Assembly (NCBI GenBank): GCA_964527235.1
Contig: CAZGNC010000002.1
Location: 14,275 to 78,274 of the forward strand
Length of the DNA stretch: 64,000 nucleotides
Origin: an uncultured Candidatus Saccharibacteria bacterium
GTDB lineage: Bacteria; Patescibacteriota; Minisyncoccia; Phycocordibacterales; UBA9973
Reading direction: 5' to 3'
Part shown: positions 1 to 64,000 of the stretch, piece by piece
How positions within the stretch are numbered: position 1 is the first letter of the stretch
Layout: each line of letters opens with the position of its first letter
Notes under the pieces: model-generated
Database searches by the model: none
Seen by the model: only the letters and a program-made list of their open reading frames with translations
Told to the model about the DNA's origin: nothing
Made by a program: the position numbers and the translations under genes

Positions 1-640
1 TAGCTAGGTTGTCGATAGGCTTACCATTCATTATCACCACTTCTAGGCCCGCCACCATAGCATCTGTAGAAGCCGTAGGATCAAAGGGCGTACTCAAACC
101 AGGTTTCCAGTCCCTGGGAATTAAATTTAGATATTCAGCCCATGATAAATGCTCAAATTTTTTGGCGTTTGGATTGTGTCGAGGATCAGAATCATAAACA
201 TGGTCTATGTTCGATAAATTTATAATCCTCTTTGCTCCAACTTTCTTAGCTGCAAGCACAGCATCCCAATCAGTGCTATGACCCGGTCGGTAAGCAGCCC
301 CGATTATTACCGGCTTAGTTGTCGGGAAGTCTTCTGAGAGATTACAGATCACCTCGGAATGTGCTTTGTCTTCAAAAATAACTCTCACTAATTCCCCATT
401 TAGTCTAAGAGCAGATATGCCTATCCAATCCAGATCTTCACTCTGCGGTTTTGATAAATTTTTTGCTGCATCTTGATAAACTCTTGCTACTTTCCCTCCA
501 CCTGTTACGATAATAAACTTTTTCCCATTTTCAATATGAGACAAAATTAGTTCTTTGAATTCTTTCAAGAAGTTAGTGTCCACTCCGTCTGGCACGATAA
601 GCGATCCGCCAAGTGAGATAATAATAGTTTCTTTTTCCAT
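1..640 (-). CDS. pyrH: UMP kinase (archaeal-type uridylate kinase), partial; the C-terminus runs off the window
   Basis: Reverse-strand translation from the ATG at 640-638 reads MEKETIIISLGGSLIV...VTGGGKVAR...PGHSTD. This is the amino-acid-kinase-fold UMP kinase pattern. It is absent from the ORF track because it is truncated at the window edge. Confidence 0.6.
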   Translation of the reverse strand, partial: MEKETIIISLGGSLIVPDGVDTNFLKEFKELILSHIENGKKFIIVTGGGKVARVYQDAAKNLSKPQSEDLDWIGISALRLNGELVRVIFEDKAHSEVICNLSEDFPTTKPVIIGAAYRPGHSTDWDAVLAAKKVGAKRIINLSNIDHVYDSDPRHNPNAKKFEHLSWAEYLNLIPRDWKPGLSTPFDPTASTDAMVAGLEVVIMNGKPIDNLA

Positions 641-641
641 A

Positions 642-1229
642 TTATAAATTTAGTGCTTTATTTATATCTTTCTGCACATCTTCGATAGACTGCTCGCCGT
701 TTATGGTGTAGATTTCATAACCTGGTTTACCTTTGAAATATTCCATTGCAGGAATTACATTATTCTCATATTCAGCGAACCTGCGCGCTAGGCCTTCTTC
801 TGTATCATCTTTGCGTCCCCTCTTTAGGTTGCGCTTCATAGCTTCTTCTTTACTGAGTTCTATGTAGATAATTTTTACATTTTCTCTGTTGTAGAACTTC
901 ATCATTGCTTCGAAGTTCTCTGACTGCACGATAGTACGGGGATAACCATCAGCGATAAGATGCTTCTCGGGAGTTATGGACGACATTACTATATTTGCAA
1001 ATATAGAATTAGTTAGAAAGTTCGGCTGAAGTTCCCCGCGGTGTAAAGAATCCCGAACCAAACTGCCGGTATAACTATCAGACTCTATGAGGTTTCTAAA
1101 CTCTGCACCAGGGTAGGCATAGACTATCTCCTTGCCATCTTTGGCCTTAAGGAGTTCCATGAGTAGGTTTACTTGAGTTCCTTTACCAGAACCCACTATC
1201 CCAAAAAATACAAAAGTTTGAACTTGCAT
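642..1229 (-). CDS. adk: adenylate kinase
   Basis: P-loop GIVGSGKGT. The NMP-binding and LID regions are present, with ADGYPRT matching the adk DGFPRT motif. The position after secY is the conserved spc-operon position. Confidence 0.85.
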   Translation of the reverse strand: MQVQTFVFFGIVGSGKGTQVNLLMELLKAKDGKEIVYAYPGAEFRNLIESDSYTGSLVRDSLHRGELQPNFLTNSIFANIVMSSITPEKHLIADGYPRTIVQSENFEAMMKFYNRENVKIIYIELSKEEAMKRNLKRGRKDDTEEGLARRFAEYENNVIPAMEYFKGKPGYEIYTINGEQSIEDVQKDINKALNL

Positions 1230-1288
1230 GAATTCAGAATACCTAATTTTACTTGAAAAATCAAGGTTTAACTTGTATTATGTAGGTA

Positions 1289-1855
1289 ATGAAAAAAGAG
1301 ATTATAACTATCTGTGGAGGGCTTGGCAGTGGGAAATCTAGCACTGCGAAACTGGTCGCTAAGGAGCTTGGATTTAAGCATTTTTCCTCTGGGGACTTCT
1401 TTAGACAAGTCGGGGTAGAAATGGGACTGTCTGTAAATGAAATAAATAAAAGAGCAGAATCCGACCCAGAAATTGACTATCGCACAGATCAGAAACTACG
1501 GGACATGAGAGATGCAAGTAAGGTTGTTATAGACTCTCGCACAGCTTTTCATTGGATTCCAGAATCTTTTAAAGTTTACCTCGACCTCCCAGCAGAAATA
1601 GCAAAGCACAGAGTAGTAAAGAGTCTCACTGAAAATTCTTTACGTAACCAAAGTGAGCAAGTTTCAACCCCAGAAGAAGCCTATGAGAAGATGATTGAAA
1701 GACTAGAAAGTGAACAGAAAAGATACTGGAATTTATATAAAATAAATAACAAAGATTTAACTCAGTTCGATCTAGTAGTAGACACAAACAAAAACAACCT
1801 CGAGGAGGTTGTTTCTATCGTACTCAATGAGTACAAAAACTGGCTTTCAAAATAA
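1289..1855 (+). CDS. cmk: cytidylate kinase, archaeal/type-2 form
   Basis: ICGGLGSGKSSTAKLVAKELGFKHFSSGDFFR...DPEIDYRTDQ matches archaeal-type CMP kinases. It is encoded antisense between adk and secY. Confidence 0.65.
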   Translation: MKKEIITICGGLGSGKSSTAKLVAKELGFKHFSSGDFFRQVGVEMGLSVNEINKRAESDPEIDYRTDQKLRDMRDASKVVIDSRTAFHWIPESFKVYLDLPAEIAKHRVVKSLTENSLRNQSEQVSTPEEAYEKMIERLESEQKRYWNLYKINNKDLTQFDLVVDTNKNNLEEVVSIVLNEYKNWLSK

Positions 1856-1858
1856 ATA

Positions 1859-3130
1859 TTAGTACTCTCTCATCGATACCTGAGCATCAACTTTCTTGAT
1901 GAGATCTAGCACAACTGAGACAACGATGAGGAGCGCAGTACCACCGAGCGCAAGCGCTGTGATGTTTGTAAGCGCGCGCATGATTAGGGGCAAGACTGCG
2001 ATAAACCCTAAGAATGTGGCACCAAGAAGTGTAATGCGACTTAGAACTTTAGAGATATATTCAGCAGTAGAAGCACCTGGGCGAATGCCTGGGATAAACG
2101 CACCATTCTTCTGTAAATTCGTGGACAATGCTTCAGGGTCAAAAGTCACCGCAGTGTAGAAGTAAGTGAATAGGAAAACCAAGAAGAAATAAAGCACTGC
2201 ATAGAGCACTGAAGTCTGAGAGAAAGAAAGGAGCACAGCAGAAACTTTAGTTGCTATCGGGCCAGAAAATCTAGAAAGAAACGCACCAATCATCTGAGGG
2301 AAAAGCAATATAGATAGCGCGAAGATTATCGGGATAACTCCAGCTTGGTTAACACGTAGTGGTAGATATGTAGATCCCCCGCCGTAAACCTTGAGTCCTC
2401 TTACACGCTTTGCATAAGTTACAGGGATAGGACGCTCTGCTTCAGTCACCACCACCACCCCAGCAATAATCAACACACCAACAACCACGAACATAATATA
2501 AAGTGGAAGTTGAGAAACATCAAAGGTAAATATCAACTGTGCAACTTCAGAAGGAATACGAGAAACGATACCAGCAAAGATTAGTAGAGAGACTCCGTTA
2601 CCAATACCGAATTCAGAAATAAGTTCACCCAACCACATCAAGAGTATAGAACCAGCGATAACTACGATCAGGTTAGCGATGCGATCGAAAGCAGTAAGCT
2701 CTCCTAAGATGCCCTGATTCTCAAGAATAGCTAGCAAGGAGAAACCTTGGATAGCTGCAAGAGGAACTGTCGCTAGACGAGAGTATTGAGTAAATCTTCG
2801 GCGTCCTGCCTCTCCTTCTTCGTGGTAAATTCGCTTCAAAGCTGGCACCATTATAGTCAAAAGCTGCATTATGATGGAGCTTGTAATGTATGGACCAACA
2901 CCTAGCATGATTATAGATAGGTTAGAAAGACCACCTCCAGAGAATATATTTAAAATTCCAAAGAATTGGTTATTAGAAAGGAAACGAGATAGCGCTACTG
3001 TATCTATTCCTGGTATTGGTATTGCAGAGAAAAGTCTGAAAATAACTAACGCAAAAAATACGAACAAAACCTTACGGCGGAGAGATCTGTCCGTCCATAC
3101 CAATTTAATTTTATTCCAGAAATTTTGCAT
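1859..3130 (-). CDS. secY: preprotein translocase subunit SecY
   Basis: 10-TM protein with the canonical SecY signature GILNIFSGGGLSNLSIIMLGVGPYITSSIIMQLL. Confidence 0.95.
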   Translation of the reverse strand: MQNFWNKIKLVWTDRSLRRKVLFVFFALVIFRLFSAIPIPGIDTVALSRFLSNNQFFGILNIFSGGGLSNLSIIMLGVGPYITSSIIMQLLTIMVPALKRIYHEEGEAGRRRFTQYSRLATVPLAAIQGFSLLAILENQGILGELTAFDRIANLIVVIAGSILLMWLGELISEFGIGNGVSLLIFAGIVSRIPSEVAQLIFTFDVSQLPLYIMFVVVGVLIIAGVVVVTEAERPIPVTYAKRVRGLKVYGGGSTYLPLRVNQAGVIPIIFALSILLFPQMIGAFLSRFSGPIATKVSAVLLSFSQTSVLYAVLYFFLVFLFTYFYTAVTFDPEALSTNLQKNGAFIPGIRPGASTAEYISKVLSRITLLGATFLGFIAVLPLIMRALTNITALALGGTALLIVVSVVLDLIKKVDAQVSMREY

Positions 3131-3135
3131 GCTTT

Positions 3136-3447
3136 TTATTTAATTCTTATCTTGCGGCCCTTCAACCCGAGTCTCTTCCTCATAGCCGAGAAAGATTCAC
3201 GCTTGTCTCCTTCGTTTACCAATTTGTCTTTAGTAAGTATCAACATTTTGTTGATGGACTTGAACTGGTATCCGCGGTTCTTAGGGAGCTTCTTTATGAT
3301 ATCACGAAGTTCTGGTCGGCGCTTGTTACCAGCACGAGCTGTCTGACCCTTACCTCCGCGACCTGAAGTCTTAGCGTGTTTACCACCGCGTCCTACGATG
3401 CGGTCCTTTTTGTTCTTATGAATTCTTTTAAGGTTATGTATCTGCAT
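3136..3447 (-). CDS. rplO: 50S ribosomal protein L15 (short form)
   Basis: GRGGKHAKTSGRGGKGQTARAG Gly/Arg-rich N-terminal L15 motif. It lies between secY and rpsE with no L30 gene in between. Confidence 0.8.
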   Translation of the reverse strand: MQIHNLKRIHKNKKDRIVGRGGKHAKTSGRGGKGQTARAGNKRRPELRDIIKKLPKNRGYQFKSINKMLILTKDKLVNEGDKRESFSAMRKRLGLKGRKIRIK

Positions 3448-3455
3448 AAAATTAT

Positions 3456-4019
3456 TTAACTATTTTTCTCTTCTTTTGGAACCTCTTTACCTAACTGCAC
3501 CATTGTTTCAGGGATAGCCTTGGTATACTTAGAAGACACTTGTGCAAGAGCTCCCATAACCGCCTTGGCATTGTTCAATTTGTTTTTACTTCCAGAAAGT
3601 ATTTTACCAGTTACGTCTTTCACACCTGAAAGCTTTATGATATCGCGCATAACAGAACCAGCTACAAGTCCTCGTCCGCGATTTGGGAATATAGCAACCT
3701 GAGCACTTCCGAACTTCGCTCGAACTTCATGAGGGATAGAAAGAGATTTATTCAAATTAAGCTTGATCATGTTCTTCTTAGCATTACGAAGAGCTTTGTT
3801 GATAGCAAGTGCTGTATCTCCTGCCTTACCAAGACCAAGGCCGATAGCACCTTTATTGTCTCCTGCTACTAGAGCAACAGAGAAAGAAAATCTTCGTCCT
3901 CCAGCAACCACACGAGTCACACGACGAATACTAATGATCTTTTGATCAAATTCTGGCTTTGGTCTGCTTTGAGCAGGACCTCGGCGACCGGTATGCTTTT
4001 TTTCGTTAGTCTTTTCCAT
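3456..4019 (-). CDS. rpsE: 30S ribosomal protein S5
   Basis: S5 dsRBD and C-terminal domain motifs (VTRVVAGGRRFSFSVALVAGDNKG, GSVMRDIIKLSGVKDV). Confidence 0.9.
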   Translation of the reverse strand: MEKTNEKKHTGRRGPAQSRPKPEFDQKIISIRRVTRVVAGGRRFSFSVALVAGDNKGAIGLGLGKAGDTALAINKALRNAKKNMIKLNLNKSLSIPHEVRAKFGSAQVAIFPNRGRGLVAGSVMRDIIKLSGVKDVTGKILSGSKNKLNNAKAVMGALAQVSSKYTKAIPETMVQLGKEVPKEEKNS

Positions 4020-4026
4020 AAATTTA

Positions 4027-4368
4027 TTAGAATTTTAGTCCGCCTGCTCGGGCCTCATCTGCTACTAATTTAATACGTCCAGTATATTTGAATCCATTTC
4101 GGTCGAAGACAACTTCATTAATCTTGATCCCCTTACACTTCTCACTGATCATTTTACCTACTTCTTTTGCGCGTTCAGTCTTTGTGCCCTTGGTAGCTTT
4201 GATATCACTAGCTTCTACTAGAGTCTTACCACTCGCATCATCGATCACCTGTGCATAAATGAATTTATTCGAACGAAATACTGAAAGTCGAGGACGAGAC
4301 GAAGTACCAGAAATCCTTGCTCGGATTTTCTTCTTTAATCTTATTCTTTTGTCCTGTTTGTTTTGCAT
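4027..4368 (-). CDS. rplR: 50S ribosomal protein L18
   Basis: RPRLSVFRSNKFIYAQVIDD is the L18 signature. Operon position fits. Confidence 0.9.
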   Translation of the reverse strand: MQNKQDKRIRLKKKIRARISGTSSRPRLSVFRSNKFIYAQVIDDASGKTLVEASDIKATKGTKTERAKEVGKMISEKCKGIKINEVVFDRNGFKYTGRIKLVADEARAGGLKF

Positions 4369-4386
4369 GGTACTTTTTAATTCTTA

Positions 4387-4920
4387 TTAAACTGTCTTCT
4401 TGCCTTGCTTCCTGCGGATAACCTCATCATCGTAACGCATACCCTTACCCTTGTAAGGCTCAGGCTTCTTAAGCGCACGCACTGCAGCTGCAAAGCTACC
4501 GACTAATTCTTTATCAATTCCTGTGATAGTTATGTTGTTCTTTTCTGCTGTAGCAGTTATTCCTTCTGGGATAGCTACAACAACTGGGTGAGAAAATCCT
4601 AAAGCTAGGACCATTTCTTTTCCTTTAACTTCGGACTTAAATCCAACTCCTTCAAGTATAAGCTTCTTCTGGTAAGGAGTCTGCACACCAGCGATCATGT
4701 TCTTCAAATGAGAAGCGTAAGTTCCCCAAAGAGATTTTAGGAATTTGTCATTGCGTCCGATGTTTAGAGTTATGATTCCATCGCCCAACTTTATCTCAAC
4801 CTCAGGGCGGAAATCTTTAACCAAAGTACCCTTAGGACCAACTACTTTTACAGTAGCCCCATCTCGTGTGACTGTGACTCCTGCAGGTATTTGAATTTCT
4901 TGTTTTCCTATTCTTGACAT
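4387..4920 (-). CDS. rplF: 50S ribosomal protein L6
   Basis: MSRIGKQEIQIPAGVTV...two L6 repeats. Operon position fits. Confidence 0.9.
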   Translation of the reverse strand: MSRIGKQEIQIPAGVTVTRDGATVKVVGPKGTLVKDFRPEVEIKLGDGIITLNIGRNDKFLKSLWGTYASHLKNMIAGVQTPYQKKLILEGVGFKSEVKGKEMVLALGFSHPVVVAIPEGITATAEKNNITITGIDKELVGSFAAAVRALKKPEPYKGKGMRYDDEVIRRKQGKKTV

Positions 4921-4926
4921 AAAATT

Positions 4927-5313
4927 TTAAAAAATTTGGAACAATGCTTCTCCGCCGACATTTTCTTTCCTTGCTTCCTTGCCAGAGAGTATCCCCTTTG
5001 GAGTAGAAAGTACTAATAAACCTCCGCCATTTCGTACTGGATGAATTTCCTTGATACCAAAGTATACTCGTCGGGACTGCTTAGAAATTCTTTGCACATC
5101 AGAAATACGAGGCTTCTTGTCAACGTAAGAAAGCTCTATTTCAAGTACTGGATGATTTAGTCTTACTTTCTTAGAGATCTTGCCAACATAGCCTTCTTTC
5201 TTCAGGCACTCTGCTACAGCGTTCTTCATTTTAGAATAAGGCAACACAACAGACTCCTTACCTGCAAGGCCTGCGTTCTTAAGCATTATTATCATGTTTG
5301 AAATTGGATCCAT
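4927..5313 (-). CDS. rpsH: 30S ribosomal protein S8
   Basis: MDPISNMIIMLKNA...GGEALFQIF. S8 N- and C-terminal motifs. Confidence 0.9.
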   Translation of the reverse strand: MDPISNMIIMLKNAGLAGKESVVLPYSKMKNAVAECLKKEGYVGKISKKVRLNHPVLEIELSYVDKKPRISDVQRISKQSRRVYFGIKEIHPVRNGGGLLVLSTPKGILSGKEARKENVGGEALFQIF

Positions 5314-5329
5314 GTGATTGTATTGATTA

Positions 5330-5515
5330 TTACCAAGAAGATTTACGTACTCCTGGAAGCATGCCCTCGTTAGCTAATTCTCTGAAGCAGATACGGCAGA
5401 TGTTGAAATCTCGCATAAAACCGTTTCCTCGGCCACAGCGAAAACATCGATTTTTCTGTCGAGTGCTAAACTTTGGTGTTTTTTTACTTCGTGCTACTAC
5501 TGATGTTTTTGCCAT
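5330..5515 (-). CDS. rpsN: 30S ribosomal protein S14, zinc-binding type Z
   Basis: 61 aa with CFRCGRGNGFMRDFNICRICFRELA; CxxC...CxxC zinc S14. Confidence 0.9.
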   Translation of the reverse strand: MAKTSVVARSKKTPKFSTRQKNRCFRCGRGNGFMRDFNICRICFRELANEGMLPGVRKSSW

Positions 5516-5629
5516 AAAAAATTATACAGGGTTAGTCTTGCAATATCTCACTTTTTTTCTTTTGAGCCAAAATAATCAGGTCCCAAAAGGAGAAAAGCGG
5601 ATTAATCAAGGCTTATTTCCCTTAGGTAG

Positions 5630-5658
5630 ATACTATCAAATTGAGAGACATTAGTCAA
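5630..5658 (-). promoter_or_regulatory. sigma70-like promoter reading into rpsN: TTGACT, 17 nt, TGaTAGTAT (extended -10)
   Basis: Minus-strand sequence TTGACTaatgtctctcaatttgaTAGTAT lies about 110 nt upstream of the rpsN ATG. Confidence 0.4.
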
Positions 5659-5671
5659 ATATATCCCCTAT

Positions 5672-6190
5672 TTAATATGGATGGCAAAGACAATACTCTT
5701 TGGTCGCCAAGTCATTCGTGCACCAATTAATCACCCCCACAAAAGGTCTGCAAGATGGGGATATACCTATGGTTGTATCAGGCACAGCATCTAAAATGGT
5801 AACCATAAGGGCTCCACTAGAAGTTCCCGGGCCATAGTTATAATAATTATAACCATTGTACAGTTCGGGATTAGTACTATTGGGACTAACAGGCACTGCA
5901 CCGAGAAAACCCTCTGCCACCAACTGGCTAGCCATGGAATCGAAGTTATCTGACCATTGGTTTGTTAAAACATTTGCCCCTTCGTTGGGATATCTTCCAT
6001 GTTCGTCAAAATAAAGTTGTAGTGCGTTAGACACCTGCCTAAGTTCAACTATTTTCTTAATATCTTTAGCTCTCAAACGTGCGTGTCTTAAATTTGCAAA
6101 AATAATAGACGAGAGAAGGCTAATAATAGCCACAACCACCAATAGTTCTATCAGAGTGAAACCTTTTTTTGTTGTGTTTATTTTAAACAT
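5672..6190 (-). CDS. type IV pilin / pseudopilin-like protein (class III signal peptide)
   Basis: N-terminus MFKINTTKKG|FTLIELLVVVAIISLL is the prepilin peptidase cleavage/methylation motif, with Gly at -1 and Glu at +5. There is a C-terminal Cys cluster. Confidence 0.7.
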   Translation of the reverse strand: MFKINTTKKGFTLIELLVVVAIISLLSSIIFANLRHARLRAKDIKKIVELRQVSNALQLYFDEHGRYPNEGANVLTNQWSDNFDSMASQLVAEGFLGAVPVSPNSTNPELYNGYNYYNYGPGTSSGALMVTILDAVPDTTIGISPSCRPFVGVINWCTNDLATKEYCLCHPY

Positions 6191-6202
6191 ATCTCTAACT
6201 CT

Positions 6203-6430
6203 CTATTGAGAAATACCAGCTTGATTAACTCCCAGCCCAGCAGCTTGATTTATCAAAATCATATCCTCTAAAGTATATCTACCGACAGTTGTAGAAATAT
6301 AATGATTAATAAAAAACAAAACTAAAATCATTAATACAGTGCCCAACAAAACATCTGAGATACTATAATATATCTTAATAACACCGTCTTCATGCTCTTT
6401 AACATGCTTCTTCCTAATAAATTTAATCAT
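6203..6430 (-). CDS. small membrane protein, unknown function
   Basis: 75 aa with one TM helix. Same transcription unit as the pilin-like gene. Confidence 0.35.
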   Translation of the reverse strand: MIKFIRKKHVKEHEDGVIKIYYSISDVLLGTVLMILVLFFINHYISTTVGRYTLEDMILINQAAGLGVNQAGISQ

Positions 6431-6436
6431 AAAATA

Positions 6437-6754
6437 TTATCTAACAAATTGAGACTGATCAATTTTCTTAATATCAACCAAATTAGTCCTCTGCACCTGT
6501 CCTGACCTAAAAAAAAGATGGAACGAAGTTATAAGGGCTAAAAATGCTAAGACAAATACCAAATAATCAGCGTGTTCTTCATTTTTTATCAAACCTCCCG
6601 AGTACTTTATTACAAATTGAACCATTCTAGGAGTACTGGAGCCTGGGTTGGGTTTTGAATTTCTAAGTTGTTGATCGACAATTGAAGTTTGATTGAACGC
6701 CCGTAGCGCCTCCCTTATCTCACTGTTGTTGCCAACTCCCATGTTCTCTACCAT
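6437..6754 (-). CDS. hypothetical protein with a C-terminal TM segment
   Basis: 105 aa, tightly spaced with the following genes. A hairpin terminator after rplE lies upstream of it. Confidence 0.35.
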   Translation of the reverse strand: MVENMGVGNNSEIREALRAFNQTSIVDQQLRNSKPNPGSSTPRMVQFVIKYSGGLIKNEEHADYLVFVLAFLALITSFHLFFRSGQVQRTNLVDIKKIDQSQFVR

Positions 6755-6837
6755 GCTAAATAAGTATACCTTATCTCAAAAGCAAACAACACCCCTCTCG
6801 AGGTGTTTTGTTTGCTTTGTTTATATTTAAGTAAATA

Positions 6838-7401
6838 CTATCTCTTCTTCTCTTCTTCCTTCTTAAAAGGCATACCTAGAAGCTCAAAGAAGGCCATTCC
6901 TTCTTTTTGTGTTTTAGCTGAAGAAACCAAAGTAATAGCAAGCCCGAATACATCCTTTATGTCCTCGTCTGCTGTTTCTGGGAAAATAGTGTGCTCTTTG
7001 ATACCTAGGGTAAAGTTACCGATATTGTCTACTGCCTTGCGGTTCACACCACGGAAGTCCTTGGTTCTAGGTAGAGCTACGTTGATAAGCTTTTCAAGGA
7101 AAGAATACATACGATCTCCACGAAGAGTCACAACTACACCGATAGGGTCGCCCTGACGAATCTTGAAAGAAGCCACAGACTGCTTAGCACCACGTAGTGC
7201 ACCCTTCTGTCCTGTGATCTTTGCCAAACGATCCATGATGGCATTGTTCTTGTTCTTGTCTTTCTTGATTGCAGTTCCAGTACCAACACTAATAACCACC
7301 TTCTTCATCTTAGGAGCGGCCATGACATTCTTGTAATGAAAGCCTGCTTTCATTTTCTCAAATGCCTCTTTTTCTTTTTCTTTTACAGTTAAATGTTTCA
7401 T
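6838..7401 (-). CDS. rplE: 50S ribosomal protein L5
   Basis: L5 motifs (NVMAAPKMKKVVISVGTG, GDPIGVVVTLRGDRMYSFLEKLINVALPR). Confidence 0.9.
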   Translation of the reverse strand: MKHLTVKEKEKEAFEKMKAGFHYKNVMAAPKMKKVVISVGTGTAIKKDKNKNNAIMDRLAKITGQKGALRGAKQSVASFKIRQGDPIGVVVTLRGDRMYSFLEKLINVALPRTKDFRGVNRKAVDNIGNFTLGIKEHTIFPETADEDIKDVFGLAITLVSSAKTQKEGMAFFELLGMPFKKEEEKKR

Positions 7402-7415
7402 ATGCGTTCTTTGTA

Positions 7416-7721
7416 TTAAATTTCCTGATTACTTGCTCGAGCAATGCGCACTATCTTGTCGCCTACTTTCTTCTTACCAACACGAGTAGCCTTTCCGCTC
7501 TTTGGATCGAGAATTTGCACATTTGAAGCATTGATTGGCATAGCCACATCTACCATAGAACCCTTCTCTCCAGAACGTCGAGGACGTTGGTGCTTTTTGA
7601 CCATGTTCAAACCTTCAACAATCACTTTGTTTTCGCTAGGTAGGGCTCGGACAATTTTACCTTTCTTGCCCTTGTCCTTTCCTGTGGTCACTATTACGTT
7701 GTCGCCTTTTTTTAATTTCAT
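7416..7721 (-). CDS. rplX: 50S ribosomal protein L24
   Basis: KLKKGDNVIVTTGKDKGKKGKI; KOW motif. Confidence 0.9.
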   Translation of the reverse strand: MKLKKGDNVIVTTGKDKGKKGKIVRALPSENKVIVEGLNMVKKHQRPRRSGEKGSMVDVAMPINASNVQILDPKSGKATRVGKKKVGDKIVRIARASNQEI

Positions 7722-7738
7722 AAATTTTCTTCTATGTA

Positions 7739-8110
7739 TTATATAACCTCTGGAGCAAGTGATATTATCTTCTGGAAACCTTTCTCCGCTAGCTCACGAG
7801 GGATTGGGCCGAACACACGTCCTGCCTTTGGATCCTTCTTTCCCTTTTCAAGGATTACTACTGCGTTATCATCGAAACGAATATATGATCCATCCTTTCG
7901 GCGAAAAGCGTTACTGGTACGCACAACCACAGCCTGGTGCACGTCCTTCTTCTTGATCATCTTACGAGGTTGTGCAACTTTAACAGAAATCATAACCAAG
8001 TCCCCGATAGCTGCATATCTTTTCTTGGAACTACCAAGAACCTTGAATACTGCTCCTAGAGTACCTCCGCCGTTGTCTGTTATTTTTACTAGTGATCGTG
8101 GTTGAATCAT
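7739..8110 (-). CDS. rplN: 50S ribosomal protein L14
   Basis: MIQPRSLVKITDNGG...L14 signature. Confidence 0.9.
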   Translation of the reverse strand: MIQPRSLVKITDNGGGTLGAVFKVLGSSKKRYAAIGDLVMISVKVAQPRKMIKKKDVHQAVVVRTSNAFRRKDGSYIRFDDNAVVILEKGKKDPKAGRVFGPIPRELAEKGFQKIISLAPEVI

Positions 8111-8114
8111 AAAA

Positions 8115-8390
8115 TTATTTTATTACTTTGAAATTTTTATCCTTAGAAATAGGGCGAGTGGATTGGATAGATACATTGTCCCCTACTTTAAATTTATTCT
8201 CTTCATCGTGTGCCTTGTATTTCTTGTTAACCTTGTAGAATTTTCCGTAAAGTGGGTGTTTAACAAAGCGAGACACAGAAACAACAACAGTCTTGTCCAT
8301 TTTGTCAGACACTACTACACCCTTAAGCACGATACCCTTTGCAGTGGTTTCGCCTTTCTTTTCTTTTGTTGTTTTCATGCTCTTTGTCAT
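8115..8390 (-). CDS. rpsQ: 30S ribosomal protein S17
   Basis: OB-fold S17 motifs. Operon position fits. Confidence 0.85.
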
Positions 8391-8400
8391 ATTACTAATA

Positions 8401-8592
8401 TTATCTACTGTTAATTTCAGTTAAAACTCTAGCGATTTGTTTACGAATGGCTGCACCTTCTTTGACATTCTTAGACTTAGAACCCTCAGCTTTAAATCTA
8501 ATAGTGTGGAGCTCTGTTTCGAGAGCGGTATGTTTTTTCTTAAGCTCCTCAACCTTCATTTCTTTTAAATTTTCTTTTTTACTCTTTGCCAT
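8401..8592 (-). CDS. rpmC: 50S ribosomal protein L29
   Basis: 63 aa helical protein, [20 protein letters not shown]. Operon position fits. Confidence 0.85.
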
Positions 8593-8596
8593 AAAA

Positions 8597-9022
8597 TTAT
8601 TTGTGGATTCTAGCTACTACTCTAGTCTTTACTGGAAGCTTGGTACCAGCTTTACGCAATGCCTCACGAGCTACTGCTTCATCAACTCCGTCAACTTCGA
8701 AGATTATGCGTCCAGGGAAAACATCGAAACAATATCCTTGTGGATCTCCTTTACCCTTTCCCATGCCCACCTCTGCGGCTTTCGCAGTAAAAGGTCGATC
8801 AGGGAAAATACGAATCCAAAGCTTACCAGCCTTAGTTAGAGTTCGAGAGATTACCTTACGTGCAGACTCTATCTGCTTGGATTCTACTCGAGCCTGAGTT
8901 TCAGCTTTAAGTGCGTAAGAACCGAAAGCGATCTTGGTGCCACGAGTATCAGGCGAGATCTTCTTAGGATTAGATCTCTTGGTTTGCCATTTTCTAAATT
9001 TTACTTTTTTCGGTAGTAACAT
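8597..9022 (-). CDS. rplP: 50S ribosomal protein L16
   Basis: MLLPKKVKFRKWQTKRS...L16 N-terminus. Confidence 0.9.
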   Translation of the reverse strand: MLLPKKVKFRKWQTKRSNPKKISPDTRGTKIAFGSYALKAETQARVESKQIESARKVISRTLTKAGKLWIRIFPDRPFTAKAAEVGMGKGKGDPQGYCFDVFPGRIIFEVDGVDEAVAREALRKAGTKLPVKTRVVARIHK

Positions 9023-9031
9023 GGTAGTTTA

Positions 9032-9721
9032 TTAATTACTTGCGTTCTTATCTGGCTTATTATTCTTTTCAGCGAAAATTTTACCTCGGTAAATCCAAAC
9101 TTTCACACCGATAGTTCCATAAGGAAGGACTGCGCGCTCACGCTTGAAATCAATGTCCGCGCGGAAAGTCTGAAGCGGGATACTTCCACGCTTGAGCTCT
9201 TCCGTACGAGCAATTTCAGCTCCGCCTAGTCTACCTCCTAGAACAATTCTTGCTCCTTCTACTCCACGAGTAGTCATAACCTTCTCGATGATTTGCTTCA
9301 TTACACGGCGATATGGCATTCTCTTCTCAAGTCCTTCTGCAACCATGTAGGCAACGATAGCTGCGTCTGCCTCAGGGTTAGTAACTTCTACGATCTCAAG
9401 CTTGAAGTCTTCGGTCTTGGTAAGCTTAAGCTTCTCCATTTGCTTAGCGATATCTTCTTTAAGTTTAGTTGCACCTTCTCCGTTACGGCCGATTATTAGT
9501 CCTGGGCGAGAAGTCTTAATGATGAAACGAGTCATCTTCTGATTTCGCTCTATTTCAATCATAGAAACATACATACCACGTAGTTTCTTTTCTAGGTATT
9601 GACGCAAAAGAACATCCCCTTTTAGGAAATCACAGTACTTCTTGGTATCAGCAAACCAGCGACTCTTCCAGTCTCTAAGTATTACTAATCTATGTGCATA
9701 TGGATGGACTATTTTTGACAT
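9032..9721 (-). CDS. rpsC: 30S ribosomal protein S3
   Basis: KH domain and S3 C-terminal domain (GIKVWIYRGKIF). Confidence 0.9.
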   Translation of the reverse strand: MSKIVHPYAHRLVILRDWKSRWFADTKKYCDFLKGDVLLRQYLEKKLRGMYVSMIEIERNQKMTRFIIKTSRPGLIIGRNGEGATKLKEDIAKQMEKLKLTKTEDFKLEIVEVTNPEADAAIVAYMVAEGLEKRMPYRRVMKQIIEKVMTTRGVEGARIVLGGRLGGAEIARTEELKRGSIPLQTFRADIDFKRERAVLPYGTIGVKVWIYRGKIFAEKNNKPDKNASN

Positions 9722-9723
9722 AA

Positions 9724-10110
9724 TTATTCTTTAACTTCTTTCTTAAGTTTCTTTACTGCTTTCTTAGCTCTATTTTTAACTTTCGCTACTTTTTCAGCCA
9801 AGACTAAAGTTACATGACTGGTTCGCTTGTTAATGCGGTGTGCACTACCCATGGCAGCAGGCATCATGCGCTTCATCACTATACCTTTATCTACTCGCAA
9901 TTCTTTGATAAATAAATTTTCTGGTTCAGCTCCGATTTGTTTTGCATTTGCAACAGCAGAAAGAATAAGTTTCTTTATTGGGAATCCTGCACGCTTTGCT
10001 AAATGTTCTAAGTTGGTGATTGCGAAATTCACATCCTTGCCTCGTACTAGGCCCGCCACCAAGCGAACTTTTCTAGGAGATTGTCTGTAATTTTTTAAAA
10101 ATGCTTTCAT
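9724..10110 (-). CDS. rplV: 50S ribosomal protein L22
   Basis: MKAFLKNYRQSPRKVRLVAGLVRGKDV...L22. Confidence 0.9.
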   Translation of the reverse strand: MKAFLKNYRQSPRKVRLVAGLVRGKDVNFAITNLEHLAKRAGFPIKKLILSAVANAKQIGAEPENLFIKELRVDKGIVMKRMMPAAMGSAHRINKRTSHVTLVLAEKVAKVKNRAKKAVKKLKKEVKE

Positions 10111-10124
10111 TACTTTTATTTAAA

Positions 10125-10481
10125 TTATTTCTTCTTGGCGTCAGCAGCAGCTCCGGCAGTAGCAGTAGCAGCCTTAGCCTGAGTTATCTCAGCTTCTTTC
10201 TTCTTCTGCTCTAATTCTTTCTGCATCTTACCTCCGTGTTTTATAAACTTCTTAGTTGGAGAAAATTCACCAAGTCTGTGACCAACCATGTCTTCGGTAA
10301 CTAGAACATCGATATGGGTTTTGCCGTTATAAACGCCAAAAGTAAACCCGAGCATTTCGGGAGCTATCTGACAAGCCCTTTTCCAGGTCTTGATAGTTGG
10401 TGTATTGAGCGGAGTTTTACCGGCGATCTTCTTCAAGAGGCCTTCGTCCACAAACATTCCTTTTTTAATTGATCGTGTCAT
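10125..10481 (-). CDS. rpsS: 30S ribosomal protein S19, with a Lys/Ala-rich C-terminal tail
   Basis: MTRSIKKGMFVDEGLLKK...GHRLGEFSPT matches the S19 N-terminus (E. coli MPRSLKKGPFID). The ORF-track start at 10523 falls inside the upstream promoter -10 element, so the internal Met at 10481 is preferred. Confidence 0.8.
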   Translation of the reverse strand: MTRSIKKGMFVDEGLLKKIAGKTPLNTPTIKTWKRACQIAPEMLGFTFGVYNGKTHIDVLVTEDMVGHRLGEFSPTKKFIKHGGKMQKELEQKKKEAEITQAKAATATAGAAADAKKK

Positions 10482-10525
10482 ATAACGGGTAACAAAAAAG
10501 CTCCCAATCGAGCCTTGAAACATAC

Positions 10526-10553
10526 TAGCAAATATAAGAAGAATGTCAAACTC
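10526..10553 (-). promoter_or_regulatory. sigma70-like promoter for rpsS-rplV-rpsC... (TTGACA, 16 nt, TAGTAT), at the distal edge of the GC-rich insertion
   Basis: Minus-strand TTGACAttcttcttatatttgcTAGTAT lies immediately downstream of the GC hairpin terminator at 10571-10601. Confidence 0.4.
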
Positions 10554-10557
10554 TTCC

Positions 10558-10601
10558 TAGAAAGAGAGATGCCCGCCTAGCACACAATGGTGCTGGCGGG
10601 C
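10558..10601 (-). terminator. rho-independent terminator of the GC-rich cassette (12-bp GC stem plus T-rich tail)
   Basis: Minus strand: gcccgccagcaccattgtgtgctaggcgggc followed by atctctctttct. Confidence 0.5.
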
Positions 10602-10812
10602 TGTTCCCGATATTACTTCTAGCGTTCCGCTCGCAGAGAGCGGTAAAACATTTTCCCGAGATGCTCGGGTCAGCCCCTGTGAAGTGGTATTCCCTTGCTA
10701 GGAGAGAATAGCACCCATCCACGACCGTAGGCCCGTCGAGATGGTCTCCATTTTTACTAGAGTGGAGATTCTCTTTACTATCCACGGTCAGAGTTCATCC
10801 CGTGGTGCTACT

Positions 10813-11043
10813 TTACGACACCGGCCGGGAGTGAGCGATCGCGAACATCGCAGAGACCACTTCGGCCTGAAGCTCATCGAACTCCGGCTGCGCTGGTGCA
10901 CAGCCCATCAGGTGATGCGCGAGCCGTCTTTCGACGGCCGCGACAGTGTTCTGGTCGCTGACGGGAAACCCAGACAAGACCTGAACCGCAACCTGCTGCG
11001 AGACGACAGACGAACTCCTCTGCTGCGCTGGAAAACGGTACAT
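10813..11043 (-). CDS. GC-rich small ORF (76 aa) of unknown function, inside the rpsS/rplB intergenic insertion
   Basis: The ATG at 11043-11041 is preceded by AGGAGA 7 nt upstream and a near-consensus promoter. About 60% GC against about 40% in flanking genes. No recognisable family. Confidence 0.4.
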   Translation of the reverse strand: MYRFPAQQRSSSVVSQQVAVQVLSGFPVSDQNTVAAVERRLAHHLMGCAPAQPEFDELQAEVVSAMFAIAHSRPVS

Positions 11044-11091
11044 GCAAGTCTCCTGTGAAGAGCGGAGCCCGAAATTGGACCCTCTAAATTA

Positions 11092-11121
11092 GAGTATATC
11101 ACAAATAAACACAAAAGTCAA
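11092..11121 (-). promoter_or_regulatory. near-consensus sigma70 promoter (TTGACT, 17 nt, TGaTATACT) driving the GC-rich small ORF
   Basis: Minus strand: cgtaTTGACTtttgtgtttatttgtgaTATACTcta, with an extended -10 TG. Confidence 0.5.
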
Positions 11122-11155
11122 TACGAAAAAAGCCCTTATTTTAATGGATAAATTG

Positions 11156-11191
11156 GCAAAAGAAGAGCCCCGCCAGACAACCTGGCGGGGC
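11156..11191 (-). terminator. GC-rich hairpin terminator (gccccgccag...ctggcggggc plus T-run) ending an upstream ~300-nt non-coding, hairpin-rich segment (11192-11480)
   Basis: Minus strand: gccccgccaggttgtctggcggggc tcttcttttgcc. Confidence 0.45.
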
Positions 11192-11479
11192 GATTACCGG
11201 CCCTCAAGGGCCAGCATGCCCGAACACGACCATGCGTGCTCGGGGTCAAATATTTCGAGACACATAGAGTGCCTTGATGAAACAAAGGATTGGGCGGGGA
11301 GCCACTAAAAACCGTCCCTTATAACACCAAGAACACCTATGCGCCCGATTTTTCAAGAACTGAAAGTGGGAGAGCCTGGCCAGAGCCGAGCATGAAGTAG
11401 GGTTCCGGGCCCACACAACATGATCGGGATAGCCAGACTCATCTAAAACCAACAATAGCATATTATAAAAATTTGTCAA

Positions 11480-11510
11480 CAAAAAATCCCCTTGATTGGG
11501 GATTCCTTGT
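11480..11510 (-). terminator. host-type rho-independent terminator immediately after rplB
   Basis: Minus strand: ggaatccccaatcaaggggatt followed by tttttg. Confidence 0.55.
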
Positions 11511-11518
11511 TTTTAGTA

Positions 11519-12358
11519 TTATTTATTCTTTCCGGTCTTTCTTCGTGACACGATGAATACGTTTGAGTATTTCTTTGGAGTTCTGGTCTTTCGTCCACCA
11601 GTGATCTTACCCCACATGGTCTTAGGTCGGCGGGTTCCTCGTCCTTGTCTTCCCTCACCTCCTCCGTATGGATGATCTACTGGGTTCATGGCAGTACCTC
11701 GCACTGTTGGGCGGATACCCTTCCAGCGACTTCGTCCTGCTTTACCATAATTTTCCAAATGATGTTCTTCGTTTGAAACTACTCCGATAGATGCCCAGCA
11801 ATTCTCGTCGATTTTTCTAACTTCAGTAGAAGGCATCTTGATGTTAGTGTAACCGTCAGCGTTAGCCACAACTTGGGCGAACACTCCTGCGCCACGACTA
11901 ACTTTCGCACCACCACGAGGCTTGATTTCAATATTGTATACAAAAGTTCCTACTGGGATATTCCTAAGAGGTAGGCGATTTCCTGTAGCAAGCTCAGCTT
12001 TCTCAGAAACGATAAATGTATCTCCGGGCTTAACAGACTTCGGAAGGATTACATATCTCTTCTCTCCATCCTTGTAAACTGCTATACCGATGAAAGCAGA
12101 ACGGTTAGGATCATACTCAACACTCTTGATAGTTGCAGGGATGTCTTTCTTGTCGTATAGAAAATCCACATCTCGGAAGAGTCTCTTGTGTCCCCCACCC
12201 TTGTGTCGCATGGTTATGCGTCCTTGGCTATTTCGGCCAACAGAACGACGAAAACCGTGTACTAGAGATTTCTCTGGAGTAGACTTGGTTAGAACATCGC
12301 GGTAATTGATGTTCGACATCTGTCTGCGTGATTTACTTGTAGGTTTGTATGTCTTCAT
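11519..12358 (-). CDS. rplB: 50S ribosomal protein L2
   Basis: L2 N- and C-terminal domains (HKGGGHKRLFR, GRNSQGRITMRHKGGG..., HPYGGGEGR). Confidence 0.95.
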   Translation of the reverse strand: MKTYKPTSKSRRQMSNINYRDVLTKSTPEKSLVHGFRRSVGRNSQGRITMRHKGGGHKRLFRDVDFLYDKKDIPATIKSVEYDPNRSAFIGIAVYKDGEKRYVILPKSVKPGDTFIVSEKAELATGNRLPLRNIPVGTFVYNIEIKPRGGAKVSRGAGVFAQVVANADGYTNIKMPSTEVRKIDENCWASIGVVSNEEHHLENYGKAGRSRWKGIRPTVRGTAMNPVDHPYGGGEGRQGRGTRRPKTMWGKITGGRKTRTPKKYSNVFIVSRRKTGKNK

Positions 12359-12375
12359 AATCAGTTTTTATAAAA

Positions 12376-12648
12376 TTAAACAAATTTAATCTCGTCGCCC
12401 TTTTTTAAATAAACAATCGCTTTCTTGCCTCCACCTTTCGAGCCCTTGATGCCACGAGACATTACTTCTTTCTTTGGTAGGGATACGATATTTACTCGAG
12501 TTGGTTTGACTTTGTAGAGTTCGAATATTGCTTTCTTTATCTCAGTCTTGTTCGCAGATTTAGAAACGTCGAAAGTATAAGCATTTTGCTCTAGGGCAAC
12601 AGAAGCTTTCTCAGTAATTCTTGGATTTTTAATTATTTTTGTTTTCAT
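12376..12648 (-). CDS. rplW: 50S ribosomal protein L23
   Basis: 90 aa, KIIKNPRITEKAS...L23 fold. Operon position fits. Confidence 0.85.
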   Translation of the reverse strand: MKTKIIKNPRITEKASVALEQNAYTFDVSKSANKTEIKKAIFELYKVKPTRVNIVSLPKKEVMSRGIKGSKGGGKKAIVYLKKGDEIKFV

Positions 12649-12669
12649 CTTTTTGATATTTAACTGATT

Positions 12670-13332
12670 TTACTTTCCACGAGCTTCTAAGAATTTAACA
12701 CTCTCAGTCGGATTCTCAATAACCAAGTAACGGTGATTAAGCACATCGAGCGGGTTTAAATTGTTCATGAAAACTATTTCTAGGGCAGAAATATTTCTAA
12801 AGCTCTTTTCTTTCTTTTCTCCTCTACCCCAAAATGCTGTAAGTATTCTAGGCTTCTTACTAGATGCAGTTGCAGACCACTTAGAAGCTTTGGCGATGCT
12901 GTTTACCACATCGATAGCAGGCTTGGTCTTGATATCAGACATATCTAGAGAATCAACAAAGATTATCTCATTGTCAGCGAATTTCTTAGAAAGTACTGAG
13001 AATAGTGCTTGTGCTCGCATTTTCTTAGAAATCTTTCTCTTGTAGTTCTTCTCTGCAAGTGGACCGTGAGTTACACCTCCACCAACCCAGATAGGACTGC
13101 GTGTAGAGCCATGACGAGCTCGTCCTGTCCCCTTCTGCTTCCAAGGCTTCTTACCTCCTCCGCGAACTTCTCCACGGCCCTTTGTGTCAGCAGTACCTGC
13201 ACGCTTGTTCGAACGCATGCCTTCTACGACTTGGTGAACCAAGTCGGCTCGCCACTTCGCAGCGAAAACACGCTTAGGAAGTTCTATCTTTCCAGTCTCA
13301 GCTCCTTTTTGATTGTAAATCTTTGCTTCCAT
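12670..13332 (-). CDS. rplD: 50S ribosomal protein L4
   Basis: L4 motifs (GTADTKGRGEVRGGGKKPWKQKGTGRARHGS). Confidence 0.9.
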   Translation of the reverse strand: MEAKIYNQKGAETGKIELPKRVFAAKWRADLVHQVVEGMRSNKRAGTADTKGRGEVRGGGKKPWKQKGTGRARHGSTRSPIWVGGGVTHGPLAEKNYKRKISKKMRAQALFSVLSKKFADNEIIFVDSLDMSDIKTKPAIDVVNSIAKASKWSATASSKKPRILTAFWGRGEKKEKSFRNISALEIVFMNNLNPLDVLNHRYLVIENPTESVKFLEARGK

Positions 13333-13337
13333 AAAAA

Positions 13338-13952
13338 TTATTTTGAAACTATTTCAACTAAAGTACCACGCTTCCCGGCAATCGCTCCTTTTACCAGCAT
13401 TAAATTATTTTCGGTATCAACAAAAACAACTTTCAAATTCTTTTGAGTTATTCTGTCAGAACCCATACGTCCTGCCATTCTCATACCCTTTGGCACGTGG
13501 GTTCTTAATCCTCCACCGATAGATCCAGGCTCACGCTCAGAGTGCTTCTGACCGTGTGTTCGAGGGCCTCCTGCGAAACCATGGCGCTTTACAACACCTT
13601 GGAAACCTTTACCCTTTGAAACACTAGAAACCTGCAATTTATCTCCTTCTTTAAAGATAGAAAGATCAATCACATCACCTTCTTTAGCAGAACTTTCTTC
13701 TCCAGCTTTGAGTCTGAATTCTTTGAGAGTCTTGTAAAGTCCGCCACGCATCTGACCTACTTGTGCTTTGTTTACACGATGCTTTTTCTGAACACCGTAG
13801 CCAACTTGCACAGAGTTATAACCATCTTTTGCTTTCTCGAAAACTCTAGTAACAGTTACTGGCCCAGCCTTAAGCACGGTCACAGGGAAAACTCTACCGT
13901 CTTCGGCAAAGTATTCTGTCATATCTTCTTTTGTAGCCAAAATGAACTTCAT
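13338..13952 (-). CDS. rplC: 50S ribosomal protein L3
   Basis: L3 motifs (KGKGFQGVVKRHGF, PGSIGG). Confidence 0.9.
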   Translation of the reverse strand: MKFILATKEDMTEYFAEDGRVFPVTVLKAGPVTVTRVFEKAKDGYNSVQVGYGVQKKHRVNKAQVGQMRGGLYKTLKEFRLKAGEESSAKEGDVIDLSIFKEGDKLQVSSVSKGKGFQGVVKRHGFAGGPRTHGQKHSEREPGSIGGGLRTHVPKGMRMAGRMGSDRITQKNLKVVFVDTENNLMLVKGAIAGKRGTLVEIVSK

Positions 13953-13980
13953 TTTTTTATGTTATAACTGTTAACTAAAA

Positions 13981-14361
13981 TTAGAGCATCTTCACATCAA
14001 TATCAACTCCAGAAGGAAGAGATAGGTTGGTCAGCGCTTCAACTGTTTTAGCGTTTGGGTTGATAATATCAATCAATCTTTTGTGTACTCTTATCTCAAA
14101 TTGTTCTCGTGTATTTTTGTAGATGAAAGACGCACGATTGACTGTGTATTTCTTTATCTCTGTCGGCAATGGAACTGGACCTACAACTTTCGCATCATAA
14201 CGCATAGCAGTGTCGATAATTTGTTTTACCGAACTATCAAGAATCTTGCTCTCATACGCTCGTACACGTATGCGTAGCACAACCTTACCCTCCTCTCCTG
14301 CGCGAGCTACTTTGGCTGTAGAAGTCTTAGCTTTTTTTGGTTTTATTTCTTTAGTTGCCAT
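13981..14361 (-). CDS. rpsJ: 30S ribosomal protein S10, with an N-terminal Lys-rich extension
   Basis: RIRVRAYESKILD...GPVPLPTEIKKYTVNRASFIYKNTREQFEIRVHKRLIDI. Confidence 0.9.
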   Translation of the reverse strand: MATKEIKPKKAKTSTAKVARAGEEGKVVLRIRVRAYESKILDSSVKQIIDTAMRYDAKVVGPVPLPTEIKKYTVNRASFIYKNTREQFEIRVHKRLIDIINPNAKTVEALTNLSLPSGVDIDVKML

Positions 14362-14443
14362 GAATTGATTTTAAACGAACAAAGTAAGCTTTTTGGTGAT
14401 AGTTACTCTCGTAAAATAACTGTCAGTTAGGATAGTTAATGTC

Positions 14444-15637
<1,194 letters not shown>

Positions 15638-15735
15638 AATACTTTTTTGTTTACTAGTTAAAACTTAACGTACGAGAACCAGTCGCTAAGGCCTAACTAC
15701 TAAATAAATTAAACTTATAATAATTTTATATTTAT

Positions 15736-15750
15736 CCGCCTCTGGCGGAA
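15736..15750 (-). promoter_or_regulatory. GC hairpin UCCGCCAGAGGCGGA in the tuf 5' leader; a near-identical copy sits in the DEAD-box helicase leader (26161-26175)
   Basis: 15/16 nt identical between the two sites. Not followed by a U-run on either strand, so it is not a terminator. Confidence 0.35.
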
Positions 15751-15787
15751 AAAAACCAATACAAAAGACCCGAAAGGGCCCTTAGGG

Positions 15788-15818
15788 ATTATATTAGCAG
15801 ATTAAAAAACATTGTCAA
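15788..15818 (-). promoter_or_regulatory. tuf promoter (TTGACA, 16 nt, TAATAT)
   Basis: Minus-strand hexamers with proper spacing, about 150 nt upstream of the tuf ATG. Confidence 0.4.
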
Positions 15819-15825
15819 ACCCACA

Positions 15826-15866
15826 TATACGAGAAACCGCCTGTAGAAGCGCGGTCACTTCTCAGG
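15826..15866 (-). terminator. GC-rich hairpin terminator of GC-rich cassette B (accgcctg...caggcggt)
   Basis: A 13-bp interrupted stem followed by a T-rich tract on the minus strand. Confidence 0.4.
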
Positions 15867-15873
15867 CGGTGAA

Positions 15874-16245
15874 CTACACTGTGTCATCCGAGGGGGTTGT
15901 GATCAGCCCGAAGAATCCACGGATCTCCCCACCCAAGTCGACTTCATCATCCCCCTCATTTCTTCTAGGGACGATCAAGAGATTCGGGTCCTGACTATCA
16001 GGAACACTCTCCGTCTGCGATAGAAACACGACACGGATGTGCGGATGGTTCCTCCGAAGCTGGGCCAACTTACCCAGGTTCTGATTCCCCATCACGAGCG
16101 CCCCAACTAGTTGTCTGGTGTTGTCTGCCAGAAAATCGTCCAGACGATCTGCGGCTGGAACAGAAACGTCGACGCCGTTGAGAAGGTCAGAAAGAGAAAC
16201 CTCCCACTCGGAGTCAGACGACACCACCAGTATGCTCTTCTTCAT
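15874..16245 (-). CDS. GC-rich ORF (123 aa); CheY-like receiver-fold protein lacking the phospho-acceptor Asp (pseudo-receiver)
   Basis: Beta1 ILVVSSD, beta4 VVFLSQTES, beta5 LLIVPRR. Own promoter (TTGACA, 17 nt, TAATTT at 16311-16339) and SD GGGAGAG. About 58% GC. Confidence 0.35.
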   Translation of the reverse strand: MKKSILVVSSDSEWEVSLSDLLNGVDVSVPAADRLDDFLADNTRQLVGALVMGNQNLGKLAQLRRNHPHIRVVFLSQTESVPDSQDPNLLIVPRRNEGDDEVDLGGEIRGFFGLITTPSDDTV

Positions 16246-16343
16246 GAGGTTTCTCTCCCGGAAGATGAAGTTGGAAAACCCAAGACGGCGGACGAAAACG
16301 ATCCTTTTTAAAATTACAGAAATATACCCTTCTTGTCAAACAC

Positions 16344-17138
16344 CTACCTATACTTATTAATCTTCTCGCACAAATTTTGCGCTTCAGCTTTAGGATTATC
16401 TGAGAATATTATTCCCCGAGAGGAATTTATTATTAGACCCAACTTTTCTTTATTTAAACCAGACGTAATAACAGCCTCTAAGTCCCCTCCTTGGGTGCCG
16501 ATACCCGGTACAAGTAGCGTCATCTCTCCTGAGACCTCGCGAACCTTCTTAATTTCTTCGGGATACGTCGCACCCACTACTAGCATGCAGTTATTATTTT
16601 TATTCCAATTTTTAGAAACACTCTCAGCAACTATTTCGTAAAGCTTTTTACCACCACTTTCTAAATCCTGAAATTCTCCAGACCCCCCATTTGAAGTCTT
16701 GCATAAGATTATTGAAACTTTATCTTCTCTGTCTAAAAAGGGTTGCAAGGCTTCTTGGCCTAAATATGGATGAAGAGTTATCGCATCAGCCCCCAGAAAA
16801 TCATAAGCGAAAGCTACATAGCCGTTGTTGGTATTGCCGATGTCTGCACGCTTCGCATCTAGAATTGTGAAAATTTCTGGATAGTTTTGGCCCAAATAAT
16901 CCATAGTTATCTTGAGCTCTAATATCCCTTTATCCCCTCGAGCTTCGTAGAATGCAGTGTTGGGTTTATAAGCAGAAGCGTACTCGTGGGTCTCGTCAAT
17001 AATCCATTTATTAAATTCAAATTGCGGAAATTCTAAATTCTTAAATCGCGCAGGAATCTTTTCAAAATCAGGATCTAGCCCAACGCAAAGAAGCGAGTTT
17101 ATTTTTTTAGCCCTAGTGTTATATTTTTGTAATGACAT
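16344..17138 (-). CDS. pyrF: orotidine 5'-phosphate decarboxylase (type 2)
   Basis: LCVGLDP...DAKRADIGNT; OMP decarboxylase motifs. Confidence 0.8.
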   Translation of the reverse strand: MSLQKYNTRAKKINSLLCVGLDPDFEKIPARFKNLEFPQFEFNKWIIDETHEYASAYKPNTAFYEARGDKGILELKITMDYLGQNYPEIFTILDAKRADIGNTNNGYVAFAYDFLGADAITLHPYLGQEALQPFLDREDKVSIILCKTSNGGSGEFQDLESGGKKLYEIVAESVSKNWNKNNNCMLVVGATYPEEIKKVREVSGEMTLLVPGIGTQGGDLEAVITSGLNKEKLGLIINSSRGIIFSDNPKAEAQNLCEKINKYR

Positions 17139-17741
17139 TTAATTACTCTGTGACTCTAGAAATTTCTTGCCATGACCAACTGTAGTATTAATCGGCACCC
17201 CACTTTTACAAAGCGGGCAGTCTTCACTCTTGTAAGTAGCGACGAAAATACTAGCAAGTGCTTCTTGGCCTAGATTTTCATTTCTATTAACCATTGCGCA
17301 AGTCGCCACTATCTCTCCCCCCGCCTCCTTGATAACATCTACAGTTTTAGCTACCGAGCCCCCAGTAGTTACGATATCTTCAACCACTAGAACTCTTTTA
17401 TTTTTTACATATTTGTCATACCCGCGAGTAAAGACCTGACCACTTATGGGGCTCTTTTCAGTATAAACTCCCAAAACTTCCCTACCTGTCATCTTGCTTA
17501 AAGCATATGCAGTCCACTGAGAAAGGATTATGCCTCCCATCGCAGGACCAACTACAACTTCGATGTTTTTATCTTTATATTTTTCAGCAAAAAGCTCTCC
17601 TATTCTTTTCGCATCTTCAGTATGAACATATAAAAAATCTTTATTAATGTAAGTATCAAAATGAAGCCCAAAAGTTCCAACAAAATGATCATTCTCGATA
17701 ATGGCTCCAACCCTATACAAGATCTCTACAACTTCTTCCAT
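17139..17741 (-). CDS. pyrE: orotate phosphoribosyltransferase
   Basis: PRTase type I PRPP-binding motif VLVVEDIVTTGGS. Confidence 0.8.
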   Translation of the reverse strand: MEEVVEILYRVGAIIENDHFVGTFGLHFDTYINKDFLYVHTEDAKRIGELFAEKYKDKNIEVVVGPAMGGIILSQWTAYALSKMTGREVLGVYTEKSPISGQVFTRGYDKYVKNKRVLVVEDIVTTGGSVAKTVDVIKEAGGEIVATCAMVNRNENLGQEALASIFVATYKSEDCPLCKSGVPINTTVGHGKKFLESQSN

Positions 17742-17745
17742 GATG

Positions 17746-18816
17746 TTATCCTAACTTTTTTTTAATCTCTTGTGCAAGTAATGGGTTCCACATGGCGCCC
17801 GTCGCAGACATCACGAAGTCTGCTCCAGCATCACGGTATTCGAAGAAATCTTCTGGGTCAGTAACACCGCCAACGCCTATGATTTGATAGGTTAAATTTA
17901 AATCCTCACGTAACTTTTTTAATTTTTTAACCATCTCGAGCCCTGCCCATTTAATAGCGTGACCACACAGTCCACTCACAGCCCTGCCCTCCCCAGGCAG
18001 GGCTTGGTTGCCTTCCTCGTCGGTGACCTTAGCTGGCAGAGTATTTATCGAAGCATAAGCCTGCACAAAAGGGCTTGTTTCTTTTATTAAATTTTTTAAC
18101 GCTTCATCGTCAGCAAAGTATGCAATCTTGGCTATTAGCGGGATAGGACCAATCTCTTTTTTGATCGCTTGCAATATTTGCTTAGTTCTTTCAGTGTCGA
18201 AACAAAGCAGATGCGCCGAGCCTTCGTTGGGACAACTTAAATTCACCTCCATGACTTTCACAGATGTTTCCTTTAGAAGCTTGGCACAAAGGGCAAAGTC
18301 TGCAATATATGCTTGCGCGTTTCCCTTCTCCCAGGATGTCCCCTGAAAGCTCCCCACCACGACCTGCCCGTGGCGGGCATAACGAACCGCATCAGATAAA
18401 TCTTTCTGCCAGAATTCTGGGTCAAACGACGGTACCCCGAAAGAATTCGTAATGAGCTCGGGCGTACCAGAACTATCTTTATCTACCACCACACCCTGTT
18501 TCATCTTCTCAAGCGTTAGATCACCTTCTATCTTCACAGACAAAACATTGGGCCACGGATGGCATGGATACTTCCCCGAGCGCACTGTTTTATAAATAGG
18601 AATATCGAAGCCCTTATCAAGTGCACCTTTTACGAATTTGCCATTCAGTAGCGGACCGGCTGGAATACCAAAAGGAGAATTCACTTCGAATCCTAGAAAA
18701 TTATATTTGTGTTCTTCTGTATTATCGAAAACTTTCTTATCAGCAAAAATACCAAAAGGCCCTTGATTGAAATTATCTTCGTATGATTTCTCGGGGTCGT
18801 AAAAAGGGGTAAGCAT
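17746..18816 (-). CDS. pyrD: dihydroorotate dehydrogenase-like flavoenzyme
   Basis: TIM-barrel DHODH motifs (NSPFGIPAG, NLSCPN, GGV...D). Adjacent to pyrE and pyrF. Confidence 0.65.
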   Translation of the reverse strand: MLTPFYDPEKSYEDNFNQGPFGIFADKKVFDNTEEHKYNFLGFEVNSPFGIPAGPLLNGKFVKGALDKGFDIPIYKTVRSGKYPCHPWPNVLSVKIEGDLTLEKMKQGVVVDKDSSGTPELITNSFGVPSFDPEFWQKDLSDAVRYARHGQVVVGSFQGTSWEKGNAQAYIADFALCAKLLKETSVKVMEVNLSCPNEGSAHLLCFDTERTKQILQAIKKEIGPIPLIAKIAYFADDEALKNLIKETSPFVQAYASINTLPAKVTDEEGNQALPGEGRAVSGLCGHAIKWAGLEMVKKLKKLREDLNLTYQIIGVGGVTDPEDFFEYRDAGADFVMSATGAMWNPLLAQEIKKKLG

Positions 18817-18842
18817 TAAAGATATCGTATCAGAAAAAATCT

Positions 18843-18896
18843 AAAACAAAAACCACCATTTCGGGTGGCCCTTGTTTGTAGTATGTAATTTTATTT
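18843..18896 (-). terminator. terminator module copy 1: conserved 26-nt box plus a ccacc...ggtgg hairpin plus U-run
   Basis: Shares aaaacaaaaaccacc...cttgtttgtagtatgtaattttattt with 19521-19580. Confidence 0.5.
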
Positions 18897-18910
18897 ACTG
18901 ATGAATCTAA

Positions 18911-19474
18911 TTACAGAGCTTGTAGAACTCCAACCAATGGACCTTTGCATGAAGAAGAACCGTCGATGACCGCATTAAATTCATTCTCGAAGGATTTCTG
19001 GAAACTTACTTTATTATCCATCACACAAGTCATTTCTTGGTTAACCCATGCTGGGTTAGGATTCTTAACGTATTTAAACGAAACTTCACATTTACCGCTT
19101 TTTGGCCCGATAATCTTGAAGTAAGAAGCCGCAAAGCCAGCATCTGATGTGACGGTCGCAGGCTGGCAAGCAGAGAATTTTTCCTGAAAACAACTCTCAC
19201 TACCGCAATCCACAGTAGAAGATACGTCTGCTTTAATATTAGTTTCAATCTTTATCTCACCCGCATTGTCCTTCTTGGTGGATTGTTCGGTCTTAGTCGT
19301 CGTAACGGTATTTTTATTTTCTATTTGAATCTCAGCACCCTTTTCTTCAACTGTTTTTACTTCTTTCTCAGCTTTTTGCTTTTCATAGACATAAAAGCCA
19401 CCTCCGCCGACAGCAACCACAGATATTATTATTAAAAATAGAACGCCGATAAAACCTTTTTGAGTTGTATTCAT
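18911..19474 (-). CDS. secreted/membrane-anchored Cys-containing protein, unknown function
   Basis: N-terminal TM anchor (FIGVLFLIIISVVAV) followed by a Thr/Lys-rich linker and a Cys-containing globular region. Confidence 0.4.
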   Translation of the reverse strand: MNTTQKGFIGVLFLIIISVVAVGGGGFYVYEKQKAEKEVKTVEEKGAEIQIENKNTVTTTKTEQSTKKDNAGEIKIETNIKADVSSTVDCGSESCFQEKFSACQPATVTSDAGFAASYFKIIGPKSGKCEVSFKYVKNPNPAWVNQEMTCVMDNKVSFQKSFENEFNAVIDGSSSCKGPLVGVLQAL

Positions 19475-19520
19475 GAGAATAAATTAATTAATTTATAACC
19501 CATTAATTATACTACACCAA

Positions 19521-19580
19521 AACAAAAACCACCCCGAGATAATCAAAGAGTGGCTCTTGTTTGTAGTATGTAATTTTATT
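19521..19580 (-). terminator. terminator module copy 2 (after fusA)
   Basis: Same 26-nt box and flanks as 18843-18896, with a different loop. Confidence 0.5.
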
Positions 19581-19587
19581 TCCTCTT

Positions 19588-21735
19588 TTACTTTCTCCCG
19601 GCGATGATAGTCTCGGCGACGTTTTGAGGAACAATATCGTAACGTAGGAATTCCATTGTGAAACTCGCACGGCCTTCAGTCATAGAACGTAGGCCAGTCA
19701 TGTATCCGAACATTTCAGATAGAGGCACAACTGCGCGCATGACTTTGTTCATACCGCGGTCTTCCATGCCTTCGATAAGTCCACGCTTTGAAGATAGGTT
19801 ACCTGTTACGTCTCCCATGAATTTATCAGGAGTCACAACTTCAACCTTCATCATAGGCTCAAGTATCACAGGGTTTGCACGCTTACATGCGTCTTGGATT
19901 GCCATAGAAGCTGCGATTTTGAAAGCCATTTCGTTAGAGTCAACTTCGTGGTAACTTCCATCATAAAGATCGACAGAAACGTTAACCATTTTAAATCCTG
20001 CGAGGATTCCACGATCAAGACCTTCTTTGAATCCTTTTTCACAAGGAGCGATGTATTCCTGAGGAATAACACCTCCTTTGATGTTGTTGATAAATTCAAA
20101 TCCAGGAGAACGCTTGGTGTTCTTTGGCAGATCTTCGATTTCTTCTTTGGTAAGCATGGTCATAGGCTTGACCTTGATCTTCACGTGGCCGTAGTTACCG
20201 CGACCTCCAGACTGCTTGATGTACTTACCTTCTGCTTCACCAGTGCCGTTGATGGTTTCACGATAAGCAACCTGAGGCTTACCAACGTTCGCCTCAACAG
20301 CGAACTCTCTCTTCATACGATCAACTATGATTTCAAGGTGTAGCTCTCCCATGCCGGCGATGATAGTCTCCCCTGTTTCTTGGTCAGTTGATACTTTAAA
20401 AGTTGGGTCTTCTTGTGCGAGACGATTAAGTGCCATACCCATTTTCTCTTGGTCAGCTTTGGTCTTTGGTTCGATACGTAGAGAGATAACAGGTTCTGGG
20501 AATACGATACGGTTGAGCTCTATCGGAGAACTCTCATCACAAATAGTATCTGAAGTAATAGTATCTTTTAGTCCCACAGCTGCCGCTATTTCTCCAGCGA
20601 AAACTTGCTTAACTTCTTCTCGATCATTTGCATGCATTCTTAGGATTCGGCCGATTCTTTCTTTGTTGCGAGTTCTAGGATTATATACATAACTTCCAGC
20701 AGTTAGAGTTCCAGAATATACACGGAAGAAAATAATCTGTCCCACGAATGGGTCAGTAGCAACCTTGAAAGCAAGTGCCGCGAAAGGTTCTTTATCAGAA
20801 GCGTGGCGAACCAAAGGCTCATCGTTGTCTGGATTTATTCCAGGGATAGGAGGGATGTCTGTAGGTGCTGGCAAGTAGTCAACAACAGCGTCAAGTACCA
20901 ACTGCACACCTTTGTTCTTAAGCGCAGAACCTGCGAATACTGGGAAAATATCGTTAGAGATAACCGCCTTACGTAGTGCCTTCTTAAGACTTTCTAAGTT
21001 TGGGATAACACCATCTAGGTATTCAGTCATCATGACATCATCGGTCTCAACTATTCTTTCAACCAATTCACTGTGATATTTCTGCGCATCAGCCTTAAGC
21101 TCTTCGGGAATATCTTTCTCGATAACTTTGTTACCCATATCTCCTTCGAAGTAATAAGCCTTCATGCGAAGCAAGTCCACAACACCTTCGAAGTTATCTT
21201 CGAGTCCTATTGGGGTCTGTACTCGAACAGCCTTCTTACTAAGTCTGTCTAAGATAGTTGCATATGAATGTTCAAACGAAGCACCAGTTCGATCAAGCTT
21301 GTTGATGAAACAAATACGAGGAACCTTCGCTTCGTCGGCATACCTCCAGTTAGTCTCAGACTGAGGCTCTACTCCAGCAACGCCGTCGAAAACCACAACC
21401 GCACCGTCGAGCACGCGAAGTGATCGCTTAACCTCTACGGTAAAGTCAATGTGTCCAGGGGTGTCGATAATATTGAAACGATGTTTGCGAGATTTATCAG
21501 TTAGAGCATATGTCGGAGTCCAGAAACAAGTAACAGCAGCTGAGGTAATAGTGATACCTCTTTCACGCTCTTGCTCCATCCAGTCAGTGGTAGTCTCGCC
21601 ATCATGCACCTCACCTATCTTGTGGGATACGCCAGTATAATAAAGCACGCGTTCAGTCGTGGTAGTCTTACCTGCATCGATGTGTGCAATGATTCCAAAA
21701 TTTCTAACTTTTTCTAGTGGATAATCTCGTTCCAT
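19588..21735 (-). CDS. fusA: elongation factor G
   Basis: 715 aa with [23 protein letters not shown]; EF-G domains II-V. Confidence 0.97.
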
Positions 21736-21848
21736 TTGTAAATTCTCTTTTTAAGTAATAAAAAAGCGCGAAAAAGCGCTAGAAATAATATATACTAAAA
21801 AGCACTTTTTAGCAAACCTATATTCAGGGTAAGCCCATTATAAAATAT

Positions 21849-22451
21849 CTACCACATCAACGCCCTCCACAAAAAACCACCAAAGAACCACCAAAGAAGC
21901 AATAAAACAATTAGAAGAGTACCTATAGACCTAGAAGACATATTGAATCTTTGCAATACATCCTTATGCTCTCTATCTAAACAAGTAGCCACCACCAAGA
22001 AAGACGAGAAAGCTATAATACCGATAGAACTGATGGCTTTACTTAGGACATCAGACTCTACCATATCCCAAATCGAAAGAATACCAATAAAAGCTAGAAC
22101 CGCTACTGCGGCGATAAAAACACCTATGGTTAACTTTCTTATTACAGAAAAAGCTGGATTTGGTAAGTTCGCAAGACTTGGGTCAGTCTCTGATTTACCA
22201 TCTAAGAAATGCCCAGCCACTACGACAACGACTGCCACTGCAGCCAACAAGCCAAGAGTTTGGAAAGATTTAGTTATAACATCTTTTCCAAATACATCCC
22301 AAACACCAAAAACAGACACCACAGTAAGAACAACTACAGAAAGAATAAAAAACAAACCAGCACCATCTTGAATTTTCTTCATTTTATTGTGATTATTAAT
22401 AAAACTAACATTTTTATTATACAACAACGATAAAAAAACAAAAACTCCCAA
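21849..22451 (-). CDS. polytopic membrane protein, unknown function
   Basis: Five or six predicted TM helices. Inserted between rpsG and fusA. Confidence 0.4.
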   Translation of the reverse strand: MGVFVFLSLLYNKNVSFINNHNKMKKIQDGAGLFFILSVVVLTVVSVFGVWDVFGKDVITKSFQTLGLLAAVAVVVVVAGHFLDGKSETDPSLANLPNPAFSVIRKLTIGVFIAAVAVLAFIGILSIWDMVESDVLSKAISSIGIIAFSSFLVVATCLDREHKDVLQRFNMSSRSIGTLLIVLLLLWWFFGGFLWRALMW

Positions 22452-22489
22452 CTGGGAGCTTTTGTTTTTTAAATTTATTTAAATTGAAC

Positions 22490-22960
22490 CTACCAAGCGA
22501 AGTGAGCGAAGGCTTTGTTGGCCTCGGCCATCTTGTGAGTGTCTTCTCGCTTCTTGATAGCACTTCCCTCGTTCTTTGAAGCAAGGATTATTTCTTCAGC
22601 AAGCTTCACGTGCATAGGAGAACCTTTCTTCGCACGTGCTGCGTCACGAATCCATCGCATAGCGAGCGCTAGACGGCGTTCAGGACGAACTTCGCGAGGA
22701 ACCTGGTAGTTAGCTCCACCGATTCTCTTAGAGCGAACTTCTGTTATAGGACCAGCGTTCTTCATAGCTAGGTCGAAAACTTCTAGAGGATTTGGGTTGC
22801 CTGTCTTTTCTTTGATAACGTCAAAAGCTTGATAGATTATCTTTCTTGAAGTTTCTTTCTTTCCAGACCACATAACGTAGTTTATGAACTTCTCTAGTTT
22901 CTGAGAATTATAAACGAAATCAGGACCTACTATATTTTTATTTTTTATTTTTCTTCGCAT
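22490..22960 (-). CDS. rpsG: 30S ribosomal protein S7
   Basis: S7 motifs (KNAGPITEVRSKRIGGANYQVP). Confidence 0.9.
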   Translation of the reverse strand: MRRKIKNKNIVGPDFVYNSQKLEKFINYVMWSGKKETSRKIIYQAFDVIKEKTGNPNPLEVFDLAMKNAGPITEVRSKRIGGANYQVPREVRPERRLALAMRWIRDAARAKKGSPMHVKLAEEIILASKNEGSAIKKREDTHKMAEANKAFAHFAW

Positions 22961-22977
22961 AAATCAGTATTTAGAAA

Positions 22978-23403
22978 TTATTTCTTATCTCCACCTTTTG
23001 GCTTCTTGTTACCGTATAGGGATCGTCCTTGTCGTCTCTTCTCTACTCCTTGAGTATCGAGAACACCACGAACTATGTGATATCGTACTCCGATCAAGTC
23101 TTTCACGCGACCTCCGCGGATCATAACCACAGAGTGTTCTTGTAGGTTGTGTCCTTCTCCTGGGATGTAAGCAGTTACTTCCATGCCGTTGGTTAGTCTT
23201 ACGCGAGCGATCTTTCGGAGAGCGGAGTTAGGCTTCTTAGGAGTGGTTGTAGATACTTTGGTACAAACTCCACGCTTGAATGGTGAAGGGAAAAATGTAG
23301 GCTTGTTCTTAAGAACGTTAAATCCACGCGCCAAAGCAACCGCCTTTGACTTCTGGCGGACTCGACTGCGGTTTTTTCGAACTAATTGATTGATTGTTGG
23401 CAT
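22978..23403 (-). CDS. rpsL: 30S ribosomal protein S12
   Basis: [10 protein letters not shown]...[10 protein letters not shown]...; the start is chosen at the S12-conserved Met rather than the longer ORF-track start. Confidence 0.9.
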
Positions 23404-23490
23404 CAGGTTGTCTTTATGAAACAAAATAGCCCTCATGGACTAGTCCAATGAATATACTATTTCAGTATAGAAAAAGCAAGTACTCCCCTG

Positions 23491-24111
23491 TTAAAGGGTA
23501 AATCCAGTGACAAGCTGAAAAGCAAATCGAAGAATTGGAGAAAGGTAGTCCGCAAAATATACAACAAAAATAATTATGAATATGAAAGCGTATTGTTCCA
23601 TAAAACTCATGGCTTTATAGAAACTTCGAGGCAAGAACGAGAACAATATCTTCGAACCATCTAGTGGCGGGATAGGCACCAAGTTAAATATAGCCAAACC
23701 TAAATTCATAATCACGATAAGTGACACTATCTCTATAAATCTATCCGGCGCTCCCATGGGCACAGTGAACCTGAGTATTAATCCGAAAATCACCGCTATA
23801 AGAATATTGGCGAGCACTCCCGCAGCCGCCACTGCTAGAGTCCCCCATCTTTCATTTCGCAAATTGTCTGGATTATATGGCACTGGTTTAGCCCAACCGA
23901 GGAGAAATGGAGCTTTAGTAATTATCAAAATCGCAGGAAGGAATATCGAACCGAAAATATCCAAGTGTTTCAGTGGGTTGAGAGTAAGCCTACCCGCATA
24001 TCTGGCTGTTTTGTCTCCGAAATACTCTGCCATGAATCCATGAGAGACTTCATGGATCACTACAGACATGATCAGTACGGCTATGTAAAAGATTATATCA
24101 ATGGGTTGCAT
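23491..24111 (-). CDS. site-2 protease family zinc metalloprotease (peptidase M50)
   Basis: HEVSHG (HExxH) in TM helix 1; polytopic membrane protein. Confidence 0.7.
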   Translation of the reverse strand: MQPIDIIFYIAVLIMSVVIHEVSHGFMAEYFGDKTARYAGRLTLNPLKHLDIFGSIFLPAILIITKAPFLLGWAKPVPYNPDNLRNERWGTLAVAAAGVLANILIAVIFGLILRFTVPMGAPDRFIEIVSLIVIMNLGLAIFNLVPIPPLDGSKILFSFLPRSFYKAMSFMEQYAFIFIIIFVVYFADYLSPILRFAFQLVTGFTL

Positions 24112-24146
24112 AGTAACGAGTTTAATGATAGCATGTAGGAACTCTT

Positions 24147-24395
24147 ATGAAAACATGTGCAATAACTAAAAAAGGCGGAATTATCGGGGGCGGATACTCA
24201 AACCGTACTCGTGCTACTAAATTCAACCCTACCGGCAAGGTCCGCAAATACCCAAATCTTCAAAAGAAGAGAGTTTTCGTCCCTGAACTAGGTAAAACTG
24301 TAAATATTGAAGTCTCAACTCGTGGTATGCGCACCATCAAGAAAAACGGTGCTTACGCTACCCTTCTCAAAGCTGGACTAATCCAAGCTAAGTAA
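24147..24395 (+). CDS. rpmB: 50S ribosomal protein L28
   Basis: MKTCAITKKGGIIGG...NPTGKVRKYPNLQKKRV; L28 pattern. Confidence 0.75.
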   Translation: MKTCAITKKGGIIGGGYSNRTRATKFNPTGKVRKYPNLQKKRVFVPELGKTVNIEVSTRGMRTIKKNGAYATLLKAGLIQAK

Positions 24396-24439
24396 TCTAA
24401 GACTTTGCTTTTAGCCTATTTCCGCATATAATTAAATCT

Positions 24440-24826
24440 ATGCCTGAAGGACTCAATACAACCAACGAAAGACAAAGAAATATTGAAGTTTTTACTGATC
24501 AAGCTCTGGAGGTCTTTAAAGGAAGACTGGCTGGAAGGTCATTTTCCCTGTCTCATGTAGGTGGAGAATACGGCGATACAAATGTAACTGTAGTCCCAGA
24601 CAAGAAAAACCCAGGCCAAGCACTCTGGGACAACACCTCTCCAGATTTTTTATATGTTAAAAGAAAAGACAAAGAAAACTCTGGTTCAATTTCTTTAAAC
24701 AACATACTGGTATCCCCTGAGGCAGAGGACCAGATCTCAATAATACTAAAAGAGATGAAAATTCCTCCAGGCATGCAAGAAGAAGTTAAAAAACAAATTA
24801 AAAAAGATTACCCTCCTTTAAACTAA
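24440..24826 (+). CDS. hypothetical protein
   Basis: 128 aa, co-directional with rpmB. No recognisable motifs. Confidence 0.35.
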   Translation: MPEGLNTTNERQRNIEVFTDQALEVFKGRLAGRSFSLSHVGGEYGDTNVTVVPDKKNPGQALWDNTSPDFLYVKRKDKENSGSISLNNILVSPEAEDQISIILKEMKIPPGMQEEVKKQIKKDYPPLN

Positions 24827-24830
24827 ACTA

Positions 24831-24858
24831 AAAATCCCCCATATGGGGGATTTTTAGT
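24831..24858. terminator. bidirectional rho-independent terminator (aaaaatccccc atat gggggattttt)
   Basis: A perfect 10-bp stem flanked by A-run and T-run, between convergent genes. Confidence 0.6.
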
Positions 24859-24859
24859 T

Positions 24860-26089
24860 TTACGCAGGTACGAAAGTAAGCGCAGTGCCGGCTTTGCCAC
24901 TTCGGCCAGTTCGGCCTATGCGGTGTACATAAGTATCGTAAGTTTGAGGTACGTCGAAATTTATAACATGAGTCACATCTGGGATATCTAGACCTCTAGC
25001 AGCCACGTCTGTAGCAATCAATATATTTATTTTATCTTGCTTGAAAGAATCAAGTATTCGTAGACGTTCACGACTTCTCTTGTCACCATGAATGCCTCCT
25101 ACCTTGAACCCAGCCTGAGAAAGCTCTTTAGCTAGGGTATCAACACTGTGTTTCATCTCGCGGAAAATAAGAACTTTATCTGAGCCGTCTTTTTTCAATA
25201 CTTCATGAAGCTTGGCTATTTTCTCTTCTTTGGTTCTAGTACGGATGACGTCTTGGTCGATATTCTTAGCAGTCTCACCAGAAACTACAGATACGAAAAC
25301 TGGATCTTTCAAATACTCACTTGTTAACTTTTTAATCTCAGGAGAAAGAGTCGCTGAGAAGAAAAGAGTCTGGCGATCTTTCGCAGTCTTGCCGATAATG
25401 TAAACCATATCATCACGGAATCCCATGTCGAGCATACGATCTGCTTCATCAAGCACTACAGAATTACAAGTAGTTAAGTCTAAAACTTTGCGATCTATTA
25501 AATCTCGAAGTCTACCTGGGGTACCAATTACAAAAGAAACGCCCATTTTTATCTCACGAATTTGTTTCATTATTGGCAAACCTCCAACGCATGAAACTGA
25601 AAACATACCAAAACCAAAAGCGAGCTTCTTAAACTCTTCTTCTATTTGGATTGCTAATTCGCGAGTCGGTGCCATTATGAGCACTGTTTCCCTCTTGCTC
25701 TGACCTTTGGTCTTCGCAATTTTCTCAATCAAAGGAATTAGAAATGCTGCGGTTTTACCAGTACCGGTGTTCGCTAGACCAAATATATCCTTACCTGAGA
25801 TAGACACGGGTATAGACTGATCCTGAATAGGACGAGGTGCAGTGTAGCCAGCACGTGCTATGTTCTTGTGAAGTTGTTCACTTAAAGGAAAATCAGAAAA
25901 AGCATGCTTGGCAACGTATGGTCGCTCTGCAACTTGGACAGCCTTCTTAATAAAACGAGAAAAGTCTATCCTCTCTCCGCGAGATCGAGACCCTCCACTC
26001 CCTCCTCGGCCCTTAGGCTTGAAGCGAGATTTAAAATTAGTATTTGGACGTCCGAATTTAGACGGACGTGCCGGATGACGTGTGTACAT
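24860..26089 (-). CDS. DEAD-box ATP-dependent RNA helicase with an RG-rich N-terminal extension
   Basis: Q-motif, GTGKT (motif I), DEAD, SAT, HRIGRTGR (motif VI). Confidence 0.9.
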   Translation of the reverse strand: MYTRHPARPSKFGRPNTNFKSRFKPKGRGGSGGSRSRGERIDFSRFIKKAVQVAERPYVAKHAFSDFPLSEQLHKNIARAGYTAPRPIQDQSIPVSISGKDIFGLANTGTGKTAAFLIPLIEKIAKTKGQSKRETVLIMAPTRELAIQIEEEFKKLAFGFGMFSVSCVGGLPIMKQIREIKMGVSFVIGTPGRLRDLIDRKVLDLTTCNSVVLDEADRMLDMGFRDDMVYIIGKTAKDRQTLFFSATLSPEIKKLTSEYLKDPVFVSVVSGETAKNIDQDVIRTRTKEEKIAKLHEVLKKDGSDKVLIFREMKHSVDTLAKELSQAGFKVGGIHGDKRSRERLRILDSFKQDKINILIATDVAARGLDIPDVTHVINFDVPQTYDTYVHRIGRTGRSGKAGTALTFVPA

Positions 26090-26237
26090 ATGCTTTATTT
26101 GTCATGGATACTAGCTCAATGACAAACATCGCTAATTTCCACAAAGTCAGTCTCGTTAGAATAATTTCATCCGCCTTTGGCGGAAGTGAGAATGATTTTA
26201 GAAGAATAGCATTTTACATTGAACTTGTCAATGTTTC

Positions 26238-26666
26238 TTAAGAAAATCTAACCTTTGTGGCATTAATTATTTCTTCAGTTGAATTATATCTTTCAAAGGC
26301 AAAGTCTGGGTGAGTTATACCCCGGATCAACCTTGTAACCTCTGAGTCTTTATGAGCCATGGCAAGCACTGGTATCCCCCTCTTCTCTACCGCAGTAGCG
26401 ATCTCATAACCAAGCCCAAGCGATGGAAAGTCGCAAATAGCCAGCATGCAGTCTGCTTTCATCACACACTCTTTGATATCAAAATTATAAACTTCAGGTG
26501 GTGAAGCTTGTGATGCATCATCAACACCCAAAAACTCCATAACTTCAAAAAATTCACTTAAAGAATTTTTAACTTCTCTGATAGTTCTTAAAAATTCCAC
26601 TTTTTTATCTAGGGGTAAATTAGTTAGGGCGCAACCTATATAAAGCTTCTTCTTCATTTTATTCAA
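26238..26666 (-). CDS. nucleoside 2-deoxyribosyltransferase superfamily protein, DNPH1/Rcl-like (2'-deoxynucleoside 5'-phosphate N-hydrolase-like)
   Basis: KLYIGCALT...ADCMLAICDFPSLGLGYEIATAVEKRGIPVL matches the DNPH1/NDT core (compare ADVVVAEVTQPSLGVGYELG). Confidence 0.55.
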   Translation of the reverse strand: MNKMKKKLYIGCALTNLPLDKKVEFLRTIREVKNSLSEFFEVMEFLGVDDASQASPPEVYNFDIKECVMKADCMLAICDFPSLGLGYEIATAVEKRGIPVLAMAHKDSEVTRLIRGITHPDFAFERYNSTEEIINATKVRFS

Positions 26667-27180
26667 ACTGACGACCCATTATGTTCCCAGGATTATTTAT
26701 ATCAAATAACACTTCACTACCCTGCAACAAAAATACACGCTTAACGCCAGCTTCAATCATTTTGTCCCAACATGGCTTACAACACCACCAATGCCCCCAA
26801 AGATATAAATCTAAATTAGAATTAACTTTCTGTGGAAATTTTTTTAATAATATAGCAGAAGCTCTGTACTCACCATGATTTTCATGGGAAGCACATCCTG
26901 GGCAAAGCCAATACTTTTGACCAGAAGGCACACCAAACATTCTGCGAATACAATGTTTCTTATGTAAATTTTTAAGAAATGGGTTAGATAATGGTGTCTT
27001 ATTAGAAGCTTCAATTATAATTTCCCCATTCTCAACAATCACAGCTCCTGTTGGGAAACTCTGGTCGTTGGAAGTTCGAGCAATTTCTTTAGCTTTTTGC
27101 ATGTATTTATTTGAGCCATCAACGTATTCAATACTTTTACCTTCCGGTAGATAAGGATATTTTATATTTTTTGTTTCCAT
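26659..27180 (-). CDS. CMP/dCMP-type (CDA-fold) zinc deaminase, divergent
   Basis: SHENHGE (H.E) and CKPC zinc ligands, with C-terminal MIEAGVKRVFLL matching the dCMP deaminase helix. An extra Cys cluster suggests a second zinc site. Confidence 0.55.
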   Translation of the reverse strand: METKNIKYPYLPEGKSIEYVDGSNKYMQKAKEIARTSNDQSFPTGAVIVENGEIIIEASNKTPLSNPFLKNLHKKHCIRRMFGVPSGQKYWLCPGCASHENHGEYRASAILLKKFPQKVNSNLDLYLWGHWWCCKPCWDKMIEAGVKRVFLLQGSEVLFDINNPGNIMGRQFE

Positions 27181-27205
27181 ATATTTATATTGTATACTTT
27201 ACTAC

Positions 27206-28039
27206 ATGACCCCATTCGACACAATCTACCAAAACATTATAAAGCAGATAATGGAAGAAGGTATAGAGGAATTGAACGAGCGCACCGGGCATAAGACCAA
27301 AGCTCTCCCCGGAATCACATTTTCTTTAGACATTGAGAGAGACGGATTCCCTGTTCTAACTTTAAGGAAAAACCCAATAAAGTCACCCATAGCAGAACAG
27401 ATATGGTTTATCACCGGAGAAAAAGAAACAACTTTTTTAAGGAAATTCACTAAGATGTGGGATTTATTCACTGAGTCAGACGGCACGGTTGCGGCTGCTT
27501 ATGGCTGGCGCTGGCGACATCATTTCGGCAGAGATCAGCTTGGTAAGACTATTGAATTATTGGAGAAAGAACCAAGCTCTCGTCATGGAGTAATAATCAC
27601 CTGGGACCCTAAAGACGATGGCTATGGTGGCACACCAAAGAAGAACGTTCCCTGCCCCTATACCTACACTCTCAACATCATTGGTGGCCGGCTCAATATG
27701 CACAACATCCTCCGATCTGAAGACATGATTCTGGGTTGTCCTTTTGATGTTCTGGGTTTTGCGCTACTTCAATGCATGATTGCTCAAAGACTCGGAGTCC
27801 GTCCTGGAGTACTCACTCAGTCAATTTCCAATGCTCATGTTTACGACAATCACTACGAAGGAGCGAGGGAAATAATCAGCAGGACTAATGAACATCCTAA
27901 AATAGAACTACACCTACCAGAAAATGCATTCAAGCGCGCTGAACAAAAAGACGAAAATTTAGTCGGAGAAATTTTCGCAGATTTACAAGCACAATACAAT
28001 CCTCTACCCGCAATAGGAGGATTAGACATAGCACTATAA
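27206..28039 (+). CDS. thymidylate synthase (ThyA) family enzyme with Asp in place of the uracil-specifying Asn (GCPFDV vs GLPFNI); possible dCMP methyl- or hydroxymethyl-transferase
   Basis: Aligns to ThyA motifs (ERTGHKT, EQIWF, YGWRWRHHFG, VPCPYTY catalytic Cys, LRSED, PFD). Asn177 to Asp is the known dUMP-to-dCMP specificity switch in the TS / dCMP hydroxymethylase family. Confidence 0.6.
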   Translation: MTPFDTIYQNIIKQIMEEGIEELNERTGHKTKALPGITFSLDIERDGFPVLTLRKNPIKSPIAEQIWFITGEKETTFLRKFTKMWDLFTESDGTVAAAYGWRWRHHFGRDQLGKTIELLEKEPSSRHGVIITWDPKDDGYGGTPKKNVPCPYTYTLNIIGGRLNMHNILRSEDMILGCPFDVLGFALLQCMIAQRLGVRPGVLTQSISNAHVYDNHYEGAREIISRTNEHPKIELHLPENAFKRAEQKDENLVGEIFADLQAQYNPLPAIGGLDIAL

Positions 28040-28044
28040 AATAT

Positions 28045-28536
28045 ATGATTTCACTTATCGCCGCCATCGGGAAAAACTATGAACTAGGAAAGAAAAATGC
28101 TCTTCTTTGGAATTTGCCATTGGACATGAAGCATTTTCAAGACACAACCCGCGGACATACTGTCATAATGGGACAGAAGACATATGAATCTATGGGCAAA
28201 CCTCTACCCAATCGTAAAAACATAGTAGTGACTAGAAATAAAGATTTCAAAGCAGAGGGAGTCGAGATTTCTTACTCTCTCGAAGATACAATCGAATCTT
28301 TTAAGGATAGCCCTGAAGAAATTTTTGTTATTGGCGGAGGAGAAATATATAAACAAACTATCAACAATGCTGACAGGCTATATATAACGCACGTAAATGC
28401 AACATTCCCCGACGCAGACACGTTCTTCCCAGAGATAATACCGATAGTGTGGAACGAGGTTTCGCACGAAGAACACAAGGCAGACTCTAGGCACGCCTTT
28501 GATTATACTTTTTCTACCTACGAGAAATTCTTCTAA
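28045..28536 (+). CDS. folA: dihydrofolate reductase
   Basis: MISLIAAIGKNYELGKKNALLWNLPLDMKHF...VIMGQKTYESMGKPLPNRKNIVVTR; DHFR motifs. Confidence 0.85.
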   Translation: MISLIAAIGKNYELGKKNALLWNLPLDMKHFQDTTRGHTVIMGQKTYESMGKPLPNRKNIVVTRNKDFKAEGVEISYSLEDTIESFKDSPEEIFVIGGGEIYKQTINNADRLYITHVNATFPDADTFFPEIIPIVWNEVSHEEHKADSRHAFDYTFSTYEKFF

Positions 28537-28859
28537 GGATCTTCGGGGGTTCGAATACGAATAAATATGTCTTTACCGTCAGGAGATTTCTCTTTCCTAT
28601 ATTTTCTAGTTTTGTTCTTCTCCACTTTATCCACTAATTCTTTCTCTAGATCAAAGCCGAGATTGTGAGAAATACCAAGTAGAAAAATAATCACATCTGC
28701 AAACTCTTCTGCTACCCCAGGCTGGTTGCGATCATATTTTGAAAACGCTTCTGAAAGTTCTTCGTACGCACGGCAGAAATCATTAACCACGTCATTACGA
28801 AAGCCCTTCTCTGCCCTGTTAGCCATTATGTCTGCTGTAAGTTTTTTGAAATCAACCAT
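28533..28859 (-). CDS. MazG-like nucleoside triphosphate pyrophosphohydrolase (small all-alpha NTP-PPase)
   Basis: EELSEAF...EEFADVIIFLL; the MazG/HisE-type EExxE...D metal-binding helices. Confidence 0.5.
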   Translation of the reverse strand: MVDFKKLTADIMANRAEKGFRNDVVNDFCRAYEELSEAFSKYDRNQPGVAEEFADVIIFLLGISHNLGFDLEKELVDKVEKNKTRKYRKEKSPDGKDIFIRIRTPEDP

Positions 28860-28937
28860 ACAACTAATATACTACCCTCAAATCAAAAAAGCCAACACTT
28901 TATCGTGCTGACCTTTTTGTTTTGAAAATTTAATTTA

Positions 28938-29360
28938 TTATTTCACTTCTATCCCCATTGAGCGAGCAGAGCCGGCAACTATTGCAATAGCACCTTCGTC
29001 GTCTTTAGCATTCAAGTCCTTTCTTTTCTTGTTAGCGATTTCTAGGGCTTGAGCGCGAGTGATCTTGCCTACCTTAGATGAGTTGGGATTACCTGAACCT
29101 TTCTCTACTCCAGCAGCTTTAAGGATCAAACCTGTAACTGGAGGAGTCTTAACAACGAAATCATAGCTTCGGTCTTCGTAGACGGTAATAGATACCCCTA
29201 CTTTGTCCCCTGCCATACTCTGAGTTGCGGCATTAAACTTGGTAACGAAGTCACCTATGTTTATACCAGCCTGTCCAAGCGCTGGACCTAAAGGAGGCGC
29301 AGGAGTAGCTTTCGCGGCCTGTATCTGAAGTTTTATTTTTTTGGTTATTTTCTTTGCCAT
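28938..29360 (-). CDS. rplK: 50S ribosomal protein L11
   Basis: [24 protein letters not shown]; L11 N-terminal domain. No rplA follows. Confidence 0.9.
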
Positions 29361-29389
29361 ATATTTTTTCTGTTATTTCTTAATCTATC

Positions 29390-29935
29390 TTAAATCTTCT
29401 TAACTTGCAAGAAGTCTAGTTCTACTGGAGTTTCGCGACCGAACATCGAAACCAGAACCTTAACCTTACCTCTTTCAGAATCCACTGAATTTACTTTGCC
29501 TTCTAAGTCCTTAAACGGTCCATCTGTTATTAGCACGGTCTCATCTATGGCTAGATCAATGTTGTGTTTAACCAGACTACTGTCCATCTTCTTAAATAGG
29601 TAGTCAACTTCTTCTTTTTTCAATGGAACTGGATTAACCCCTGCCCCAACGAAACCTGTAACTCTCGGAGTATTGCGCACAACATACCAAGAATCATCAG
29701 TAACTATCATGTCTACTAGCACATATCCTGGGTATATTTTCTCCTCTACCTCTACGCGCTTTCCGCCTTTAATCTTTATCTTTTTCTCCACAGGCACAAT
29801 GACATTGAAAATTTTGTCATTCATTCCAAGAGAATCGATACGCTGACGTAAATTTCGAAGCACCACATTCTCATAACCTGCATAGGTATGGATTGCGTAC
29901 CAATTTCTAGCTCCTTGTGTTTCTTGTCTAGACAT
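29390..29935 (-). CDS. nusG: transcription termination/antitermination factor NusG
   Basis: NGN domain (WYAIHTYAGYENVV) plus C-terminal KOW domain. Confidence 0.85.
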   Translation of the reverse strand: MSRQETQGARNWYAIHTYAGYENVVLRNLRQRIDSLGMNDKIFNVIVPVEKKIKIKGGKRVEVEEKIYPGYVLVDMIVTDDSWYVVRNTPRVTGFVGAGVNPVPLKKEEVDYLFKKMDSSLVKHNIDLAIDETVLITDGPFKDLEGKVNSVDSERGKVKVLVSMFGRETPVELDFLQVKKI

Positions 29936-29957
29936 AAAAAATTATTTTAGTTAAAGA

Positions 29958-30143
29958 TTAAAAAGAGATTACTTTTTCTAAACCTCGTGAGAAAATAAAA
30001 TCAAATATTCCTAAGAAATACGCTATCACCACAGAAAGTACTACAACTATAAGAGTGTAGTAAATGGTCTGGCTTCTTTTAGGCCATATGACGTGTGTAA
30101 GTTCAGTTTTTGTATCTTTTAAATATTCTGTGATTTTTGACAT
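29958..30143 (-). CDS. secE: preprotein translocase subunit SecE
   Basis: 61 aa, single TM; the secE-nusG-rplK order is conserved. Confidence 0.8.
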   Translation of the reverse strand: MSKITEYLKDTKTELTHVIWPKRSQTIYYTLIVVVLSVVIAYFLGIFDFIFSRGLEKVISF

Positions 30144-30236
30144 AAAGTTAAGATTTATGCATTCATTTTAAAAAAGCCCCCTTTCAAGGGCTCTTTTAAT
30201 ATACTCTTTTTACCTCAAATAGTCAACCAGCAGATA

Positions 30237-31043
30237 TTAGCGGATCTCGAAGGTGATTGTTACATCGCTAGTGATGGTATTCTCACCTTTAGGTATTTGA
30301 GCGGGAGCAGATTCAGCTACAGCCATCCCTGCGTCCATGGATTTAGCATACATCATTGGTCGAGGATAGTCTTCAGACTCACTGAAGGTAACCACCTTGC
30401 CCAAGCTAACACCAAGATCTTTAGCTAGAACCTTAGCCTTCTCGCGAGCTTCTTCTATAGCTTCCTTGCGAGCTTGTGCCTTAAGCGCATCTTCATCATC
30501 AATAGTGAAATTAGGACCACTCAAGTCAGACACCCCTAGAGAGCCAAGGTCTTGCATAACTTTACCTACAGTGTCCACATTTCTAACCTTTACAGTTAGA
30601 CTCTCAGAAGCTGTATATCCTGTGATTACATTCTTGCCTCGAGAAGGTGGGCAACCATATTCAGTACATGGCATCATTTTACTGTACTGATATTCGTAAA
30701 CTGGAGAAAAAGAAGCATTTGAAACTTTGAAGTCCTTTTCTAGCACTCCATTGGTCTTTAATGATTCAATAGCCTTAGCCTCGATGGTAGCAACAGCTTC
30801 CTGAGCCTCTTTCACCGTCTTAGCTTCTTTCTGGATTGTGAAATATACAGTTGCTAGATCTGGAACTGCTGAAACTTCACCATGTCCAGATAGAGTAATA
30901 ACATTCACATCTGTACCCCCTGCTCGGCCGTATGCCTTAAACTCAGAGAGCAATTTAACTGCAAAATATAAAGACAAAACTACCAGCAACACTGTCACCA
31001 CCTTACCCAAAACTCCCTTAGAAAATTCTTGTACTGTTTCCAT
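30237..31043 (-). CDS. SIMPL-domain (DUF541) membrane-anchored protein
   Basis: N-terminal TM anchor. The C-terminus ...ITSDVTITFEIR matches the SIMPL family. Confidence 0.55.
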   Translation of the reverse strand: METVQEFSKGVLGKVVTVLLVVLSLYFAVKLLSEFKAYGRAGGTDVNVITLSGHGEVSAVPDLATVYFTIQKEAKTVKEAQEAVATIEAKAIESLKTNGVLEKDFKVSNASFSPVYEYQYSKMMPCTEYGCPPSRGKNVITGYTASESLTVKVRNVDTVGKVMQDLGSLGVSDLSGPNFTIDDEDALKAQARKEAIEEAREKAKVLAKDLGVSLGKVVTFSESEDYPRPMMYAKSMDAGMAVAESAPAQIPKGENTITSDVTITFEIR

Positions 31044-31063
31044 ATTTTTTAATTAATTAATAA

Positions 31064-31591
31064 TTACTTTTTAATAGCAACCAACTCAACATCAAAGCTA
31101 AGCGTTGCATTTGGTGGGATAATACCTCCTGCGCCGGTTGAACCATAGCCAAACTCAGGCGTGATTAGAAGATTCCTCTTCTCTCCAACCTTCATACCAG
31201 CCACTCCGACGTCCCAACCCTTTATAACCATTCCAGAGTCAATTGTAAATACGAATGGTTGAACGTGTCCAAATTTTGGATCTACATTAGAATCAAATAC
31301 AGTTCCATCTGTAAGTTTGCCAGTGTAGTTCATCGCTACTGTGTCTCCTGACTTAGCAACCTCACCATTACCTTCTTGTAAGATTGTAATTTTAACCCCA
31401 TCTGTTTGTGTTGTATTTTCCATATTGTTTTGTTTTTCGTCTACTTCATTTAAAGTAGAACCCTCAACACTTCCAAGCTGGGAGTCTATAGGTGCAGGAG
31501 CCTTACTGTTTACAGTCAAAAATACCAAAACGCCGATAACCACTATTACTATAGCAAACCATAACACCATATTCCCACCTTGTTTTTTCAT
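31064..31591 (-). CDS. FKBP-type peptidyl-prolyl cis-trans isomerase, membrane-anchored
   Basis: FKBP domain (GDTVAMNYTGKLTDGTVFDSN..., GYGSTGAGGIIPPNATLSFDVELVAI). Confidence 0.85.
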   Translation of the reverse strand: MKKQGGNMVLWFAIVIVVIGVLVFLTVNSKAPAPIDSQLGSVEGSTLNEVDEKQNNMENTTQTDGVKITILQEGNGEVAKSGDTVAMNYTGKLTDGTVFDSNVDPKFGHVQPFVFTIDSGMVIKGWDVGVAGMKVGEKRNLLITPEFGYGSTGAGGIIPPNATLSFDVELVAIKK

Positions 31592-31693
31592 AATTTTTGT
31601 TAAATTAAATTGTTAATAAGCCCAATTATATACTCAAAATACCCTTAAATCAAATTGACTTTTATCCCGAATTACATGCCCAATATGTGATTC

Positions 31694-32710
31694 TTAGTAA
31701 GGGTTAGAGCCCTGAATAAGTCGCGGAGCCCCAGGCTGAACCACAATCCCCTGAGAGGGCGCCGGGGTGTTCCCAGATGGTGTATTTGGAGAATTGCTTG
31801 GACTACTCGTAGTTGATCCCCCAGTAGAGGAATTAGTATTTGGATCTGTTGTGGTATCTTCTGGCGGAACATAAACAGTCGGATTTTGAGCCTGAATCTG
31901 TTCGTTAACTACAGCAAGCTGTGCTTCTATATTCTCCACCTCCGCCTGCACAACAGCGACAGATTGTTCTGCCACGACAACTTGTTCTGGGGTTACTGTG
32001 ACTTCATTTGAGGTTGGGTTCCAATTTATATTGGCTGCTGGCTCATAAGTATCTTCTGCTTCGGCTATGCCTTGAGAATTATTAGTGGAATTATCTATAA
32101 TATCATTCAACGCAACAATTACTTCCTCGATACTCTCTACGGAGGGTAAACTGTAAACATATGTATCTATCTGGAACTGGGTCAACCCTGAATTTTCTAC
32201 TGTTAAATTCTCAACAATTTTGGTTAGATCTTCTATAAACGCTTTTATACTTTCTGCTTCTGCTTGTATCTTTTCTGCTTCAGAAATATTTATCTTACTT
32301 AGATACATTGCGTTATCTTTCTTCTTCCACTCTGCAAGTAATAAATTTATTTTCGCTCTCTGTTCGTTTATCTTTAAACTAACTAAGGGATTAGTGAAAA
32401 CTAATTGAGGGTTGGCACTAAGCGAGTTTGTGAACAAATAGTCTGTCTCCCCTACCAACCCTGAAGCTCTGCGCATTTGCTCTTGAACCCCCACAGCTAA
32501 AGGAAAGGAGTCTCTGAGCCCAACCTTAAGGGAATCCAAATTACTCTGCTCCTGCTCCAGTTTGCTTTTTGCAGTAGCAAGGCTAACTTCTAATTTATTT
32601 TTCTGTGAAAACAAATCCTCTTTCTTTTCTTCTCTTGTGAGAAAATATACACCACTCAGCACAATGAGTAAAAAAGCAACTATTGAACCAGCAACAATCG
32701 ACTTATTCAT
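31694..32710 (-). CDS. membrane-anchored coiled-coil protein with a Thr/Ser/Pro-rich C-terminus
   Basis: N-terminal TM, long heptad-like region, low-complexity TSSPSNSPNTPSGNTP tail. Confidence 0.4.
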   Translation of the reverse strand: MNKSIVAGSIVAFLLIVLSGVYFLTREEKKEDLFSQKNKLEVSLATAKSKLEQEQSNLDSLKVGLRDSFPLAVGVQEQMRRASGLVGETDYLFTNSLSANPQLVFTNPLVSLKINEQRAKINLLLAEWKKKDNAMYLSKINISEAEKIQAEAESIKAFIEDLTKIVENLTVENSGLTQFQIDTYVYSLPSVESIEEVIVALNDIIDNSTNNSQGIAEAEDTYEPAANINWNPTSNEVTVTPEQVVVAEQSVAVVQAEVENIEAQLAVVNEQIQAQNPTVYVPPEDTTTDPNTNSSTGGSTTSSPSNSPNTPSGNTPAPSQGIVVQPGAPRLIQGSNPY

Positions 32711-32729
32711 AGAATATATTGTAACACGA

Positions 32730-33743
32730 CTAAATAAAATTCACTTCAGGTGTAAGCTTTAATCCGAACTTTTCATACACGGAAGATATGATGCTCTCCG
32801 CCAATTCTTTTATCTCGAGGCCAGTCGCACCACCGTGGTTCACTAAAACCAATGCTTGCTTGTCATGCACCCCTACGTTACCCACTCTTTTGCCCTTCCA
32901 TCCACAGGACTCTATAAGCCAAGCAGCAGGAATTTTCACTAATCCGTCCTCTTCAAAGAACGGCATATCTACATATTCAGATTTCAGCTCCTCGGCTTTG
33001 TCTTTAGAGAGAAAAACATTCTTGAAAAAACTCCCAGCATTACCCAAAACTTTCGGATCAGGCAACTTACTGCGTCTAATGTTCGCCACAGCCTCACTCA
33101 CATCTTTGGGATTTTTTACTTCAATTTTATTTTTTTCTAAATATTCTTGCAAAACCCTATAACTAAGATTTTTCTTCTCAATTTTTGAAAGCCTGAAGGT
33201 AACAGCAGATATAAAATACTTCCCCTTTAGCTCGTTTTTAAAAACACTATCTCGATACCCCAGCTTACATTCTTCATTGCTGAAGACCTTTTTCTCCCCA
33301 GTACTTAAATCATAAGCCTCTACGCTATCAAGAGTTTCCTTGAGCTCAGCACCATAAGCTCCTATGTTCTGCATGGGAGCAGCGCCTACTGTGCCAGGAA
33401 CTAGCGCCAAGTTTTCTATTCCCCAAAAACCGCGCTCAACTGCAAAGTTAACTAAGTCATCCCAGATCTCCCCACCCATAGAGCGAACGAGTGCTTGCCC
33501 AGAATCTTCTTCAAGTATTTGTATACCTTTTAATTTATTTAAAATCACGACACCATCCCAGTCTTCTGTAAAAAGCACATTACTCCCCCCGCCCAGAAAA
33601 AGCTTTTTGTTTTCTTTAAATTCTTTCGTCTTTAAAAGCTCTTTAAGTTCTGACTCGCTTTGCACTACAGCAAAAAACCTAGCCCGGGCGGGCACACCAA
33701 AAGTGTTTAATTTCGACAAGTCGTAATCTCGTAAAATCTCCAT
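32730..33743 (-). CDS. murB: UDP-N-acetylenolpyruvoylglucosamine reductase
   Basis: FAD-binding PCMH domain (FLGGGSNVLF) and C-terminal MurB domain. Confidence 0.85.
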   Translation of the reverse strand: MEILRDYDLSKLNTFGVPARARFFAVVQSESELKELLKTKEFKENKKLFLGGGSNVLFTEDWDGVVILNKLKGIQILEEDSGQALVRSMGGEIWDDLVNFAVERGFWGIENLALVPGTVGAAPMQNIGAYGAELKETLDSVEAYDLSTGEKKVFSNEECKLGYRDSVFKNELKGKYFISAVTFRLSKIEKKNLSYRVLQEYLEKNKIEVKNPKDVSEAVANIRRSKLPDPKVLGNAGSFFKNVFLSKDKAEELKSEYVDMPFFEEDGLVKIPAAWLIESCGWKGKRVGNVGVHDKQALVLVNHGGATGLEIKELAESIISSVYEKFGLKLTPEVNFI

Positions 33744-33755
33744 ACAAAGAGAATA

Positions 33756-35018
33756 TTACAACAAAATCGAGAGTATTGCGATTATCGCAACCACAGCCAT
33801 AACCCCCGCAACTATATATCCAAAAATCTTACTAGATTTTTTATTTTTATACTCCCCCATTATTTTGTCACTAGAACTTATTTCTACGATTAAAAACAAA
33901 ATAACTGGAGCTATAATACCATTCAAAAGAGCAGAATAAATAAGAGTTTTTATCGGATCAAGTCCCACAAAATTCAAAATTATCCCCACCACAACTGCTA
34001 AAATAATCACCCCGTAAAACGCTCCAGCTTGTTTCAGCTTTCTATACAATCCATATTTCCAGCCGAAAGATTCAGAAACAGCATAAGACGCAGCACCAGC
34101 CAAAACCGGTATTGAAAGAAAGCCAGTACCTAAAATTCCTAATGTAAACAAAGCGTATGCAAAATCCCCCGCAAAAGGCCTCAGCGCGAGCGCTGCATCA
34201 GAAGCGGTAGCTATGTTGGTAACCCCATTTTGAAAAAGTGTAGCAGCCGAAGCAGCAATAATGAAAAACATCACAAGATTCGAAATAAACATACCAGACC
34301 ATACATCAATGCGCATCTTTTTAATATCGAGTTGGCTAGTGCCAATGCGTCTTTGTTGTTCTGAAAACTCCCCTTTGGCTATTTGCTCTTCAACCTCCTG
34401 ATCAGTCTGCCAAAAAAATAAATACGGCGAAATAGTGGTCCCTAAAGCCGCACAAATCAAAATTAAAATTTCACCAGAGAAAGAAAAGTGCGGTATAAAA
34501 AGATGCCTCGAAACATCCACCCAATCAATATTGACTAACAACGCTGAAGCAACATAAGCAAATAGCGTGAGAGCTAGATATTTTAGATATTTAGCGTACC
34601 CTTTGTAAGAAACAAAAATTTGCAAAACCAAACTAATAAAAGCAAAGGCAACAACCAAGAAAAGAAAATTAAAACTCGGGAAAACAAGTTTAGTACTCTC
34701 AGCCATAGCTCCCAAATTCGCCCCAATATTAAAGACGTTTGCTATCACTAAAAGTGAAGTACAGAGAAGAAGAACTTTTTTGGAATAATTTCTTTTTATA
34801 TTAGTAGCAAGCCCAGAACCTGTAGCAAGCCCAATACGAGCACACATCTCCTGCACGACTCCCATCATCGGATACGAAAAAAGAGCCAACCAAATCAAAC
34901 CGAAGCCACTCTGTGCTCCTATTTGAGAATAAGTTGCAATACCCGAAGGATCATCATCAGCTGCTCCGGTAGTTAAACCTGGTCCTAAAATCTTCCAATA
35001 TTCTTTAAGCGGTTTCAT
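33756..35018 (-). CDS. NRAMP-family divalent metal cation transporter
   Basis: GPGLTTGAADDDPSGIATYSQIGAQSGFGLIW matches the Nramp/MntH signature. About 11 TM helices. Confidence 0.75.
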   Translation of the reverse strand: MKPLKEYWKILGPGLTTGAADDDPSGIATYSQIGAQSGFGLIWLALFSYPMMGVVQEMCARIGLATGSGLATNIKRNYSKKVLLLCTSLLVIANVFNIGANLGAMAESTKLVFPSFNFLFLVVAFAFISLVLQIFVSYKGYAKYLKYLALTLFAYVASALLVNIDWVDVSRHLFIPHFSFSGEILILICAALGTTISPYLFFWQTDQEVEEQIAKGEFSEQQRRIGTSQLDIKKMRIDVWSGMFISNLVMFFIIAASAATLFQNGVTNIATASDAALALRPFAGDFAYALFTLGILGTGFLSIPVLAGAASYAVSESFGWKYGLYRKLKQAGAFYGVIILAVVVGIILNFVGLDPIKTLIYSALLNGIIAPVILFLIVEISSSDKIMGEYKNKKSSKIFGYIVAGVMAVVAIIAILSILL

Positions 35019-35069
35019 TAGATATTATTATGACACACAATAATTACGTCTCCTATGAAACCTGGGAAT

Positions 35070-36071
35070 TTAGAATTTTCCTGTCGCTTTTTTAAGTCTA
35101 TCCATAACTGCGATACCTATACCCTCCTCTTTAAAGGACTCACACAGAATGACATCAACAACATTATCATCGAAAAACCTAAGTGCCTGATAAAAACTTT
35201 TAGATATTTCTTTTAGATCATCACTAGAACCAATAATAAAGATAGTCCCTCGACTTTTAAGAAATTTCTCATTTTGAAATGTACAAATTACCCCTACTTT
35301 TTTACCCTGAGACTCAAGCTCGTCGACATAACTCGCCATCTTTTCTGGAGATACTATTTCAATGGGAGCTTTGGGTGCATAGTGTCTATACTTAGTCCCC
35401 GGAGAAGCATTTAGGTCCTCTTTCTTGTTTGAGAAGAACACCTCCACACCTGGCAAAACTTTCTCTATCATTTCCTTGGTTACAGCACCAGCCCGTAAAA
35501 TAGCTACTTTACCATCGATAACTTTAACTACAGTGGACTCTAACCCTATATCTGAAATACCTGCATCAACTATCAAGTCAACCTTGCCATCCAAGTCCAC
35601 ACACACATGGTCCCCAGTGGTGGCACTAGGTCGTCCAGAAATATTTGCAGAAGGAGCAGCAATCGGCACACCAGCAACTTCAATCAACTCACGCGCAAAA
35701 ACATGAGAAGGCATCCTCACCGCCACAGTAGACAAACCACCAGAAACAGATGAAGACACTACGTCTTTCTTTTTTAGTACAAGAGTGAACGGCCCAGGCC
35801 AAAAAGCATTAACGAGCCTCTCTTCTGCGCCAGATAATGGCTCAGCTAATAATCTGAGTTGGTCGAAATTACTAATGTGAACAATTACCGGATTATCTCC
35901 GGGCCTACCCTTAGCTTGAAATATTTTCTTCACAGCACTTTCATTCAAAGCATCCGCACCCAAGCCATATACAGTCTCTGTAGGAAACACCACTAAACCC
36001 CCTGACTTTATAATGTCTGCGGCCCGCTTCAACACCTCCTCTTTATTATCCTTACTTAGCTTTATTTTCAT
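35070..36071 (-). CDS. tsaC: L-threonylcarbamoyladenylate synthase (Sua5/YrdC with a C-terminal Sua5 domain)
   Basis: LVVFPTETVYGLGADALNESAVKKIFQAKGRPGDNPVIVHIS; YrdC motif. 333 aa. Confidence 0.8.
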   Translation of the reverse strand: MKIKLSKDNKEEVLKRAADIIKSGGLVVFPTETVYGLGADALNESAVKKIFQAKGRPGDNPVIVHISNFDQLRLLAEPLSGAEERLVNAFWPGPFTLVLKKKDVVSSSVSGGLSTVAVRMPSHVFARELIEVAGVPIAAPSANISGRPSATTGDHVCVDLDGKVDLIVDAGISDIGLESTVVKVIDGKVAILRAGAVTKEMIEKVLPGVEVFFSNKKEDLNASPGTKYRHYAPKAPIEIVSPEKMASYVDELESQGKKVGVICTFQNEKFLKSRGTIFIIGSSDDLKEISKSFYQALRFFDDNVVDVILCESFKEEGIGIAVMDRLKKATGKF

Positions 36072-37314
36072 TGATTTTATCTTCTATCTCAATCAGCCTA
36101 TCATATTTGCATATTCTTTGTTTTTGGGAAAGCGCCCCAGCTTTTATATACTCACAGGCAAGCCCAGCAGACAGATCAGCAATAAATGTGTCCATAGTTT
36201 CTCCCGATCTATGAGATACAAAAGCGGACCAACCTTCCTTGTGTGCAAGCTCAACTGCAGATATCGCTTCAGATAGAGTTCCTATCTGATTGGGTTTAAT
36301 TAATACACAGTTAACTGCTTTTTCTGTTATCGCTTTTTGAATTCTTTTTAAATTTGTCACCAAGAGGTCATCCCCAACTATCCTTATCACACTGCCAAGC
36401 TGTTCGTTCAAAGCACGAAAGCCCTCCCAGTCTTCTTCATCTAAACCATCTTCAATAGAAGCGATCGGATAACGTTCTACAAGTTCTTGATACCAAGCTA
36501 TTAATTCTTTGCTATTTAAATTTTTTGTTTCTCCAGCAATATTGATTTTATAAACTCCATCTTGATAGAAACTCGAAGCAGCAACGTCAAGACTGATTTT
36601 AATCTGATCTTCTCCATACCCAGCATCTTTTATCGCTTTCATTATTAGCTCTATAGGCTCCTCACTAGAAGAAACTCTTGGGGCAAAACCTCCCTCATCC
36701 CCTGTTTCTGTAGATAAATTTTTCTCAATCAGAATATTTTTAAGCGCGTCTATAACTTTCCCAGCAACCTCGACTTTTTCTCTAAAATTTTCAAATGCGA
36801 CTGGCGCTATTAAAAATTCTTGAACGTCTAGGCCGTTATTCGCATGCTTGCCACCATTGAGAATATTAAACATTGGCTGTGGAACTTTAAAACCAGTATT
36901 ACCAACCAGGCCACCTATGTATTCATACAGCTCTTTACCCTCCTCGACTGCACTAGCACGTGCAAAAGCGAGCGACACACCGAGAATTGCGTTAGCCCCC
37001 AATCTTGATTTGTTTTCTGTTCCATCTAAATCAATGAGTGCTTGATCTAAATTTTTCTGGTTCCACTCTTTATTCTTTACATATTCTAAAATCTCTACAT
37101 TTATATTTTGAACTGCTTTTAGAACACCTTTCCCTGAATACCGAGACTGATCGTGATCCCGCAACTCTAAAGCTTCGTGAACACCTGTACTAGCCCCTGA
37201 GGGCACTGACGCCTTAGCAGAAACTCCACTTTCTAATACGCAAACAACTTCAACTGTGGGGTTTCCTCTCGAATCTAAGATTTCACATGCCTCTAAGATC
37301 TTTATTTTTTTCAT
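36052..37314 (-). CDS. eno: enolase
   Basis: ILDSRGNPTVEV...SHRSGETED-like motifs (SHRSGETMDTFIADL). Confidence 0.95.
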   Translation of the reverse strand: MKKIKILEACEILDSRGNPTVEVVCVLESGVSAKASVPSGASTGVHEALELRDHDQSRYSGKGVLKAVQNINVEILEYVKNKEWNQKNLDQALIDLDGTENKSRLGANAILGVSLAFARASAVEEGKELYEYIGGLVGNTGFKVPQPMFNILNGGKHANNGLDVQEFLIAPVAFENFREKVEVAGKVIDALKNILIEKNLSTETGDEGGFAPRVSSSEEPIELIMKAIKDAGYGEDQIKISLDVAASSFYQDGVYKINIAGETKNLNSKELIAWYQELVERYPIASIEDGLDEEDWEGFRALNEQLGSVIRIVGDDLLVTNLKRIQKAITEKAVNCVLIKPNQIGTLSEAISAVELAHKEGWSAFVSHRSGETMDTFIADLSAGLACEYIKAGALSQKQRICKYDRLIEIEDKINENKAK

Positions 37315-37316
37315 AT

Positions 37317-38126
37317 TTATAAAGGTTTTAATGGATTAAAATTAGACTTACCGTTTAGATGTTTCTCAGCTTCAATTATAACCTTCTCCATCATAACTAC
37401 CGCTTCTACTGGATATCTACCTTGAGCAGTTTCTTCTGAGAGCATTACAGCATCTGCGCCTTGCATAATCGCCACCTCGACGTCAGTCACCTCGGCTCTT
37501 GTTGGCGAATCATGCTCAACCATGGAAAGCATCATCTGTGTGGCAACGATCACAGGCTTGCCGGCTTTCTTGGCTTTGTGAACTATTTTCTCTTGAATAA
37601 ATGGTATCTGCTCAAGCGGAACTTCATTACCCAAATCCCCTCTCGCCACCATCACCGCATCAGTAACTGATATTATGTGATCCAATGAAAACAGCGCATC
37701 CACTCTTTCTATTTTGGCTATAATCATTTGCTTGCCACCAAAATTTTTTATAATTTTTCTACAACTTTCTATGTCGTGAGCATTCGCAACATAAGACAGA
37801 CCGATATAATCTACCTCGTGCTCCACTGCAAATTTTATAAATTCCTTATCGTGCTCAGTCACAGGAGAAACTGCATTGTGATTATAAGTATGACCTTTGA
37901 TATTCTGAACTCGGGGACCAGGTAAATCTACTAAAATCAAAACTTTTTTATTTAATTCCTTGGCAAGAGCCCTCACGAGTTTGATTTGCTCTCGTCTTTC
38001 CTCGACAGTCCCCCATGAAAAATTCAATCGTGCTACGTCTAAGCCGTGTGCCATCATGGCGCTTAAACTTTCGGGGTTTGAAGATGCTGGGCCAATTGTT
38101 GCTACAATTTGTGCTTTTGATTTCAT
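37317..38126 (-). CDS. pyk: pyruvate kinase, short form (barrel domain only, 269 aa)
   Basis: KIVATIGPAS...MVARGDLG pyruvate kinase motifs. Lacks the C-terminal regulatory domain. Confidence 0.6.
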   Translation of the reverse strand: MKSKAQIVATIGPASSNPESLSAMMAHGLDVARLNFSWGTVEERREQIKLVRALAKELNKKVLILVDLPGPRVQNIKGHTYNHNAVSPVTEHDKEFIKFAVEHEVDYIGLSYVANAHDIESCRKIIKNFGGKQMIIAKIERVDALFSLDHIISVTDAVMVARGDLGNEVPLEQIPFIQEKIVHKAKKAGKPVIVATQMMLSMVEHDSPTRAEVTDVEVAIMQGADAVMLSEETAQGRYPVEAVVMMEKVIIEAEKHLNGKSNFNPLKPL

Positions 38127-38130
38127 TTAT

Positions 38131-39717
38131 TTAATTCTCAATTAGACTATCTTCTGTCATCTCACTTGGCTTAGTAATACCAAATAAGGATAAAATCGTT
38201 GGGGCAATGTTCGCCAAACTGCCTTCTTTTATTTTAACACCCGCAACGGTAATAATAACTGGCACCTTGCTAGTGGTGTGGGCCGTATTCTTGGCACCAG
38301 TATCGGGGTTTATCATTATTTCAGCGTTTCCATGATCTGACGTCACCAATGCAGTTCCCCCAACACTAAGCAATTTTTCGATAATTCTCTTTAAATTTTG
38401 ATCGACAACCTCTACTGCTTTTATGACAGCAGACTCATTGCCTGTGTGTCCCACCATGTCCAAATTCGCGAAATTCACAAATATAAAATCAGTGCCTTTT
38501 TCTATTTGTTTTATCGCCTCATCGGCAATTTCTTTAGCTCTCATCTCTGGTACTTGATCATAACCTCTTATGTGTTGCCCATCGATTTCTCGGATGCTAG
38601 GCACCAGTATGTCTTCTTCTTTATCATAGGGTTCTTGTCTGCCACCGTTCAAGAAATATGTTGCATGTGCAAATTTTTCAGACTCAGCTATATGGCATTG
38701 AGTTAGCCCGTGCGCTGATATTTCTTCACATAGAGTATGGGTGATGTGCTGTGGAGGGAACGCTACATCTGTCTTTAAATTTTCATCATACTCGGTCATG
38801 GTAACGAAATACAAATTGCTTTTCTCTGCTCGTTCAAGAATTATTTTAGACAGCATACGTGCCCTGTCAGGTCTAAAGTTAAAGAAAAATACTCCATCAT
38901 TTTCTTTAATCCCACAAGTTTGGTTCATTTTGTCTAAACAAACAATCGGAGCGATTAAATTATCGTGCAATTCTTTGTTTTCATAAAGTTGTTTCTTAAG
39001 CTCATCACCAGCTTTGAGCTTACAGACATTGCCACGGCAATCAAACATCGCATCTTCTACTTTTTTTACCCTGTCCCAATTGTGATCACGGTCCATTGCA
39101 TAATACCTACCAGCGACAGTAGATATAAAACCGACTCCCAAATCATCTAAGAATTTTTGTAATTCATCAATATACCCACTCGCAGACTGTGGTGGCGTAT
39201 CGTAACCATCAGTAAAAACATGTATAGCTATTTTCTGTATCCCGGCATTTTTTGCTGCTCGCAAAAATGCATACAGATGCTCTGTGTGGCTATGAATTCC
39301 CCCAGGTCCCAACAATCCTTCAACATGCAAAACCGAATTATTTTTTTTCACATGATTGAAAAGTCTTATGAAACTTTCATTAGTTTCGAATTCACCATTT
39401 TTAGCTGCATTAGAAATACGAACTAAGTCTGTCGGCGGTATCCTACCAGCTCCGATAACATGATGCCCAGTTTCACTGTCACCCATCTGCCCTTTCGGCA
39501 ATCCTACGTATTCTTCACTAGCCCGCAAAAAAGAATGCGGATATTTATCCCACAATGAATCAAAAAAAGGTTTCTGAGCTAAGGCTATGGCGTTATGTTC
39601 TTTGGTTTCACTAAAACCCCAACCATCAAGAACCACCAAGAGAATAGTTTTTTTATTTGTTTGATTCATTTTGTCTGATTTAAATTGATACCGAATTTCT
39701 AGGAGTTTTACCCTCAA
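38131..39717 (-). CDS. gpmI: 2,3-bisphosphoglycerate-independent phosphoglycerate mutase
   Basis: ILLVVLDGWG...DGRD...; iPGM alkaline-phosphatase-like core, 528 aa. Confidence 0.85.
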   Translation of the reverse strand: MRVKLLEIRYQFKSDKMNQTNKKTILLVVLDGWGFSETKEHNAIALAQKPFFDSLWDKYPHSFLRASEEYVGLPKGQMGDSETGHHVIGAGRIPPTDLVRISNAAKNGEFETNESFIRLFNHVKKNNSVLHVEGLLGPGGIHSHTEHLYAFLRAAKNAGIQKIAIHVFTDGYDTPPQSASGYIDELQKFLDDLGVGFISTVAGRYYAMDRDHNWDRVKKVEDAMFDCRGNVCKLKAGDELKKQLYENKELHDNLIAPIVCLDKMNQTCGIKENDGVFFFNFRPDRARMLSKIILERAEKSNLYFVTMTEYDENLKTDVAFPPQHITHTLCEEISAHGLTQCHIAESEKFAHATYFLNGGRQEPYDKEEDILVPSIREIDGQHIRGYDQVPEMRAKEIADEAIKQIEKGTDFIFVNFANLDMVGHTGNESAVIKAVEVVDQNLKRIIEKLLSVGGTALVTSDHGNAEIMINPDTGAKNTAHTTSKVPVIITVAGVKIKEGSLANIAPTILSLFGITKPSEMTEDSLIEN

Positions 39718-40654
39718 GAAAATCTATTATATTATTTGCTGCGATTTCGGCCATTTCATTTCTTACCTCCATACTTGCGGAAGCTATGTGTGGAGTTAAA
39801 ACTACATTCGAAAGTTTTGTTAAACCTTTCGAAAGCTTGGGTTCAAATTCAAATACATCCATTCCCGCCCCACCAATTTTATTTTTCTTCAAAGCATCCA
39901 CTAGAGCCAACTCATCTATAACAGGACCACGAGAAGTGTTAATCAAGAAACTATTAGGCTTCATCAGAGCAAGCCTTTCTTTGTTTATAAGATGCTTCGT
40001 TGAAGGAAGTAACGGCACATGAAGACTAACTATGTCTGAATTTTTTAAAAGTTCATCCAGAGATGAATAAAATACCGCACCAGTTTCTTGCTCTAGAGCT
40101 TCGCTTTTTTTCATATCATGATAAGCAACCTTAAGACCAAGACCCTTAGCGCAAACAGCCACCCTGGAACCTATGCGCCCTCCCCCAACCAAGCCCAACG
40201 TCTTACCCAACAAATGCGTACCTATCAAATTCATCGGGGCCCAACCTTTATATTTGCCTTTGCGAACAAAATTATCAGCCTCCACTATCCTGTTAGCAAG
40301 CGCAAACATAAAACCAATAGTATGTTCAGCCACTGCTTCTGACGTAGAAGGAGCTGGCGCGTTGGCAACTGCCACCCCTCTCTTCTTGGCTTCTACCACG
40401 TCGATGTTGTCAAAACCAGAAGCATAGTTGGCAAATATTTTCACAGTTGGAGCTTTCTCAAAAACATTCGCATCTATCTTGTCTGTCAACAAAGACAGCA
40501 CAGCGTCATAATTGCCCTTTTGTAAATATTTAATAAGTTCCTTTTGACTCAGGATTGTATCCTTAGGATTAACCTCAACTTCATAACCCTTACTTCTAAG
40601 CATTTCAATGCCTACCTCAGGAATTTTCCTGGTTATAAAAATTTTTTTACTCAT
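39680..40654 (-). CDS. D-isomer-specific 2-hydroxyacid dehydrogenase (PGDH / glyoxylate reductase family)
   Basis: NAD Rossmann GxGxxG (GLVGGGRIG) and the catalytic R/E/H triad region. Confidence 0.8.
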   Translation of the reverse strand: MSKKIFITRKIPEVGIEMLRSKGYEVEVNPKDTILSQKELIKYLQKGNYDAVLSLLTDKIDANVFEKAPTVKIFANYASGFDNIDVVEAKKRGVAVANAPAPSTSEAVAEHTIGFMFALANRIVEADNFVRKGKYKGWAPMNLIGTHLLGKTLGLVGGGRIGSRVAVCAKGLGLKVAYHDMKKSEALEQETGAVFYSSLDELLKNSDIVSLHVPLLPSTKHLINKERLALMKPNSFLINTSRGPVIDELALVDALKKNKIGGAGMDVFEFEPKLSKGLTKLSNVVLTPHIASASMEVRNEMAEIAANNIIDFLEGKTPRNSVSI

Positions 40655-40700
40655 TAGGTATATTTTACACCTAACGATGAAAAGTGCCTAAACTAATTCT

Positions 40701-40774
40701 TGGGTGGCTACTGGGAGTTGAACCCAGACTAAGAGCTCCACAAGCTCGTGTGCTACCGCTACACCATAGCCACC
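40701..40774 (-). tRNA. tRNA-His (GUG) with encoded G-1 and CCA
   Basis: Reverse complement folds with acceptor gtggcta/tagccac plus an extra 5' G, anticodon loop uuGUGga, and T-arm ctggg-ttcaact-cccag. Confidence 0.6.
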
Positions 40775-40864
40775 ATGTCCATCTTTTATATCAAAAAACT
40801 CACATAAATGCTAATTATTATTGTTATCTAGCGAAAATTGCAACCTTGAGGTATCATTAATCTA

Positions 40865-41245
40865 ATGATTAAAATCATACAATTTTTCGATAAACTTGAA
40901 GACAGAATACGAGGCAAGCTCAGCCACTACCCTATACTTTATGCAATCATTGGCGGTATTGGGGTGGTTTTATTCTGGCGCGGAGTCTGGCACATCGCGG
41001 ATGATCTCAACGTCGGCTCTGTTGTGTCGTTGGTTCTAGGCACAATATTTCTACTCATGACGGGAGTCTTCGTTTCTGCGTTTATTGGTAGTCGCCTTAT
41101 CATATCTGGACTAAGTGGAGAAAAGAAACTAACAGAAAAAGCCAAAGATGAAATAGAAACCGAAGAAGACCAAATCAAAAAACTCCAAAACACTCTAAAT
41201 AAAGTAGAGAAGGATCTCGCTAATATAGATTCAAAGTTAAAATAA
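40865..41245 (+). CDS. membrane protein with a C-terminal coiled-coil, unknown function
   Basis: Two TM helices, then a Lys/Glu-rich helix. Confidence 0.4.
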   Translation: MIKIIQFFDKLEDRIRGKLSHYPILYAIIGGIGVVLFWRGVWHIADDLNVGSVVSLVLGTIFLLMTGVFVSAFIGSRLIISGLSGEKKLTEKAKDEIETEEDQIKKLQNTLNKVEKDLANIDSKLK

Positions 41246-41645
41246 AAATCAGTATTGAAATAAATGCTGAAACAAAACACCAAGAGCACCCCTTCTTGAG
41301 TATAAACACCTGTACTCCAATCAAATAAAGAGAGAACAAAAATGCCCCACCAGAAATCCCAGCGAGCACCATAGATAAAGTCACAGACAGAGACATACTC
41401 ATAACAACCAATAGAAAATAAGACAGCGCTACCACACCATAGTAAATCATACCTAGGACTTCGAGTGGTATGCCGAAAAATTTAGAATAGTCACTGTTAA
41501 CCACAGTGTTGCAGTCAAACCTTATAGGGCACACAAGTGGCTTGTTGGCTCTTTTGCTTTTATATATATGCCTCGCGACCCACAGACCACACAAACCTAA
41601 AACAAATATAGCGGTACGAACAAGAACGAGATTATTTAATTCCAT
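41220..41645 (-). CDS. vitamin K epoxide reductase (VKOR) family protein
   Basis: 4-TM protein with loop Cys pair and the CSWC active-site motif in a TM helix. Confidence 0.6.
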   Translation of the reverse strand: MELNNLVLVRTAIFVLGLCGLWVARHIYKSKRANKPLVCPIRFDCNTVVNSDYSKFFGIPLEVLGMIYYGVVALSYFLLVVMSMSLSVTLSMVLAGISGGAFLFSLYLIGVQVFILKKGCSWCFVSAFISILIFILTLNLY

Positions 41646-41681
41646 GAAATTAATTATAACAACCTAGAAAATTAAAACCAA

Positions 41682-42260
41682 CTAATCCCCGTCTAGTATT
41701 TGCCAGAGGTGTAAAGTTAGCTCTGTGTAGCTACCAATGTGTGGCTCTGCAAGTTTCAACATTTGTTTTTCGTTGGGTAAATTTTTGAGATTAAATGCTT
41801 TCTGAAATCCTTTCTTTGTTCCCAGATCGCCTAGGGGTAAAACATTCTCGCGATTCAGAGCAAATATCAGGAACATATCAGCCGTCCATGGACCTATGCC
41901 CTTCACTTGCATCAAGTGCTCTTTGATATCCGCATCTGCCATCTTATGAAAATTTTTGGGATCTATAGTTTTATCTAAAAACTTTTCTGCTAAGTCTTTC
42001 AAGTAGCCAGATTTCTGCGGTGAAATGCCAGCATACTTTAAGTCAGAAATTGAGAAATTAAGATAAATTTCAGGGGTTGGTTTTTTCTTGCCGAAAAGTG
42101 CCATGAACTTTTTATATATTGCATCCCCTGCTTTGGTAGAAATCTGCTGATAAATTATCGAACTCGCTAAAGATAGAAAATAGTTCTTGCTGGGAGTTAT
42201 TTTGCGAAGTTTTTTCTTATTTATCTTTAATTTTTTAGACATAAAATTAGGCAAAAGCAT
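41682..42260 (-). CDS. HhH-GPD superfamily DNA glycosylase (AlkA / 3-methyladenine DNA glycosylase II-like)
   Basis: LMQVKGIGPWTADMFLIFAL...LPLGD (HhH-GPD with catalytic Asp). Confidence 0.7.
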   Translation of the reverse strand: MLLPNFMSKKLKINKKKLRKITPSKNYFLSLASSIIYQQISTKAGDAIYKKFMALFGKKKPTPEIYLNFSISDLKYAGISPQKSGYLKDLAEKFLDKTIDPKNFHKMADADIKEHLMQVKGIGPWTADMFLIFALNRENVLPLGDLGTKKGFQKAFNLKNLPNEKQMLKLAEPHIGSYTELTLHLWQILDGD

Positions 42261-42282
42261 TATAGCACAGACTTTTCTTTTA

Positions 42283-42311
42283 TTGACTAAAATCCTTTTT
42301 TGTTTTAATAT
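42283..42311 (+). promoter_or_regulatory. sigma70 promoter (TTGACT, 17 nt, TAATAT) for GC-rich cassette C
   Basis: Followed by SD GGGGAGG 6 nt before the ATG at 42347. Confidence 0.45.
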
Positions 42312-42346
42312 ATTTTCGGAAGCTCAACACTCACCGGGGAGGAAGC

Positions 42347-42547
42347 ATGAACGACATGCAGAGGGTGTTTGTAGTTGTGAAAATCAACACTAAATACCCC
42401 AAGAGGTGGTCAGTACGTGAAGAAATTCGTAGGATCACTGGTGTGAGTATTCCCTGGAAAGAGGGAGACTCTTACCGTTTCGACATCAAGAAGGGTGACG
42501 TCCGGAAGCTCGTCGACGCCGGCCTCAACGTGGAAGTGGTGGAATGA
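42347..42547 (+). CDS. GC-rich small ORF C1 (66 aa), unknown function
   Basis: Strong SD; about 52% GC. Stop overlaps the next start (ATGA). Confidence 0.4.
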   Translation: MNDMQRVFVVVKINTKYPKRWSVREEIRRITGVSIPWKEGDSYRFDIKKGDVRKLVDAGLNVEVVE

Positions 42548-42792
42548 CAGAAACAAGAGAGAAAGAGAAGCCTTTGTTGATCTTTGGGGGACACGTGGGC
42601 TTGAGCCAGGCCCAAGTAATCAGGATTCTGGACGAACTAGGTGTCCATCACCGAGCAACACCCTCATCGAACCTGTACCACGTCAGGGTGTCAGAGTCCA
42701 GCGACCTGAGCTGGATTGATCGGTTGCTGGAACGGGGTATCGACATTTCGCCGCCCGGCAAGATTCATCAGGTGCCAACGCCAAAGAGATAA
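42544..42792 (+). CDS. GC-rich small ORF C2 (82 aa), unknown function; translationally coupled to C1
   Basis: 4-nt overlap with C1, followed by a GC hairpin terminator (42821-42856). Confidence 0.4.
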   Translation: MTETREKEKPLLIFGGHVGLSQAQVIRILDELGVHHRATPSSNLYHVRVSESSDLSWIDRLLERGIDISPPGKIHQVPTPKR

Positions 42793-42820
42793 GGCGACTA
42801 GCACCTTCATCAAAAACGAA

Positions 42821-42856
42821 AGCGCCACCGAGATTCGGTTGGCGCTGTTTTTGTTT
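42821..42856 (+). terminator. rho-independent terminator of cassette C (agcgccaccgagattcggttggcgct plus T-run)
   Basis: 8-bp GC stem followed by gtttttgttt. Confidence 0.55.
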
Positions 42857-42863
42857 ATGGGTG

Positions 42864-42947
42864 TGCCCAGGGGGAGACTCGAACTCCCATGCCCTTGCGG
42901 GCGCTACCACCTCAAGGTAGTACGTCTACCAGTTTCGCCACCTGGGC
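42864..42947 (-). tRNA. tRNA-Leu (GAG), class II with a long variable arm
   Basis: Reverse complement gcccagg...anticodon loop uuGAGgu...variable arm...T-arm ggagttcgagtctcc...cctgggc a. Confidence 0.65.
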
Positions 42948-42970
42948 ATCGGGGGCATTACAATAAAAAA

Positions 42971-43375
42971 TTATTCAGCAGCTTGAGCCACTTCTTCTTT
43001 TTCTTCTACTTCAGGAGTATTGATAGAACGCATCTTTCGGCGAACATCTTTAACTGCTTTAGTTCGTATGTAGTAGAGCTTACTTCTTCGAGCGCGAGAC
43101 TTACGAACAAGCTCGATTTTATCAATCATAGGAGAGTATAGTGGGAAAATTCTTTCTACTCCAACACCAGAAGCGATACGGCGCACAGTGAAAGTTCCAC
43201 CCGCCTCTGTACCATGCTTGCGAGCTAGCACTGTACCCTCAAAAGCCTGGGTTCGAAATTTACCCTTTTCATCTTTAATCTTAGACCATACACGCACTGT
43301 GTCGCCGGACTGAAAATCAAGGCCTTTTCGCGCCTCGATATCTACTGGACTGAATTTGATTTTGTTTACTGGCAT
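42971..43375 (-). CDS. rplS: 50S ribosomal protein L19
   Basis: L19 motifs ([35 protein letters not shown]). Confidence 0.9.
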
Positions 43376-43416
43376 AGTGAAAACACTTTAACATATAAGG
43401 CAAAAGGAATCAACTG

Positions 43417-45120
43417 CTAGGCAAACTCGCCTTGGTAGCATTTCACGCAATACACTATCTCAGGTCTCTCAGGGGCATAAGGGGTGTAGATTGGTGCGCT
43501 ACACTTTGCACAATTCCTATGATACATTCCGGGCTTATTCAAGCGATTAAACCTAGCCTTCTCGCGACACTTAGAACACTCATGTGGCACAGGTAGTCCC
43601 ATCTTTTGTAAAAGCAAAAGCTCCCCTTTCACTATTCGATAGCTCCTTTGGCATTCTAAACATTCTATGACTTCTTCAAGCACAGCATCACTTGTCTCTG
43701 AAATGGTATCAGGCAACTGAGAGGAATGTATCGAAGATTGTGGGTTTGGGCTCTCTGTATCATCCCATTTATACGCCTCAGCGAGAGCCTCTTCTTTAGT
43801 CTTTGGGAAAAATCGCACAGCATTGGATTTATTGTAAGCAAACTTGTAAAACCCCGGCTTGAAAAACTCCCCATAAGTCCAAACAGTTCCATCTTCATCA
43901 ATATACGGATTAGTTTTCATGTCTTCTGCTATCTGCGCTTTCAGTTTCTCATATTCTTCTTTAGAGTATTCTTTATTTAAAATACAATAATTCTTGCGTT
44001 TCAAATTTACACAACCAAAATTATTTTTCCCATTAATACACCACCAAGAGTATTCAATATTTGAAACATCTGGGAAGCAAAATCCTGAAAACTTCACGTT
44101 GCTTGCTCCTGCACCCACATTCGTAGATTCATAAATAAGTTCTACGTTATTCCCCCATCCAGAATAATCCATGCAATCCTTAACAGACGGCACAGTCGTG
44201 AACTGACAGTACTTTGAATTCTCAGCATAGTTGAGAATATAACCTTCTTTAGAATTTTTAGACTGAAAAACATACTCACCGGTAACGTTTAAATTCAAGC
44301 TATGTCCGTGGTATTCCCTATATGGTTGAGTGAGCCAGAACTCATGCGCCTTACTCTCGAGGTCACGAAGGCCTTTCCAAGAGTCGAGGCGCAATTCTCT
44401 TATCTTTGCCTGGTAATCTTCTTTTGAATATTTAACATTGAAAATGCAGTTCGAGGCTCCTCGTAAATTTACACACCCAACACAATTTGTGCATCCATAG
44501 CAATTACGCGAGAACCATACATCAATACAATCATCACACTCGTCAGAAAAGAAGGTCCGGTAATTTCTAATAAATCCAATAGAGTCGTAACAAAGTTCTG
44601 ACTCCCATCCACGTAAACAATCTAAGCTATTTTTTAATCCATTGATAATAGATGAGTAGAAAACATTTTCACAATAGTCTGCCCACGACACAAGGTAACA
44701 ATCTTTAGAATACGCTATGGCATTACTGTAGTCACAGTTTTTCAAAGTTAGATATTCTGTTTCAAGCGCAGAATATGGAGTACGTTCAGAAAGTTCTTTA
44801 AGTTGAGCTAAGAATGGCTTGCTGGGATCATAATCCATCGCAAATTCAGTCCCGTCCCAAGAATCCCCCCACCAGCACGGCTGGCAATAAACTTTCAAGT
44901 CCGTTTCTGGAGAATACATAGACATAGTCTTCTTGCCACATTTGTCGCAGTTCCTCCAAAACAAAGACCAGCCATTCACACAAGATATTCGTCTTATTAT
45001 CCTGCACTCAGGGCACCAAGTAGGCGCCGGTACAGAAATCTTTTCATAGTAATTAAAATCTTCTGCGTCTACTGTAAATTCTCTTTTGCAATGCTGGCAG
45101 GATTTTGTTTCCGAGTTCAT
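43417..45120 (-). CDS. cysteine-rich protein (567 aa, about 50 Cys) with two zinc-ribbon pairs at each terminus and a Cys-repeat core; unknown function
   Basis: N-terminal: CQHC...CPEC and CDKC...CQPC. C-terminal: CLEC...CSKC and CAKC...CVKC. Central NC.Y...C repeats. Confidence 0.45.
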   Translation of the reverse strand: MNSETKSCQHCKREFTVDAEDFNYYEKISVPAPTWCPECRIIRRISCVNGWSLFWRNCDKCGKKTMSMYSPETDLKVYCQPCWWGDSWDGTEFAMDYDPSKPFLAQLKELSERTPYSALETEYLTLKNCDYSNAIAYSKDCYLVSWADYCENVFYSSIINGLKNSLDCLRGWESELCYDSIGFIRNYRTFFSDECDDCIDVWFSRNCYGCTNCVGCVNLRGASNCIFNVKYSKEDYQAKIRELRLDSWKGLRDLESKAHEFWLTQPYREYHGHSLNLNVTGEYVFQSKNSKEGYILNYAENSKYCQFTTVPSVKDCMDYSGWGNNVELIYESTNVGAGASNVKFSGFCFPDVSNIEYSWWCINGKNNFGCVNLKRKNYCILNKEYSKEEYEKLKAQIAEDMKTNPYIDEDGTVWTYGEFFKPGFYKFAYNKSNAVRFFPKTKEEALAEAYKWDDTESPNPQSSIHSSQLPDTISETSDAVLEEVIECLECQRSYRIVKGELLLLQKMGLPVPHECSKCREKARFNRLNKPGMYHRNCAKCSAPIYTPYAPERPEIVYCVKCYQGEFA

Positions 45121-45124
45121 AAAG

Positions 45125-45838
45125 CTATTTTATCACTGCTTTTATATCTTTAGATAGTGGGGACTCTATTTGAAGCAATTTACCCTTTGGAGTTCTGATT
45201 TCTATAGAAACCGCATGAAGGGCTAAACGTTTAAGACCCTTAGGACACGGACCTTTGGGATCATATAAAGAATCGCAGACCACTGGGTGGTTTAAGAATT
45301 TCATATGCACTCTTATCTGATGAGTGCGTCCAGTTTTAGGCTTAACCTCAACATAAGAAAATTTCTTAACGCCTTCGCTGAATCTTTTCAGGACTTTGTA
45401 TTCTGTTATAGCCTCACGAAGCTCCCCTCTTGCCCCTCGCCCAGCAAGTCGACGACGAAAGTCTGACGGGCTACGACCGATGGGTTTATTTATCACCCCA
45501 TGATCATCTTTTAAAAATCCAAACACAATCGCATGATAAATTTTCTTTACTTCTCTCCCCGCAAACTGTGCCTTGAGGAACTCATAAGATTTTTGATTTT
45601 TAGCTAGAATTAAAACTCCAGAAGTATCTTTGTCGAGTCGATGCACCACGCCTGGGCGCACAATGTCACCCATCGGCTCTCCGACGTTCTTCATCCGAGG
45701 ATAATTTTTCAAAACCCAATCAGTAACTGTTTTTTCCTTTTTCTTACCTTCAGGTCTACCGTCTGGATGCACAGAAATACCAGCAGGTTTATCTATCGCC
45801 AAAATGTCAGAATCTTCATACAGAACTTTTATTCTCAT
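45125..45838 (-). CDS. RluA-family pseudouridine synthase
   Basis: ILAIDKPAGISVHP...HRLDKDTSGVLILAK; catalytic Asp motif. Confidence 0.85.
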   Translation of the reverse strand: MRIKVLYEDSDILAIDKPAGISVHPDGRPEGKKKEKTVTDWVLKNYPRMKNVGEPMGDIVRPGVVHRLDKDTSGVLILAKNQKSYEFLKAQFAGREVKKIYHAIVFGFLKDDHGVINKPIGRSPSDFRRRLAGRGARGELREAITEYKVLKRFSEGVKKFSYVEVKPKTGRTHQIRVHMKFLNHPVVCDSLYDPKGPCPKGLKRLALHAVSIEIRTPKGKLLQIESPLSKDIKAVIK

Positions 45839-45840
45839 TG

Positions 45841-45912
45841 TGCCCCCGGTAAGAATCGAACTTACATCAGCGGCTTAGAAGTCCGCGGTTCTATCCATTG
45901 AACTACGGGGGC
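45841..45912 (-). tRNA. tRNA-Arg (UCU)
   Basis: Reverse complement gcccccg ta gttc aatggata gaac...anticodon loop cuUCUaa...gtaag ttcgatt cttac cgggggc a. Confidence 0.55.
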
Positions 45913-45936
45913 AAAATCTAAGTCTTTTCAAATATA

Positions 45937-46962
45937 CTACAAAGATTCTTTTTTACCAATTTGTTTTTTCTCAGCAACCTCTAGGTAATGATTTATATTT
46001 GCTGCAGTTATTTCGTCCGGAGCAATGGTTGTATTATGCCTCAAACCCGCCATTACGCTTTTTTCTATTCTCTCTTCGTCTCCAACAGCTTTTATGATTC
46101 TAGCCAACTGGGAATCCGCTTCACTCTCATGCCCAGGAGGATACACCACCTCGAGTTCTCCTGAAATATAAGTAATGGGACACTCTGTGTTACGTATCTT
46201 TTCTAAAAGATGACCCCTGGACACCCTAGAACCCTCCGCCATTCTTTGTGCCAATCTATTAACAGCAAACGGGCTTTTAGTTTTTGGAATATATTTCTTT
46301 AAGCGATCTTCGTAATCTGTTTCACCAGAAGCTTTAAGTCTAGAAGCATATTCGATGTTGGTTTGAGCCCCAGAACCTAAAAATCTTGCAAACAATGCCG
46401 CAGCGTTTTCTTTTTCTTCAATCCCAGCAGGGTTTAATAACACCAGACTAGAAACCCTGTCTGGATATTTCTCAGCAAAAGTTGCCATGATTTCACTCCC
46501 CATAGAGTGTCCTATCAAATGAAATCGGGCTCCAGGATTTAATGCGACTTTATCTAAAAGTTGATTTATTACTTCGGCTTCATTGTCAAAATTATCTTTA
46601 TTAAAATAATTCTTAGATGGATCATCGGAATTACCATATCCAGGCAAAGACGGCATAATTACTTTTCTACCCTCACATGCTAAAGAGAAACCAAGCTCTG
46701 AGATCCCCTCCCAACCTGACCCAAAACCCGGCAGGAGAACTACAACATCTCCATCTTTATTTTCTAGTGATGCTACCGATATCTCCCTATAATCAATGCT
46801 TAGAGATTCACCTCCAACTTCAATATCGGCTTTTGTTTCTCTTTCTAGTTGTTCGCCAATTTCGTGGATAAATTTTGCACGACCTTCAAATGTCTCAGTT
46901 ATAGACTGATTTTCTCTTTTAAACACTTTAGTCGGCTGATTGGGGAAACCCTCATTTGGCAT
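45937..46962 (-). CDS. alpha/beta hydrolase fold protein
   Basis: GHSMGS nucleophile elbow. The start is chosen at MPNEGF because the longer ORF-track N-terminus reads through the tRNA-Val gene. Confidence 0.6.
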   Translation of the reverse strand: MPNEGFPNQPTKVFKRENQSITETFEGRAKFIHEIGEQLERETKADIEVGGESLSIDYREISVASLENKDGDVVVLLPGFGSGWEGISELGFSLACEGRKVIMPSLPGYGNSDDPSKNYFNKDNFDNEAEVINQLLDKVALNPGARFHLIGHSMGSEIMATFAEKYPDRVSSLVLLNPAGIEEKENAAALFARFLGSGAQTNIEYASRLKASGETDYEDRLKKYIPKTKSPFAVNRLAQRMAEGSRVSRGHLLEKIRNTECPITYISGELEVVYPPGHESEADSQLARIIKAVGDEERIEKSVMAGLRHNTTIAPDEITAANINHYLEVAEKKQIGKKESL

Positions 46963-47037
46963 GGTGCGCGGTGTAGGACTCGAACCTACGACCTTCCCGG
47001 TGTAAACGGGTTGCTCTACCAACTGAGCTAACCGCGC
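46962..47037 (-). tRNA. tRNA-Val (UAC) with encoded CCA
   Basis: Reverse complement gcgcggt ta gctc agttggta gagc a acccg uuUACac cggg...gtagg ttcgagt cctac accgcgc a cca. Confidence 0.7.
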
Positions 47038-47058
47038 ATAAGGTTCAAATTAACATTT

Positions 47059-47373
47059 TTAAAGCGACGGGTCAATTACCGGAGACGGAGAATTAAATAT
47101 CTCTTTAGATTTGTCTTCTCTGTCTTGGAAGTATTGAAGGACCTTTTCTAGCCTTTCCTTAGGCAAAACGGTAGCTTCTGCCCCTAACCCGCCAGAACCT
47201 GATATAACTTCTTTATTTACTTTCTGAAAAACAAAAAAGGTAAAAGAGAAAGCGAAAACTATCATAATAGCTCCAAACATCAATACAACGTTCCAGAAAG
47301 GATTGGGATTGACCTCCGCACTTCCCCTTTTGAAAACCTTTTTCTCTTTAAATTTTAAAAATTTTAAATTCAT
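47059..47373 (-). CDS. small membrane protein, possibly pilus-assembly associated
   Basis: 104 aa, one TM, immediately downstream of pilMNO. Confidence 0.3.
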   Translation of the reverse strand: MNLKFLKFKEKKVFKRGSAEVNPNPFWNVVLMFGAIMIVFAFSFTFFVFQKVNKEVISGSGGLGAEATVLPKERLEKVLQYFQDREDKSKEIFNSPSPVIDPSL

Positions 47374-47382
47374 ATATTTTTA

Positions 47383-47919
47383 TTACGGCAAGAAGCTCAC
47401 CAGCTTTATCCTTAATCGGGACTCCCATTCTGGGATATCGGTACCTAACGCCCCCTCTACTCCCCCAACTTTCTGCATATCAACTGAGAGAAATTCTAGC
47501 TCATACGCAGAGTTCTCTAAAAGCATCAAGAACTTGTACAAATTCTCAAAGCTACCTGAGGATCTTATTAGCACAATGAGATTAGAATTATTTTTGCCTA
47601 CGTCTACAGAAGTTATCTCTGATTTCACAGACACAGATAATGCTAATCTCTCGAGTGAGTCCAAGAAAGGCACAGCGTCAGAGCTCTTAGCGAAATGAGT
47701 CTGAAGCAAAGCTCGCTCGTTTTCTATCGCCTTCATTGATCTCTCTAATTGCTTTATGTCATCAAATTTCTTAGTCTCCGACTGCCACTCTGTTTGGGCT
47801 TTTAATAATTCCTTGTTCTTTCTATCTATGGTTGCGTAAAGAAACAAGAAAGCGGCAACCGAAAGGAGCAAGAGCAGTACCGAGGGAACCAACATGTTTT
47901 TAAATATTTTATGCAACAT
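47383..47919 (-). CDS. pilO: type IV pilus assembly protein PilO-like
   Basis: N-terminal TM plus coiled-coil plus C-terminal PilO-like domain, in a pilM-pilN-pilO order. Confidence 0.5.
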   Translation of the reverse strand: MLHKIFKNMLVPSVLLLLLSVAAFLFLYATIDRKNKELLKAQTEWQSETKKFDDIKQLERSMKAIENERALLQTHFAKSSDAVPFLDSLERLALSVSVKSEITSVDVGKNNSNLIVLIRSSGSFENLYKFLMLLENSAYELEFLSVDMQKVGGVEGALGTDIPEWESRLRIKLVSFLP

Positions 47920-47923
47920 AATA

Positions 47924-48472
47924 TTAAGAAGGAATTAGGGTTAGTGAAAATTTAATATTCGACCCTTTAACGAAGTTTGAAATCGGTAAATCAACCTTCT
48001 GGAATGCAGCATTATCCTCTAGGGCAACACGAAACAGTAGCAGCCTCTCTCTCGATGGAGCCAAGCCGTTGATGTTGACCTTTTTGCTTCCCTTAGGATC
48101 AAGTTCATATGTTATCTGGGTTATTTTTATATCAGGCATCTTCTCCGCGATAATCTCATTTATAACTTTCTGTGAGACTAGGAAGGTTTTACCTTTTACT
48201 TTCTCAATTGTCAGAAGCTGAAGATCCAGCGCCTTAAATTCATTAAGCGATTTCTGGTCGACTTCCAGGGCGAGCTCTTTTTTCTGAGTATTTAAGTTTT
48301 CTTTTATTATTCCCTCTTTTATATTAAGCATAACGTAAGATGGGAAAAGAAGTAGACAGAGCAACAAGAAAGAAAAACACAACATCATTAAAATAACCGA
48401 TGTCAGCCTGACATAGAAACTCTTCACCATCTTTTTCTTTTCTTCGTTTGGAATTAAATTAATCATTTTCAA
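47924..48472 (-). CDS. pilN: type IV pilus assembly protein PilN-like
   Basis: MKMINLIPNEEKK is the PilN INLLP motif, followed by a TM. Confidence 0.55.
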   Translation of the reverse strand: MKMINLIPNEEKKKMVKSFYVRLTSVILMMLCFSFLLLCLLLFPSYVMLNIKEGIIKENLNTQKKELALEVDQKSLNEFKALDLQLLTIEKVKGKTFLVSQKVINEIIAEKMPDIKITQITYELDPKGSKKVNINGLAPSRERLLLFRVALEDNAAFQKVDLPISNFVKGSNIKFSLTLIPS

Positions 48473-49544
48473 AGTCTCCTAGAGCTAGCCCAAGAGCCGC
48501 CGCCAACGACAGCGCACTCTTGAAACTAATATCCGGAATATGTTTATTAGTATCTTGAATATTAATCCAAACATTGGCCATCTCTACTTTTGTCTTCAAA
48601 CTCACAGACAAATAATCCGCCAAACCAATCAGATTCGAATCTCCGCCACATATCAATATCTTCTCTATTGGGGGGTTACCATTGCCTGCTTCGTCCTTAT
48701 GCGTCTGCCAATACAAAAAATGCTTAGCCACTTCGTCTCGCAGTATCGACACACTATTTAACAACACAGAGAAAACTTCCTTATTTTCTGGATTATTGCG
48801 TTGCAAACCAAGCTTCTTTTTTATTTTATCTGCTTCCTCATAACTAATATTGAAATTCTTCTGAATCATGTTGTTTAGAGTGCTACCTCCAAAGTCTAAA
48901 GTTGAAGTGAACATAGTCACACCTCGAGAAATAATGAATATTCCGGTGCGCTTCTCTCCGAAGTCTACAATCATATGGGTACTCATATCCCCTGTCCTAA
49001 TTACCGCACGAGCTATGGCCTGAGCTTCTATTTCAACGGATTTTACCAAAATAGAAGCATTCTTAAACACAGTTAGGTAATTTTCTATAACATTAGTAGG
49101 TATAGCTGCCACTTGAAGTTGAATACTTTTCTCGTCTTCATCTAGAAGCCTGTAGTCGAAAGTCGCCTCTGGAGCAGACACAGGTATGTACTCTTCTAGG
49201 GAGAGCTCGATACTCTCTCTTATACTCTTGAGCCCTGCTTTTTCTAAACGAAGCTTGAACAGGTAAATCTGGTCTTCAGGTAGAGAAACTCGCACAGACT
49301 TGAGCCCTGACTCTTTTCGTAGCTTAGATAAAATCTCTTCCATCTTTATAGGGTCCTTTATCTTACCTGATTCGATCACCCCAGGAGGAATCTTCTGTTC
49401 ACCATGGGCTACGACATGAATACCGTCTCTGTGTGATACAAGTTTTATAAACTTTAATGACTCATCAGAAATATCAAGACCGAAAGACGGCATCGCCAAA
49501 AAAGACGGAGCAGGGAAAAACCTGTTGAAAGAATTTATAAACAT
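48459..49544 (-). CDS. pilM: type IV pilus assembly protein PilM (actin-like ATPase fold)
   Basis: FGLDISDESLKFIKL...; ASKHA fold with the PilM architecture. Confidence 0.7.
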   Translation of the reverse strand: MFINSFNRFFPAPSFLAMPSFGLDISDESLKFIKLVSHRDGIHVVAHGEQKIPPGVIESGKIKDPIKMEEILSKLRKESGLKSVRVSLPEDQIYLFKLRLEKAGLKSIRESIELSLEEYIPVSAPEATFDYRLLDEDEKSIQLQVAAIPTNVIENYLTVFKNASILVKSVEIEAQAIARAVIRTGDMSTHMIVDFGEKRTGIFIISRGVTMFTSTLDFGGSTLNNMIQKNFNISYEEADKIKKKLGLQRNNPENKEVFSVLLNSVSILRDEVAKHFLYWQTHKDEAGNGNPPIEKILICGGDSNLIGLADYLSVSLKTKVEMANVWINIQDTNKHIPDISFKSALSLAAALGLALGDFEND

Positions 49545-49585
49545 CTTAGTACTAATATTATACGATATCTATTTCGACACCGCTA

Positions 49586-49915
49586 TCATTTTGCGCGAGT
49601 TCCAGCGGGGATATCTTCGTTTGGCGTCAGAAGTGAGAAATTACCTTCGTCAGTTGATACTGCAAGTATCATTCCCTGGCTTTCTAAGCCACGAATTACT
49701 CGCGGTTCTAAATTTGCAACAAACATACATTTCTTCCCTACCAAAACTGAGCAATCTGGAAAATACATAGAGATTCCTGAAACTATCTGCCTAGGATTTT
49801 CTTCGCCCAAGTCTACTGACAAGCGCAATAATTTATCAGTATCTGGCACTTTCTCGGCAGAAAGAATCTTCCCTACTGCAATATCTACTTTTTTAAAATC
49901 TTCAAATGAAATCAT
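49586..49915 (-). CDS. tRNA-binding domain protein (CsaA / Trbp111 / MetRS C-terminal-like OB fold)
   Basis: FKKVDIAVGKILSAEKVPDTDKLLRLSVDLGEE...RQIVSGI matches the tRNA-binding EMAP/CsaA family. Confidence 0.65.
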   Translation of the reverse strand: MISFEDFKKVDIAVGKILSAEKVPDTDKLLRLSVDLGEENPRQIVSGISMYFPDCSVLVGKKCMFVANLEPRVIRGLESQGMILAVSTDEGNFSLLTPNEDIPAGTRAK

Positions 49916-49916
49916 G

Positions 49917-50366
49917 CTATTTGGTATCGTTCTTTTTATTAATTTTATCTAAATACCTCTGCAATATTAAAGCCGCCGCACCCGCATCTACTTTCTCACC
50001 TTTTTTTTCTTTTTGTTTACTGTGTGACTCAGATTTATGCGAATTTGTTTTAGTCGTCGTAGATTTGCGCGCCTCGACTGAAGTCATGAACTCTTTTTGC
50101 TTCCTAATTGGTAAATTAAATCTATTGTGCAACTCATCTATGAATACTCCGATGCGGGCCTGGAGCGCATTCTCTTGGCCACTTAAATCTAGCGACTCTC
50201 CGACAACAATTTCTGTTATGTGGTTACTCTTTATAAGTTCTTCAATCTTTTTAAACACATTAGAATCATTGAGAATGATGACTTTTGGGAATGCTAAGGT
50301 GCCCATCTCATCCGACACAGCCACCCCTATCCTTTTCATTCCATAATCTATTCCCATAAATCTCAT
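49917..50366 (-). CDS. ruvX: Holliday junction resolvase-like RNase H-fold nuclease YqgF/RuvX with a Lys/Ser-rich tail
   Basis: MRFMGIDYGMKRIGVAVSDE...EIVVGESLD; YqgF motifs. Confidence 0.75.
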   Translation of the reverse strand: MRFMGIDYGMKRIGVAVSDEMGTLAFPKVIILNDSNVFKKIEELIKSNHITEIVVGESLDLSGQENALQARIGVFIDELHNRFNLPIRKQKEFMTSVEARKSTTTKTNSHKSESHSKQKEKKGEKVDAGAAALILQRYLDKINKKNDTK

Positions 50367-50400
50367 GCCAAAATACTAGCATAAAATACGCTTTTTTGAT

Positions 50401-50664
50401 ATGATTCCCCAAATGAATCCTTTATTTTTGCAACAAAATATAAGTTGGTTATTACCCCTTATGGTTTGGACATTGTTCTGGAAAGCCTTGGCTTTATGGA
50501 CTAGTGTAAAACAAGAGCAAAAGGGTTGGTTCATAGCAATTCTAGTCTTAAATACTGCAGGTATTCTAGAAATTGTTTATTTCTTCATGATATCAAATAA
50601 GAATATTGCTGATATCAAAACTTTCTTTTCCTTCAAAAGATCAGAGGGTCAGACAACAGAATAA
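50401..50664 (+). CDS. small membrane protein, unknown function
   Basis: 87 aa, two TM helices. Confidence 0.35.
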   Translation: MIPQMNPLFLQQNISWLLPLMVWTLFWKALALWTSVKQEQKGWFIAILVLNTAGILEIVYFFMISNKNIADIKTFFSFKRSEGQTTE

Positions 50665-50668
50665 ATAC

Positions 50669-50753
50669 GGAGGCGTCGCATAGTGGTTTAGTGCACCTGT
50701 CTTGAAAACAGGAGTACCGCAAGGTACCGTGAGTTCGAATCTCACCGCCTCCG
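50669..50753 (+). tRNA. tRNA-Ser (UGA), class II
   Basis: ggaggcg...anticodon loop cuUGAaa...long variable arm agtaccgcaaggtaccgt...gtgag ttcgaat ctcac cgcctcc g. Confidence 0.7.
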
Positions 50754-50788
50754 CTTGAAGTTTTTCAATATCAGAAATATACAAGGAC

Positions 50789-51574
50789 TTAGATAGAGTC
50801 TTCTTTAGACTTGAGTGCTTCCAGATACTTTTCCATACGTTGAATAAGTGTTCTCCCTCTCTTGCCACCCGGGATTAATTCAAGTACGTCTTTATGCTGA
50901 TCGGATAATTTCCAGTAACGTAATGGTTTTACATAGCGAGCTAGTAAATGTTCGGTAATAACGCTGCACACTTCGGTTGAAGACATTAGCATCATAAGAC
51001 CCATCGCTACGGTTTCTTGCTCTTTAGGATCATATAATCCACCTACACATAATGGAGTCGCCGATTTGTGCGGCATAAGGTGTAACACACTCACATGTGT
51101 AAACTTATCACTGAGTGCCCCGTAAAATTGAGCAACAATAGGATGAACTTTTTTCACCTCTTTTATACTGTCAGTTGAATCAAATTTTCCGGGGGTTTTA
51201 GTCAATAACTCAAACCTATCTTTGTTTGCAGCAATGTCATACGCCGTAGCAAATATCTCGAAAGCATTACGTACTAGCATATGTGGCTCTCTGGGATAGC
51301 CAGCTCTAAAAAGACTCAGTGCAGCAAGTAGCGTGTTTAGACCAGTCCAGGATAACACAAATGCATGGAACTCATTATCGGGAATCTTATCCTGATCAGG
51401 ACGGTTAATAACCTGGTATAGCTCGTTGTACGTGTCTGCAAAATCTTCTACAAGATCTTTCAGTTCATCAGCATAGTGTTTGTCGTAGGCTTCCGCAATT
51501 TTAGCCTCATCCTTAAGTGCAGCCCACACAGCATCTTTAGTAATCGGAGGCATAGTAGGTTCCATACATACCAT
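50789..51574 (-). CDS. hypothetical cytoplasmic protein (about 255 aa), unknown function, adjacent to tRNA-Ser
   Basis: No recognisable motifs. Acidic N-terminal region. Confidence 0.35.
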   Translation of the reverse strand: MVCMEPTMPPITKDAVWAALKDEAKIAEAYDKHYADELKDLVEDFADTYNELYQVINRPDQDKIPDNEFHAFVLSWTGLNTLLAALSLFRAGYPREPHMLVRNAFEIFATAYDIAANKDRFELLTKTPGKFDSTDSIKEVKKVHPIVAQFYGALSDKFTHVSVLHLMPHKSATPLCVGGLYDPKEQETVAMGLMMLMSSTEVCSVITEHLLARYVKPLRYWKLSDQHKDVLELIPGGKRGRTLIQRMEKYLEALKSKEDSI

Positions 51575-51744
51575 TATAGTCGTCGTAACGGCAAATTTCT
51601 AGGCATGTTGCAGACATCTTGATAAAACAACTTATCTGGGGTAACCATTATTTATCAATAAATTAGTTCCAACAGCGTTCTAAACTGCCCGCCAAAAACC
51701 AAAATCTCCCTTTGAATACACAAAGCGTGGTGTATAATTAATAC

Positions 51745-52713
51745 ATGCTTAAAAAAGTAGTTCGTTTTGTTTTAGCAACTTTTTTCTTACCATTAATAAC
51801 TCTAGCGCACGTTAAGTGGTTCGCTCACGAAGAAGCCCAAGTTCGTCCCTACGAACTTACCGATACTCCCGTGATAGCAGCAGCCGTGATTGGACTAATC
51901 ATAACTTCAATAGCCTACTACTTAGATAACAAATTAAAGATCCCTGTCTGGCTTAAAAATTTTACAACCAAATGGAGCCCACACGCACTCTCGATAGCTA
52001 GTATTGGTTTCGGTCTTGCTTTCATAATTTTCTCATACAATGGATTCGTCTTTGCCCCAAACCTGTTACCAGAAGGCCCGCTCGCAGGTACACTGCTACT
52101 AATTCAAGCACTAGCCGGTACACTCATACTGCTAGGTCTCTACGAGAGAGTTGGTGGAGTGTTGATACTTCTCTTGTTCGCTCTTTGCGTAAGGCAGTTC
52201 GGTGGCATAGAGATGCTCGACACCCTAGAGATGGTCGGCTTTGCTTTGTATGCAATTATAGTCGGCAGACCAAAATGGAAAATAGCTGATACAAACATAT
52301 TGCAGAAGTTTACTCACCATATTCACGAATACGGAGTACCAATACTACGTGTAGCCACGGGACTAAATCTTATAATCCTTGGTTTTTCAGAAAAAATACT
52401 CACCCCGTCACTGACTGAGAACTTCTTATCGATGTACCACTGGAATTTTATGCAAGCACTGGGCTTTGAGCAATTCACGAATTATTGGTTCGCTTTCTCA
52501 GCTGGTGCAACCGAAGCATTGTTTGGAGTATTGCTGGTTCTTGGTGTAGTAACACGATTAACAACCATAACTTTAGCGGTATTTCTTGTAACAACACTCT
52601 TCCTGCTTGGCCCGACTGAACTTATGGGCCACCTACCACACTTCTCTATCGCTATTGTACTCTTGGTACTTGGTACCGGATCTAAGCTCAGACTACGCAA
52701 AAACGTAGATTAA
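51745..52713 (+). CDS. polytopic membrane protein (possibly DoxX-like), unknown function
   Basis: About 8 TM helices. Promoter TATAAT 6 nt before the ATG (possibly leaderless). Confidence 0.35.
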   Translation: MLKKVVRFVLATFFLPLITLAHVKWFAHEEAQVRPYELTDTPVIAAAVIGLIITSIAYYLDNKLKIPVWLKNFTTKWSPHALSIASIGFGLAFIIFSYNGFVFAPNLLPEGPLAGTLLLIQALAGTLILLGLYERVGGVLILLLFALCVRQFGGIEMLDTLEMVGFALYAIIVGRPKWKIADTNILQKFTHHIHEYGVPILRVATGLNLIILGFSEKILTPSLTENFLSMYHWNFMQALGFEQFTNYWFAFSAGATEALFGVLLVLGVVTRLTTITLAVFLVTTLFLLGPTELMGHLPHFSIAIVLLVLGTGSKLRLRKNVD

Positions 52714-52741
52714 CAATTTATTATTGTGATATAATTTATTT

Positions 52742-53224
52742 GTGGACACACTAGAGAAATTAGAATGGGATGCACTAGAATACGATGAGAAGGATCGAGG
52801 CCAAGATTGGTTCTGGGCTTTGGGTGTTGTTGTTGGCGCAGGATCTATCGCTTCTATTTTATTTCAGAATTATTTCTTCGCTGCCTTGCTTGTCATTGCT
52901 GGGATCATGCTCGGCTTTTTCGCAATTAAAAAACCAGCGACAATTCACTACGAGATCAATAACAAAGGCATCAAGGCTAGAAATAATATTTATACTTTCG
53001 ACAGCATCAAGGCGTTCTGGGTTCGCACCGAACCAAAAGAAAACCAAATCAACCGCCCTACCCTATTCATACACTCTCAAAGATTTTTCATGCCTGTTAT
53101 TTCTATACCTATAGAAATTGAATCAGCTGATATGATTCGTGCGATAATGCTAGAAAAAGAAATCCCTGAAGAAGAAATGCAGGAACATATTTCTGAACAT
53201 CTAATGGAAATACTTGGATTTTAA
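52742..53224 (+). CDS. membrane protein, unknown function
   Basis: 160 aa, two TM helices, then a soluble domain. Confidence 0.35.
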   Translation: MDTLEKLEWDALEYDEKDRGQDWFWALGVVVGAGSIASILFQNYFFAALLVIAGIMLGFFAIKKPATIHYEINNKGIKARNNIYTFDSIKAFWVRTEPKENQINRPTLFIHSQRFFMPVISIPIEIESADMIRAIMLEKEIPEEEMQEHISEHLMEILGF

Positions 53225-53269
53225 TATTTGTATTTTTTTCAATCAACTGCTAATCTAAATTAGCGACAT

Positions 53270-53341
53270 GCCCTCATAGTTCAATGGATAGAATGCGAGC
53301 TTGCGGAGTTTGCGATGTAGGTTCGATTCCTACTGAGGGCA
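53270..53341 (+). tRNA. tRNA-Arg (anticodon tentatively GCG; the anticodon stem needs two G-U pairs)
   Basis: gccctca ta gttc aatggata gaat g cgagc uuGCGga gtttg cgat gtagg ttcgatt cctac tgagggc a. Confidence 0.5.
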
Positions 53342-53415
53342 CAAAATAACAAAATACCCAGTTTCTGGGATTTTTAGAACTATAAAATATAATAAAAATT
53401 CCTCTCTACAGATAC

Positions 53416-53444
53416 TTGACTTTTTGAGTCGGTGGTGATATAAT
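53416..53444 (+). promoter_or_regulatory. consensus sigma70 promoter TTGACT, 17 nt, TGaTATAAT for the GC-rich collagen-like gene
   Basis: cTTGACTttttgagtcggtggtgaTATAATcac; then SD GAGGGGG 7 nt before the ATG at 53514. Confidence 0.55.
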
Positions 53445-53513
53445 CACGAAAGATCCTAAGTGGGGCACCCTGCCCTAATGAACCTTGATTTATGCCCTCC
53501 GAGGGGGCAAAAT

Positions 53514-54296
53514 ATGTGGCTGATCAAGATGCTAGCATTCTGCTTCCTTTGGGCCATCATGGCCGCAGAGGAAGGGCTCCGCCTAGTGGCGGACGCCCTG
53601 AAGGAGTCCTTCGGGACGGCGCTTCTGGGGAGGAAAAACGTACCGTTCTTGGTGTTGGCGCTCATCCTGAGCACAACCCAGCTCGAGGCGCAAGCACCCC
53701 GACGGACCGCAGACAACTCTGTAACCCCCCAGTGCAACCTGGGGACCGACTGGTCGGTCAACAAAAACCGCCCCGTTGCTTCCGACGAGAAGCTCTACCG
53801 CCTCGAAGGCGGTCCCGCCATCGTCGCCCAGCGCGAAGCACCCGGATCGACGCACATCGTCTACCGGCGATGCAATGTACCCCCAGGAACCGAAGCGTAC
53901 TGCAGCATCAGAGGCTGCTGGATCAAGGTCTGTGGCAACGACCTTGGTTCTCCTGAAGGATGGAAGTTCCCCATCGAAATACCGATGGGAGCGCCTGGAG
54001 TGAACGGGCGCGACGGGAAGGATGGACGAGATGGCCGTGATGGACAGATCGTCTACGCTCCCCCTGCATCGACCGCCCTAGTGCCAGACTTCGACGGACG
54101 ATACAAGGTCCGCGGGGATAGGGGCTTCTGGTGTTTCCGTGGTGCAGGTCAAGGTGCATTTTGCACCGCGATCGCCACCACAGCGGTCCTTGTGGCCAAG
54201 AACAACCTGCCACGAAAGGATGACGAGCCCAAGGGCGGCAAGCCCATCGTCGTAACCCTCCCCAACACAATCCTGATGGCGCTGTTGGGTCGATAA
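53514..54296 (+). CDS. GC-rich (about 58% GC) secreted protein with a short collagen-like Gly-X-Y run and several Cys; unknown function
   Basis: Hydrophobic N-terminus MWLIKMLAFCFLWAIMAA. GAPGVNGRDGKDGRDGRDGQ gives six triplets. The start is chosen at the SD-preceded ATG rather than the longer ORF-track start. Confidence 0.45.
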   Translation: MWLIKMLAFCFLWAIMAAEEGLRLVADALKESFGTALLGRKNVPFLVLALILSTTQLEAQAPRRTADNSVTPQCNLGTDWSVNKNRPVASDEKLYRLEGGPAIVAQREAPGSTHIVYRRCNVPPGTEAYCSIRGCWIKVCGNDLGSPEGWKFPIEIPMGAPGVNGRDGKDGRDGRDGQIVYAPPASTALVPDFDGRYKVRGDRGFWCFRGAGQGAFCTAIATTAVLVAKNNLPRKDDEPKGGKPIVVTLPNTILMALLGR

Positions 54297-54414
54297 CATC
54301 TTGCAGGAGGTTGAGTACTGGAAAGGACTCATCTTCCTGTACTCTTCAAAGTTATGAGAACAAAGTCATGATTTTGAAGAGTAAAATATTAGTTTTACTT
54401 TTAATTAAATTATT

Positions 54415-57400
54415 ATGAAAAAAATAAAAACGTTTGCAAAATTATTAATGGTCGCAATTATCGCTTTCGCGGGAGTATTTGCTAATGCAAATCTAGTCCA
54501 GGCTGACTATGCAATACCTGCATGTAACACAGCTACCCTAAACGGAGCGGTAAATCCTAATGGCGCAGTAACTACTGTGTGGTTTGAATGGGGCCCAGGT
54601 TCTTCCATGCCCTATTCGACACCAAAGCAGACTTTCACCACAAGTGGAACTTTCAGCCAAAAAATAAGTGGCCTTCAAGAAAACTCTTCTTACTCTTTCC
54701 AAGCAGTAGCTCAGAATAGTTTCGGCACTTCTTATGGTTCAGTTATTTCTTTCACAACTCAAAACTGTACCCCAACTGTACCAGCTCCAACTGTAAATAT
54801 TTCTGCAGACTCTACCAACCTTTCATACAACGGCGCAACAACAGTTCGCTGGAATTCAACCGATGCTACTTCTTGTTCTGCATCTGGTGGCACAAACGGC
54901 TGGTCAGGAAACAAAGCAACTTCAGGTAGTTTCTATACAGGCAACCTAACATCTAACTCAACTTTCCACATTTCGTGTTCAAACTCTACCGGCTCAGACT
55001 CTGACTCGGTAACAATAAACGTTGCAAGCGCTCCAGTACAGAACCCAACTGTAAGTATTTCTGCTAGTCCTTCTTCTGTAGCATACAACGGTGCAAGTAC
55101 CATATCTTGGAATTCTGCAAACGCAACTTCATGTTCTGCATCTAGTGGTACAAATGGATGGTCAGGAAATAAGGCTCTGTCAGGAAGTTTCTACACCGGC
55201 AACCTAACTAACACTACGACTTTCACTATCACCTGTACTAATAGTTCAGGTCAGCCAGCTTCTGATTCAGTAACTGTGAGTGTAGGTAATGCGCCTGTAA
55301 GTAGCCCTACTGTAAGTATCACCGCTGATAATTCTAACCTCCCCTACAACGGCTCAACAACCATCCGTTGGAGTTCCAACAATGCTACTTCATGTTCTGC
55401 AACTGGTGGCACAAACGGATGGGCAGGAAACAAAGCTCTATCTGGAAGTGCAAGCACTGGATCACTAACAAATTCTCAAACTTACAATATCACCTGTACA
55501 AATAGTTCAGGCTCCGCTAGTGACTCAGTATTTGTAAACGTAGGCAATGCCCCTGTAATAAGTGCTCCTACTGTAAACATAACTGCAGACAGTTCTAATG
55601 TTGCTTATAACGGTTCTACCACTATCCGATGGAATTCTAGTAACGCTACTTCTTGTTCTGCTTCAGGTGGTGTAAATGGTTGGTCTGGCAGTAAGGCATT
55701 ATTGGGAAGTTTCCATACTGGAAGCCTAACAAACGCAGCCACATTTCATATAAATTGTAGTAACAGCAGTGGCTCTGATAACGCTTCTGTAACCGTAAGC
55801 GTAGGAAGTCAGCAGGTACAAATGCCAATCGTCACAATATCTGCAAACCCAAACAACGTGTCCTACAATGGCACAAGTATAATAATTTGGAGTTCCACTG
55901 ACGCAACTTCATGTAACGCTTCAGGCGGCACCAACGGATGGGCAGGTACAAAATCTTTGTACGGCAACTTCAACACCGGAGCGATGACAGGCACTCGAAC
56001 ATTCAACATAACTTGTAGCAACTCTGCAGGGTCCAACAGCGCCTCAGTCACAGTAACTGTCGGAAACCAACAGATTATTAATCCGAACGTAACAATTTAC
56101 GCTGACGATAACGACATAGACGAAGACGACAGCACTATTATCCGCTGGACTTCTAACAACGCAGACTCTTGTTCTGCATCAGGTGGTGCAAATGGTTGGT
56201 CAGGAAGCAAAGCTCTATCTGGAAGCTTCCACACTGGCTCACTATCTAGCAACCGCACATTTAGCATAACTTGTAGTAACGAACAGGGATCAGACTCTGA
56301 TTCTGTAACCATAAATGTAGATGAGGATAATGGATCTTCAGGAGACATCAGTGTTGACCTTACAGCTGACGACACAAGTATCGACGAAGGAGATAATGTA
56401 AGACTTCGATGGGATTCTGACAACGCCGACGACTGTGAAACCATAGGAGGAACAAGCGACTGGAATCGTAAAAACATCGGCACATCTGGCTCATTCACTG
56501 TTAACGATCTTGATGATGATGAAACATTCAAAATCGAATGTACTAACGACGACGGAGATTCTGACACCGACTCTGTAACAGTACGTGTAAGTGGCAACAG
56601 CAATAACAACGACCGCCCTACGGTAGACCTAACTGTTGATCGTTCTGTTATAAATGCTGGCCAAAGCACTACTGTCCGCTGGGATGTAGAAGACGCCGAT
56701 GATTGTTACGCTTCTGGGGGGACAAATGGTTGGTCTGGGAGCAAGAACCGCTCTAGTGGTAGCTTCTCAACAGGCGCTATGTACGGAAGTGCAACATTCT
56801 TCCTTGATTGTGGAAACGATGAAGGTAACGAAAGTGATTCTGTAACAGTACAGGTTGTAAGTACTCCTGTAGTACAACCTCCCCAGACTATATATATCCC
56901 TAGCCCAGCCCCTGCTCCAATAGTAAGAAACACAACAACTTACATAAACACTGGTGGAGTATCTAAGCCTCTTGTAGAGCTTACTATCGACGGTGGCGAT
57001 GATTCTATCTCTACCAACGAAGAACGCATCTATGATGTTGAGTGGAAAAATATAAGCGGTCAAACTCTAAGAAAAGTTGCTCTACGAATAGTATTGCCTG
57101 AGTCTATGACTTTCGAGAATACAAATCGTGGATCTTATACTTCGAAAGATAACACCATCACCCTAGACGTAGACGAGCTTCGTCCTGGTGAAACTGGTGA
57201 TATGCTTTTCACAGCTAGAACCAAATCAACACTACGAAACAATCAGCTTGTTGTGGTTGTAGCCAACATGGTGTACACCGACAACTCTGATACCCAAGGC
57301 GATGTGGTTGCATACGCAACTCACCATGTAGACCTAGGTGGTAGTGTATTAGGAGCGAATGTATTCGGTGCAGGATTCTTCCCTACTACTCTTCTCGGAT

Positions 57401-57504
57401 GGTTGTTCTTCTTACTACTTCTGCTTTTGCTCTTATTGCTAGTGAGATACCTATACGGCAGGCCTGAGCAAAGACATGTAGTTGTTGACGCTGGACATCA
57501 TTAA
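54415..57504 (+). CDS. giant cell-surface protein: signal peptide, Fn3-like domain, about ten tandem ~85-aa Cys-pair repeats, acidic repeats, a DUF11-like domain and a C-terminal poly-Leu TM anchor
   Basis: Repeat unit ...YNG.TTIRW.S.NATSCSASGGTNGWSG.KALSGSF.TG.LT...TF.I.C.N..GS.SDSVTV.VG. C-terminus LLGWLFFLLLLLLLLLLVRY. Confidence 0.7.
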   Translation: MKKIKTFAKLLMVAIIAFAGVFANANLVQADYAIPACNTATLNGAVNPNGAVTTVWFEWGPGSSMPYSTPKQTFTTSGTFSQKISGLQENSSYSFQAVAQNSFGTSYGSVISFTTQNCTPTVPAPTVNISADSTNLSYNGATTVRWNSTDATSCSASGGTNGWSGNKATSGSFYTGNLTSNSTFHISCSNSTGSDSDSVTINVASAPVQNPTVSISASPSSVAYNGASTISWNSANATSCSASSGTNGWSGNKALSGSFYTGNLTNTTTFTITCTNSSGQPASDSVTVSVGNAPVSSPTVSITADNSNLPYNGSTTIRWSSNNATSCSATGGTNGWAGNKALSGSASTGSLTNSQTYNITCTNSSGSASDSVFVNVGNAPVISAPTVNITADSSNVAYNGSTTIRWNSSNATSCSASGGVNGWSGSKALLGSFHTGSLTNAATFHINCSNSSGSDNASVTVSVGSQQVQMPIVTISANPNNVSYNGTSIIIWSSTDATSCNASGGTNGWAGTKSLYGNFNTGAMTGTRTFNITCSNSAGSNSASVTVTVGNQQIINPNVTIYADDNDIDEDDSTIIRWTSNNADSCSASGGANGWSGSKALSGSFHTGSLSSNRTFSITCSNEQGSDSDSVTINVDEDNGSSGDISVDLTADDTSIDEGDNVRLRWDSDNADDCETIGGTSDWNRKNIGTSGSFTVNDLDDDETFKIECTNDDGDSDTDSVTVRVSGNSNNNDRPTVDLTVDRSVINAGQSTTVRWDVEDADDCYASGGTNGWSGSKNRSSGSFSTGAMYGSATFFLDCGNDEGNESDSVTVQVVSTPVVQPPQTIYIPSPAPAPIVRNTTTYINTGGVSKPLVELTIDGGDDSISTNEERIYDVEWKNISGQTLRKVALRIVLPESMTFENTNRGSYTSKDNTITLDVDELRPGETGDMLFTARTKSTLRNNQLVVVVANMVYTDNSDTQGDVVAYATHHVDLGGSVLGANVFGAGFFPTTLLGWLFFLLLLLLLLLLVRYLYGRPEQRHVVVDAGHH

Positions 57505-57520
57505 TTAACTCGAAAATAAA

Positions 57521-57548
57521 AACACCCCGATGAGGGGTGTTTTTATTT
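57521..57548. terminator. bidirectional terminator (aacaccccgatgaggggtgtt plus T-run)
   Basis: 8-bp stem with flanking A-run and T-run, between convergent genes. Confidence 0.55.
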
Positions 57549-57573
57549 TGTTTAATTTTTTTCAAGCAGTCGT

Positions 57574-57831
57574 TTACTTTGCCCAGTCTTTGAGTTCTTC
57601 GTATGAAGCTTCTCCGCAAATCCATTTCTCTGTTTTAGTATTAAAGAAGAATGGCACTCCTCCACAGAATTCTTTATCTAACTCTAGCAGTCTTTTTTCA
57701 TTCTCTTTGTTGTGCCAGACTTCGAGGGCTTCTACCTTGACTCCCTCCTCTTTCTCGAGACGCTCCACGAGCTCATGCATACGCACGCAGTGTGGGCATT
57801 CTGTTCCATAGAATTCTAGGAGATGACTCAT
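57574..57831 (-). CDS. thioredoxin-fold small redox protein (glutaredoxin/NrdH-like, CPHC active site)
   Basis: FYGTECPHCVRM...; 85 aa. Confidence 0.6.
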   Translation of the reverse strand: MSHLLEFYGTECPHCVRMHELVERLEKEEGVKVEALEVWHNKENEKRLLELDKEFCGGVPFFFNTKTEKWICGEASYEELKDWAK

Positions 57832-57834
57832 AGA

Positions 57835-58086
57835 TTATTTAGTGATTTTATAGAGTCTAGCTTTCTTGCGAGCAGCGTTATTCTTCTTGATAACGCCAGA
57901 CTTAGCAGCTTTGTCGATAACAGAAAAGGCGCTAGGAAGCATTTTTAGTCCTTCCTTTTTGTCAGTTTTAGAGACCTTCTCAATTTTCTTGATTACGTCC
58001 TTCATGGCGCGCTTTTTGCGGTCATTGTAGCCCTTCTTTCGAAGAGATCCGCGTATCGCCTTCTTTGCTGATTTGGTTATTGGCAT
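57835..58086 (-). CDS. rpsT: 30S ribosomal protein S20
   Basis: MPITKSAKKAIRGSLRKK...IKKNNAARKKARL matches S20. Confidence 0.8.
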   Translation of the reverse strand: MPITKSAKKAIRGSLRKKGYNDRKKRAMKDVIKKIEKVSKTDKKEGLKMLPSAFSVIDKAAKSGVIKKNNAARKKARLYKITK

Positions 58087-58159
58087 ATGAACAATTTAGC
58101 AGAAAACCACATAAAATGCAACTTGTCTCTATAAACAGAGAATATGATATGATTGGTAC

Positions 58160-58723
58160 ATGATTGGAAGCTTGAGAGGAAAAATTACATTTAAGTCCGA
58201 GAAGTTCATACTTGTAGAGACTGGCGGGGTGGGTTACAAGGTCAACATATCCCCCGACACCCTAACCAAAGTCCCCCTAAATAGCGAAGTATCGCTATTT
58301 ATTCACACACACATACGAGAAGATATGTTCGATTTATATGGATTCCTGGACCGACAAGAATTAGAATTTTTCGAGATGCTCATCAACGTATCAGGCATAG
58401 GACCCAAGGGTGCTCTATCAATACTCGGCATTGCTTCCTTGGAGACACTCAAAAAAGCCATCAGCACTGGAGACATATCGTACCTGACCAAGATTTCTGG
58501 TATTGGCAAGAAGACTGCAGAGAAAATTGTCATCGAGCTACGAGACAAACTCGGCAAAGACACCTCATCACAGTCTCTCCAAGGAGAACTCGATGCCCTA
58601 GAAGCATTGAAGTCTCTAGGCTACTCTCAGAACGAAGCCCGCGACGCCCTCAAGAAAGTTTCTCCTGACCTCGACACCAATGCCAAGATCCGCGAAGCGC
58701 TAAAAAGCCTAGGAGGAAGATAG
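58160..58723 (+). CDS. ruvA: Holliday junction DNA helicase RuvA
   Basis: MIGSLRGKI...GVGYKV...; OB domain, two HhH motifs (SGIGPKGA, ISGIGKKTAEKI), and C-terminal domain III. Confidence 0.85.
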   Translation: MIGSLRGKITFKSEKFILVETGGVGYKVNISPDTLTKVPLNSEVSLFIHTHIREDMFDLYGFLDRQELEFFEMLINVSGIGPKGALSILGIASLETLKKAISTGDISYLTKISGIGKKTAEKIVIELRDKLGKDTSSQSLQGELDALEALKSLGYSQNEARDALKKVSPDLDTNAKIREALKSLGGR

Positions 58724-58725
58724 CC

Positions 58726-59625
58726 ATGCCAGAATTACCAGAAGTAGAAAACCTGAAGATGGGCCTCGAGCATGCCATCGTCGGGCAGAAGATCAAGAAA
58801 GTCGTGGTGAATAAGCCCAAGCTAATTTCAGGTAAGGGCACTCTCCGCACTGCCAGCGAATCCAAGAGAAAAGAATTTATCGCAGGGCTCACTGGTGAGA
58901 AATTTCTCAGCGTTGATCGCCGGGCAAAGAATCTAATATTTCATCTAAGCCACGAGAAAATCGTCATAGGACACCTAAAGATGTCTGGGCAATTTGCATA
59001 CAAAGGAAAAACAAAAGGTAAGACTTTAGTAGGTGGACATCCAATAGAAATATCCGAACACGAACTACCCAACAAACACACCCACATAATATTTGAGCTC
59101 GAGCACGGCACGCTCTACTACAACGACACCCGAATGTTCGGCTATCTACTCTACTACCCTACCCTTAAAGCATTTGAGAAAGAAAATCATTTTGCTCTTT
59201 ACGGTGTAGAGCCACTATCGAACGACTTTACTCCAAAATATTTATTCGAAAAATTAAAAGAAAAATCTGGAAAAATGAAAGCTGTCTTAATGGACCAGAA
59301 AATAGTCACCGGCCTCGGGAACATTTACGCAGATGAAGCACTCTTTGAATCTGGGATAAGACCTACACGCGCATCTTCAAGTATTACCAAAGAAGAAGCT
59401 AGTAAACTACACAAAGCAATAATCAGGATATTAGAGCGTGCGATACATGTCGGGGGTTCATCAGTCGCCACATATCGCCTACTAGATGAATCACAGGGCA
59501 ACTATGCCCGAGAACACAAAGTGTACGGCAAAGGAGGTCAAAACTGCCCACGCTGTAAAACTCCTCTGCAAAAAATATTAGTCCAAACCCGCACCACAGT
59601 TTTCTGCCCTAAGTGCCAGAAGTAG
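58726..59625 (+). CDS. mutM: formamidopyrimidine-DNA glycosylase (Fpg/Nei family)
   Basis: MPELPEVE N-terminus (catalytic Pro2, Glu3), H2TH, and a C-terminal zinc finger CPRC...CPKC. Confidence 0.85.
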   Translation: MPELPEVENLKMGLEHAIVGQKIKKVVVNKPKLISGKGTLRTASESKRKEFIAGLTGEKFLSVDRRAKNLIFHLSHEKIVIGHLKMSGQFAYKGKTKGKTLVGGHPIEISEHELPNKHTHIIFELEHGTLYYNDTRMFGYLLYYPTLKAFEKENHFALYGVEPLSNDFTPKYLFEKLKEKSGKMKAVLMDQKIVTGLGNIYADEALFESGIRPTRASSSITKEEASKLHKAIIRILERAIHVGGSSVATYRLLDESQGNYAREHKVYGKGGQNCPRCKTPLQKILVQTRTTVFCPKCQK

Positions 59626-59683
59626 CTTTGACTTTTGGTATATAAATTTGCTTTAATTTGGTTGAATCCAACCGGAGCTCTTA

Positions 59684-59836
59684 ATGTCTTCATGGGATAC
59701 GTTCGGACCACCCGAACCATGCCCTAATTGCGGACTTAGGTACTGTGGAGTACTTCAGCCGTGTCAGGGCAAAGAAAAAGATCCTGAGCCTCCAACGCCA
59801 CCCGTAGATAAAAAACCCGACAAGGCCCCGGCCTAG
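59684..59836 (+). CDS. unannotated GC-rich small ORF (50 aa): Cys-rich N-terminus (CPNC...C...C) plus Pro/Lys-rich tail
   Basis: SD GGAG 6 nt upstream. Followed by a GC hairpin (cccgac...gtcggg, 59815-59843). About 56% GC. Below the ORF-track size cutoff. Confidence 0.35.
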   Translation: MSSWDTFGPPEPCPNCGLRYCGVLQPCQGKEKDPEPPTPPVDKKPDKAPA

Positions 59837-59851
59837 GTCGGGTGTCTTGCT

Positions 59852-60346
59852 TTATAGACCCAGAATCCTAAACAACACTACACCTAATGACACAGAGACG
59901 TTTAGCGACTCTTTCTTCCCCTTCATTGGTATCTCAGCAATCACATCGCACTTATCTAAAATATTTTTAGATATTCCCGTAACTTCAGTACCAACGATAA
60001 AAGCATTTTTGTTTTTTAATTTTACTTTTTTATAGTCTACTGATTTCTCATCTTGCTCTATGGCTACAAAATAAAACCCGTCTTTCTTAAGTTTAGATAA
60101 AATTGGTGCAATAGTTTTCTTGTACTCCCAAGCCACATACTCCTCTGCCCCGAGCGCAGACTTGGCGATGTCGCTCCTCTTCCTGCCGAATCTATCAAGT
60201 GGTGCCGGGGTGTAGCCCGAGAGGTATATCTTATCTATCCCCGCTGCGTCAGCCGTACGAAACATAGCGCCCACGTTCTCTACGCTACGAATGTTATGAA
60301 GTATTAAAATGTTTTCCGATTTTTTCATTTGATTTAGCAAAATCAC
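59852..60346 (-). CDS. SpoU/TrmH-family (SPOUT) RNA 2'-O-methyltransferase
   Basis: SPOUT motifs (NIRSVENVGAMFRTADAAG, VIAEIPMKGKKESLNVSVSLGVVLF). Confidence 0.75.
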   Translation of the reverse strand: MILLNQMKKSENILILHNIRSVENVGAMFRTADAAGIDKIYLSGYTPAPLDRFGRKRSDIAKSALGAEEYVAWEYKKTIAPILSKLKKDGFYFVAIEQDEKSVDYKKVKLKNKNAFIVGTEVTGISKNILDKCDVIAEIPMKGKKESLNVSVSLGVVLFRILGL

Positions 60347-61609
60347 CTACTTGGTCAAAAAGTTTTTATTTCGCATATCTTTATGGTACGCGATAGCGAA
60401 TCTGTGGGCCTCACTGTTGGCTAAAAGTATCGCACCCTGGTGTTGTAGTGCAAGAACTCGAGACCCCAGAACACTCTTTGGCCTGTGACGTTCATCTTTC
60501 AGAACCGAAACAATATTTATATCAAACCCAGACTTCTCTATCGCCTTCTTGGCGACATTCATCTGAGCAACTCCCCCGTCTACAACCACGAGGTCAGGAG
60601 TACGCCACTCAGGGTGGTTGAACCTTCGCTCTAGAACTTCAGACAGGGCGCCTGTGTCGTTAGCCCCAGACTGTGTTCGAATCTTAAATTTTTTATACTC
60701 ACTTTTTACAGCGTTACCATTCTCTACTACTGTCATTACACCCACCATGTTCTTGCCCGACATGTGGGCAATATCATATGCCTCGATTCTAAACACCGAA
60801 GCCTGATACGACTGCCTATCAGAACGAAGTAGTGAAACATCGTTGATGTGACCCAGGGCAAATATCTGCCTCTTGATCTCAGAAGCCTTTTCGAACTCAC
60901 GAGCTTTAGCATACATAGCCATATCTTTCTTGAGGTTTTGTAAAATTTTCTTCTTCTTGCCTTGAAAGAATAAATTTATATTCTTGATATTCTCTTTGTA
61001 CATCTTTGTATCCTCCAAATCCGGCACCAGGTTTATCTGTCGGTAGAATTCTTCATAATTTTTACTCTTGTCATCCAGGAAAGGGAAAATCCTGCGGATA
61101 ATCTTTATCGCTTCTTTCAACTGCGCCCCATGAGGATAAGGGCCGTACACAGCGGAAAAATCAGAAAAATTCCGTCCGTGTCGGAGCCCGCTTGCGGGTA
61201 AAGCGGCGGAATTTTTCTGATTTTGAAGCCCTCTTTCACCCTCTAGCTCTTTACCTCTTTTTATTACCACTCTAGGTAAAGCCTCTTTGGTAATGCAAAC
61301 ATAATTAAAACTTTTATCTGACTTTTCTTTAGTGTTGTATTTAGGCTGGTACCTTTTTATAAGTTCTGCTTCTAGTATTAAAGCCTCGAGCACACTGTCG
61401 GTCTCTTCCCACCTTATATTGTCAGACTTGAAAACCATATCGAGGATCACAGGCCCTCGGGTTTCGATAAGGTCTTTGCTGAAATAACTTTTCACCCGAC
61501 TTTTAAGCTCGGTGGCTTTACCAATATATAGAATTTCTTTACCCTTCTTCCAGAAATACACCCCTGGCTTGCTTGGAATTTTAAGTTTTTTTAAATCCCC
61601 TAGTTTCAT
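60347..61609 (-). CDS. uvrC: excinuclease ABC subunit C, short form (GIY-YIG plus UvrBC-interaction plus RNase H-like endonuclease domain; no C-terminal HhH)
   Basis: GIY-YIG N-terminus (PGVYFWKKGKEILYIGKA...). Contains an in-frame palindromic insertion at 61157-61224. Confidence 0.7.
   Translation of the reverse strand: MKLGDLKKLKIPSKPGVYFWKKGKEILYIGKATELKSRVKSYFSKDLIETRGPVILDMVFKSDNIRWEETDSVLEALILEAELIKRYQPKYNTKEKSDKSFNYVCITKEALPRVVIKRGKELEGERGLQNQKNSAALPASGLRHGRNFSDFSAVYGPYPHGAQLKEAIKIIRRIFPFLDDKSKNYEEFYRQINLVPDLEDTKMYKENIKNINLFFQGKKKKILQNLKKDMAMYAKAREFEKASEIKRQIFALGHINDVSLLRSDRQSYQASVFRIEAYDIAHMSGKNMVGVMTVVENGNAVKSEYKKFKIRTQSGANDTGALSEVLERRFNHPEWRTPDLVVVDGGVAQMNVAKKAIEKSGFDINIVSVLKDERHRPKSVLGSRVLALQHQGAILLANSEAHRFAIAYHKDMRNKNFLTK
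61157..61224. repeat. 68-bp GC-rich palindromic element (18-bp perfect inverted arms around a 32-bp GC core) inserted in-frame in uvrC
   Basis: Arms aaaatcagaaaaattccg / cggaatttttctgatttt. Core tccgtgtcggagcccgcttgcgggtaaagcgg. Encodes ...LQNQKNSAALPASGLRHGRNFSDF... Confidence 0.55.
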
Positions 61610-61610
61610 T

Positions 61611-64000
61611 TTATTTTCGTAAAACTTTTTTCAGATATTTACCTGTATAACTTTTACTATTCCCGGCTACGTCTTCGGGGGTACCTTTCGCCACCAAGTT
61701 GCCACCCTCTATTCCCCCCTCAGGACCAAAGTCTACCAGGTAGTCTGAACTTTTAACTACATCTAGGTTGTGTTCTATAAGCACCACAGTGTTGCCTTTC
61801 GTTACAAGTTTATTCAGAACTTCAAGAAGCTTCTGTACATCATCATAGTGTAGCCCCACGGTTGGCTCATCAAGAAGATATATAGTTTTCTCTAAATGCG
61901 GACGATAAAGCTCACTAGAAATTTTTACGCGCTGAGCTTCTCCACCCGAGAGTGTGGTAGCTGGCTGACCAAGCTCTAAATACCCAAGCCCCACATCCAT
62001 CAATGTTTCCAAGCGATCAGAAATCGCTGGGATATCTTTGAAGAATTTGAGCCCTTCTTCGACAGTCATCTTTAGAACTTCATGAATGTTTTTCTTCTTG
62101 TATTTTACTGTTAGGGTTTCCTTATCGAAACGCTTACCCTGGCACACATCACAAGTCACATACACTGTCGGCAAGAAATGCATTTCTACTGCTATCTCAC
62201 CGTTCCCCTCACAAGCTTCACAGCGTCCACCTTTAACATTGAAAGAAAATCTGTTTATCTTCCAGCCACGTAGTCGCGCCTCTTCAGTCGCCGCAAAAAG
62301 ATCTCTAATGTGAGAGAATGCTCCCGTGTATGTCACCAAGTTAGACCTCGGGGTGCGCCCTATCGGAGACTGGTCAATGAGTATTACTCTCGAGACATAC
62401 TCGGCCCCAGTGAAAGTCGCACAGTTAAATGTCTGCGCTGATCGATACTTTCTCTCAAGACGTGCTTGTAAATTCTTGTAAAGAATTTCATACATGAAAG
62501 AACTCTTGCCAGAGCCAGAGACTCCAGTTATAGAAGTCATAACCCCCAACGGAATTTCTATATTTAAATTTTTTATATTGAAAACTTTCCCCCCAGTTAC
62601 CCTTAGCACTCCCTTACCCTCGCGGCGCTTTTCTGGAACTGGAATTTTTGCTTCTTCACGTAGGTATGCCAAGGTTCTAGAATTGCTAACATTCTTTTTA
62701 GCTGTTAGTAGTTCCTCTAAATCCCCAGCAACCACCACCTGCCCTCCATGTACGCCGGCTTTTGGGCCAATGTCTACGATGTAGTCAGATGCATATATAG
62801 TGTCCTCGTCGTGCTCAACAACCAGAATTGTATTCCCTAGGTCACGAAGGTTTAGAAGTGTTTTTATCAGGCGGTCGTTATCCCTCTGGTGAAGACCGAT
62901 AGTCGGCTCGTCTAGCACGTACAGAGCCCCGACCAAGCGAGACCCGAGCTGAGAGGCAAGCCTGATGCGCTGGGCTTCCCCTCCTGAAAGTGTGTTGGCC
63001 TTACGAGAGAGCTGAAGGTAATCAAGCCCCACATCTAACATAAACTGCAGACGTGCTTCTATCTCCTTGACTACTGGCAAAGAGATTTCTTTCTCCTGAG
63101 AAGAGAGTTTAAGATTTTTAAAAAACTCTGTCGCATCCGCGATAGAAAGGGATGCTAAATCTAAAATATTCTTCCTTATCTGTCCTGTACTAATAAAAAC
63201 ATTTAATGCCTCAGATCGAAGTCTCGCCCCATGACATGCATCACAGAGTTCTTCCCCTCCGAAATATTTGGTGCCCAGACCATTGCAGACAGGGCATGCT
63301 CCATAAGGAGAGTTGAAAGAAAATAATCTCGGCTCAACTTCGGGAAAAGAAAATCCATCATTCTTGCAAGCAAACTTTGCTGACATTACGAATTCATCTT
63401 CTCCTATTTTAACCTGCACCAAGCCATCAGACTCTATGAGCGCTCGCTCAAGAGCTTCAGCAAGTCTCGCTCTACCTGTTTCTTTGTTGTCATTTAATTC
63501 ATGTACGGCAAAACGATCCACCACAACATCGATATTGTGCGCTTTGTTCTTCGATAGGGTTATCTGCTCGCGCAGTTTCTTGATATTGCCATCCAGGCGA
63601 ACCTCAGAAAATCCTTTGCCGAGTAAATCATACAGCAGCTGATAATACTCCCCTTTACGCCCGCGGACCACGGGAGCAAGTATCATTATCTCAGTTTCAT
63701 CCCACTCTACTCCCATAACTTTCCTTACTTTTGTTTTTGAATTTTGTAAAGAAGAATTCTGTGAACCGTCGTAGGTTGAAGAATTCTTCTTTACAATTTT
63801 TTCCTCGATTTTAATCTTCTCTAAAATAAAATTTAATATTTCTTCATTAGAAAGTTTCTTGATTTCTTCTCCACACTCTGGGCAATGCGGGTGCCCGATA
63901 CGCGCATACATAACGCGCAGGTAATCATAAATCTCTGTAATGGTCGCAACAGTTGAACGCGGATTATTCGAACGAGATTTCTGATCGATAGATATAGCTG
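61611..64000 (-). CDS. uvrA: excinuclease ABC subunit A, N-terminus beyond the window
   Basis: The reading frame continues upstream of the ORF-track Met (...VATITEIYDYLRVMYARIG matches the UvrA ITEIYDYLRLLYARVG motif). Tandem ABC ATPase modules and zinc fingers. Confidence 0.9.
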   Translation of the reverse strand, partial: AISIDQKSRSNNPRSTVATITEIYDYLRVMYARIGHPHCPECGEEIKKLSNEEILNFILEKIKIEEKIVKKNSSTYDGSQNSSLQNSKTKVRKVMGVEWDETEIMILAPVVRGRKGEYYQLLYDLLGKGFSEVRLDGNIKKLREQITLSKNKAHNIDVVVDRFAVHELNDNKETGRARLAEALERALIESDGLVQVKIGEDEFVMSAKFACKNDGFSFPEVEPRLFSFNSPYGACPVCNGLGTKYFGGEELCDACHGARLRSEALNVFISTGQIRKNILDLASLSIADATEFFKNLKLSSQEKEISLPVVKEIEARLQFMLDVGLDYLQLSRKANTLSGGEAQRIRLASQLGSRLVGALYVLDEPTIGLHQRDNDRLIKTLLNLRDLGNTILVVEHDEDTIYASDYIVDIGPKAGVHGGQVVVAGDLEELLTAKKNVSNSRTLAYLREEAKIPVPEKRREGKGVLRVTGGKVFNIKNLNIEIPLGVMTSITGVSGSGKSSFMYEILYKNLQARLERKYRSAQTFNCATFTGAEYVSRVILIDQSPIGRTPRSNLVTYTGAFSHIRDLFAATEEARLRGWKINRFSFNVKGGRCEACEGNGEIAVEMHFLPTVYVTCDVCQGKRFDKETLTVKYKKKNIHEVLKMTVEEGLKFFKDIPAISDRLETLMDVGLGYLELGQPATTLSGGEAQRVKISSELYRPHLEKTIYLLDEPTVGLHYDDVQKLLEVLNKLVTKGNTVVLIEHNLDVVKSSDYLVDFGPEGGIEGGNLVAKGTPEDVAGNSKSYTGKYLKKVLRK

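Follow-up and report, generated by a model that had tools for sequence, protein, structure and literature searches.

Within the window (the whole stretch of DNA that was analysed, 64,000 nucleotides), the genes rplB and rpsS are separated on the minus strand by about 1 kb, positions 10482-11518, as the ORF coordinates confirm. Both belong to a full S10-spc ribosomal gene cluster in which all neighbours are ribosomal genes. This cluster is taken as the archetype of a conserved gene order, and it serves as a phylogenetic marker set. In minus-strand order the spacer holds the rplB terminator, a promoter (P1), a structured RNA (RNA1) with a terminator, a second promoter (P2), a 76-aa ORF, a structured 3' element, a GC hairpin, a third promoter (P3) and a leader hairpin, after which rpsS begins. 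The features, with what each assignment is based on, are:

11519-12358, minus strand: rplB (ribosomal protein L2), the upstream flank, a 279-aa ORF
11478-11511, minus strand: intrinsic terminator hairpin of rplB, GGAATCCCC-N6-GGGGATT followed by the U-rich TTTTTTGTT
11452-11479, minus strand: predicted promoter P1 (TTGACA-16-TATTGT), heading RNA1, from the scan
11160-11445, minus strand: RNA1, putative structured non-coding RNA of about 285 nt, type A allele, from fold statistics
11367-11445, minus strand: conserved 5' hairpin of RNA1, kept in relatives
11167-11191, minus strand: predicted terminator of RNA1, from the scan
11093-11121, minus strand: predicted promoter P2 (TTGACT-17-TGaTATACT), left border of a variable cargo slot, from the scan
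10813-11043, minus strand: orf76, a 76-aa orphan gene, with the Shine-Dalgarno sequence AGGAG (11050-11054) separated from the ATG by 6 nt
10602-10812, minus strand: 3' element, putative structured non-coding RNA of about 210 nt after the cargo ORF, from conservation and covariation
10571-10601, minus strand: T2, a 12-bp GC hairpin with a weak U-tract, closing the cargo unit, from the sequence
10522-10549, minus strand: predicted promoter P3 (TTGACA-16-TAGTAT), serving rpsS-rplV-rpsC, from the scan and homologues in relatives
10497-10516, minus strand: rpsS leader hairpin (AAGCUCG...CGAGCUU) with a U-run, terminator-like, from the scan
10125-10481, minus strand: rpsS (ribosomal protein S19), the downstream flank, an ORF with Pfam Ribosomal_S19 on the called products

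The rplB product is 85-88% identical to L2 of Nomurabacteria, and a protein identical to it carries Pfam Ribosomal_L2_N/C. An assignment of the organism to the Patescibacteria (Nomurabacteria/Paceibacterota) is supported. An earlier note on this DNA had given rplB its own terminator, and the hairpin and U-rich tract bear this out; an equivalent hairpin was found in relatives. The start of rpsS was assigned by homology to the ATG at 10481-10479 (MTRSIKKG). An ATG at 10523 was rejected as the start, as it overlaps the -10 box of P3. The scan found six promoter-like sites in the region (2.8 +/- 1.6 in shuffles) and nine terminator-like sites (2.4 +/- 1.3 in shuffles), and the promoters and terminators predicted at the junction are probably used in vivo. 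These sites agree with the suggestion that the units have promoters and terminators of their own, although P1 had been overlooked. A GC content of 55-60%, as first stated, fits the core (0.56-0.625 at 10700-11100) but not the spacer as a whole, which has a mean of just 0.51; the window mean is 0.413.

The spacer is not an assembly artefact. Identical sequence was assembled independently from four runs, SRR14271365, SRR14271366, SRR14271372 and SRR14271373 (L083, L089, L088 and L107), and at least six other samples supplied allelic versions. Between rplB and rpsS there is no integrase, no transposase and no repeat border. A 13-nt inverted repeat around the spacer (10468-10480 / 11546-11558) proved to be coding sequence at chance level and was discarded.

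The segment between P1 and P2 folds strongly, the minimum free energy of 11160-11450 (minus strand) being -139.4 kcal/mol (z = -7.8 against 200 shuffles). It has no conserved ORF, since the window's 29-aa frame shrinks to 18 aa in the allele L081. The description of this segment as hairpin-rich, ending in a terminator and without a convincing ORF was therefore upheld. All four complete alleles (the window, L081, L082 and L095) carry an RNA1, and three variants of it occur among genomes with near-identical flanks; in the relatives the stems are conserved while the apices are replaced. The 82-nt 5' hairpin is identical in L081, L082 and L095 despite a flank divergence of 1.4-4%, and about 50 nt around P1 hold just two variable positions among four allele types whose flanks differ by 1.4-6%. 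A covariance model of the 5' hairpin, run over 61 sources, recovered no new members, its matches being confined to the same species group. The variable apices match nothing elsewhere in the window or loci, which argues against a spacer-like origin. An 8-nt complementarity between RNA1 and the 3' element was at chance level.

Since every full allele contains it, RNA1 may be a functional RNA resident in this lineage and not cargo. RNA1, perhaps together with the 3' element, would then serve ribosome biology or operon regulation, and only the ORFs would be incidental cargo; the RNA might be ribosome-associated, regulatory or a very divergent housekeeping RNA, placed in the S10 operon for co-expression. 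The near-invariance of the P1 region and RNA1 5' end, the strong fold and the location within a ribosomal operon are consistent with this. However, RNA1 has no Rfam family even at E = 1, its 5'-hairpin model has no match in 57 other Patescibacteria loci, and some relatives have gaps of 78-190 nt, too short to hold it. Its apical domains are, moreover, swapped wholesale between near-identical genomes, and as a string of local hairpins it does not resemble 6S, SRP, RNase P or tmRNA. We consider a resident RNA unlikely.

The near-consensus promoter with a TG extension that had been proposed downstream of RNA1 was confirmed as P2. It is conserved in the window, L081, L082 and L095, with homology stopping at the -10 box. 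The only other perfect TTGACT-N14-TGATATAMT in the window lies at 53416, where it heads a second GC-rich orphan island.

Behind P2, the proposed 76-aa ORF preceded by AGGAG was likewise borne out. Compared with its L081 allele, orf76 shows 24 nucleotide differences, of which 20 fall at third codon positions, 21 being synonymous and three non-synonymous; its antisense 105-aa frame is not conserved. This substitution pattern marks orf76 as a genuine protein gene. Its GC content of 0.61 and GC3 of 0.71 compare with 0.38-0.45 and 0.30-0.42 in the neighbouring ribosomal genes, in keeping with the foreign-like composition noted earlier, and GC3 is 0.70-0.74 for orf76 and orf117, the ORF in the same slot of L095. 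A single-sequence AlphaFold model of orf76 gave three helices at a weak pLDDT of 56.

The 3' element lies behind two unlike ORFs, orf76 in the window and L081 and orf117 in L095, and is missing in L082. Compensatory changes affect 12 of its 67 pairs, where slid controls gave 0-3 and shuffles 4.3 +/- 1.6, and every reading frame is broken by indels. The roughly 230 nt of stacked hairpins that had been described after the ORF thus appear to be truly structured. On these data RNA1 and the 3' element are supported as structured non-coding RNAs, with covariation statistics drawn from two to four sequences and structures predicted from the same sequences. In T2 the stem is invariant and the loop has one variable position in the window, L081 and L095; T2 is also kept in L112, although the remaining 3' element is absent there. 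The 12-bp hairpin that had been called a terminator is present, but the scan did not call it as one, and because its U-tract is weak, T2 is at most a putative terminator.

Searches for known families gave little. Searching 5.8 billion proteins, and 1.84 billion exhaustively with HMMER, recovered for orf76 only its own allele, P0001, so that the HMM search proposed for this ORF brought no relatives. A match to P0002 (E = 3e-5) was rejected as a repeat artefact, P0002 being a tandem-repeat protein of 854 aa with the match spread over seven repeats. The orf117 protein matched only itself in the protein search. No cargo matched a Pfam or PHROG family, PDB sequence searches were negative as well, orf76 had no phage match, and PADLOC gave nothing at E <= 1 for orf76, orf117, orf98 and orf39. 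At gathering threshold Rfam found only tRNAs in the whole window, and in the spacer none of its families (6S, SRP, RNase P, tmRNA, OLE, ROOL, GOLLD, ribosomal-protein leaders and others). In E-value mode the spacer, seven allelic or related loci and the second island yielded only sub-threshold noise; an anti-hemB match, rejected, reached 24.3 bits where the gathering score is 49.5 and was driven by terminator hairpins. The Rfam search that the earlier note had recommended therefore assigned neither hairpin segment to a family, and ARAGORN found no tmRNA. A metagenome scan with the 21-nt P2 linker had a single match, L099, a chance hit inside an unrelated AT-rich coding region. Since no donor or cargo homologue emerged from phage, viral, plasmid-independent protein or metagenome searches, "foreign" is here a statement about composition.

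Deviant GC, orphan genes and moron-like units would also be expected of a decayed prophage or mobile-element remnant, or of an assembly chimera. The four runs and the allelic versions from other samples speak against a chimera. The locus has no mobility genes and no phage or viral match by DNA or protein: nothing was found by blastn or tblastn against phages, nor by two protein scans and two DNA-pattern scans of viral contigs. Both orf76 and the RNA stems are under purifying selection, which indicates that these parts are maintained and not decaying, and we judge a remnant or chimera extremely unlikely.

Comparison of the alleles, of which the sample contains just four or five types, showed how the spacer varies. 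At least four GC-rich cargos, unrelated to one another, occupy the P2 slot in genomes whose flanks are 93.6-98.6% identical. L082 and L095 have unrelated cargo between flanks that are 98.1-98.6% identical; the window and L081 both carry orf76 although they are the most distant pair (flanks 93.6-94.3%); and L112 adds one further cargo type. The four taxa group alike by their upstream and by their downstream flanks, and the distribution of cargo is incongruent with this grouping, four genomes being too few for an analysis of recombination. Homology between alleles ends at the P2 -10 box and restarts at three differing right-hand points. RNA1 type, ORF cargo and 3' element assort independently among near-identical genomes. 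By these comparisons the insert is a mosaic of at least three independently assorting units and not one module, so the earlier idea of a self-contained expression module had to be given up. Three different cargos have their left junctions at the P2 -10 box, to within about 5 nt, which is tidier than random homologous-recombination breakpoints predict.

Small orphan genes that turn over extremely fast between near-identical strains are typical of conflict loci. The cassettes could accordingly form a strain-specific conflict system (anti-phage defence, toxin-antitoxin or immunity array), with the protein as effector or immunity factor and the RNAs as its partners. The units are predicted to be strongly promoted, and orf117 has a weak, non-significant match to Rap1a immunity (E = 0.075). 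However, no cargo has a PADLOC, Pfam or PHROG family, and the independent assortment of RNA1, ORF and 3' element argues against a co-adapted RNA-protein pair. The locus shows no antisense arrangement and no RNA repeats. Unlike type I and type III toxin-antitoxin systems, it has all units on one strand and no tandem repeats, and RNA1 and ORF types are not co-inherited. A conflict system seems to us decidedly improbable.

Integron gene cassettes are expressed from a resident Pc promoter, and the junction resembles them in having a fixed strong promoter, P2, followed by exchangeable short coding cassettes. A dedicated capture system, integron-like or RNA-mediated, might place promoterless GC-rich cassettes precisely behind P2. 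The clustering of three left junctions at the -10 box would fit this, as would the start of GC-rich DNA at the predicted transcription start and the P2-type promoter that heads the island at 53416. Against it, the locus has no integrase (IntI), recombinase, attI or attC-like repeats, the ends of the cargos have no imperfect inverted repeat in common, and the right junctions are found at three different, unrelated positions. Selection for expression, together with homology that ends where the cargo starts, would also lead one to expect junctions at the promoter. A capture system of this kind is hardly to be expected. Slightly less improbable, though still very unlikely, is a variant in which the P2 slot is an undescribed integrase-less, possibly RNA-guided site of capture and expression. 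RNA1, with its invariant scaffold and wholesale-replaced apical modules, could take part, for instance as a guide or specificity RNA.

The gap itself extends well beyond these alleles. In Nomurabacteria/Paceibacteria the distance from L2 to S19 ranges from 78 to more than 3700 nt, with a median of 358 nt at L2 identities of at least 79% and 1115 nt at 57-79%; the median is 25 nt in the 26 genomes below 57%, which are mostly from other phyla. A P3-homologous promoter is present in 15 of 18 relatives with L2 identity of at least 79% and in none of the 26 most distant genomes. An rpsS promoter is seen even in relatives with gaps of 78-190 nt, and AAGCUCG...CGAGCUU with its U-run is conserved across Nomurabacteria spacers. 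These distributions indicate that Nomurabacteria/Paceibacteria inherited both the break between L2 and S19 and the rpsS promoter from their ancestor. We found no earlier description of an S10-operon split in CPR bacteria in the literature.

Several earlier claims change in this light. The comparison with related genomes found the cargo absent or different in close relatives, as anticipated, but the gap is clade-wide, and the insert did not split the operon. The promoter proposed for rpsS-rplV-rpsC exists as P3; it is not fresh but ancestral, with a conserved leader hairpin. That foreign DNA is tolerated inside the most conserved operon was an overstatement, since the junction serves this lineage as a general hotspot for accessory genes of many kinds, in relatives ranging from small basic ORFs through dgkA to housekeeping genes. 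The E. coli S10 leader is controlled by L4, and the terminator-like hairpin between P3 and rpsS may be a comparable leader or attenuator. The likeness is confined to the P3 leader and does not extend to the 1-kb cargo, and there is no Rfam leader match.

We think it reasonably probable that the junction is a moron-like hotspot of accessory expression, its cargo replaced by homologous recombination at conserved flanks and linkers. The ancestral split of the S10 operon would have become a hotspot for small, independently transcribed units. RNA1, a lineage-restricted structured small RNA with its own P1 and terminator, would be the first of these. The second would be the slot under the conserved strong P2, filled here by orf76, the structured 3' RNA element and the closing hairpin. 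After the cargo, the ancestral P3 and leader would restart rpsS. We infer that cargo is swapped by homologous recombination, with crossovers in the essential ribosomal genes and in the promoter/terminator linkers, and that the incoming DNA probably comes from a source of higher GC and enters by uptake or by transfer through phages. As to what the cargo does, one can only guess at strain-specific functions, for example an interaction with phages or with a host.

A moron is defined as having a promoter and terminator of its own and a deviant GC content (PMC3594210). The junction units have a predicted sigma-70-type promoter and terminator, differ in GC from the surrounding genes, lie between two genes that most bacteria keep side by side, and carry cargo that close relatives lack or replace. 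Unlike phage morons, they sit in a bacterial chromosome, in the S10 operon, with neither phage genes nearby nor phage matches; one unit is a non-coding RNA, and the promoter apparently stays while the cargo changes. With hotspots of horizontal gene transfer (Oliveira et al. 2017, PMC5635113) the junction shares core-gene flanks, the lack of recognisable mobile-element genes, rapid turnover between close relatives and mosaic boundaries in conserved sequence. It differs in lying within an otherwise almost invariant operon, in its very small cargo (39 to more than 117 aa, plus RNAs) and in having internal promoter/terminator linkers that double as module borders.

A whole CPR lineage thus has the cluster broken at L2|S19, with rpsS under a predicted promoter and leader of its own, and the break has become a fast-turnover slot for orphan genes, predicted to be strongly expressed, and for new structured RNAs. 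If the reading of a recombining accessory hotspot is right, accessory functions can still be exchanged by bacteria whose genomes are smaller than 1 Mb and whose junction shows no recognisable mobile elements. The analysis yields two candidate RNA motifs that belong to no Rfam family, together with several orphan proteins whose expression is probably high. As a natural and well-delimited locus, the rplB-rpsS junction lends itself to the study of recombination-driven gene turnover in uncultivated episymbionts. For the annotation of MAGs, it also warns that contig breaks and "odd GC" within Paceibacteria ribosomal operons are real biology and not mis-binning.

The S10-spc cluster lies on the minus strand of the window as rpsJ, rplC, rplD, rplW and rplB and, beyond a spacer, rpsS, rplV, rpsC, rplP and further genes, the names being Pfam labels of identical products. 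Because rplB (L2) ends at 11519 and rpsS (S19) starts at the ATG at 10481-10479 (MTRSIKKG), set by homology, this spacer is about 1037 nt long, and the extra DNA reported here in the earlier note was confirmed. A longer rpsS ORF from 10523 was rejected, as its start overlaps the -10 box of the preceding promoter, P3. The GC content of the spacer is 0.51 versus 0.413 for the window; the 55-60% claimed holds for the core at 10700-11100 (0.56-0.625) but not for the mean. Promoter-like sites number 6 in this region versus 2.8 in shuffles, and terminator-like sites 9 versus 2.4. Promoters P2 and P3 had been recognized previously, but P1 was overlooked, and the terminator proposed at 10571-10601 does have its 12-bp GC hairpin but is poor in its U-tract.

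Predicted features of the rplB-rpsS spacer
11478-11511, minus: rplB terminator hairpin
11452-11479, minus: promoter P1, TTGACA-16-TATTGT, consensus match
11160-11445, minus: RNA1, about 285 nt, hairpin-rich
11167-11191, minus: RNA1 terminator, 11-bp GC stem and U-tract
11093-11121, minus: promoter P2, TTGACT-17-TGaTATACT, consensus match
11050-11054, minus: AGGAG before orf76
10813-11043, minus: orf76, 76 aa
10602-10812, minus: 3' element, about 210 nt of stacked hairpins
10571-10601, minus: T2, 12-bp GC hairpin, U-tract poor
10522-10549, minus: promoter P3, TTGACA-16-TAGTAT, consensus match
10497-10516, minus: short terminator-like leader hairpin directly before rpsS

An identical spacer was present in four independently assembled sequencing runs (L083, L089, L088, L107; L numbers denote loci from other genomes or assemblies), and allelic versions were found in at least six more samples (L081, L082, L087, L095, L112, L115-L117). 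The spacer is not an assembly artefact, and we give very little credit to its being an assembly chimera or a decayed mobile element. A 13-nt inverted repeat (12/13 complementary) brackets it at 10468-10480 and 11546-11558. This was rejected as a border: its arms fall in coding sequence, at the start of rpsS and the end of rplB, and such a match is expected by chance in a region this large.

The view that an insert had split the operon, and that rpsS had acquired a fresh promoter, did not survive comparison of 80 genomes retrieved with L2, classed by L2 identity to the window, with promoter-like sites counted within 140 nt of rpsS. At 79% identity or more (Nomurabacteria/Paceibacterota, n=18) the L2-S19 gap is 78-3723 nt (median 358) and 15 of the 18 have a promoter-like site; at 57-79% (n=19) the median gap is 1115 nt and 12/19 have the site; below 57% (mostly other phyla, n=26) gaps are 2-110 nt (median 25), with the site in 0/26. 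Even the minimal gaps of 78-199 nt (L001, L006, L017, L021, L102) contain a near-consensus TTGACW-17-TGCTAWTAT promoter and keep an AAGCUCG...CGAGCUU hairpin with a U-run before rpsS. A tight junction is retained in some Paceibacteria labelled Giovannonibacteria (L039, L045). The split and the rpsS promoter are clade-wide, ancestral and older than the present cargo, which is missing from close relatives or differs there. We found no published account of the L2-S19 split in the literature.

The order of rpsS promoter, leader hairpin and U-run recurs clade-wide, at 10497-10549 (minus) in the window and in the last ~60 nt of the spacer in L001-L022, L101 and L102. The P3 leader hairpin may be a candidate new ribosomal-protein leader or attenuator for rpsS-rplV-rpsC. 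Gap content is otherwise very diverse. Very basic mini-ORFs preceded by a Shine-Dalgarno sequence (31-83 aa, pI 10.3-12) occur in the gaps of L005, L007, L011, L012 and L082, match no Pfam family and could encode lineage-specific nucleic-acid- or ribosome-binding peptides; they are often GC-enriched, with their own terminators. Other relatives have larger genes in the gap, and a DgkA-family gene (prokaryotic diacylglycerol kinase) lies immediately upstream of rpsS in L016:8036-8428, L025:5069-5461 and L028:3194-3580. These DgkA-bearing gaps belong to more distant Paceibacteria, and DNA matches related to them were also seen in L027, L029, L031 and L044.

The small protein gene proposed within the spacer was upheld. 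Between the window and L081, orf76 differs at 24 nt, 20 of them at third codon positions, with 21 synonymous and 3 non-synonymous differences, a pattern arguing that orf76 is a real gene. The antisense 105-aa frame is not conserved: across this interval it has ~19 amino-acid changes. GC at codon positions 1/2/3 is 0.68/0.44/0.71, versus a GC3 of 0.30-0.42 in the adjoining ribosomal genes; this agrees with the foreign look noted before, and the codon composition resembles that of a genome of roughly 60% GC. A search of 5.8 billion clustered proteins recovered only its own allele, as did exhaustive HMMER comparison with 1.84 billion representatives; the other protein-search match, P0002, was dismissed as a tandem-repeat artefact. 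Searches of Pfam, PHROGs, PADLOC, PDB and phage tblastn gave no match, and among the loci searched orf76 was seen nowhere outside the rplB-rpsS context. An AlphaFold single-sequence model has three helices at low confidence (pLDDT 56). The cargo ORF of L095, orf117, is likewise an orphan (GC3 0.70).

The structured RNA that had been suspected turned out to be two. RNA1 has an MFE of -139.4 kcal/mol (z = -7.8), and its sole short reading frame is not conserved (29 aa in the window, 18 aa in L081). Its 5' hairpin keeps pairing despite sequence differences between alleles. In the 3' element 12 of 67 predicted pairs have compensatory double changes (3 sequences), versus 0-3 for structures slid by 1-3 columns and 4.3 +/- 1.6 for column shuffles, all pairing counts being drawn from 2-4 sequences that also served to predict the structures; indels of 1-2 nt break all its reading frames. 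These results point to structured non-coding RNAs of no known family. An Rfam search as proposed earlier returned no family above gathering score: the sole match in the spacer, anti-hemB (24.3 bits versus 49.5), was rejected as a sub-threshold match to terminator hairpins. Rfam found nothing in the allelic loci, and ARAGORN found no tmRNA. When a covariance model built on the 5' hairpin of RNA1 was run over 61 sources, its matches were confined to the four allele types listed below. We consider it unlikely that RNA1 is a functional RNA resident in, and specific to, this lineage.

The idea of one self-contained module gave way when complete alleles were compared.

Composition of the four complete alleles
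Window: RNA1 type A; orf76; 3' element present
L081: RNA1 type B; orf76; 3' element present
L082: RNA1 type B; orf98 and orf39, own terminator; 3' element absent
L095: RNA1 type B'; orf117; 3' element present, 92.7% identical to the window

The flanks are related as (window,(L081,(L082,L095))), with 93.6-94.5% identity between the window and the other three and 98.1-98.6% between L082 and L095. The closest genomes (L082/L095) therefore differ wholly in cargo, whereas the most distant (window/L081) share orf76. L112, a fifth allele and a fragmentary one, carries a further, different GC-rich ORF (at least 103 aa), whose junction lies 12 nt ahead of the T2 hairpin. Type B is the longer RNA1 allele; its 82-nt 5' hairpin is identical in L081 and L082 and its 3' third nearly so, while hairpins 2 and 3 have non-homologous apices above a conserved 17-bp stem. 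Type B' follows B for ~300 nt from the start of the spacer, up to and including hairpin 2, and then differs. The insert is a mosaic whose exchangeable units assort independently and turn over rapidly. In type B, where stems are identical, the apical segments of ~50 nt (L081:5024-5071 versus L082:3566-3616, likewise the hairpin-3 apices) are non-homologous even though the flanks of the two genomes are 96-97% identical, and they match nothing elsewhere in the window or compared loci.

On the left, homology between alleles ends no more than ~5 nt from the -10 box of P2; on the right it resumes at one of three places, namely the stop codon, a point shortly ahead of T2, or the P3 -35 box. A dedicated cassette-capture mechanism at the P2 slot would suit the neatness of the left junctions, as well as the recurrence of the TTGACT-N14-TGATATAMT promoter at the head of another GC-rich orphan island (53416); we rate it as very improbable. 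In operational terms, phage morons carry a promoter and a terminator of their own, deviate in GC and are inserted between genes that are otherwise adjacent (PMC3594210). The spacer units resemble them in predicted promoters and terminators, GC and insertion site, but are chromosomal and lack phage genes, and neither DNA nor protein searches found phage or viral similarity. Given this likeness, and given that conserved short promoter and terminator linkers would offer extra crossover points, we favour, as probable, an ancestrally split operon that serves as an expression hotspot for moron-like accessory units. On this reading, moron-like cassettes occupy a horizontal transfer hotspot at a site that is unusual and conserved, together with two RNA motifs that remain outside known classes. 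Since small orphan genes are rapidly replaced, a strain-specific conflict or interaction role is suggested for the cargo. The cargo ORFs match no defence, toxin or immunity family, and that the locus is itself a conflict or toxin-antitoxin system appears quite improbable.

Other GC-rich islands occur in the window. The second (53416-54334, plus strand, 59% GC) directly follows tRNA-Arg(gcg) at 53270-53342 and carries TTGACT-N14-TGATATAAT at its head; apart from P2 itself, nothing else in the window matches the P2-type promoter perfectly. The island had no phage match; the product of its orphan ORF (~260-278 aa, GC3 0.70) is hydrophobic at the N-terminus and contains a collagen-like GxxGxx run. 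At 42347-42792 (plus), in a 54% GC patch where Rfam matched nothing but tRNA, two small GC-rich ORFs of 66 and 82 aa with an ATGA stop/start overlap adjoin tRNA-Leu(gag) at 42863-42947, and may be another small accessory pair.

Follow-up and report, generated by a model that had tools for sequence, protein, structure and literature searches.

Phage morons, as found in lambdoid phages, are autonomous transcription units that carry their own promoter and terminator, deviate in composition from their surroundings and are inserted between conserved genes. Pseudo-receivers are domains that are identified as receivers and are without at least one of the signature residues DD, D, T/S and K; in ALR it is the D that is lacking (PMC12632262). 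Pseudo-receivers of the aspartate-less kind operate without phosphorylation, by mechanisms that are largely unknown (PMC12632262). The locus described here lies between pyrF and tuf in a 64-kb stretch of DNA, the whole of which is referred to below as the window. It has points of likeness to both systems, and an earlier reading of the same DNA from its sequence alone (the sequence-only reading) had proposed that it holds a GC-rich pseudo-receiver gene with a promoter of its own, wedged between its two neighbours.

Organization of the pyrF-tuf cassette

The cassette is bordered by pyrD-pyrE-pyrF on one side and by tuf and the S10 operon (rpsJ, rplC, rplD, rplB, rpsS) on the other. This gene content assigns the window to the Patescibacteria, and the genomes nearest to it are labelled Candidatus Nomurabacteria or Paceibacterota. 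Four sequencing runs of one project, assembled independently, contain the sequence at 100% identity; since these assemblies all agree, the segment is no assembly chimera. In the direction of transcription, the elements of the cassette and its borders are:

16346-16344, minus strand: pyrF stop codon TAG, read from the sequence
16334..16339, minus strand: cassette -35 box TTGACA, within the clade's extended form GTTTGACAA
16311..16316, minus strand: candidate -10 box TAATTT, predicted, with a 17-nt spacer from the -35 box
16253..16259, minus strand: Shine-Dalgarno sequence GGGAGAG, 7 nt upstream of the ATG
15874..16245, minus strand: 123-aa ORF (product P0001), with ATG at 16245 and TAG stop at 15876-15874
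15836..15870, minus strand: terminator-like hairpin, ACCGCCTGAGAAG...CTTCTACAGGCGGT then UUUCUCGU, 15 pairs with one bulge
15791..15818, minus strand: tuf promoter from the promoter scan, TTGACA (15818-15813), 16 nt, TAATAT (15796-15791), with TG preceding the -10 box

Much of the proposed layout is borne out by these elements. The 123-aa ORF with the strands ILVVSSD, VVFLSQTES and LLIVPRR is present at 15874..16245 on the minus strand, and GGGAGAG is read at 16259-16253, as had been claimed. The unit between pyrF and the tuf promoter is indeed GC-rich, the ORF having a GC content of 0.54 as compared with 0.41 for the 64-kb window and 0.39-0.44 for pyrF and tuf. The -35 box lies 4 nt past the pyrF stop, and not 5 nt as had been given; GTTTGACAA also follows the pyrF stop in two related loci, L004 and L165. 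The predicted promoter has a -35 element in the full GTTTGACAA form and a weak candidate -10 element: TAATTT agrees with the consensus at 3/6 positions (T1, A2 and T6), and because so few positions fit it is absent from the consensus promoter scan. A GC hairpin does precede the tuf promoter, but it comprises 15 pairs with one bulge where 13 bp had been counted. Its folding energy is -24.6 kcal/mol (z = -4.6), its U-tract is weak, and it is kept in both L004 and L165. Downstream, the cassette is bounded by the tuf promoter, which some 30 relatives have kept. Cassettes of the same style had been said to occur elsewhere in the window, and further such units were found there.

Contents of the pyrF-tuf slot in relatives

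The order pyrF-tuf is kept in 66 fetched loci. The spacer measures about 170-270 nt in 23 of the 66, with the tuf -35 box almost abutting pyrF, and 350-2390 nt in the others, where its contents are unrelated. Among these contents are single-domain receivers encoded on the same strand and recognized by Pfam (L007/L086, L037, L095 and L140; PF00072, 5e-12 to 2e-21), a shortened receiver in L020, and a Sigma70_r4 protein along with other ORFs. The image of a foreign gene wedged into the junction therefore stands in part: the gene belongs to a separate unit, but the junction is not a virgin one, as the slot is variable and its occupants, some of them receivers, are interchangeable. As to whether the gene occurs in relatives at native GC, which the sequence-only reading had named as evidence that would count against it, P0001 itself was not found, and true receivers of native GC fill the slot in distant relatives.

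Three loci, L004, L165 and L164, have pyrF genes that are 87-88% identical to that of the window. Each of these loci, like the window, has a GC-rich slot ORF (0.52-0.54), and the ORFs fall into three mutually unalignable types; in pairwise comparisons the similarity of P0001 to the other two types was insignificant. At the DNA level the segments without similarity are:

15870..16332, minus strand: without similarity to L004/L165, between flanks aligning at 83-90%
15820..16364, minus strand: no DNA similarity to L164; covers the final 21 nt of pyrF as well as the hairpin, reaching the tuf -35 box

The break points between the window and L004 are placed at 16332, just after the common GTTTGACAA, and at 15870, just before the common hairpin.

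The comparison of L164 with L165 is the most informative as to how such differences arise. Over 1257 nt of pyrE-pyrF the two have an identity of 93.0%, and over the 217 nt that make up the tuf promoter and leader one of 99.5%; the 481 and 531 nt between these flanks have no similarity. Divergence of pyrF at four-fold sites is 0.23. Orthology obscured by fast divergence was rejected for the two cassettes, since with a neutral divergence of only 0.23 per four-fold site they have nothing in common. Near-identical flanks around an unrelated interior therefore indicate block replacement and not fast divergence, and we conclude that the cassette is replaced as a block between relatives. Between L004 and L165, synonymous divergence is lower in the cassette gene (0.27) than in pyrF (0.53). 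The pyrF of L165 is closest to that of L164; its cassette is nonetheless of the L004 type. Both the lower divergence of the cassette and the mismatch between pyrF and cassette in L165 fit an exchange of cassettes between lineages.

Two other ways of accounting for the boundaries or the variability were considered and set aside. Copies of GTTTGACAA lie on both sides of the cassette in the window, L004 and L165, as those of a target-site duplication would, but this sequence equals the clade's extended -35 consensus, and what lies downstream of one copy is dissimilar to what lies downstream of the other, so that we claim no duplication. A diversity-generating retroelement seems unlikely because the slot types differ across the whole gene and not in a short C-terminal stretch.

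P0001 is an orphan with sub-threshold similarity to receiver domains

Searches for homologues of P0001 returned the protein itself alone, both in a word-indexed search of 5.8 billion protein clusters and with phmmer against 1.84 billion representatives. Pfam, NCBIfam, PHROGs and PADLOC gave no match, permissive E-values included (E up to 10 for Pfam and NCBIfam). A profile built from all slot ORFs retrieves their three types, P0001, P0122 (L164) and P0123 (L165/L004). Three matches in plasmid records (E = 0.5) proved spurious, being antisense to an annotated gene. The JGI metagenomes held no relative with a pyrF identity >78%. P0001 is thus an orphan.

The CheY-like pattern that had been read from the sequence was examined by profile comparison. 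At the curated threshold of PF00072 neither P0001 nor either of the other two slot types gives a match. Aligned with hhalign to a set of 9 receivers, 5 of them from the slot in relatives and 4 classical ones, P0001 reaches 82% probability (P = 1e-5) over 77 columns; residues 1-77 match beta1-beta4 in order, and the C-terminal 45 residues are unmatched. The comparison was repeated for 1178 natural ORFs with lengths of 90-200 aa, drawn from the window and from every fetched locus. The first six places go to the six true receivers and the 7th to P0001, the best of 1172 non-receiver ORFs, with a score of 35.3 as compared with 26.2 for the best decoy, which aligns over about 33 columns. The slot ORF of L164 ranks 9th in the same test. 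With hmmsearch --max P0001 obtains 6.0 bits, a score attained by 0/2000 shuffles; against natural ORFs, 17 of ~2086 non-receiver sequences score at least as high (p about 0.01).

Comparisons with a PDB sequence set point in the same direction when P0122 is included. All 5 matches of P0122 are receiver domains, and a two-sequence profile of P0001 and P0122 has receivers, in register, as the top 5 of its 9 matches (E 0.15-1.2, a range common to both searches). P0001 alone retrieved no receivers from this set, and the L004/L165 type has no receiver similarity at all. The CheY-like pattern thus finds support in hhalign while staying below threshold, and it lacks a Pfam call. Taking the profile evidence together, we think that P0001 probably descends from a receiver.

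That P0001 lacks the phospho-acceptor Asp and the Lys following beta5, as the sequence-only reading had stated, is confirmed. The acceptor region, residues 45-58 (QLVGALVMGNQNLG), contains no Asp or Glu in any register, and the residue aligned at the phospho-acceptor position is A49 with hhalign and M52 with hmmsearch. P0001 has three Lys residues, K2, K3 and K59, so that none lies beyond residue 59 and none follows the candidate beta5 strand LLIVPRR. At the positions of the DD pair after beta1 hhalign places S9 and S10, followed by D11 and E13. The Thr/Ser at the end of beta4 is present, as S76 within VVFLSQ. The stretch between beta4 and the LLIVP strand is just some 12 residues long, which appears to leave no room for alpha4. 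Judged from these residues, P0001 cannot take a phosphoryl group at the canonical site, and with acceptor and Lys both missing any activity that it has would therefore be phosphorylation-independent.

Structure prediction was less informative. The predicted elements (E3-9, H18-22, H35-45, E46-52, H54-66, E71-76 and E89-93) come in a receiver-compatible order at low confidence. AlphaFold2 gave pLDDT values of 39 from the single sequence and 48 from a two-sequence alignment, and Foldseek searches of the PDB with these models found nothing significant (best E = 0.09). P0001 is acidic (pI 4.45), no signal peptide was seen in it, and it is best explained as a small acidic cytoplasmic alpha/beta protein.

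The alternative that holds up best is a foreign orphan protein gene, phage-moron-like, that has no receiver ancestry and resembles receivers through generic alternation of strands and helices. Its appeal lies in the missing Pfam match, the low-confidence structure models, the insignificant similarity among the three slot ORF types and the presence of unrelated genes in the slot elsewhere, the Sigma70_r4 protein being one example. Other natural ORFs, several of them about 208 aa long, reach 7-10 bits on the receiver model, and 200-aa phosphoribosyltransferase ORFs (PF00156 by position) score 23.7-23.9 among the hhalign decoys. We nevertheless regard this reading as unlikely. P0001 alone stands right behind the true receivers, with 77 ordered columns as against about 33 in the best decoys; its match spans residue 1 to beta4 with correct order and spacing; and true receivers of the same size are encoded on the same strand in the same slot.

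The 123-aa ORF is protein-coding

GC content at the three codon positions of the ORF is.63/.36/.61 (G+C at 78, 45 and 77 out of 124 sites; chi-square p = 1e-5). GC2 is at the level of native genes, GC3 is in excess, and GC1 tops the native range (.47-.60). In composition-matched simulations an ORF of at least 123 codons arises by chance on the minus strand in 2.5% of cases. Selection could be followed in the L004/L165 counterpart type, the window's own type being known as identical copies: there dN/dS is 0.21, and non-synonymous changes are below the neutral expectation (p = 4e-5). The three slot ORF types all have open frames, of 110-127 codons, and each is preceded by a strong Shine-Dalgarno sequence. 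We conclude, with good support, that the 123-aa ORF is protein-coding.

These data bear on two further alternatives. One would make the ORF a decaying relic, a former receiver gene that drifts without function and is open only since GC-rich DNA is poor in stop codons. P0001 lacks the catalytic residues and apparently alpha4, it has no homologues, and frames of at least 123 codons occur by chance in 2.5-4.6% of sequences of such composition, all of which a relic would explain. Drift in a genome of 41% GC should, however, reduce GC3, which is 0.61, and the strong Shine-Dalgarno sequence, the ATG, the promoter elements and the terminator are all intact. Together with purifying selection on the L004/L165 counterpart and the open frames of all three slot types, this makes a functionless relic improbable.

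The other alternative, a structured non-coding RNA gene in which the ORF is incidental, we consider very improbable. GC-rich islands of AT-rich genomes are frequently RNA genes, and the rplB-rpsS inserts of relatives are without consistent ORFs. The transcript folds somewhat better than its shuffles (z = -2.1 for the window and -2.9 for L004), but this excess is owed largely to the terminator hairpin. The three-base periodicity of GC is not expected of an RNA gene, nor is the excess of synonymous changes in the counterpart gene, and Rfam yielded no relevant match, whether at its gathering thresholds or with E-values of up to 10.

Derivation of the ORF from a duplicated piece of an EF-Tu gene, made up of the linker and the end of the G domain, would account for the adjacency to tuf. 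Residues 3-34 match residues 177-208 of the adjacent tuf's EF-Tu at 34% identity (z = 5.0, p = 0.0013 with BLOSUM62 and shuffles), and EF-Tu is the best natural match among 2096 ORFs and a top match in the PDB sequence set (E = 0.68). This was judged a chance resemblance, and EF-Tu a highly improbable origin, because third codon positions are identical at just 6/32, under random expectation, while the match covers no more than 32-39 residues, falls to p = 0.03 under BLOSUM45 and has no continuation into EF-Tu domain II in the rest of the ORF.

Composition and translation signal of the cassette

The GC3 of the cassette ORF, 0.61, lies outside the range of 0.26-0.51 found across all native long ORFs. 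A Shine-Dalgarno-like 4-mer precedes just 3/52 of the native long ORFs, and P0001 has a 7-mer; the counterpart slot ORFs have GGGAGG and AGGAGG. The cassette -35 box, by contrast, is in the clade's own extended form, TTTGACAA. The slot receivers of distant relatives have native GC3 values (.26-.33), with the exception of L095 at.53. High GC3 and a strong Shine-Dalgarno sequence in an SD-poor genome suggest a foreign origin of the gene.

No donor of the cassette was found in our searches. Some Paceibacterota among the fetched loci have a GC content of 50-61%, and according to a survey Patescibacteria receive most of their transfers from other Patescibacteria (PMC12455944). This makes a relative of higher GC content a plausible donor.

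Discussion

The explanation that we favour, and to which we give somewhat better than even standing, is that of a strain-variable accessory cassette in a replacement-prone pyrF-tuf slot, with an eroded aspartate-less pseudo-receiver as its product. The cassette would be a self-contained expression unit, made up of a clade-type -35 box, a weak -10 box, a strong Shine-Dalgarno sequence, the ORF and a hairpin ahead of the tuf promoter. Transcription would start from the predicted promoter of the cassette, probably supplemented by read-through from pyrF, since there is no terminator between pyrF and the cassette, and the hairpin would insulate the cassette gene from the tuf promoter. Translation would depend on the Shine-Dalgarno sequence, a route that the majority of this organism's genes appear not to take.

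The product may be a strongly eroded CheY-type receiver that has kept beta1-alpha1-beta2-alpha2-beta3-alpha3-beta4 but no longer has the acidic pair, the phospho-acceptor Asp, the Lys that follows beta5 or helix alpha4. If active, it could serve as a phosphorylation-independent protein-binding module, in which the binding of a partner takes the place of phosphotransfer. Block exchange between close relatives would proceed by recombination in the conserved flanks, and the cassette would have entered this genome from elsewhere, GC-richer Patescibacteria being a possible source. The turnover at strain level suggests an accessory role, possibly tied to conflict or to niche.

A broader and more speculative idea, which we put forward as a rather unlikely one, is that of an undescribed class of mini-cassettes in Nomurabacteria-type genomes that are swapped wholesale between near-identical strains, the pseudo-receiver being one cargo among them. 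Such a mini-cassette may combine a promoter of the clade type, a strong Shine-Dalgarno sequence of a sort that the genome is otherwise without, 1-2 small GC3-rich ORFs and a hairpin of the CCGCC/GGCGG type. Its slots, fixed and next to housekeeping genes of high expression, may include pyrF-tuf, rplB-rpsS inside the S10 operon and a site beside rplS/tRNA-Leu. On this idea the persistently high GC3 would be due to repeated import out of a shared GC-rich pool, or to selection on expression, and not to one old transfer.

Genomes of the candidate phyla radiation (CPR) are tiny and are regarded as streamlined. In this case, slots beside tuf and inside the S10 operon carry replaceable orphan genes whose composition and translation signal look foreign, and slots of this kind point to active gene flux within the most conserved neighbourhoods. 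Similar cassettes in conserved operons of the clade are a more surprising lead than the single gene. A gene led by a Shine-Dalgarno sequence in a largely SD-free genome also offers a route to studying the translation of two classes of mRNA. If the aspartate-less receiver is real, the range of pseudo-receivers would grow to include a minimal protein that stands alone, has no alpha4 and scores below the threshold of domain models, and this would hint that eroded signalling domains are under-counted.

Comparison with known systems

Integron cassettes offer one parallel, in that the unit is short, holds a single gene, ends in an imperfect hairpin and occupies a fixed site where it is replaced as a block. 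Unlike integron cassettes it has a predicted promoter of its own, and there is one unit per slot and no array. The hairpin was rejected as an attC site, since TTCTCG comes after ACCGCCTGAGAAG..CTTCTACAGGCGGT and the GTTRRRY core is absent.

The CheY-like receivers found in the same slot (L007/L086, L037 and L095, and L140 with a C-terminal extension) are similar to P0001 in position, strand and size (136-158 aa). In a joint alignment they are 23-24% identical to it. Unlike P0001, they retain DD, D and K and pass Pfam.

With pseudo-receivers P0001 has in common a profile-similar beta1-beta4, a non-acidic acceptor position, the absence of Lys after beta5 and a Ser/Thr after beta4. It is unlike them in that pseudo-receivers are by definition recognized computationally, whereas P0001 goes unrecognized by Pfam; it also appears to be without alpha4, and stands alone as a protein of 123 aa with no output domain and no homologues.

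Morons provide a likeness for the unit as a whole. The cassette combines a predicted promoter, a gene and a terminator, deviates in composition, lies between conserved genes and is present or absent between close relatives. Unlike a moron it is not part of a prophage, its place being the pyrF-tuf junction of a cellular chromosome, and its ORF has no phage or viral relatives in PHROGs, phage records or the viral contigs of IMG/VR. On balance, we would class P0001 as a receiver-like protein of the aspartate-less kind that stands alone and is sub-threshold in its similarity, its gene being carried by a moron-like cassette in a slot of variable content.

Gene content of the pyrF-tuf slot

The variable spacer between pyrF and the tuf promoter (the pyrF-tuf slot), whose contents differ among relatives, encodes a small opposite-strand protein in several related loci (L009/L087, L026/L114, L137 and L140). 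The 112-aa opposite-strand protein of L140 matches the Sigma70_r4 and GerE-type helix-turn-helix models, and the slot therefore holds more than one kind of regulatory gene. The occupant of the slot in the window is the cassette ORF, a 123-aa GC-rich orphan that encodes a putative receiver-like protein without the aspartate. Its residues 3–34 (16144–16239) align with residues 177–208 of the neighbouring EF-Tu (15014–15109) at 34% identity over 32 aa, with a shuffle p of 0.0013 using BLOSUM62. Third codon positions of the two genes disagree in the matched stretch, and the similarity is probably due to chance.

GC-rich segments elsewhere in the window

Between rplB and rpsS, the S10 operon is interrupted by ~1 kb of GC-rich DNA (10524–11518, minus strand), in which GC content is 0.51 with a local maximum of 0.64. 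Its features are as follows.

-35 boxes at 11479, 11121 and 10549, minus strand: three promoter-like sites
~11191–11167 and ~10599–10573, minus strand: two hairpin terminators
10813–11043, minus strand: 76-aa ORF, AGGAG-7-ATG, third-position G+C (GC3) 0.71

The same junction in relatives contains inserts of 380–930 nt that are non-homologous and, for the most part, GC-rich; only the last ~50 nt are common to the window and these relatives.

A further unit in the style of the pyrF-tuf and rplB-rpsS inserts lies at 42280–42850 on the plus strand, with tRNA-Leu and rplS directly after its hairpin and T-run. Its two ORFs, of 66 and 82 aa, overlap via ATGA and each have a GC3 of 0.63; neither has a match in Pfam, PHROGs or PADLOC. 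A 278-aa ORF with a short collagen-like GRDGKDGRDGRDG stretch adjoins another tRNA gene; its only matches are weak ones to phage collagen-like tail proteins, and an IMG/VR search found no relatives.

42280–42850, plus strand: TTGACT promoter, GGGGAGG-4-ATG, two ORFs, hairpin with T-run
53460–54296, plus strand: 278-aa ORF, 0.60 GC, GC3 0.70, beside tRNA-Arg (53270–53342)

Every GC-rich cassette ORF in the window has a strong Shine-Dalgarno sequence, unlike the native genes, from which this element is nearly absent (3 of 52 long ORFs across the whole window). Leaders of tuf and the ribosomal protein genes are A/T-rich.

Structures in the tuf leader

Hairpins in the 5′ leader of tuf are as follows.

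15783–15764, minus strand: second conserved hairpin with T-run, downstream of the tuf promoter
15731–15750: CCGCC-loop-GGCGG hairpin, a 20-nt insertion absent from the related locus L004
15651–15703, minus strand: conserved stem-loop, TTAGTAGTTAGGCCTTAGCGACTGGTTCTCGTACGTTAAGTTTTAACTAGTAA, with the nearly invariant loop CTGGTTCTCGTA

For the stem-loop at 15651–15703, which has no matching family in Rfam, 21 pairs are predicted across 25 relatives, and compensatory changes occur at 11 of these. Small CCGCC-loop-GGCGG hairpins number 8 in the window, against 0.18 expected. Similar hairpins are present in the tuf leaders of L009, L011, L026, L040 and L045 at differing insertion points, in L009 even within the conserved loop of the leader. 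In their behaviour, these small hairpins resemble miniature mobile palindromes or recurrent terminators.

Follow-up and report, generated by a model that had tools for sequence, protein, structure and literature searches.

A phage XP12-type pyrimidine gene module in the core chromosome of Patescibacteria, a probable route to thymidine nucleotides without a dUMP step

A whole group of CPR/Patescibacteria carries in the core chromosome a phage-type gene set for methylating dCMP and then deaminating it, and therefore these bacteria probably make thymidine nucleotides without a dUMP step. We put at about 55% the probability that this module, located in the stretch of 64,000 nucleotides analyzed here (the window), is a cellular form of the phage XP12-type pyrimidine module and serves as the thymidine-nucleotide route of the lineage with the order of steps reversed. 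DNA containing 5-methylcytosine (5mC) is possibly also made in these cells. Modules of this type are already known in phages, and no report of a clade-wide cellular pathway built on one was found in the literature.

A sequence-only reading of the window had proposed a cluster of a DNPH1-like hydrolase, a deaminase, a ThyA homolog, a dihydrofolate reductase (DHFR) and a MazG-like protein. An ORF check found all five ORFs at the coordinates claimed for them, within positions 26238-28859, and the Pfam matches, PDB matches and an AlphaFold model bore out the cluster (Table 1). The deaminase and ThyA homolog genes are divergent with 25 bp between their start codons, and the DHFR start codon is 5 nt past the stop codon of the thymidylate synthase (TS) homolog on the same strand. 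The N-glycosidase-like ORF is 142 aa long when read from TTG; translation probably begins instead at the ATG at 26657, which yields the 139-aa form on record (P0394).

Table 1. Genes of the module, with positions in the window
Product	Position	Strand	Evidence
DNPH1/MilB/BcmB-fold dNMP N-glycosidase-like protein	26238..26666	-	weak PDB sequence matches and AlphaFold model; no Pfam match
CDA/dCMP-deaminase-fold zinc deaminase, 173 aa	26659..27180	-	Pfam dCMP_cyt_deam_1, E 2e-11
ThyA-family enzyme, 277 aa, predicted deoxycytidylate C5-methyltransferase	27206..28039	+	Pfam PF00303 Thymidylat_synt, E 7.5e-54
Dihydrofolate reductase, 163 aa	28045..28536	+	Pfam DHFR_1, E 3e-59, full profile covered
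MazG-like all-alpha NTP pyrophosphohydrolase, 108 aa	28533..28859	-	Pfam PF12643, E 3.5e-6, 27.6 bits (cut-off 27)

Gene neighbors were counted in 80 related Patescibacteria loci of 12 kb each, and residues in 81 species-level sequences. The deaminase (79/80) and the DHFR, which lies downstream of the TS gene in 76 of the 80 loci, are fixed neighbors of that gene. A DEAD-box helicase gene flanks the module on one side and rplK-nusG-secE on the other, and dozens of independent MAGs, with contigs as long as 704 kb, show it at the same place beside rplK/nusG. The search for other TS genes covered the 64-kb window, ~7 kb to the left of it and the 12-kb related loci. No second TS-family gene was present in the window or in the 80 related loci, and within this scope the ThyA homolog looks like the only TS of the lineage, vertically kept. 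Its nearest relatives outside the Patescibacteria group are phage enzymes, which would suit a prophage remnant or an assembly contaminant with no part in cell metabolism. Such an origin is scarcely credible, since it is contradicted by the synteny described above, by a GC content equal to that of the flanks, by a best match among 2.9 million viral contigs that is only 40% identical compared with 60-96% among the bacteria, and by the purifying selection on all catalytic residues.

The ThyA homolog was aligned by HMMER to solved thymidylate synthases, which placed GCPFDV on GVPFNI and VPCPY on PCH. In a MAFFT alignment with E. coli ThyA, the XP12 enzyme and T4 gp42, the E. coli positions N177, H147, Q165, R127 and W83 are occupied by Asp, Pro, Leu, His and Phe (the first four being D181, P151, L169 and H127 in the numbering of the window protein, with C150 as the nucleophile), and R21, E58, W80, Y94, R126, C146, R166, S167, D169, H207 and Y209 are kept. 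The alignments agree with the sequence-only reading that the catalytic Cys (VPCPY), Arg and Glu are retained and that Asp and Pro stand at Asn177 and His147. Its suggestion that Asp matches the state of phage dCMP hydroxymethylase was also correct, as T4 gp42 has Asp in the same column. All 81 species-level sequences have Asp177 and an aliphatic residue at position 165, and 79 have Pro147; the R127 column holds His or Gln, and F176 is kept in the window protein and 63/81 relatives. Given this conservation across the 81 sequences, the substitutions at 177, 147 and 165 are no accident, and all catalytic residues are under purifying selection. H207 and Y209, which contact the deoxyribose 3'-OH in TS, are invariant. 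Positions 177 and 147 best separate the TS homologs of cytosine-modified phages from ordinary TS (PMC8670742), which supports the earlier claim that the Asn-to-Asp change determines a switch in specificity from dUMP to dCMP. In mutagenesis as cited in PMC8670742 (Liu and Santi 1992; Hardy and Nalivaika 1992), Asp at 177 turns TS into a dCMP methylase.

The ThyA homolog is 35% identical to the XP12 enzyme over the full length (E 5e-62) and 21% identical to T4 gp42. Of the 150 nearest cluster representatives at 50% identity, about 125 carry Asp; enzymes of the canonical Cys-His/Asn types come in only below E ~1e-39. The tree of TS homologs, a neighbor-joining sketch without support values, has a large Asp-type cluster that takes in the ThyA homolog, XP12, PaMx74 and metagenomic enzymes. 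Among the closest representatives whose context was read, the non-Patescibacteria P0392 and P0137 are TS-deaminase pairs in phage contigs, and fusions of a deaminase or a PRA-PH pyrophosphatase to an Asp-type TS also exist. The XP12 enzyme and five of seven deaminase-linked metagenomic TS homologs make 5-methyl-dCMP in vivo, and all assayed natural members of the Asp cluster gave 5-methyl-dC or, for T4 gp42, 5-hydroxymethyl-dC (preprint 10.1101/2024.12.05.627091). From these residues and relatives at 35-40% identity, the predicted substrate of the ThyA homolog is dCMP rather than dUMP.

The gene content is also that of the canonical pathway, and since the classical order uses the same dCMP deaminase, TS and DHFR, synteny cannot judge the order of steps. 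One reading of the locus is a plain dCMP deaminase-thyA-folA unit in a divergent lineage: the deaminase would convert dCMP to dUMP, which the ThyA homolog would still methylate even with Asp, Pro and Leu at 177, 147 and 165. The protein passes the NCBI TIGR03284 thymidylate synthase model (121.5 bits, cut-off 108.35), its database name is thymidylate synthase, and CPR papers handle the gene as thyA. However, it falls far short of the four closest NF0024xx equivalog models for thymidylate synthase (~143 vs 327 bits), and both the mutagenesis at 177 and the products of the assayed Asp-cluster members argue against the classical order, which we consider rather unlikely.

The DHFR matches the NCBIfam type 3 DHFR model (E 5e-41), and folA from other CPR bacteria complements an E. 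coli delta-folA strain (PMC11974145). A hydroxymethylase uses up no folate reducing equivalents and therefore needs no DHFR. The conserved DHFR neighbor, the low identity to gp42 and the retained TS-type C-terminal tail, which is shared with the XP12 enzyme and absent from gp42, support a putative methylase rather than a hydroxymethylase. The same three observations favor the reductive, DHF-producing methyl transfer that the sequence-only reading had deduced from the adjacent DHFR.

The N-glycosidase-like protein had no match in a Pfam search, and its PDB sequence matches are weak (E 0.02-0.05) but all to Rcl/DNPH1/NDT, with PSLGLGYE on PSLGVGYE. In its family of 145 proteins, of which all source-named ones are from Patescibacteria, D69, G81, G83, Y84 and E85 are invariant. 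Foldseek matched its AF2 model (pLDDT 90.2) best to DNPH1 (TM 0.72-0.78, human) and MilB/BcmB (TM 0.7-0.8), and true NDT reached only 0.60. The DNPH1/Rcl-like fold was thus rightly recognized, but the gene is an accessory and not a core member of the module, being next to the deaminase gene in ~14 of 80 loci. The TS-like hydroxymethylases MilA and BcmA have MilB and BcmB as their partners, and gp42 shares Asp at 177; the product could accordingly be 5-hydroxymethyl-dCMP or -CMP that the DNPH1/MilB-like N-glycosidase then cleaves, as in the mildiomycin (MilA/MilB) and bacimethrin (BcmA/BcmB) pathways, or be destined for hypermodified DNA. This is very doubtful given how seldom the N-glycosidase is adjacent, the DHFR that is required only where dihydrofolate is produced, the closer match to XP12 than to gp42, the invariant H207 and Y209, and the lack of glycosyltransferase or other tailoring genes near the module.

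The deaminase belongs to a family of 539 proteins that is distant from ordinary dCMP deaminases and found only in Patescibacteria, the source of all source-named members. H101-x-E103, C133-x-x-C136, H72, C76, C92 and C95 are invariant, and H72, C76, C92 and C95 may form a second zinc site. The best structural matches of its AF2 model (pLDDT 87.9) are the dCMP deaminases S-TIM5, T4 Cd, S. mutans and human DCTD, at a TM of only 0.45-0.6, and no orthology to the XP12 or mSCD-B5 deaminase type was detected. For the proposed deamination of a 5-methyl-dC nucleotide to a thymidine nucleotide, XP12 and mSCD-B5 provide a direct precedent from phages. The sole characterized linked deaminase converts 5-methyl-dCTP to dTTP with high selectivity and acts only on triphosphates (preprint 10.1101/2024.12.05.627091).

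The MazG-like protein has weak PDB matches to the SSO3215 MazG-like protein, pyrophosphatase 4qgp and dCTP pyrophosphatase 1, and a metal-binding pattern EELSE...EEFAD can be read from its sequence. No orthology to the phage PRA-PH pyrophosphatase was detected. The MazG-like gene occurs in 54/80 loci and a gene for a dCTP-deaminase (DCD)-fold protein in 19 others, never both together, so that exactly one of the two is present in 73 of the 74 loci whose flanks are long enough to tell. In the DCD-fold protein, Pro takes the place of the deaminating catalytic Glu while the pyrophosphatase motifs are kept, and the same Pro is seen in the DCD-like genes that lie beside an Asp-type TS in two phage contigs. 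A disabled dCTP deaminase of this kind is sensible if dCMP is wanted and not dUMP, and a lineage in need of dUMP, as the classical order supposes, would be unlikely to retain it. An ordinary Dut is encoded near the module in ~18 loci, therefore neither pyrophosphatase is simply the dUTPase of the cell; conversely, Dut is kept in many genomes and makes dUMP available, which an ordinary TS could use. We predict that the MazG-like protein is a dCTP and/or 5-methyl-dCTP pyrophosphatase yielding the monophosphate. The earlier assignment of MazG to the module stands, but supply of dCMP from dCTP is more likely than mere sanitizing of non-canonical dNTPs because the Glu-less DCD-fold protein replaces it one-for-one elsewhere.

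The preferred route would run from dCTP to dCMP, then to 5-methyl-dCMP with release of dihydrofolate, and then to a thymidine nucleotide. The MazG-like pyrophosphatase, or in sister lineages the Glu-less DCD-fold protein, would hydrolyze dCTP to dCMP. Judging from conserved residues and assayed relatives, a dimer of the ThyA homolog would then attack C6 of dCMP with Cys150 while Asp181 pairs with cytosine (N3/N4 face) in place of uracil, and methylene-THF would give the carbon and then a hydride to form 5-methyl-dCMP and dihydrofolate. The adjacent DHFR, whose function follows from family membership, would restore tetrahydrofolate. The zinc deaminase would strip the 4-amino group of the 5-methylcytosine nucleotide, yielding dTMP from the monophosphate or, as in XP12 and mSCD-B5, dTTP from the triphosphate, and the optional N-glycosidase may clear dNMPs that are aberrant or in excess. 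The net reaction (dCMP + CH2-THF + H2O -> dTMP + DHF + NH3) would be the same as in the classical order, with dUMP not an intermediate.

The same dCMP methylase chemistry could instead serve mainly to provide 5-methyl-dCTP for DNA, the chromosome then being largely or wholly 5mC. As in XP12, the pyrophosphatase would draw down the dCTP pool, 5-methyl-dCMP would be taken to the triphosphate by a kinase for use by the polymerase, and the deaminase would divert some of it to dTTP. The window has each of the four XP12/PaMx74 functions, both phages replace C in their DNA wholly by 5mC (preprint 10.1101/2024.12.05.627091), and a dedicated dCTP-directed pyrophosphatase is retained in 73/74 complete loci. 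The triphosphate-only action of the characterized linked deaminase would place 5-methyl-dCTP in the pool, and triphosphate-level deamination would fit the poor representation of tmk and cmk in Parcubacteria in a 2015 survey (PMC4508563). Against this, the literature yielded no account of DNA modification in these bacteria, and the deaminase and pyrophosphatase, not being orthologs of the phage ones, make the parallel functional only. Mutations from 5mC deamination would in the long run be a cost to a cell, though not to a lytic phage. Genes for a Cmk-like kinase, Adk, PyrH and Ndk are present, and acceptance of 5-methyl-dCMP by these kinases is a supposition. We regard a largely 5mC chromosome as unlikely and favor the thymidine-nucleotide route, possibly accompanied by some 5mC in the DNA.

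Among known systems, the 5mC module of XP12 and PaMx74 has the same four functions in a row (PRA-PH pyrophosphatase, Asp-type TS, deaminase and DHFR), with the PRA-PH pyrophosphatase sitting where the window has the MazG-like gene, and the TS homologs share VPCP, P(F/Y)DV, RWRxHFGRDQL and a C-terminal YNPxP tail. In contrast, the window module is chromosomal, beside ribosomal-protein genes and kept across hundreds of bacterial species; its gene order and strands are unlike those of the phages, its deaminase, pyrophosphatase and N-glycosidase are from other subfamilies with no detectable orthology, and R127, His/Gln in Patescibacteria, is Arg in the phage module. With the ThyA/FolA pair (EC 2.1.1.45 / 1.5.1.3) it shares the fold, the catalytic Cys/Arg/Glu/Tyr/His, the folate-contacting W80, D169 and F176 and the tight thyA-folA pairing, but in the window lineage Asn177 and His147 give way to Asp and Pro, Gln165 to an aliphatic residue and Trp83 to Phe, and the score is far under the closest NCBIfam equivalog cut-offs. 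Like the ThyA homolog, T4 gp42 (EC 2.1.2.8) has Asp at 177, follows the catalytic Cys with a residue other than His and uses dCMP (predicted in the window); the two are only 21% identical, and gp42 lacks the TS-type C-terminal tail. MilA/MilB and BcmA/BcmB also pair a cytosine-specific TS-family enzyme (predicted in the window) with a nucleotide N-glycosidase of the same fold, but they act on ribonucleotides in antibiotic pathways without DHFR or deaminase, and in the window the glycosidase is optional. The mammalian DCTPP1-DCTD-DNPH1 set, which handles 5-modified deoxycytidine nucleotides, comprises the three accessory folds of the window, namely an all-alpha dCTP pyrophosphatase, a dCMP-deaminase fold and a DNPH1-fold N-glycosidase with pyrimidine dNMPs as substrates. 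Those enzymes clean up nucleotides from methylated DNA and are unclustered and uncoupled to a dCMP methylase, whereas the window genes surround an enzyme predicted to make 5-methyl-dCMP deliberately.

All five genes that the sequence-only reading had placed at 26238-28859 are present as tightly packed open reading frames (see the table). The deaminase and thymidylate synthase (TS) genes are divergent, and because only a very AT-rich 25 bp lies between their start codons, the promoters of both must overlap neighbouring coding sequences. A consensus scan of 25800-29600 for promoters and terminators found nothing above chance.

Features of the module and its surroundings in the window, and genes at related loci (L-handles: Patescibacteria or phage contigs; P-handles: protein sequences)
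Feature	Position	Strand	Basis or remark
Kinase run: Adk and cytidylate-kinase-like protein	642-1855		Adk has a secondary Thymidylate_kin Pfam match (E 1e-8); the other gene is on the opposite strand
397-aa ORF	14444-15637		unannotated; probably EF-Tu
pyrF, pyrE, pyrD	16344-18816	-	OMP decarboxylase, phosphoribosyltransferase, dihydroorotate dehydrogenase
N-glycosidase-like protein, 139/142 aa	26238-26657/26666	-	weak PDB matches and AlphaFold model; no Pfam match
Deaminase, 173 aa	26659-27180	-	Pfam
Gap between start codons	27181-27205
ThyA-family enzyme, 277 aa	27206-28039	+	Pfam PF00303, E 7.5e-54
DHFR	28045-28536	+	Pfam; starts 5 nt past the TS gene
MazG-like protein, 108 aa	28533-28859	-	Pfam PF12643; converges on DHFR; just downstream of rplK, nusG and likely secE
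rplK	28938-29360
nusG	29390-29935		likely secE in the same group
HhH-GPD glycosylase	41682-42260	-
567-aa protein	43417-45120	-	sole Pfam signal a borderline treble-clef zinc finger
ORF	50789-51574	-	no Pfam match
ORF	52742-53224	+	no Pfam match
ORF	53460-54296	+	no Pfam match
1029-aa ORF	54415-57504	+	no Pfam match
HhH-GPD gene of XP12	L001 4744-5226	+	two genes upstream of TS
258-aa P-loop protein	L014 6883-7659	+	Nomurabacteria; weak Thymidylate_kin match (E 1e-4); between TS and DHFR
DUF6875 protein	L021 7163-7906	+	between TS and DHFR; one locus
Asp-type TS fusion P0136	L084 8001-9302
Glu-less DCD-like gene	L069 6867-7505	+	also L054, L057, L061, L065, L067, L068, L070-L072, L074-L082
Phage DCD-like gene	L084 9335-9973	-	beside Asp-type TS
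Phage DCD-like gene	L085 9376-9858	-	beside Asp-type TS
Dut			L019, L021, L026, L042, L048, L054, L057, L059-L063, L065, L067, L076, L080, L081

Residues of the ThyA homolog were mapped, in E. coli numbering, by aligning it with solved thymidylate synthases, E. coli ThyA, the enzyme of Xanthomonas phage XP12 and T4 gp42. The homolog had been claimed to carry Asp in place of Asn177 and Pro in place of His147, and the alignments bear this out (Asp181 and Pro151, respectively). Further changes are Gln165 to Leu169, Trp83 to Phe88 and Arg127 to His127. The catalytic residues said to be kept are indeed C150 (C146), R170 (R166) and E64 (E58), along with Y99 (Y94), and R26 (R21), W85 (W80), R126, S171 (S167), D173 (D169), F180, H211 (H207) and Y213 (Y209) are also retained. 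In ThyA, Asn177 together with Gln165 and His147 reads the O4/N3-H face of uracil; this uracil-reading set of a dUMP methylase is absent from the homolog, which has Asp, Leu and Pro instead. The proposed correspondence of the Asp to phage dCMP hydroxymethylases also holds, the T4 hydroxymethylase having Asp at this column, as does the XP12 enzyme. The NCBI thymidylate synthase model TIGR03284 matches at 121.5 bits, above its cut-off of 108.35, and the cut-offs of NF002497, NF002495, NF002496 and NF002499 (325-405 bits) are missed at 111-143 bits.

Among 81 species-level group sequences, Asp177 is present in all 81, Pro147 in 79 and an aliphatic residue at position 165 in 81, and Cys146, Arg166, Glu58, Tyr94 and all other catalytic residues are invariant. 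Since every catalytic residue is invariant and the Asp is fixed, this conservation indicates an active enzyme under selection and substitutions that the lineage has fixed; a non-functional remnant is exceedingly improbable. According to mutagenesis cited in PMC8670742, Asn-to-Asp at position 177 makes TS a dCMP methylase, and no positions told TS homologs on cytosine-modified phage contigs from those on unmodified ones better than 177 and 147 (PMC8670742). We regard it as likely that the ThyA homolog is dCMP-specific, and its predicted reaction is the formation of 5-methyl-dCMP from dCMP and CH2-THF. It has a TS-type C-terminal tail that aligns with XP12 and resembles the E. coli tail. This tail, the closing tail of thymidylate synthases, and the linked DHFR gene (at 76 of 80 related loci, the best 80 of 477) argue indirectly for a reductive transfer with dihydrofolate as product. 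A hydroxymethyl or base-level product is very improbable; a T4-type dCMP hydroxymethylase in particular is ruled out by the low identity to T4 gp42 (21%, E 8e-8), the presence of the tail and the DHFR linkage.

The exhaustive HMMER search for relatives of the enzyme covered 1.8 billion cluster representatives, of which the nearest 150 were inspected. About 125 of these 150 have Asp, mostly following Cys-Pro; the first Asn-type representative ranks 79th, and canonical Cys-His/Asn/Arg-Arg sequences start only at E ~1e-39 and weaker. The best matches among sequenced phages are XP12 and its relatives and the Pseudomonas PaMx74 group, and both XP12 and PaMx74 carry the Cys-Pro/Asp signature. The XP12 TS is 35% identical to the ThyA homolog over its full length (E 5e-62), the two having in common the stretches RWRxHFGRDQL and WDPxxDGxG...KNVPCP and the C-terminal YNPxP tail; biochemical work on the XP12 methyltransferase reportedly dates from 1978. 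By these comparisons the homolog lies nearer to assayed dCMP methylases than to either dUMP methylases or hydroxymethylases. A neighbour-joining sketch, drawn without support values, places the bacterial clade within the Asp cluster on a branch separate from XP12/PaMx74. Two close non-bacterial relatives whose context was read are each paired with a deaminase gene on a phage contig, and one of the two contigs also encodes PRA-PH pyrophosphatase, DNA polymerase, RNR and ligase. Fusions in the Asp cluster include dCMP-deaminase-TS (on a jumbo-phage-like contig that also has RNR), PRA-PH-TS and HNH endonuclease-TS; a further, 466-aa form of Asp-type TS has a 190-residue Ala/Arg-rich N-terminal extension (proteins P0136, P0171, P0153 and P0122 for this set of forms).

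Such phage enzymes have been assayed. In a recent preprint, the XP12 TS homolog and 5 of 7 metagenomic ones made 5-methyl-dC in E. coli; of the dCMP-deaminase genes on cytosine-modified metavirome contigs 70% lay within 3 kb of a TS gene, versus 6% of those on unmodified contigs, the deaminase-linked TS genes carried cytosine-type residues and the PRA-PH pyrophosphatase was among the top co-located domains (10.1101/2024.12.05.627091). The Asn-type relative P0199, a phage gene with no deaminase alongside, fits these statistics and adds little. The TS-linked deaminase mSCD-B5 turned 5-methyl-dCTP into dTTP but barely acted on dCTP and was inactive on monophosphates, and the authors concluded that XP12-type phages draw their thymidine nucleotides from the 5-methyl-dC pool (10.1101/2024.12.05.627091), an origin that isotope work by Wang and Ehrlich in 1982, as cited there, had indicated.

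We then scanned one genome per species across 185,579 species and found a TS relative in 477 genomes. The best 80 of these 477 are 60-96% identical and all recorded under Patescibacteria-type titles, some on contigs of 200-700 kb. At 79 of these best 80 loci a deaminase gene of the window type adjoins the TS gene and diverges from it, the exception being cut off by a contig end. The MazG-like gene is present at 54 of the 80, rplK at 46, nusG at 42 and an adjacent N-glycosidase gene at about 14. Among 2.9 million viral contigs the top TS match was only 40% identical, and genes for the window-type deaminase, the MazG-like protein and the N-glycosidase were all absent from 80 viral loci. The identity ceiling and the missing partner genes, together with the synteny, therefore rule out a prophage or contamination. 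TS is, by sequence comparison, the only member of the module that appears clearly related to phage genes, and the module, part of the core chromosome throughout a bacterial class, is evidently vertically inherited. Neither a ThyX-motif search in six frames nor tblastn with E. coli ThyA found a second TS in the window or the 80 related loci. A P-loop protein and a DUF6875 protein each occupy the space between TS and DHFR at one locus, and the former has no homolog in the window or other loci.

The window itself is an ordinary small-genome bacterial chromosome of even GC, encoding ribosomal proteins, EF-G, pyrD/E/F, glycolytic enzymes, UvrA/C, RuvA and Fpg. Its close homologs carry source names of Candidatus Nomurabacteria / Paceibacterota (Patescibacteria, CPR). 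The three pyrimidine genes stand consecutively between the 397-aa ORF and the EF-G gene, within the ribosomal-protein region; genes for making pyrimidines de novo are not usual in a lineage described as lacking nucleotide synthesis. The kinase run at the window's left end continues over the ~7 kb further left (locus L170) with PyrH, Map, a CYTH protein and Ndk. This run showed no clear Tmk, which bears on whether deamination takes place at the mono- or the triphosphate level. Both the window and XP12 encode an HhH-GPD protein, that of the window being a base-excision glycosylase; a T:G-mismatch or 5mC role would be relevant if the DNA carries 5mC, but the parallel may be coincidence. The 1029-aa ORF and its neighbours lie in a region of higher GC (0.44-0.46, against ~0.40 elsewhere in the window).

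The deaminase family comprises 539 proteins, and those with a source name are from Patescibacteria. H-x-E (H101, E103) and C-x-x-C (C133, C136) are invariant in it, and the window protein scores 44.1 bits in Pfam, where the cut-off is 25. Four further His/Cys residues are also invariant and could form a second zinc site. The top structural matches of its model (pLDDT 88) are phage, bacterial and human dCMP deaminases at a TM of only 0.45-0.6; by sequence, the best PDB match has an E of 0.006 and NCBIfam gives none. Orthology to the deaminases of XP12 or other phages was rejected, the one XP12 match being a local one of 16 residues confined to the C-x-x-C region. The window-type deaminase appears to be a lineage separate from the characterised dCMP deaminases. 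As for the N-glycosidase, its weak PDB matches are all Rcl/DNPH1/NDT, with PSLGLGYE aligned on PSLGVGYE of Rcl, and its AlphaFold model (pLDDT 90) reaches a TM of 0.7-0.8 to DNPH1, MilB and BcmB; G83, Y84 and E85, the G-Y-E motif with the catalytic Glu, are invariant in the family.

The MazG-like protein scores 27.6 bits for PF12643 (cut-off 27), contains the acidic E-x-x-E ... E-x-x-D metal motif, as EELSE and EEFAD, and weakly matches MazG-like proteins and DCTPP1 in the PDB. At 19 of the best 80 of 477 loci, none of them with a MazG-like gene and some recorded as Colwellbacteria, Vogelbacteria and Moraniibacteriota, a gene of ~210 aa between TS and DHFR is dCTP deaminase-like by Pfam (E ~1e-31 to 1e-35). 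The two types never occur together in these 80 loci (54 MazG-like, 19 DCD-like, 0 both, 7 neither), and in 6 of the 7 loci with neither, under 1 kb of sequence remains on the downstream side of the TS gene. Every full-length DCD-like copy has retained the PRSS and G-x-x-D-x-G-Y-x-G motifs common to the family and dUTPases. The deaminating residue of Dcd is a Glu (E138 in E. coli Dcd), and all 18 full-length copies have Pro there, reading LxLP(I/V)RNNT versus ITLELSN or ITLELFN in two solved enzymes. This rules out a bifunctional dCTP deaminase/dUTPase that would supply dUMP. The same Pro occurs in the DCD-like genes beside Asp-type TS on two phage contigs, and in both Patescibacteria and phages the Glu-less subfamily always adjoins an Asp-type TS. 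A trimeric Dut lies ~1-5 kb upstream of TS at ~18 of the best 80 of 477 loci, of both types; because a normal Dut is encoded so near the module, the MazG-like and DCD-like proteins are unlikely to be the cell's dUTPase. No dUTPase gene was found in the 64-kb window. In the simplest reading, both proteins are predicted dCTP pyrophosphatases delivering dCMP, and the Glu-less DCD-like subfamily is probably an undescribed dCTP pyrophosphatase family. Known phage dCTPases belong to the all-alpha DCTPP1/MazG kind (PMC13326640).

Taken together, the module would methylate dCMP first and deaminate the 5-methylated nucleotide afterwards, in place of deamination to dUMP followed by methylation. We give this reversed route (dCMP to 5-methyl-dCMP to a thymidine nucleotide) a probability of roughly 0.55 as the lineage's source of thymidine nucleotides. 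It is favoured because the cytosine-type residue set is invariant among the 81 relatives, because assayed members of the Asp cluster make 5-methyl-dCMP, because the lineage-specific deaminase always travels with the Asp-type TS and because a dCTP-deaminase homolog is retained without its deaminase residue. The same enzyme set would serve the classical order, in which the deaminase converts dCMP to dUMP and the ThyA homolog methylates the latter to dTMP; against these four observations, we consider it rather unlikely. That 5-methyl-dCTP also enters the chromosome, as in XP12, is in line with the triphosphate specificity of mSCD-B5 (10.1101/2024.12.05.627091) and with the poor representation of tmk and cmk that was reported for Parcubacteria in 2015 (PMC4508563), but no report of modified DNA in these bacteria was found, and this outcome seems unlikely. 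Its widest form, in which much or all chromosomal cytosine across a Patescibacteria class (Nomurabacteria/Paceibacteria with their relatives, several hundred species or more) would be nucleotide-level 5-methylcytosine, with thymidine made from the same pool by deamination, is quite unlikely; if true, wholesale use of a non-canonical base would be seen for the first time in a cellular organism, and DNA-scavenging episymbionts could tell their own DNA from that of the host.

Textbook cellular thymidylate routes are two, ThyA and ThyX, both starting from dUMP. If correct, the reversed route would be a third, in a large bacterial lineage; so far such a route has been seen only in infection by phages with 5-methylcytosine DNA. 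Its key enzyme would be mislabelled an ordinary thymidylate synthase by annotation pipelines in hundreds of genomes, and phage nucleotide-modification genes would have turned into housekeeping genes, or the reverse. Heavily methylated DNA, if present, would have consequences for nanopore and enzymatic-methylation data on environmental samples, and methylome sequencing might obtain new 5mC-selective deaminases from the lineage-specific deaminase family. In the literature searched, which covered subscription journals thinly, we found no cellular dCMP methylase, Patescibacteria 5mC, Asp switch in CPR thyA or dUMP-independent cellular route, and CPR papers that name the gene present it as an ordinary thyA.

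In XP12 and PaMx74 the gene row is PRA-PH pyrophosphatase, TS with Asp, deaminase and DHFR. The window and the Patescibacteria loci co-locate the same four functions (pyrophosphatase, Asp-type TS, CDA-fold deaminase and DHFR), whereas the deaminase and pyrophosphatase of the window are not orthologous to the phage proteins. Both the enzyme type, a dCMP methylase, and the module type are already known from XP12-like phages; what is new is its core-chromosome setting across a whole bacterial class, its construction from other deaminase and pyrophosphatase families and the optional DNPH1/MilB-like glycosidase.
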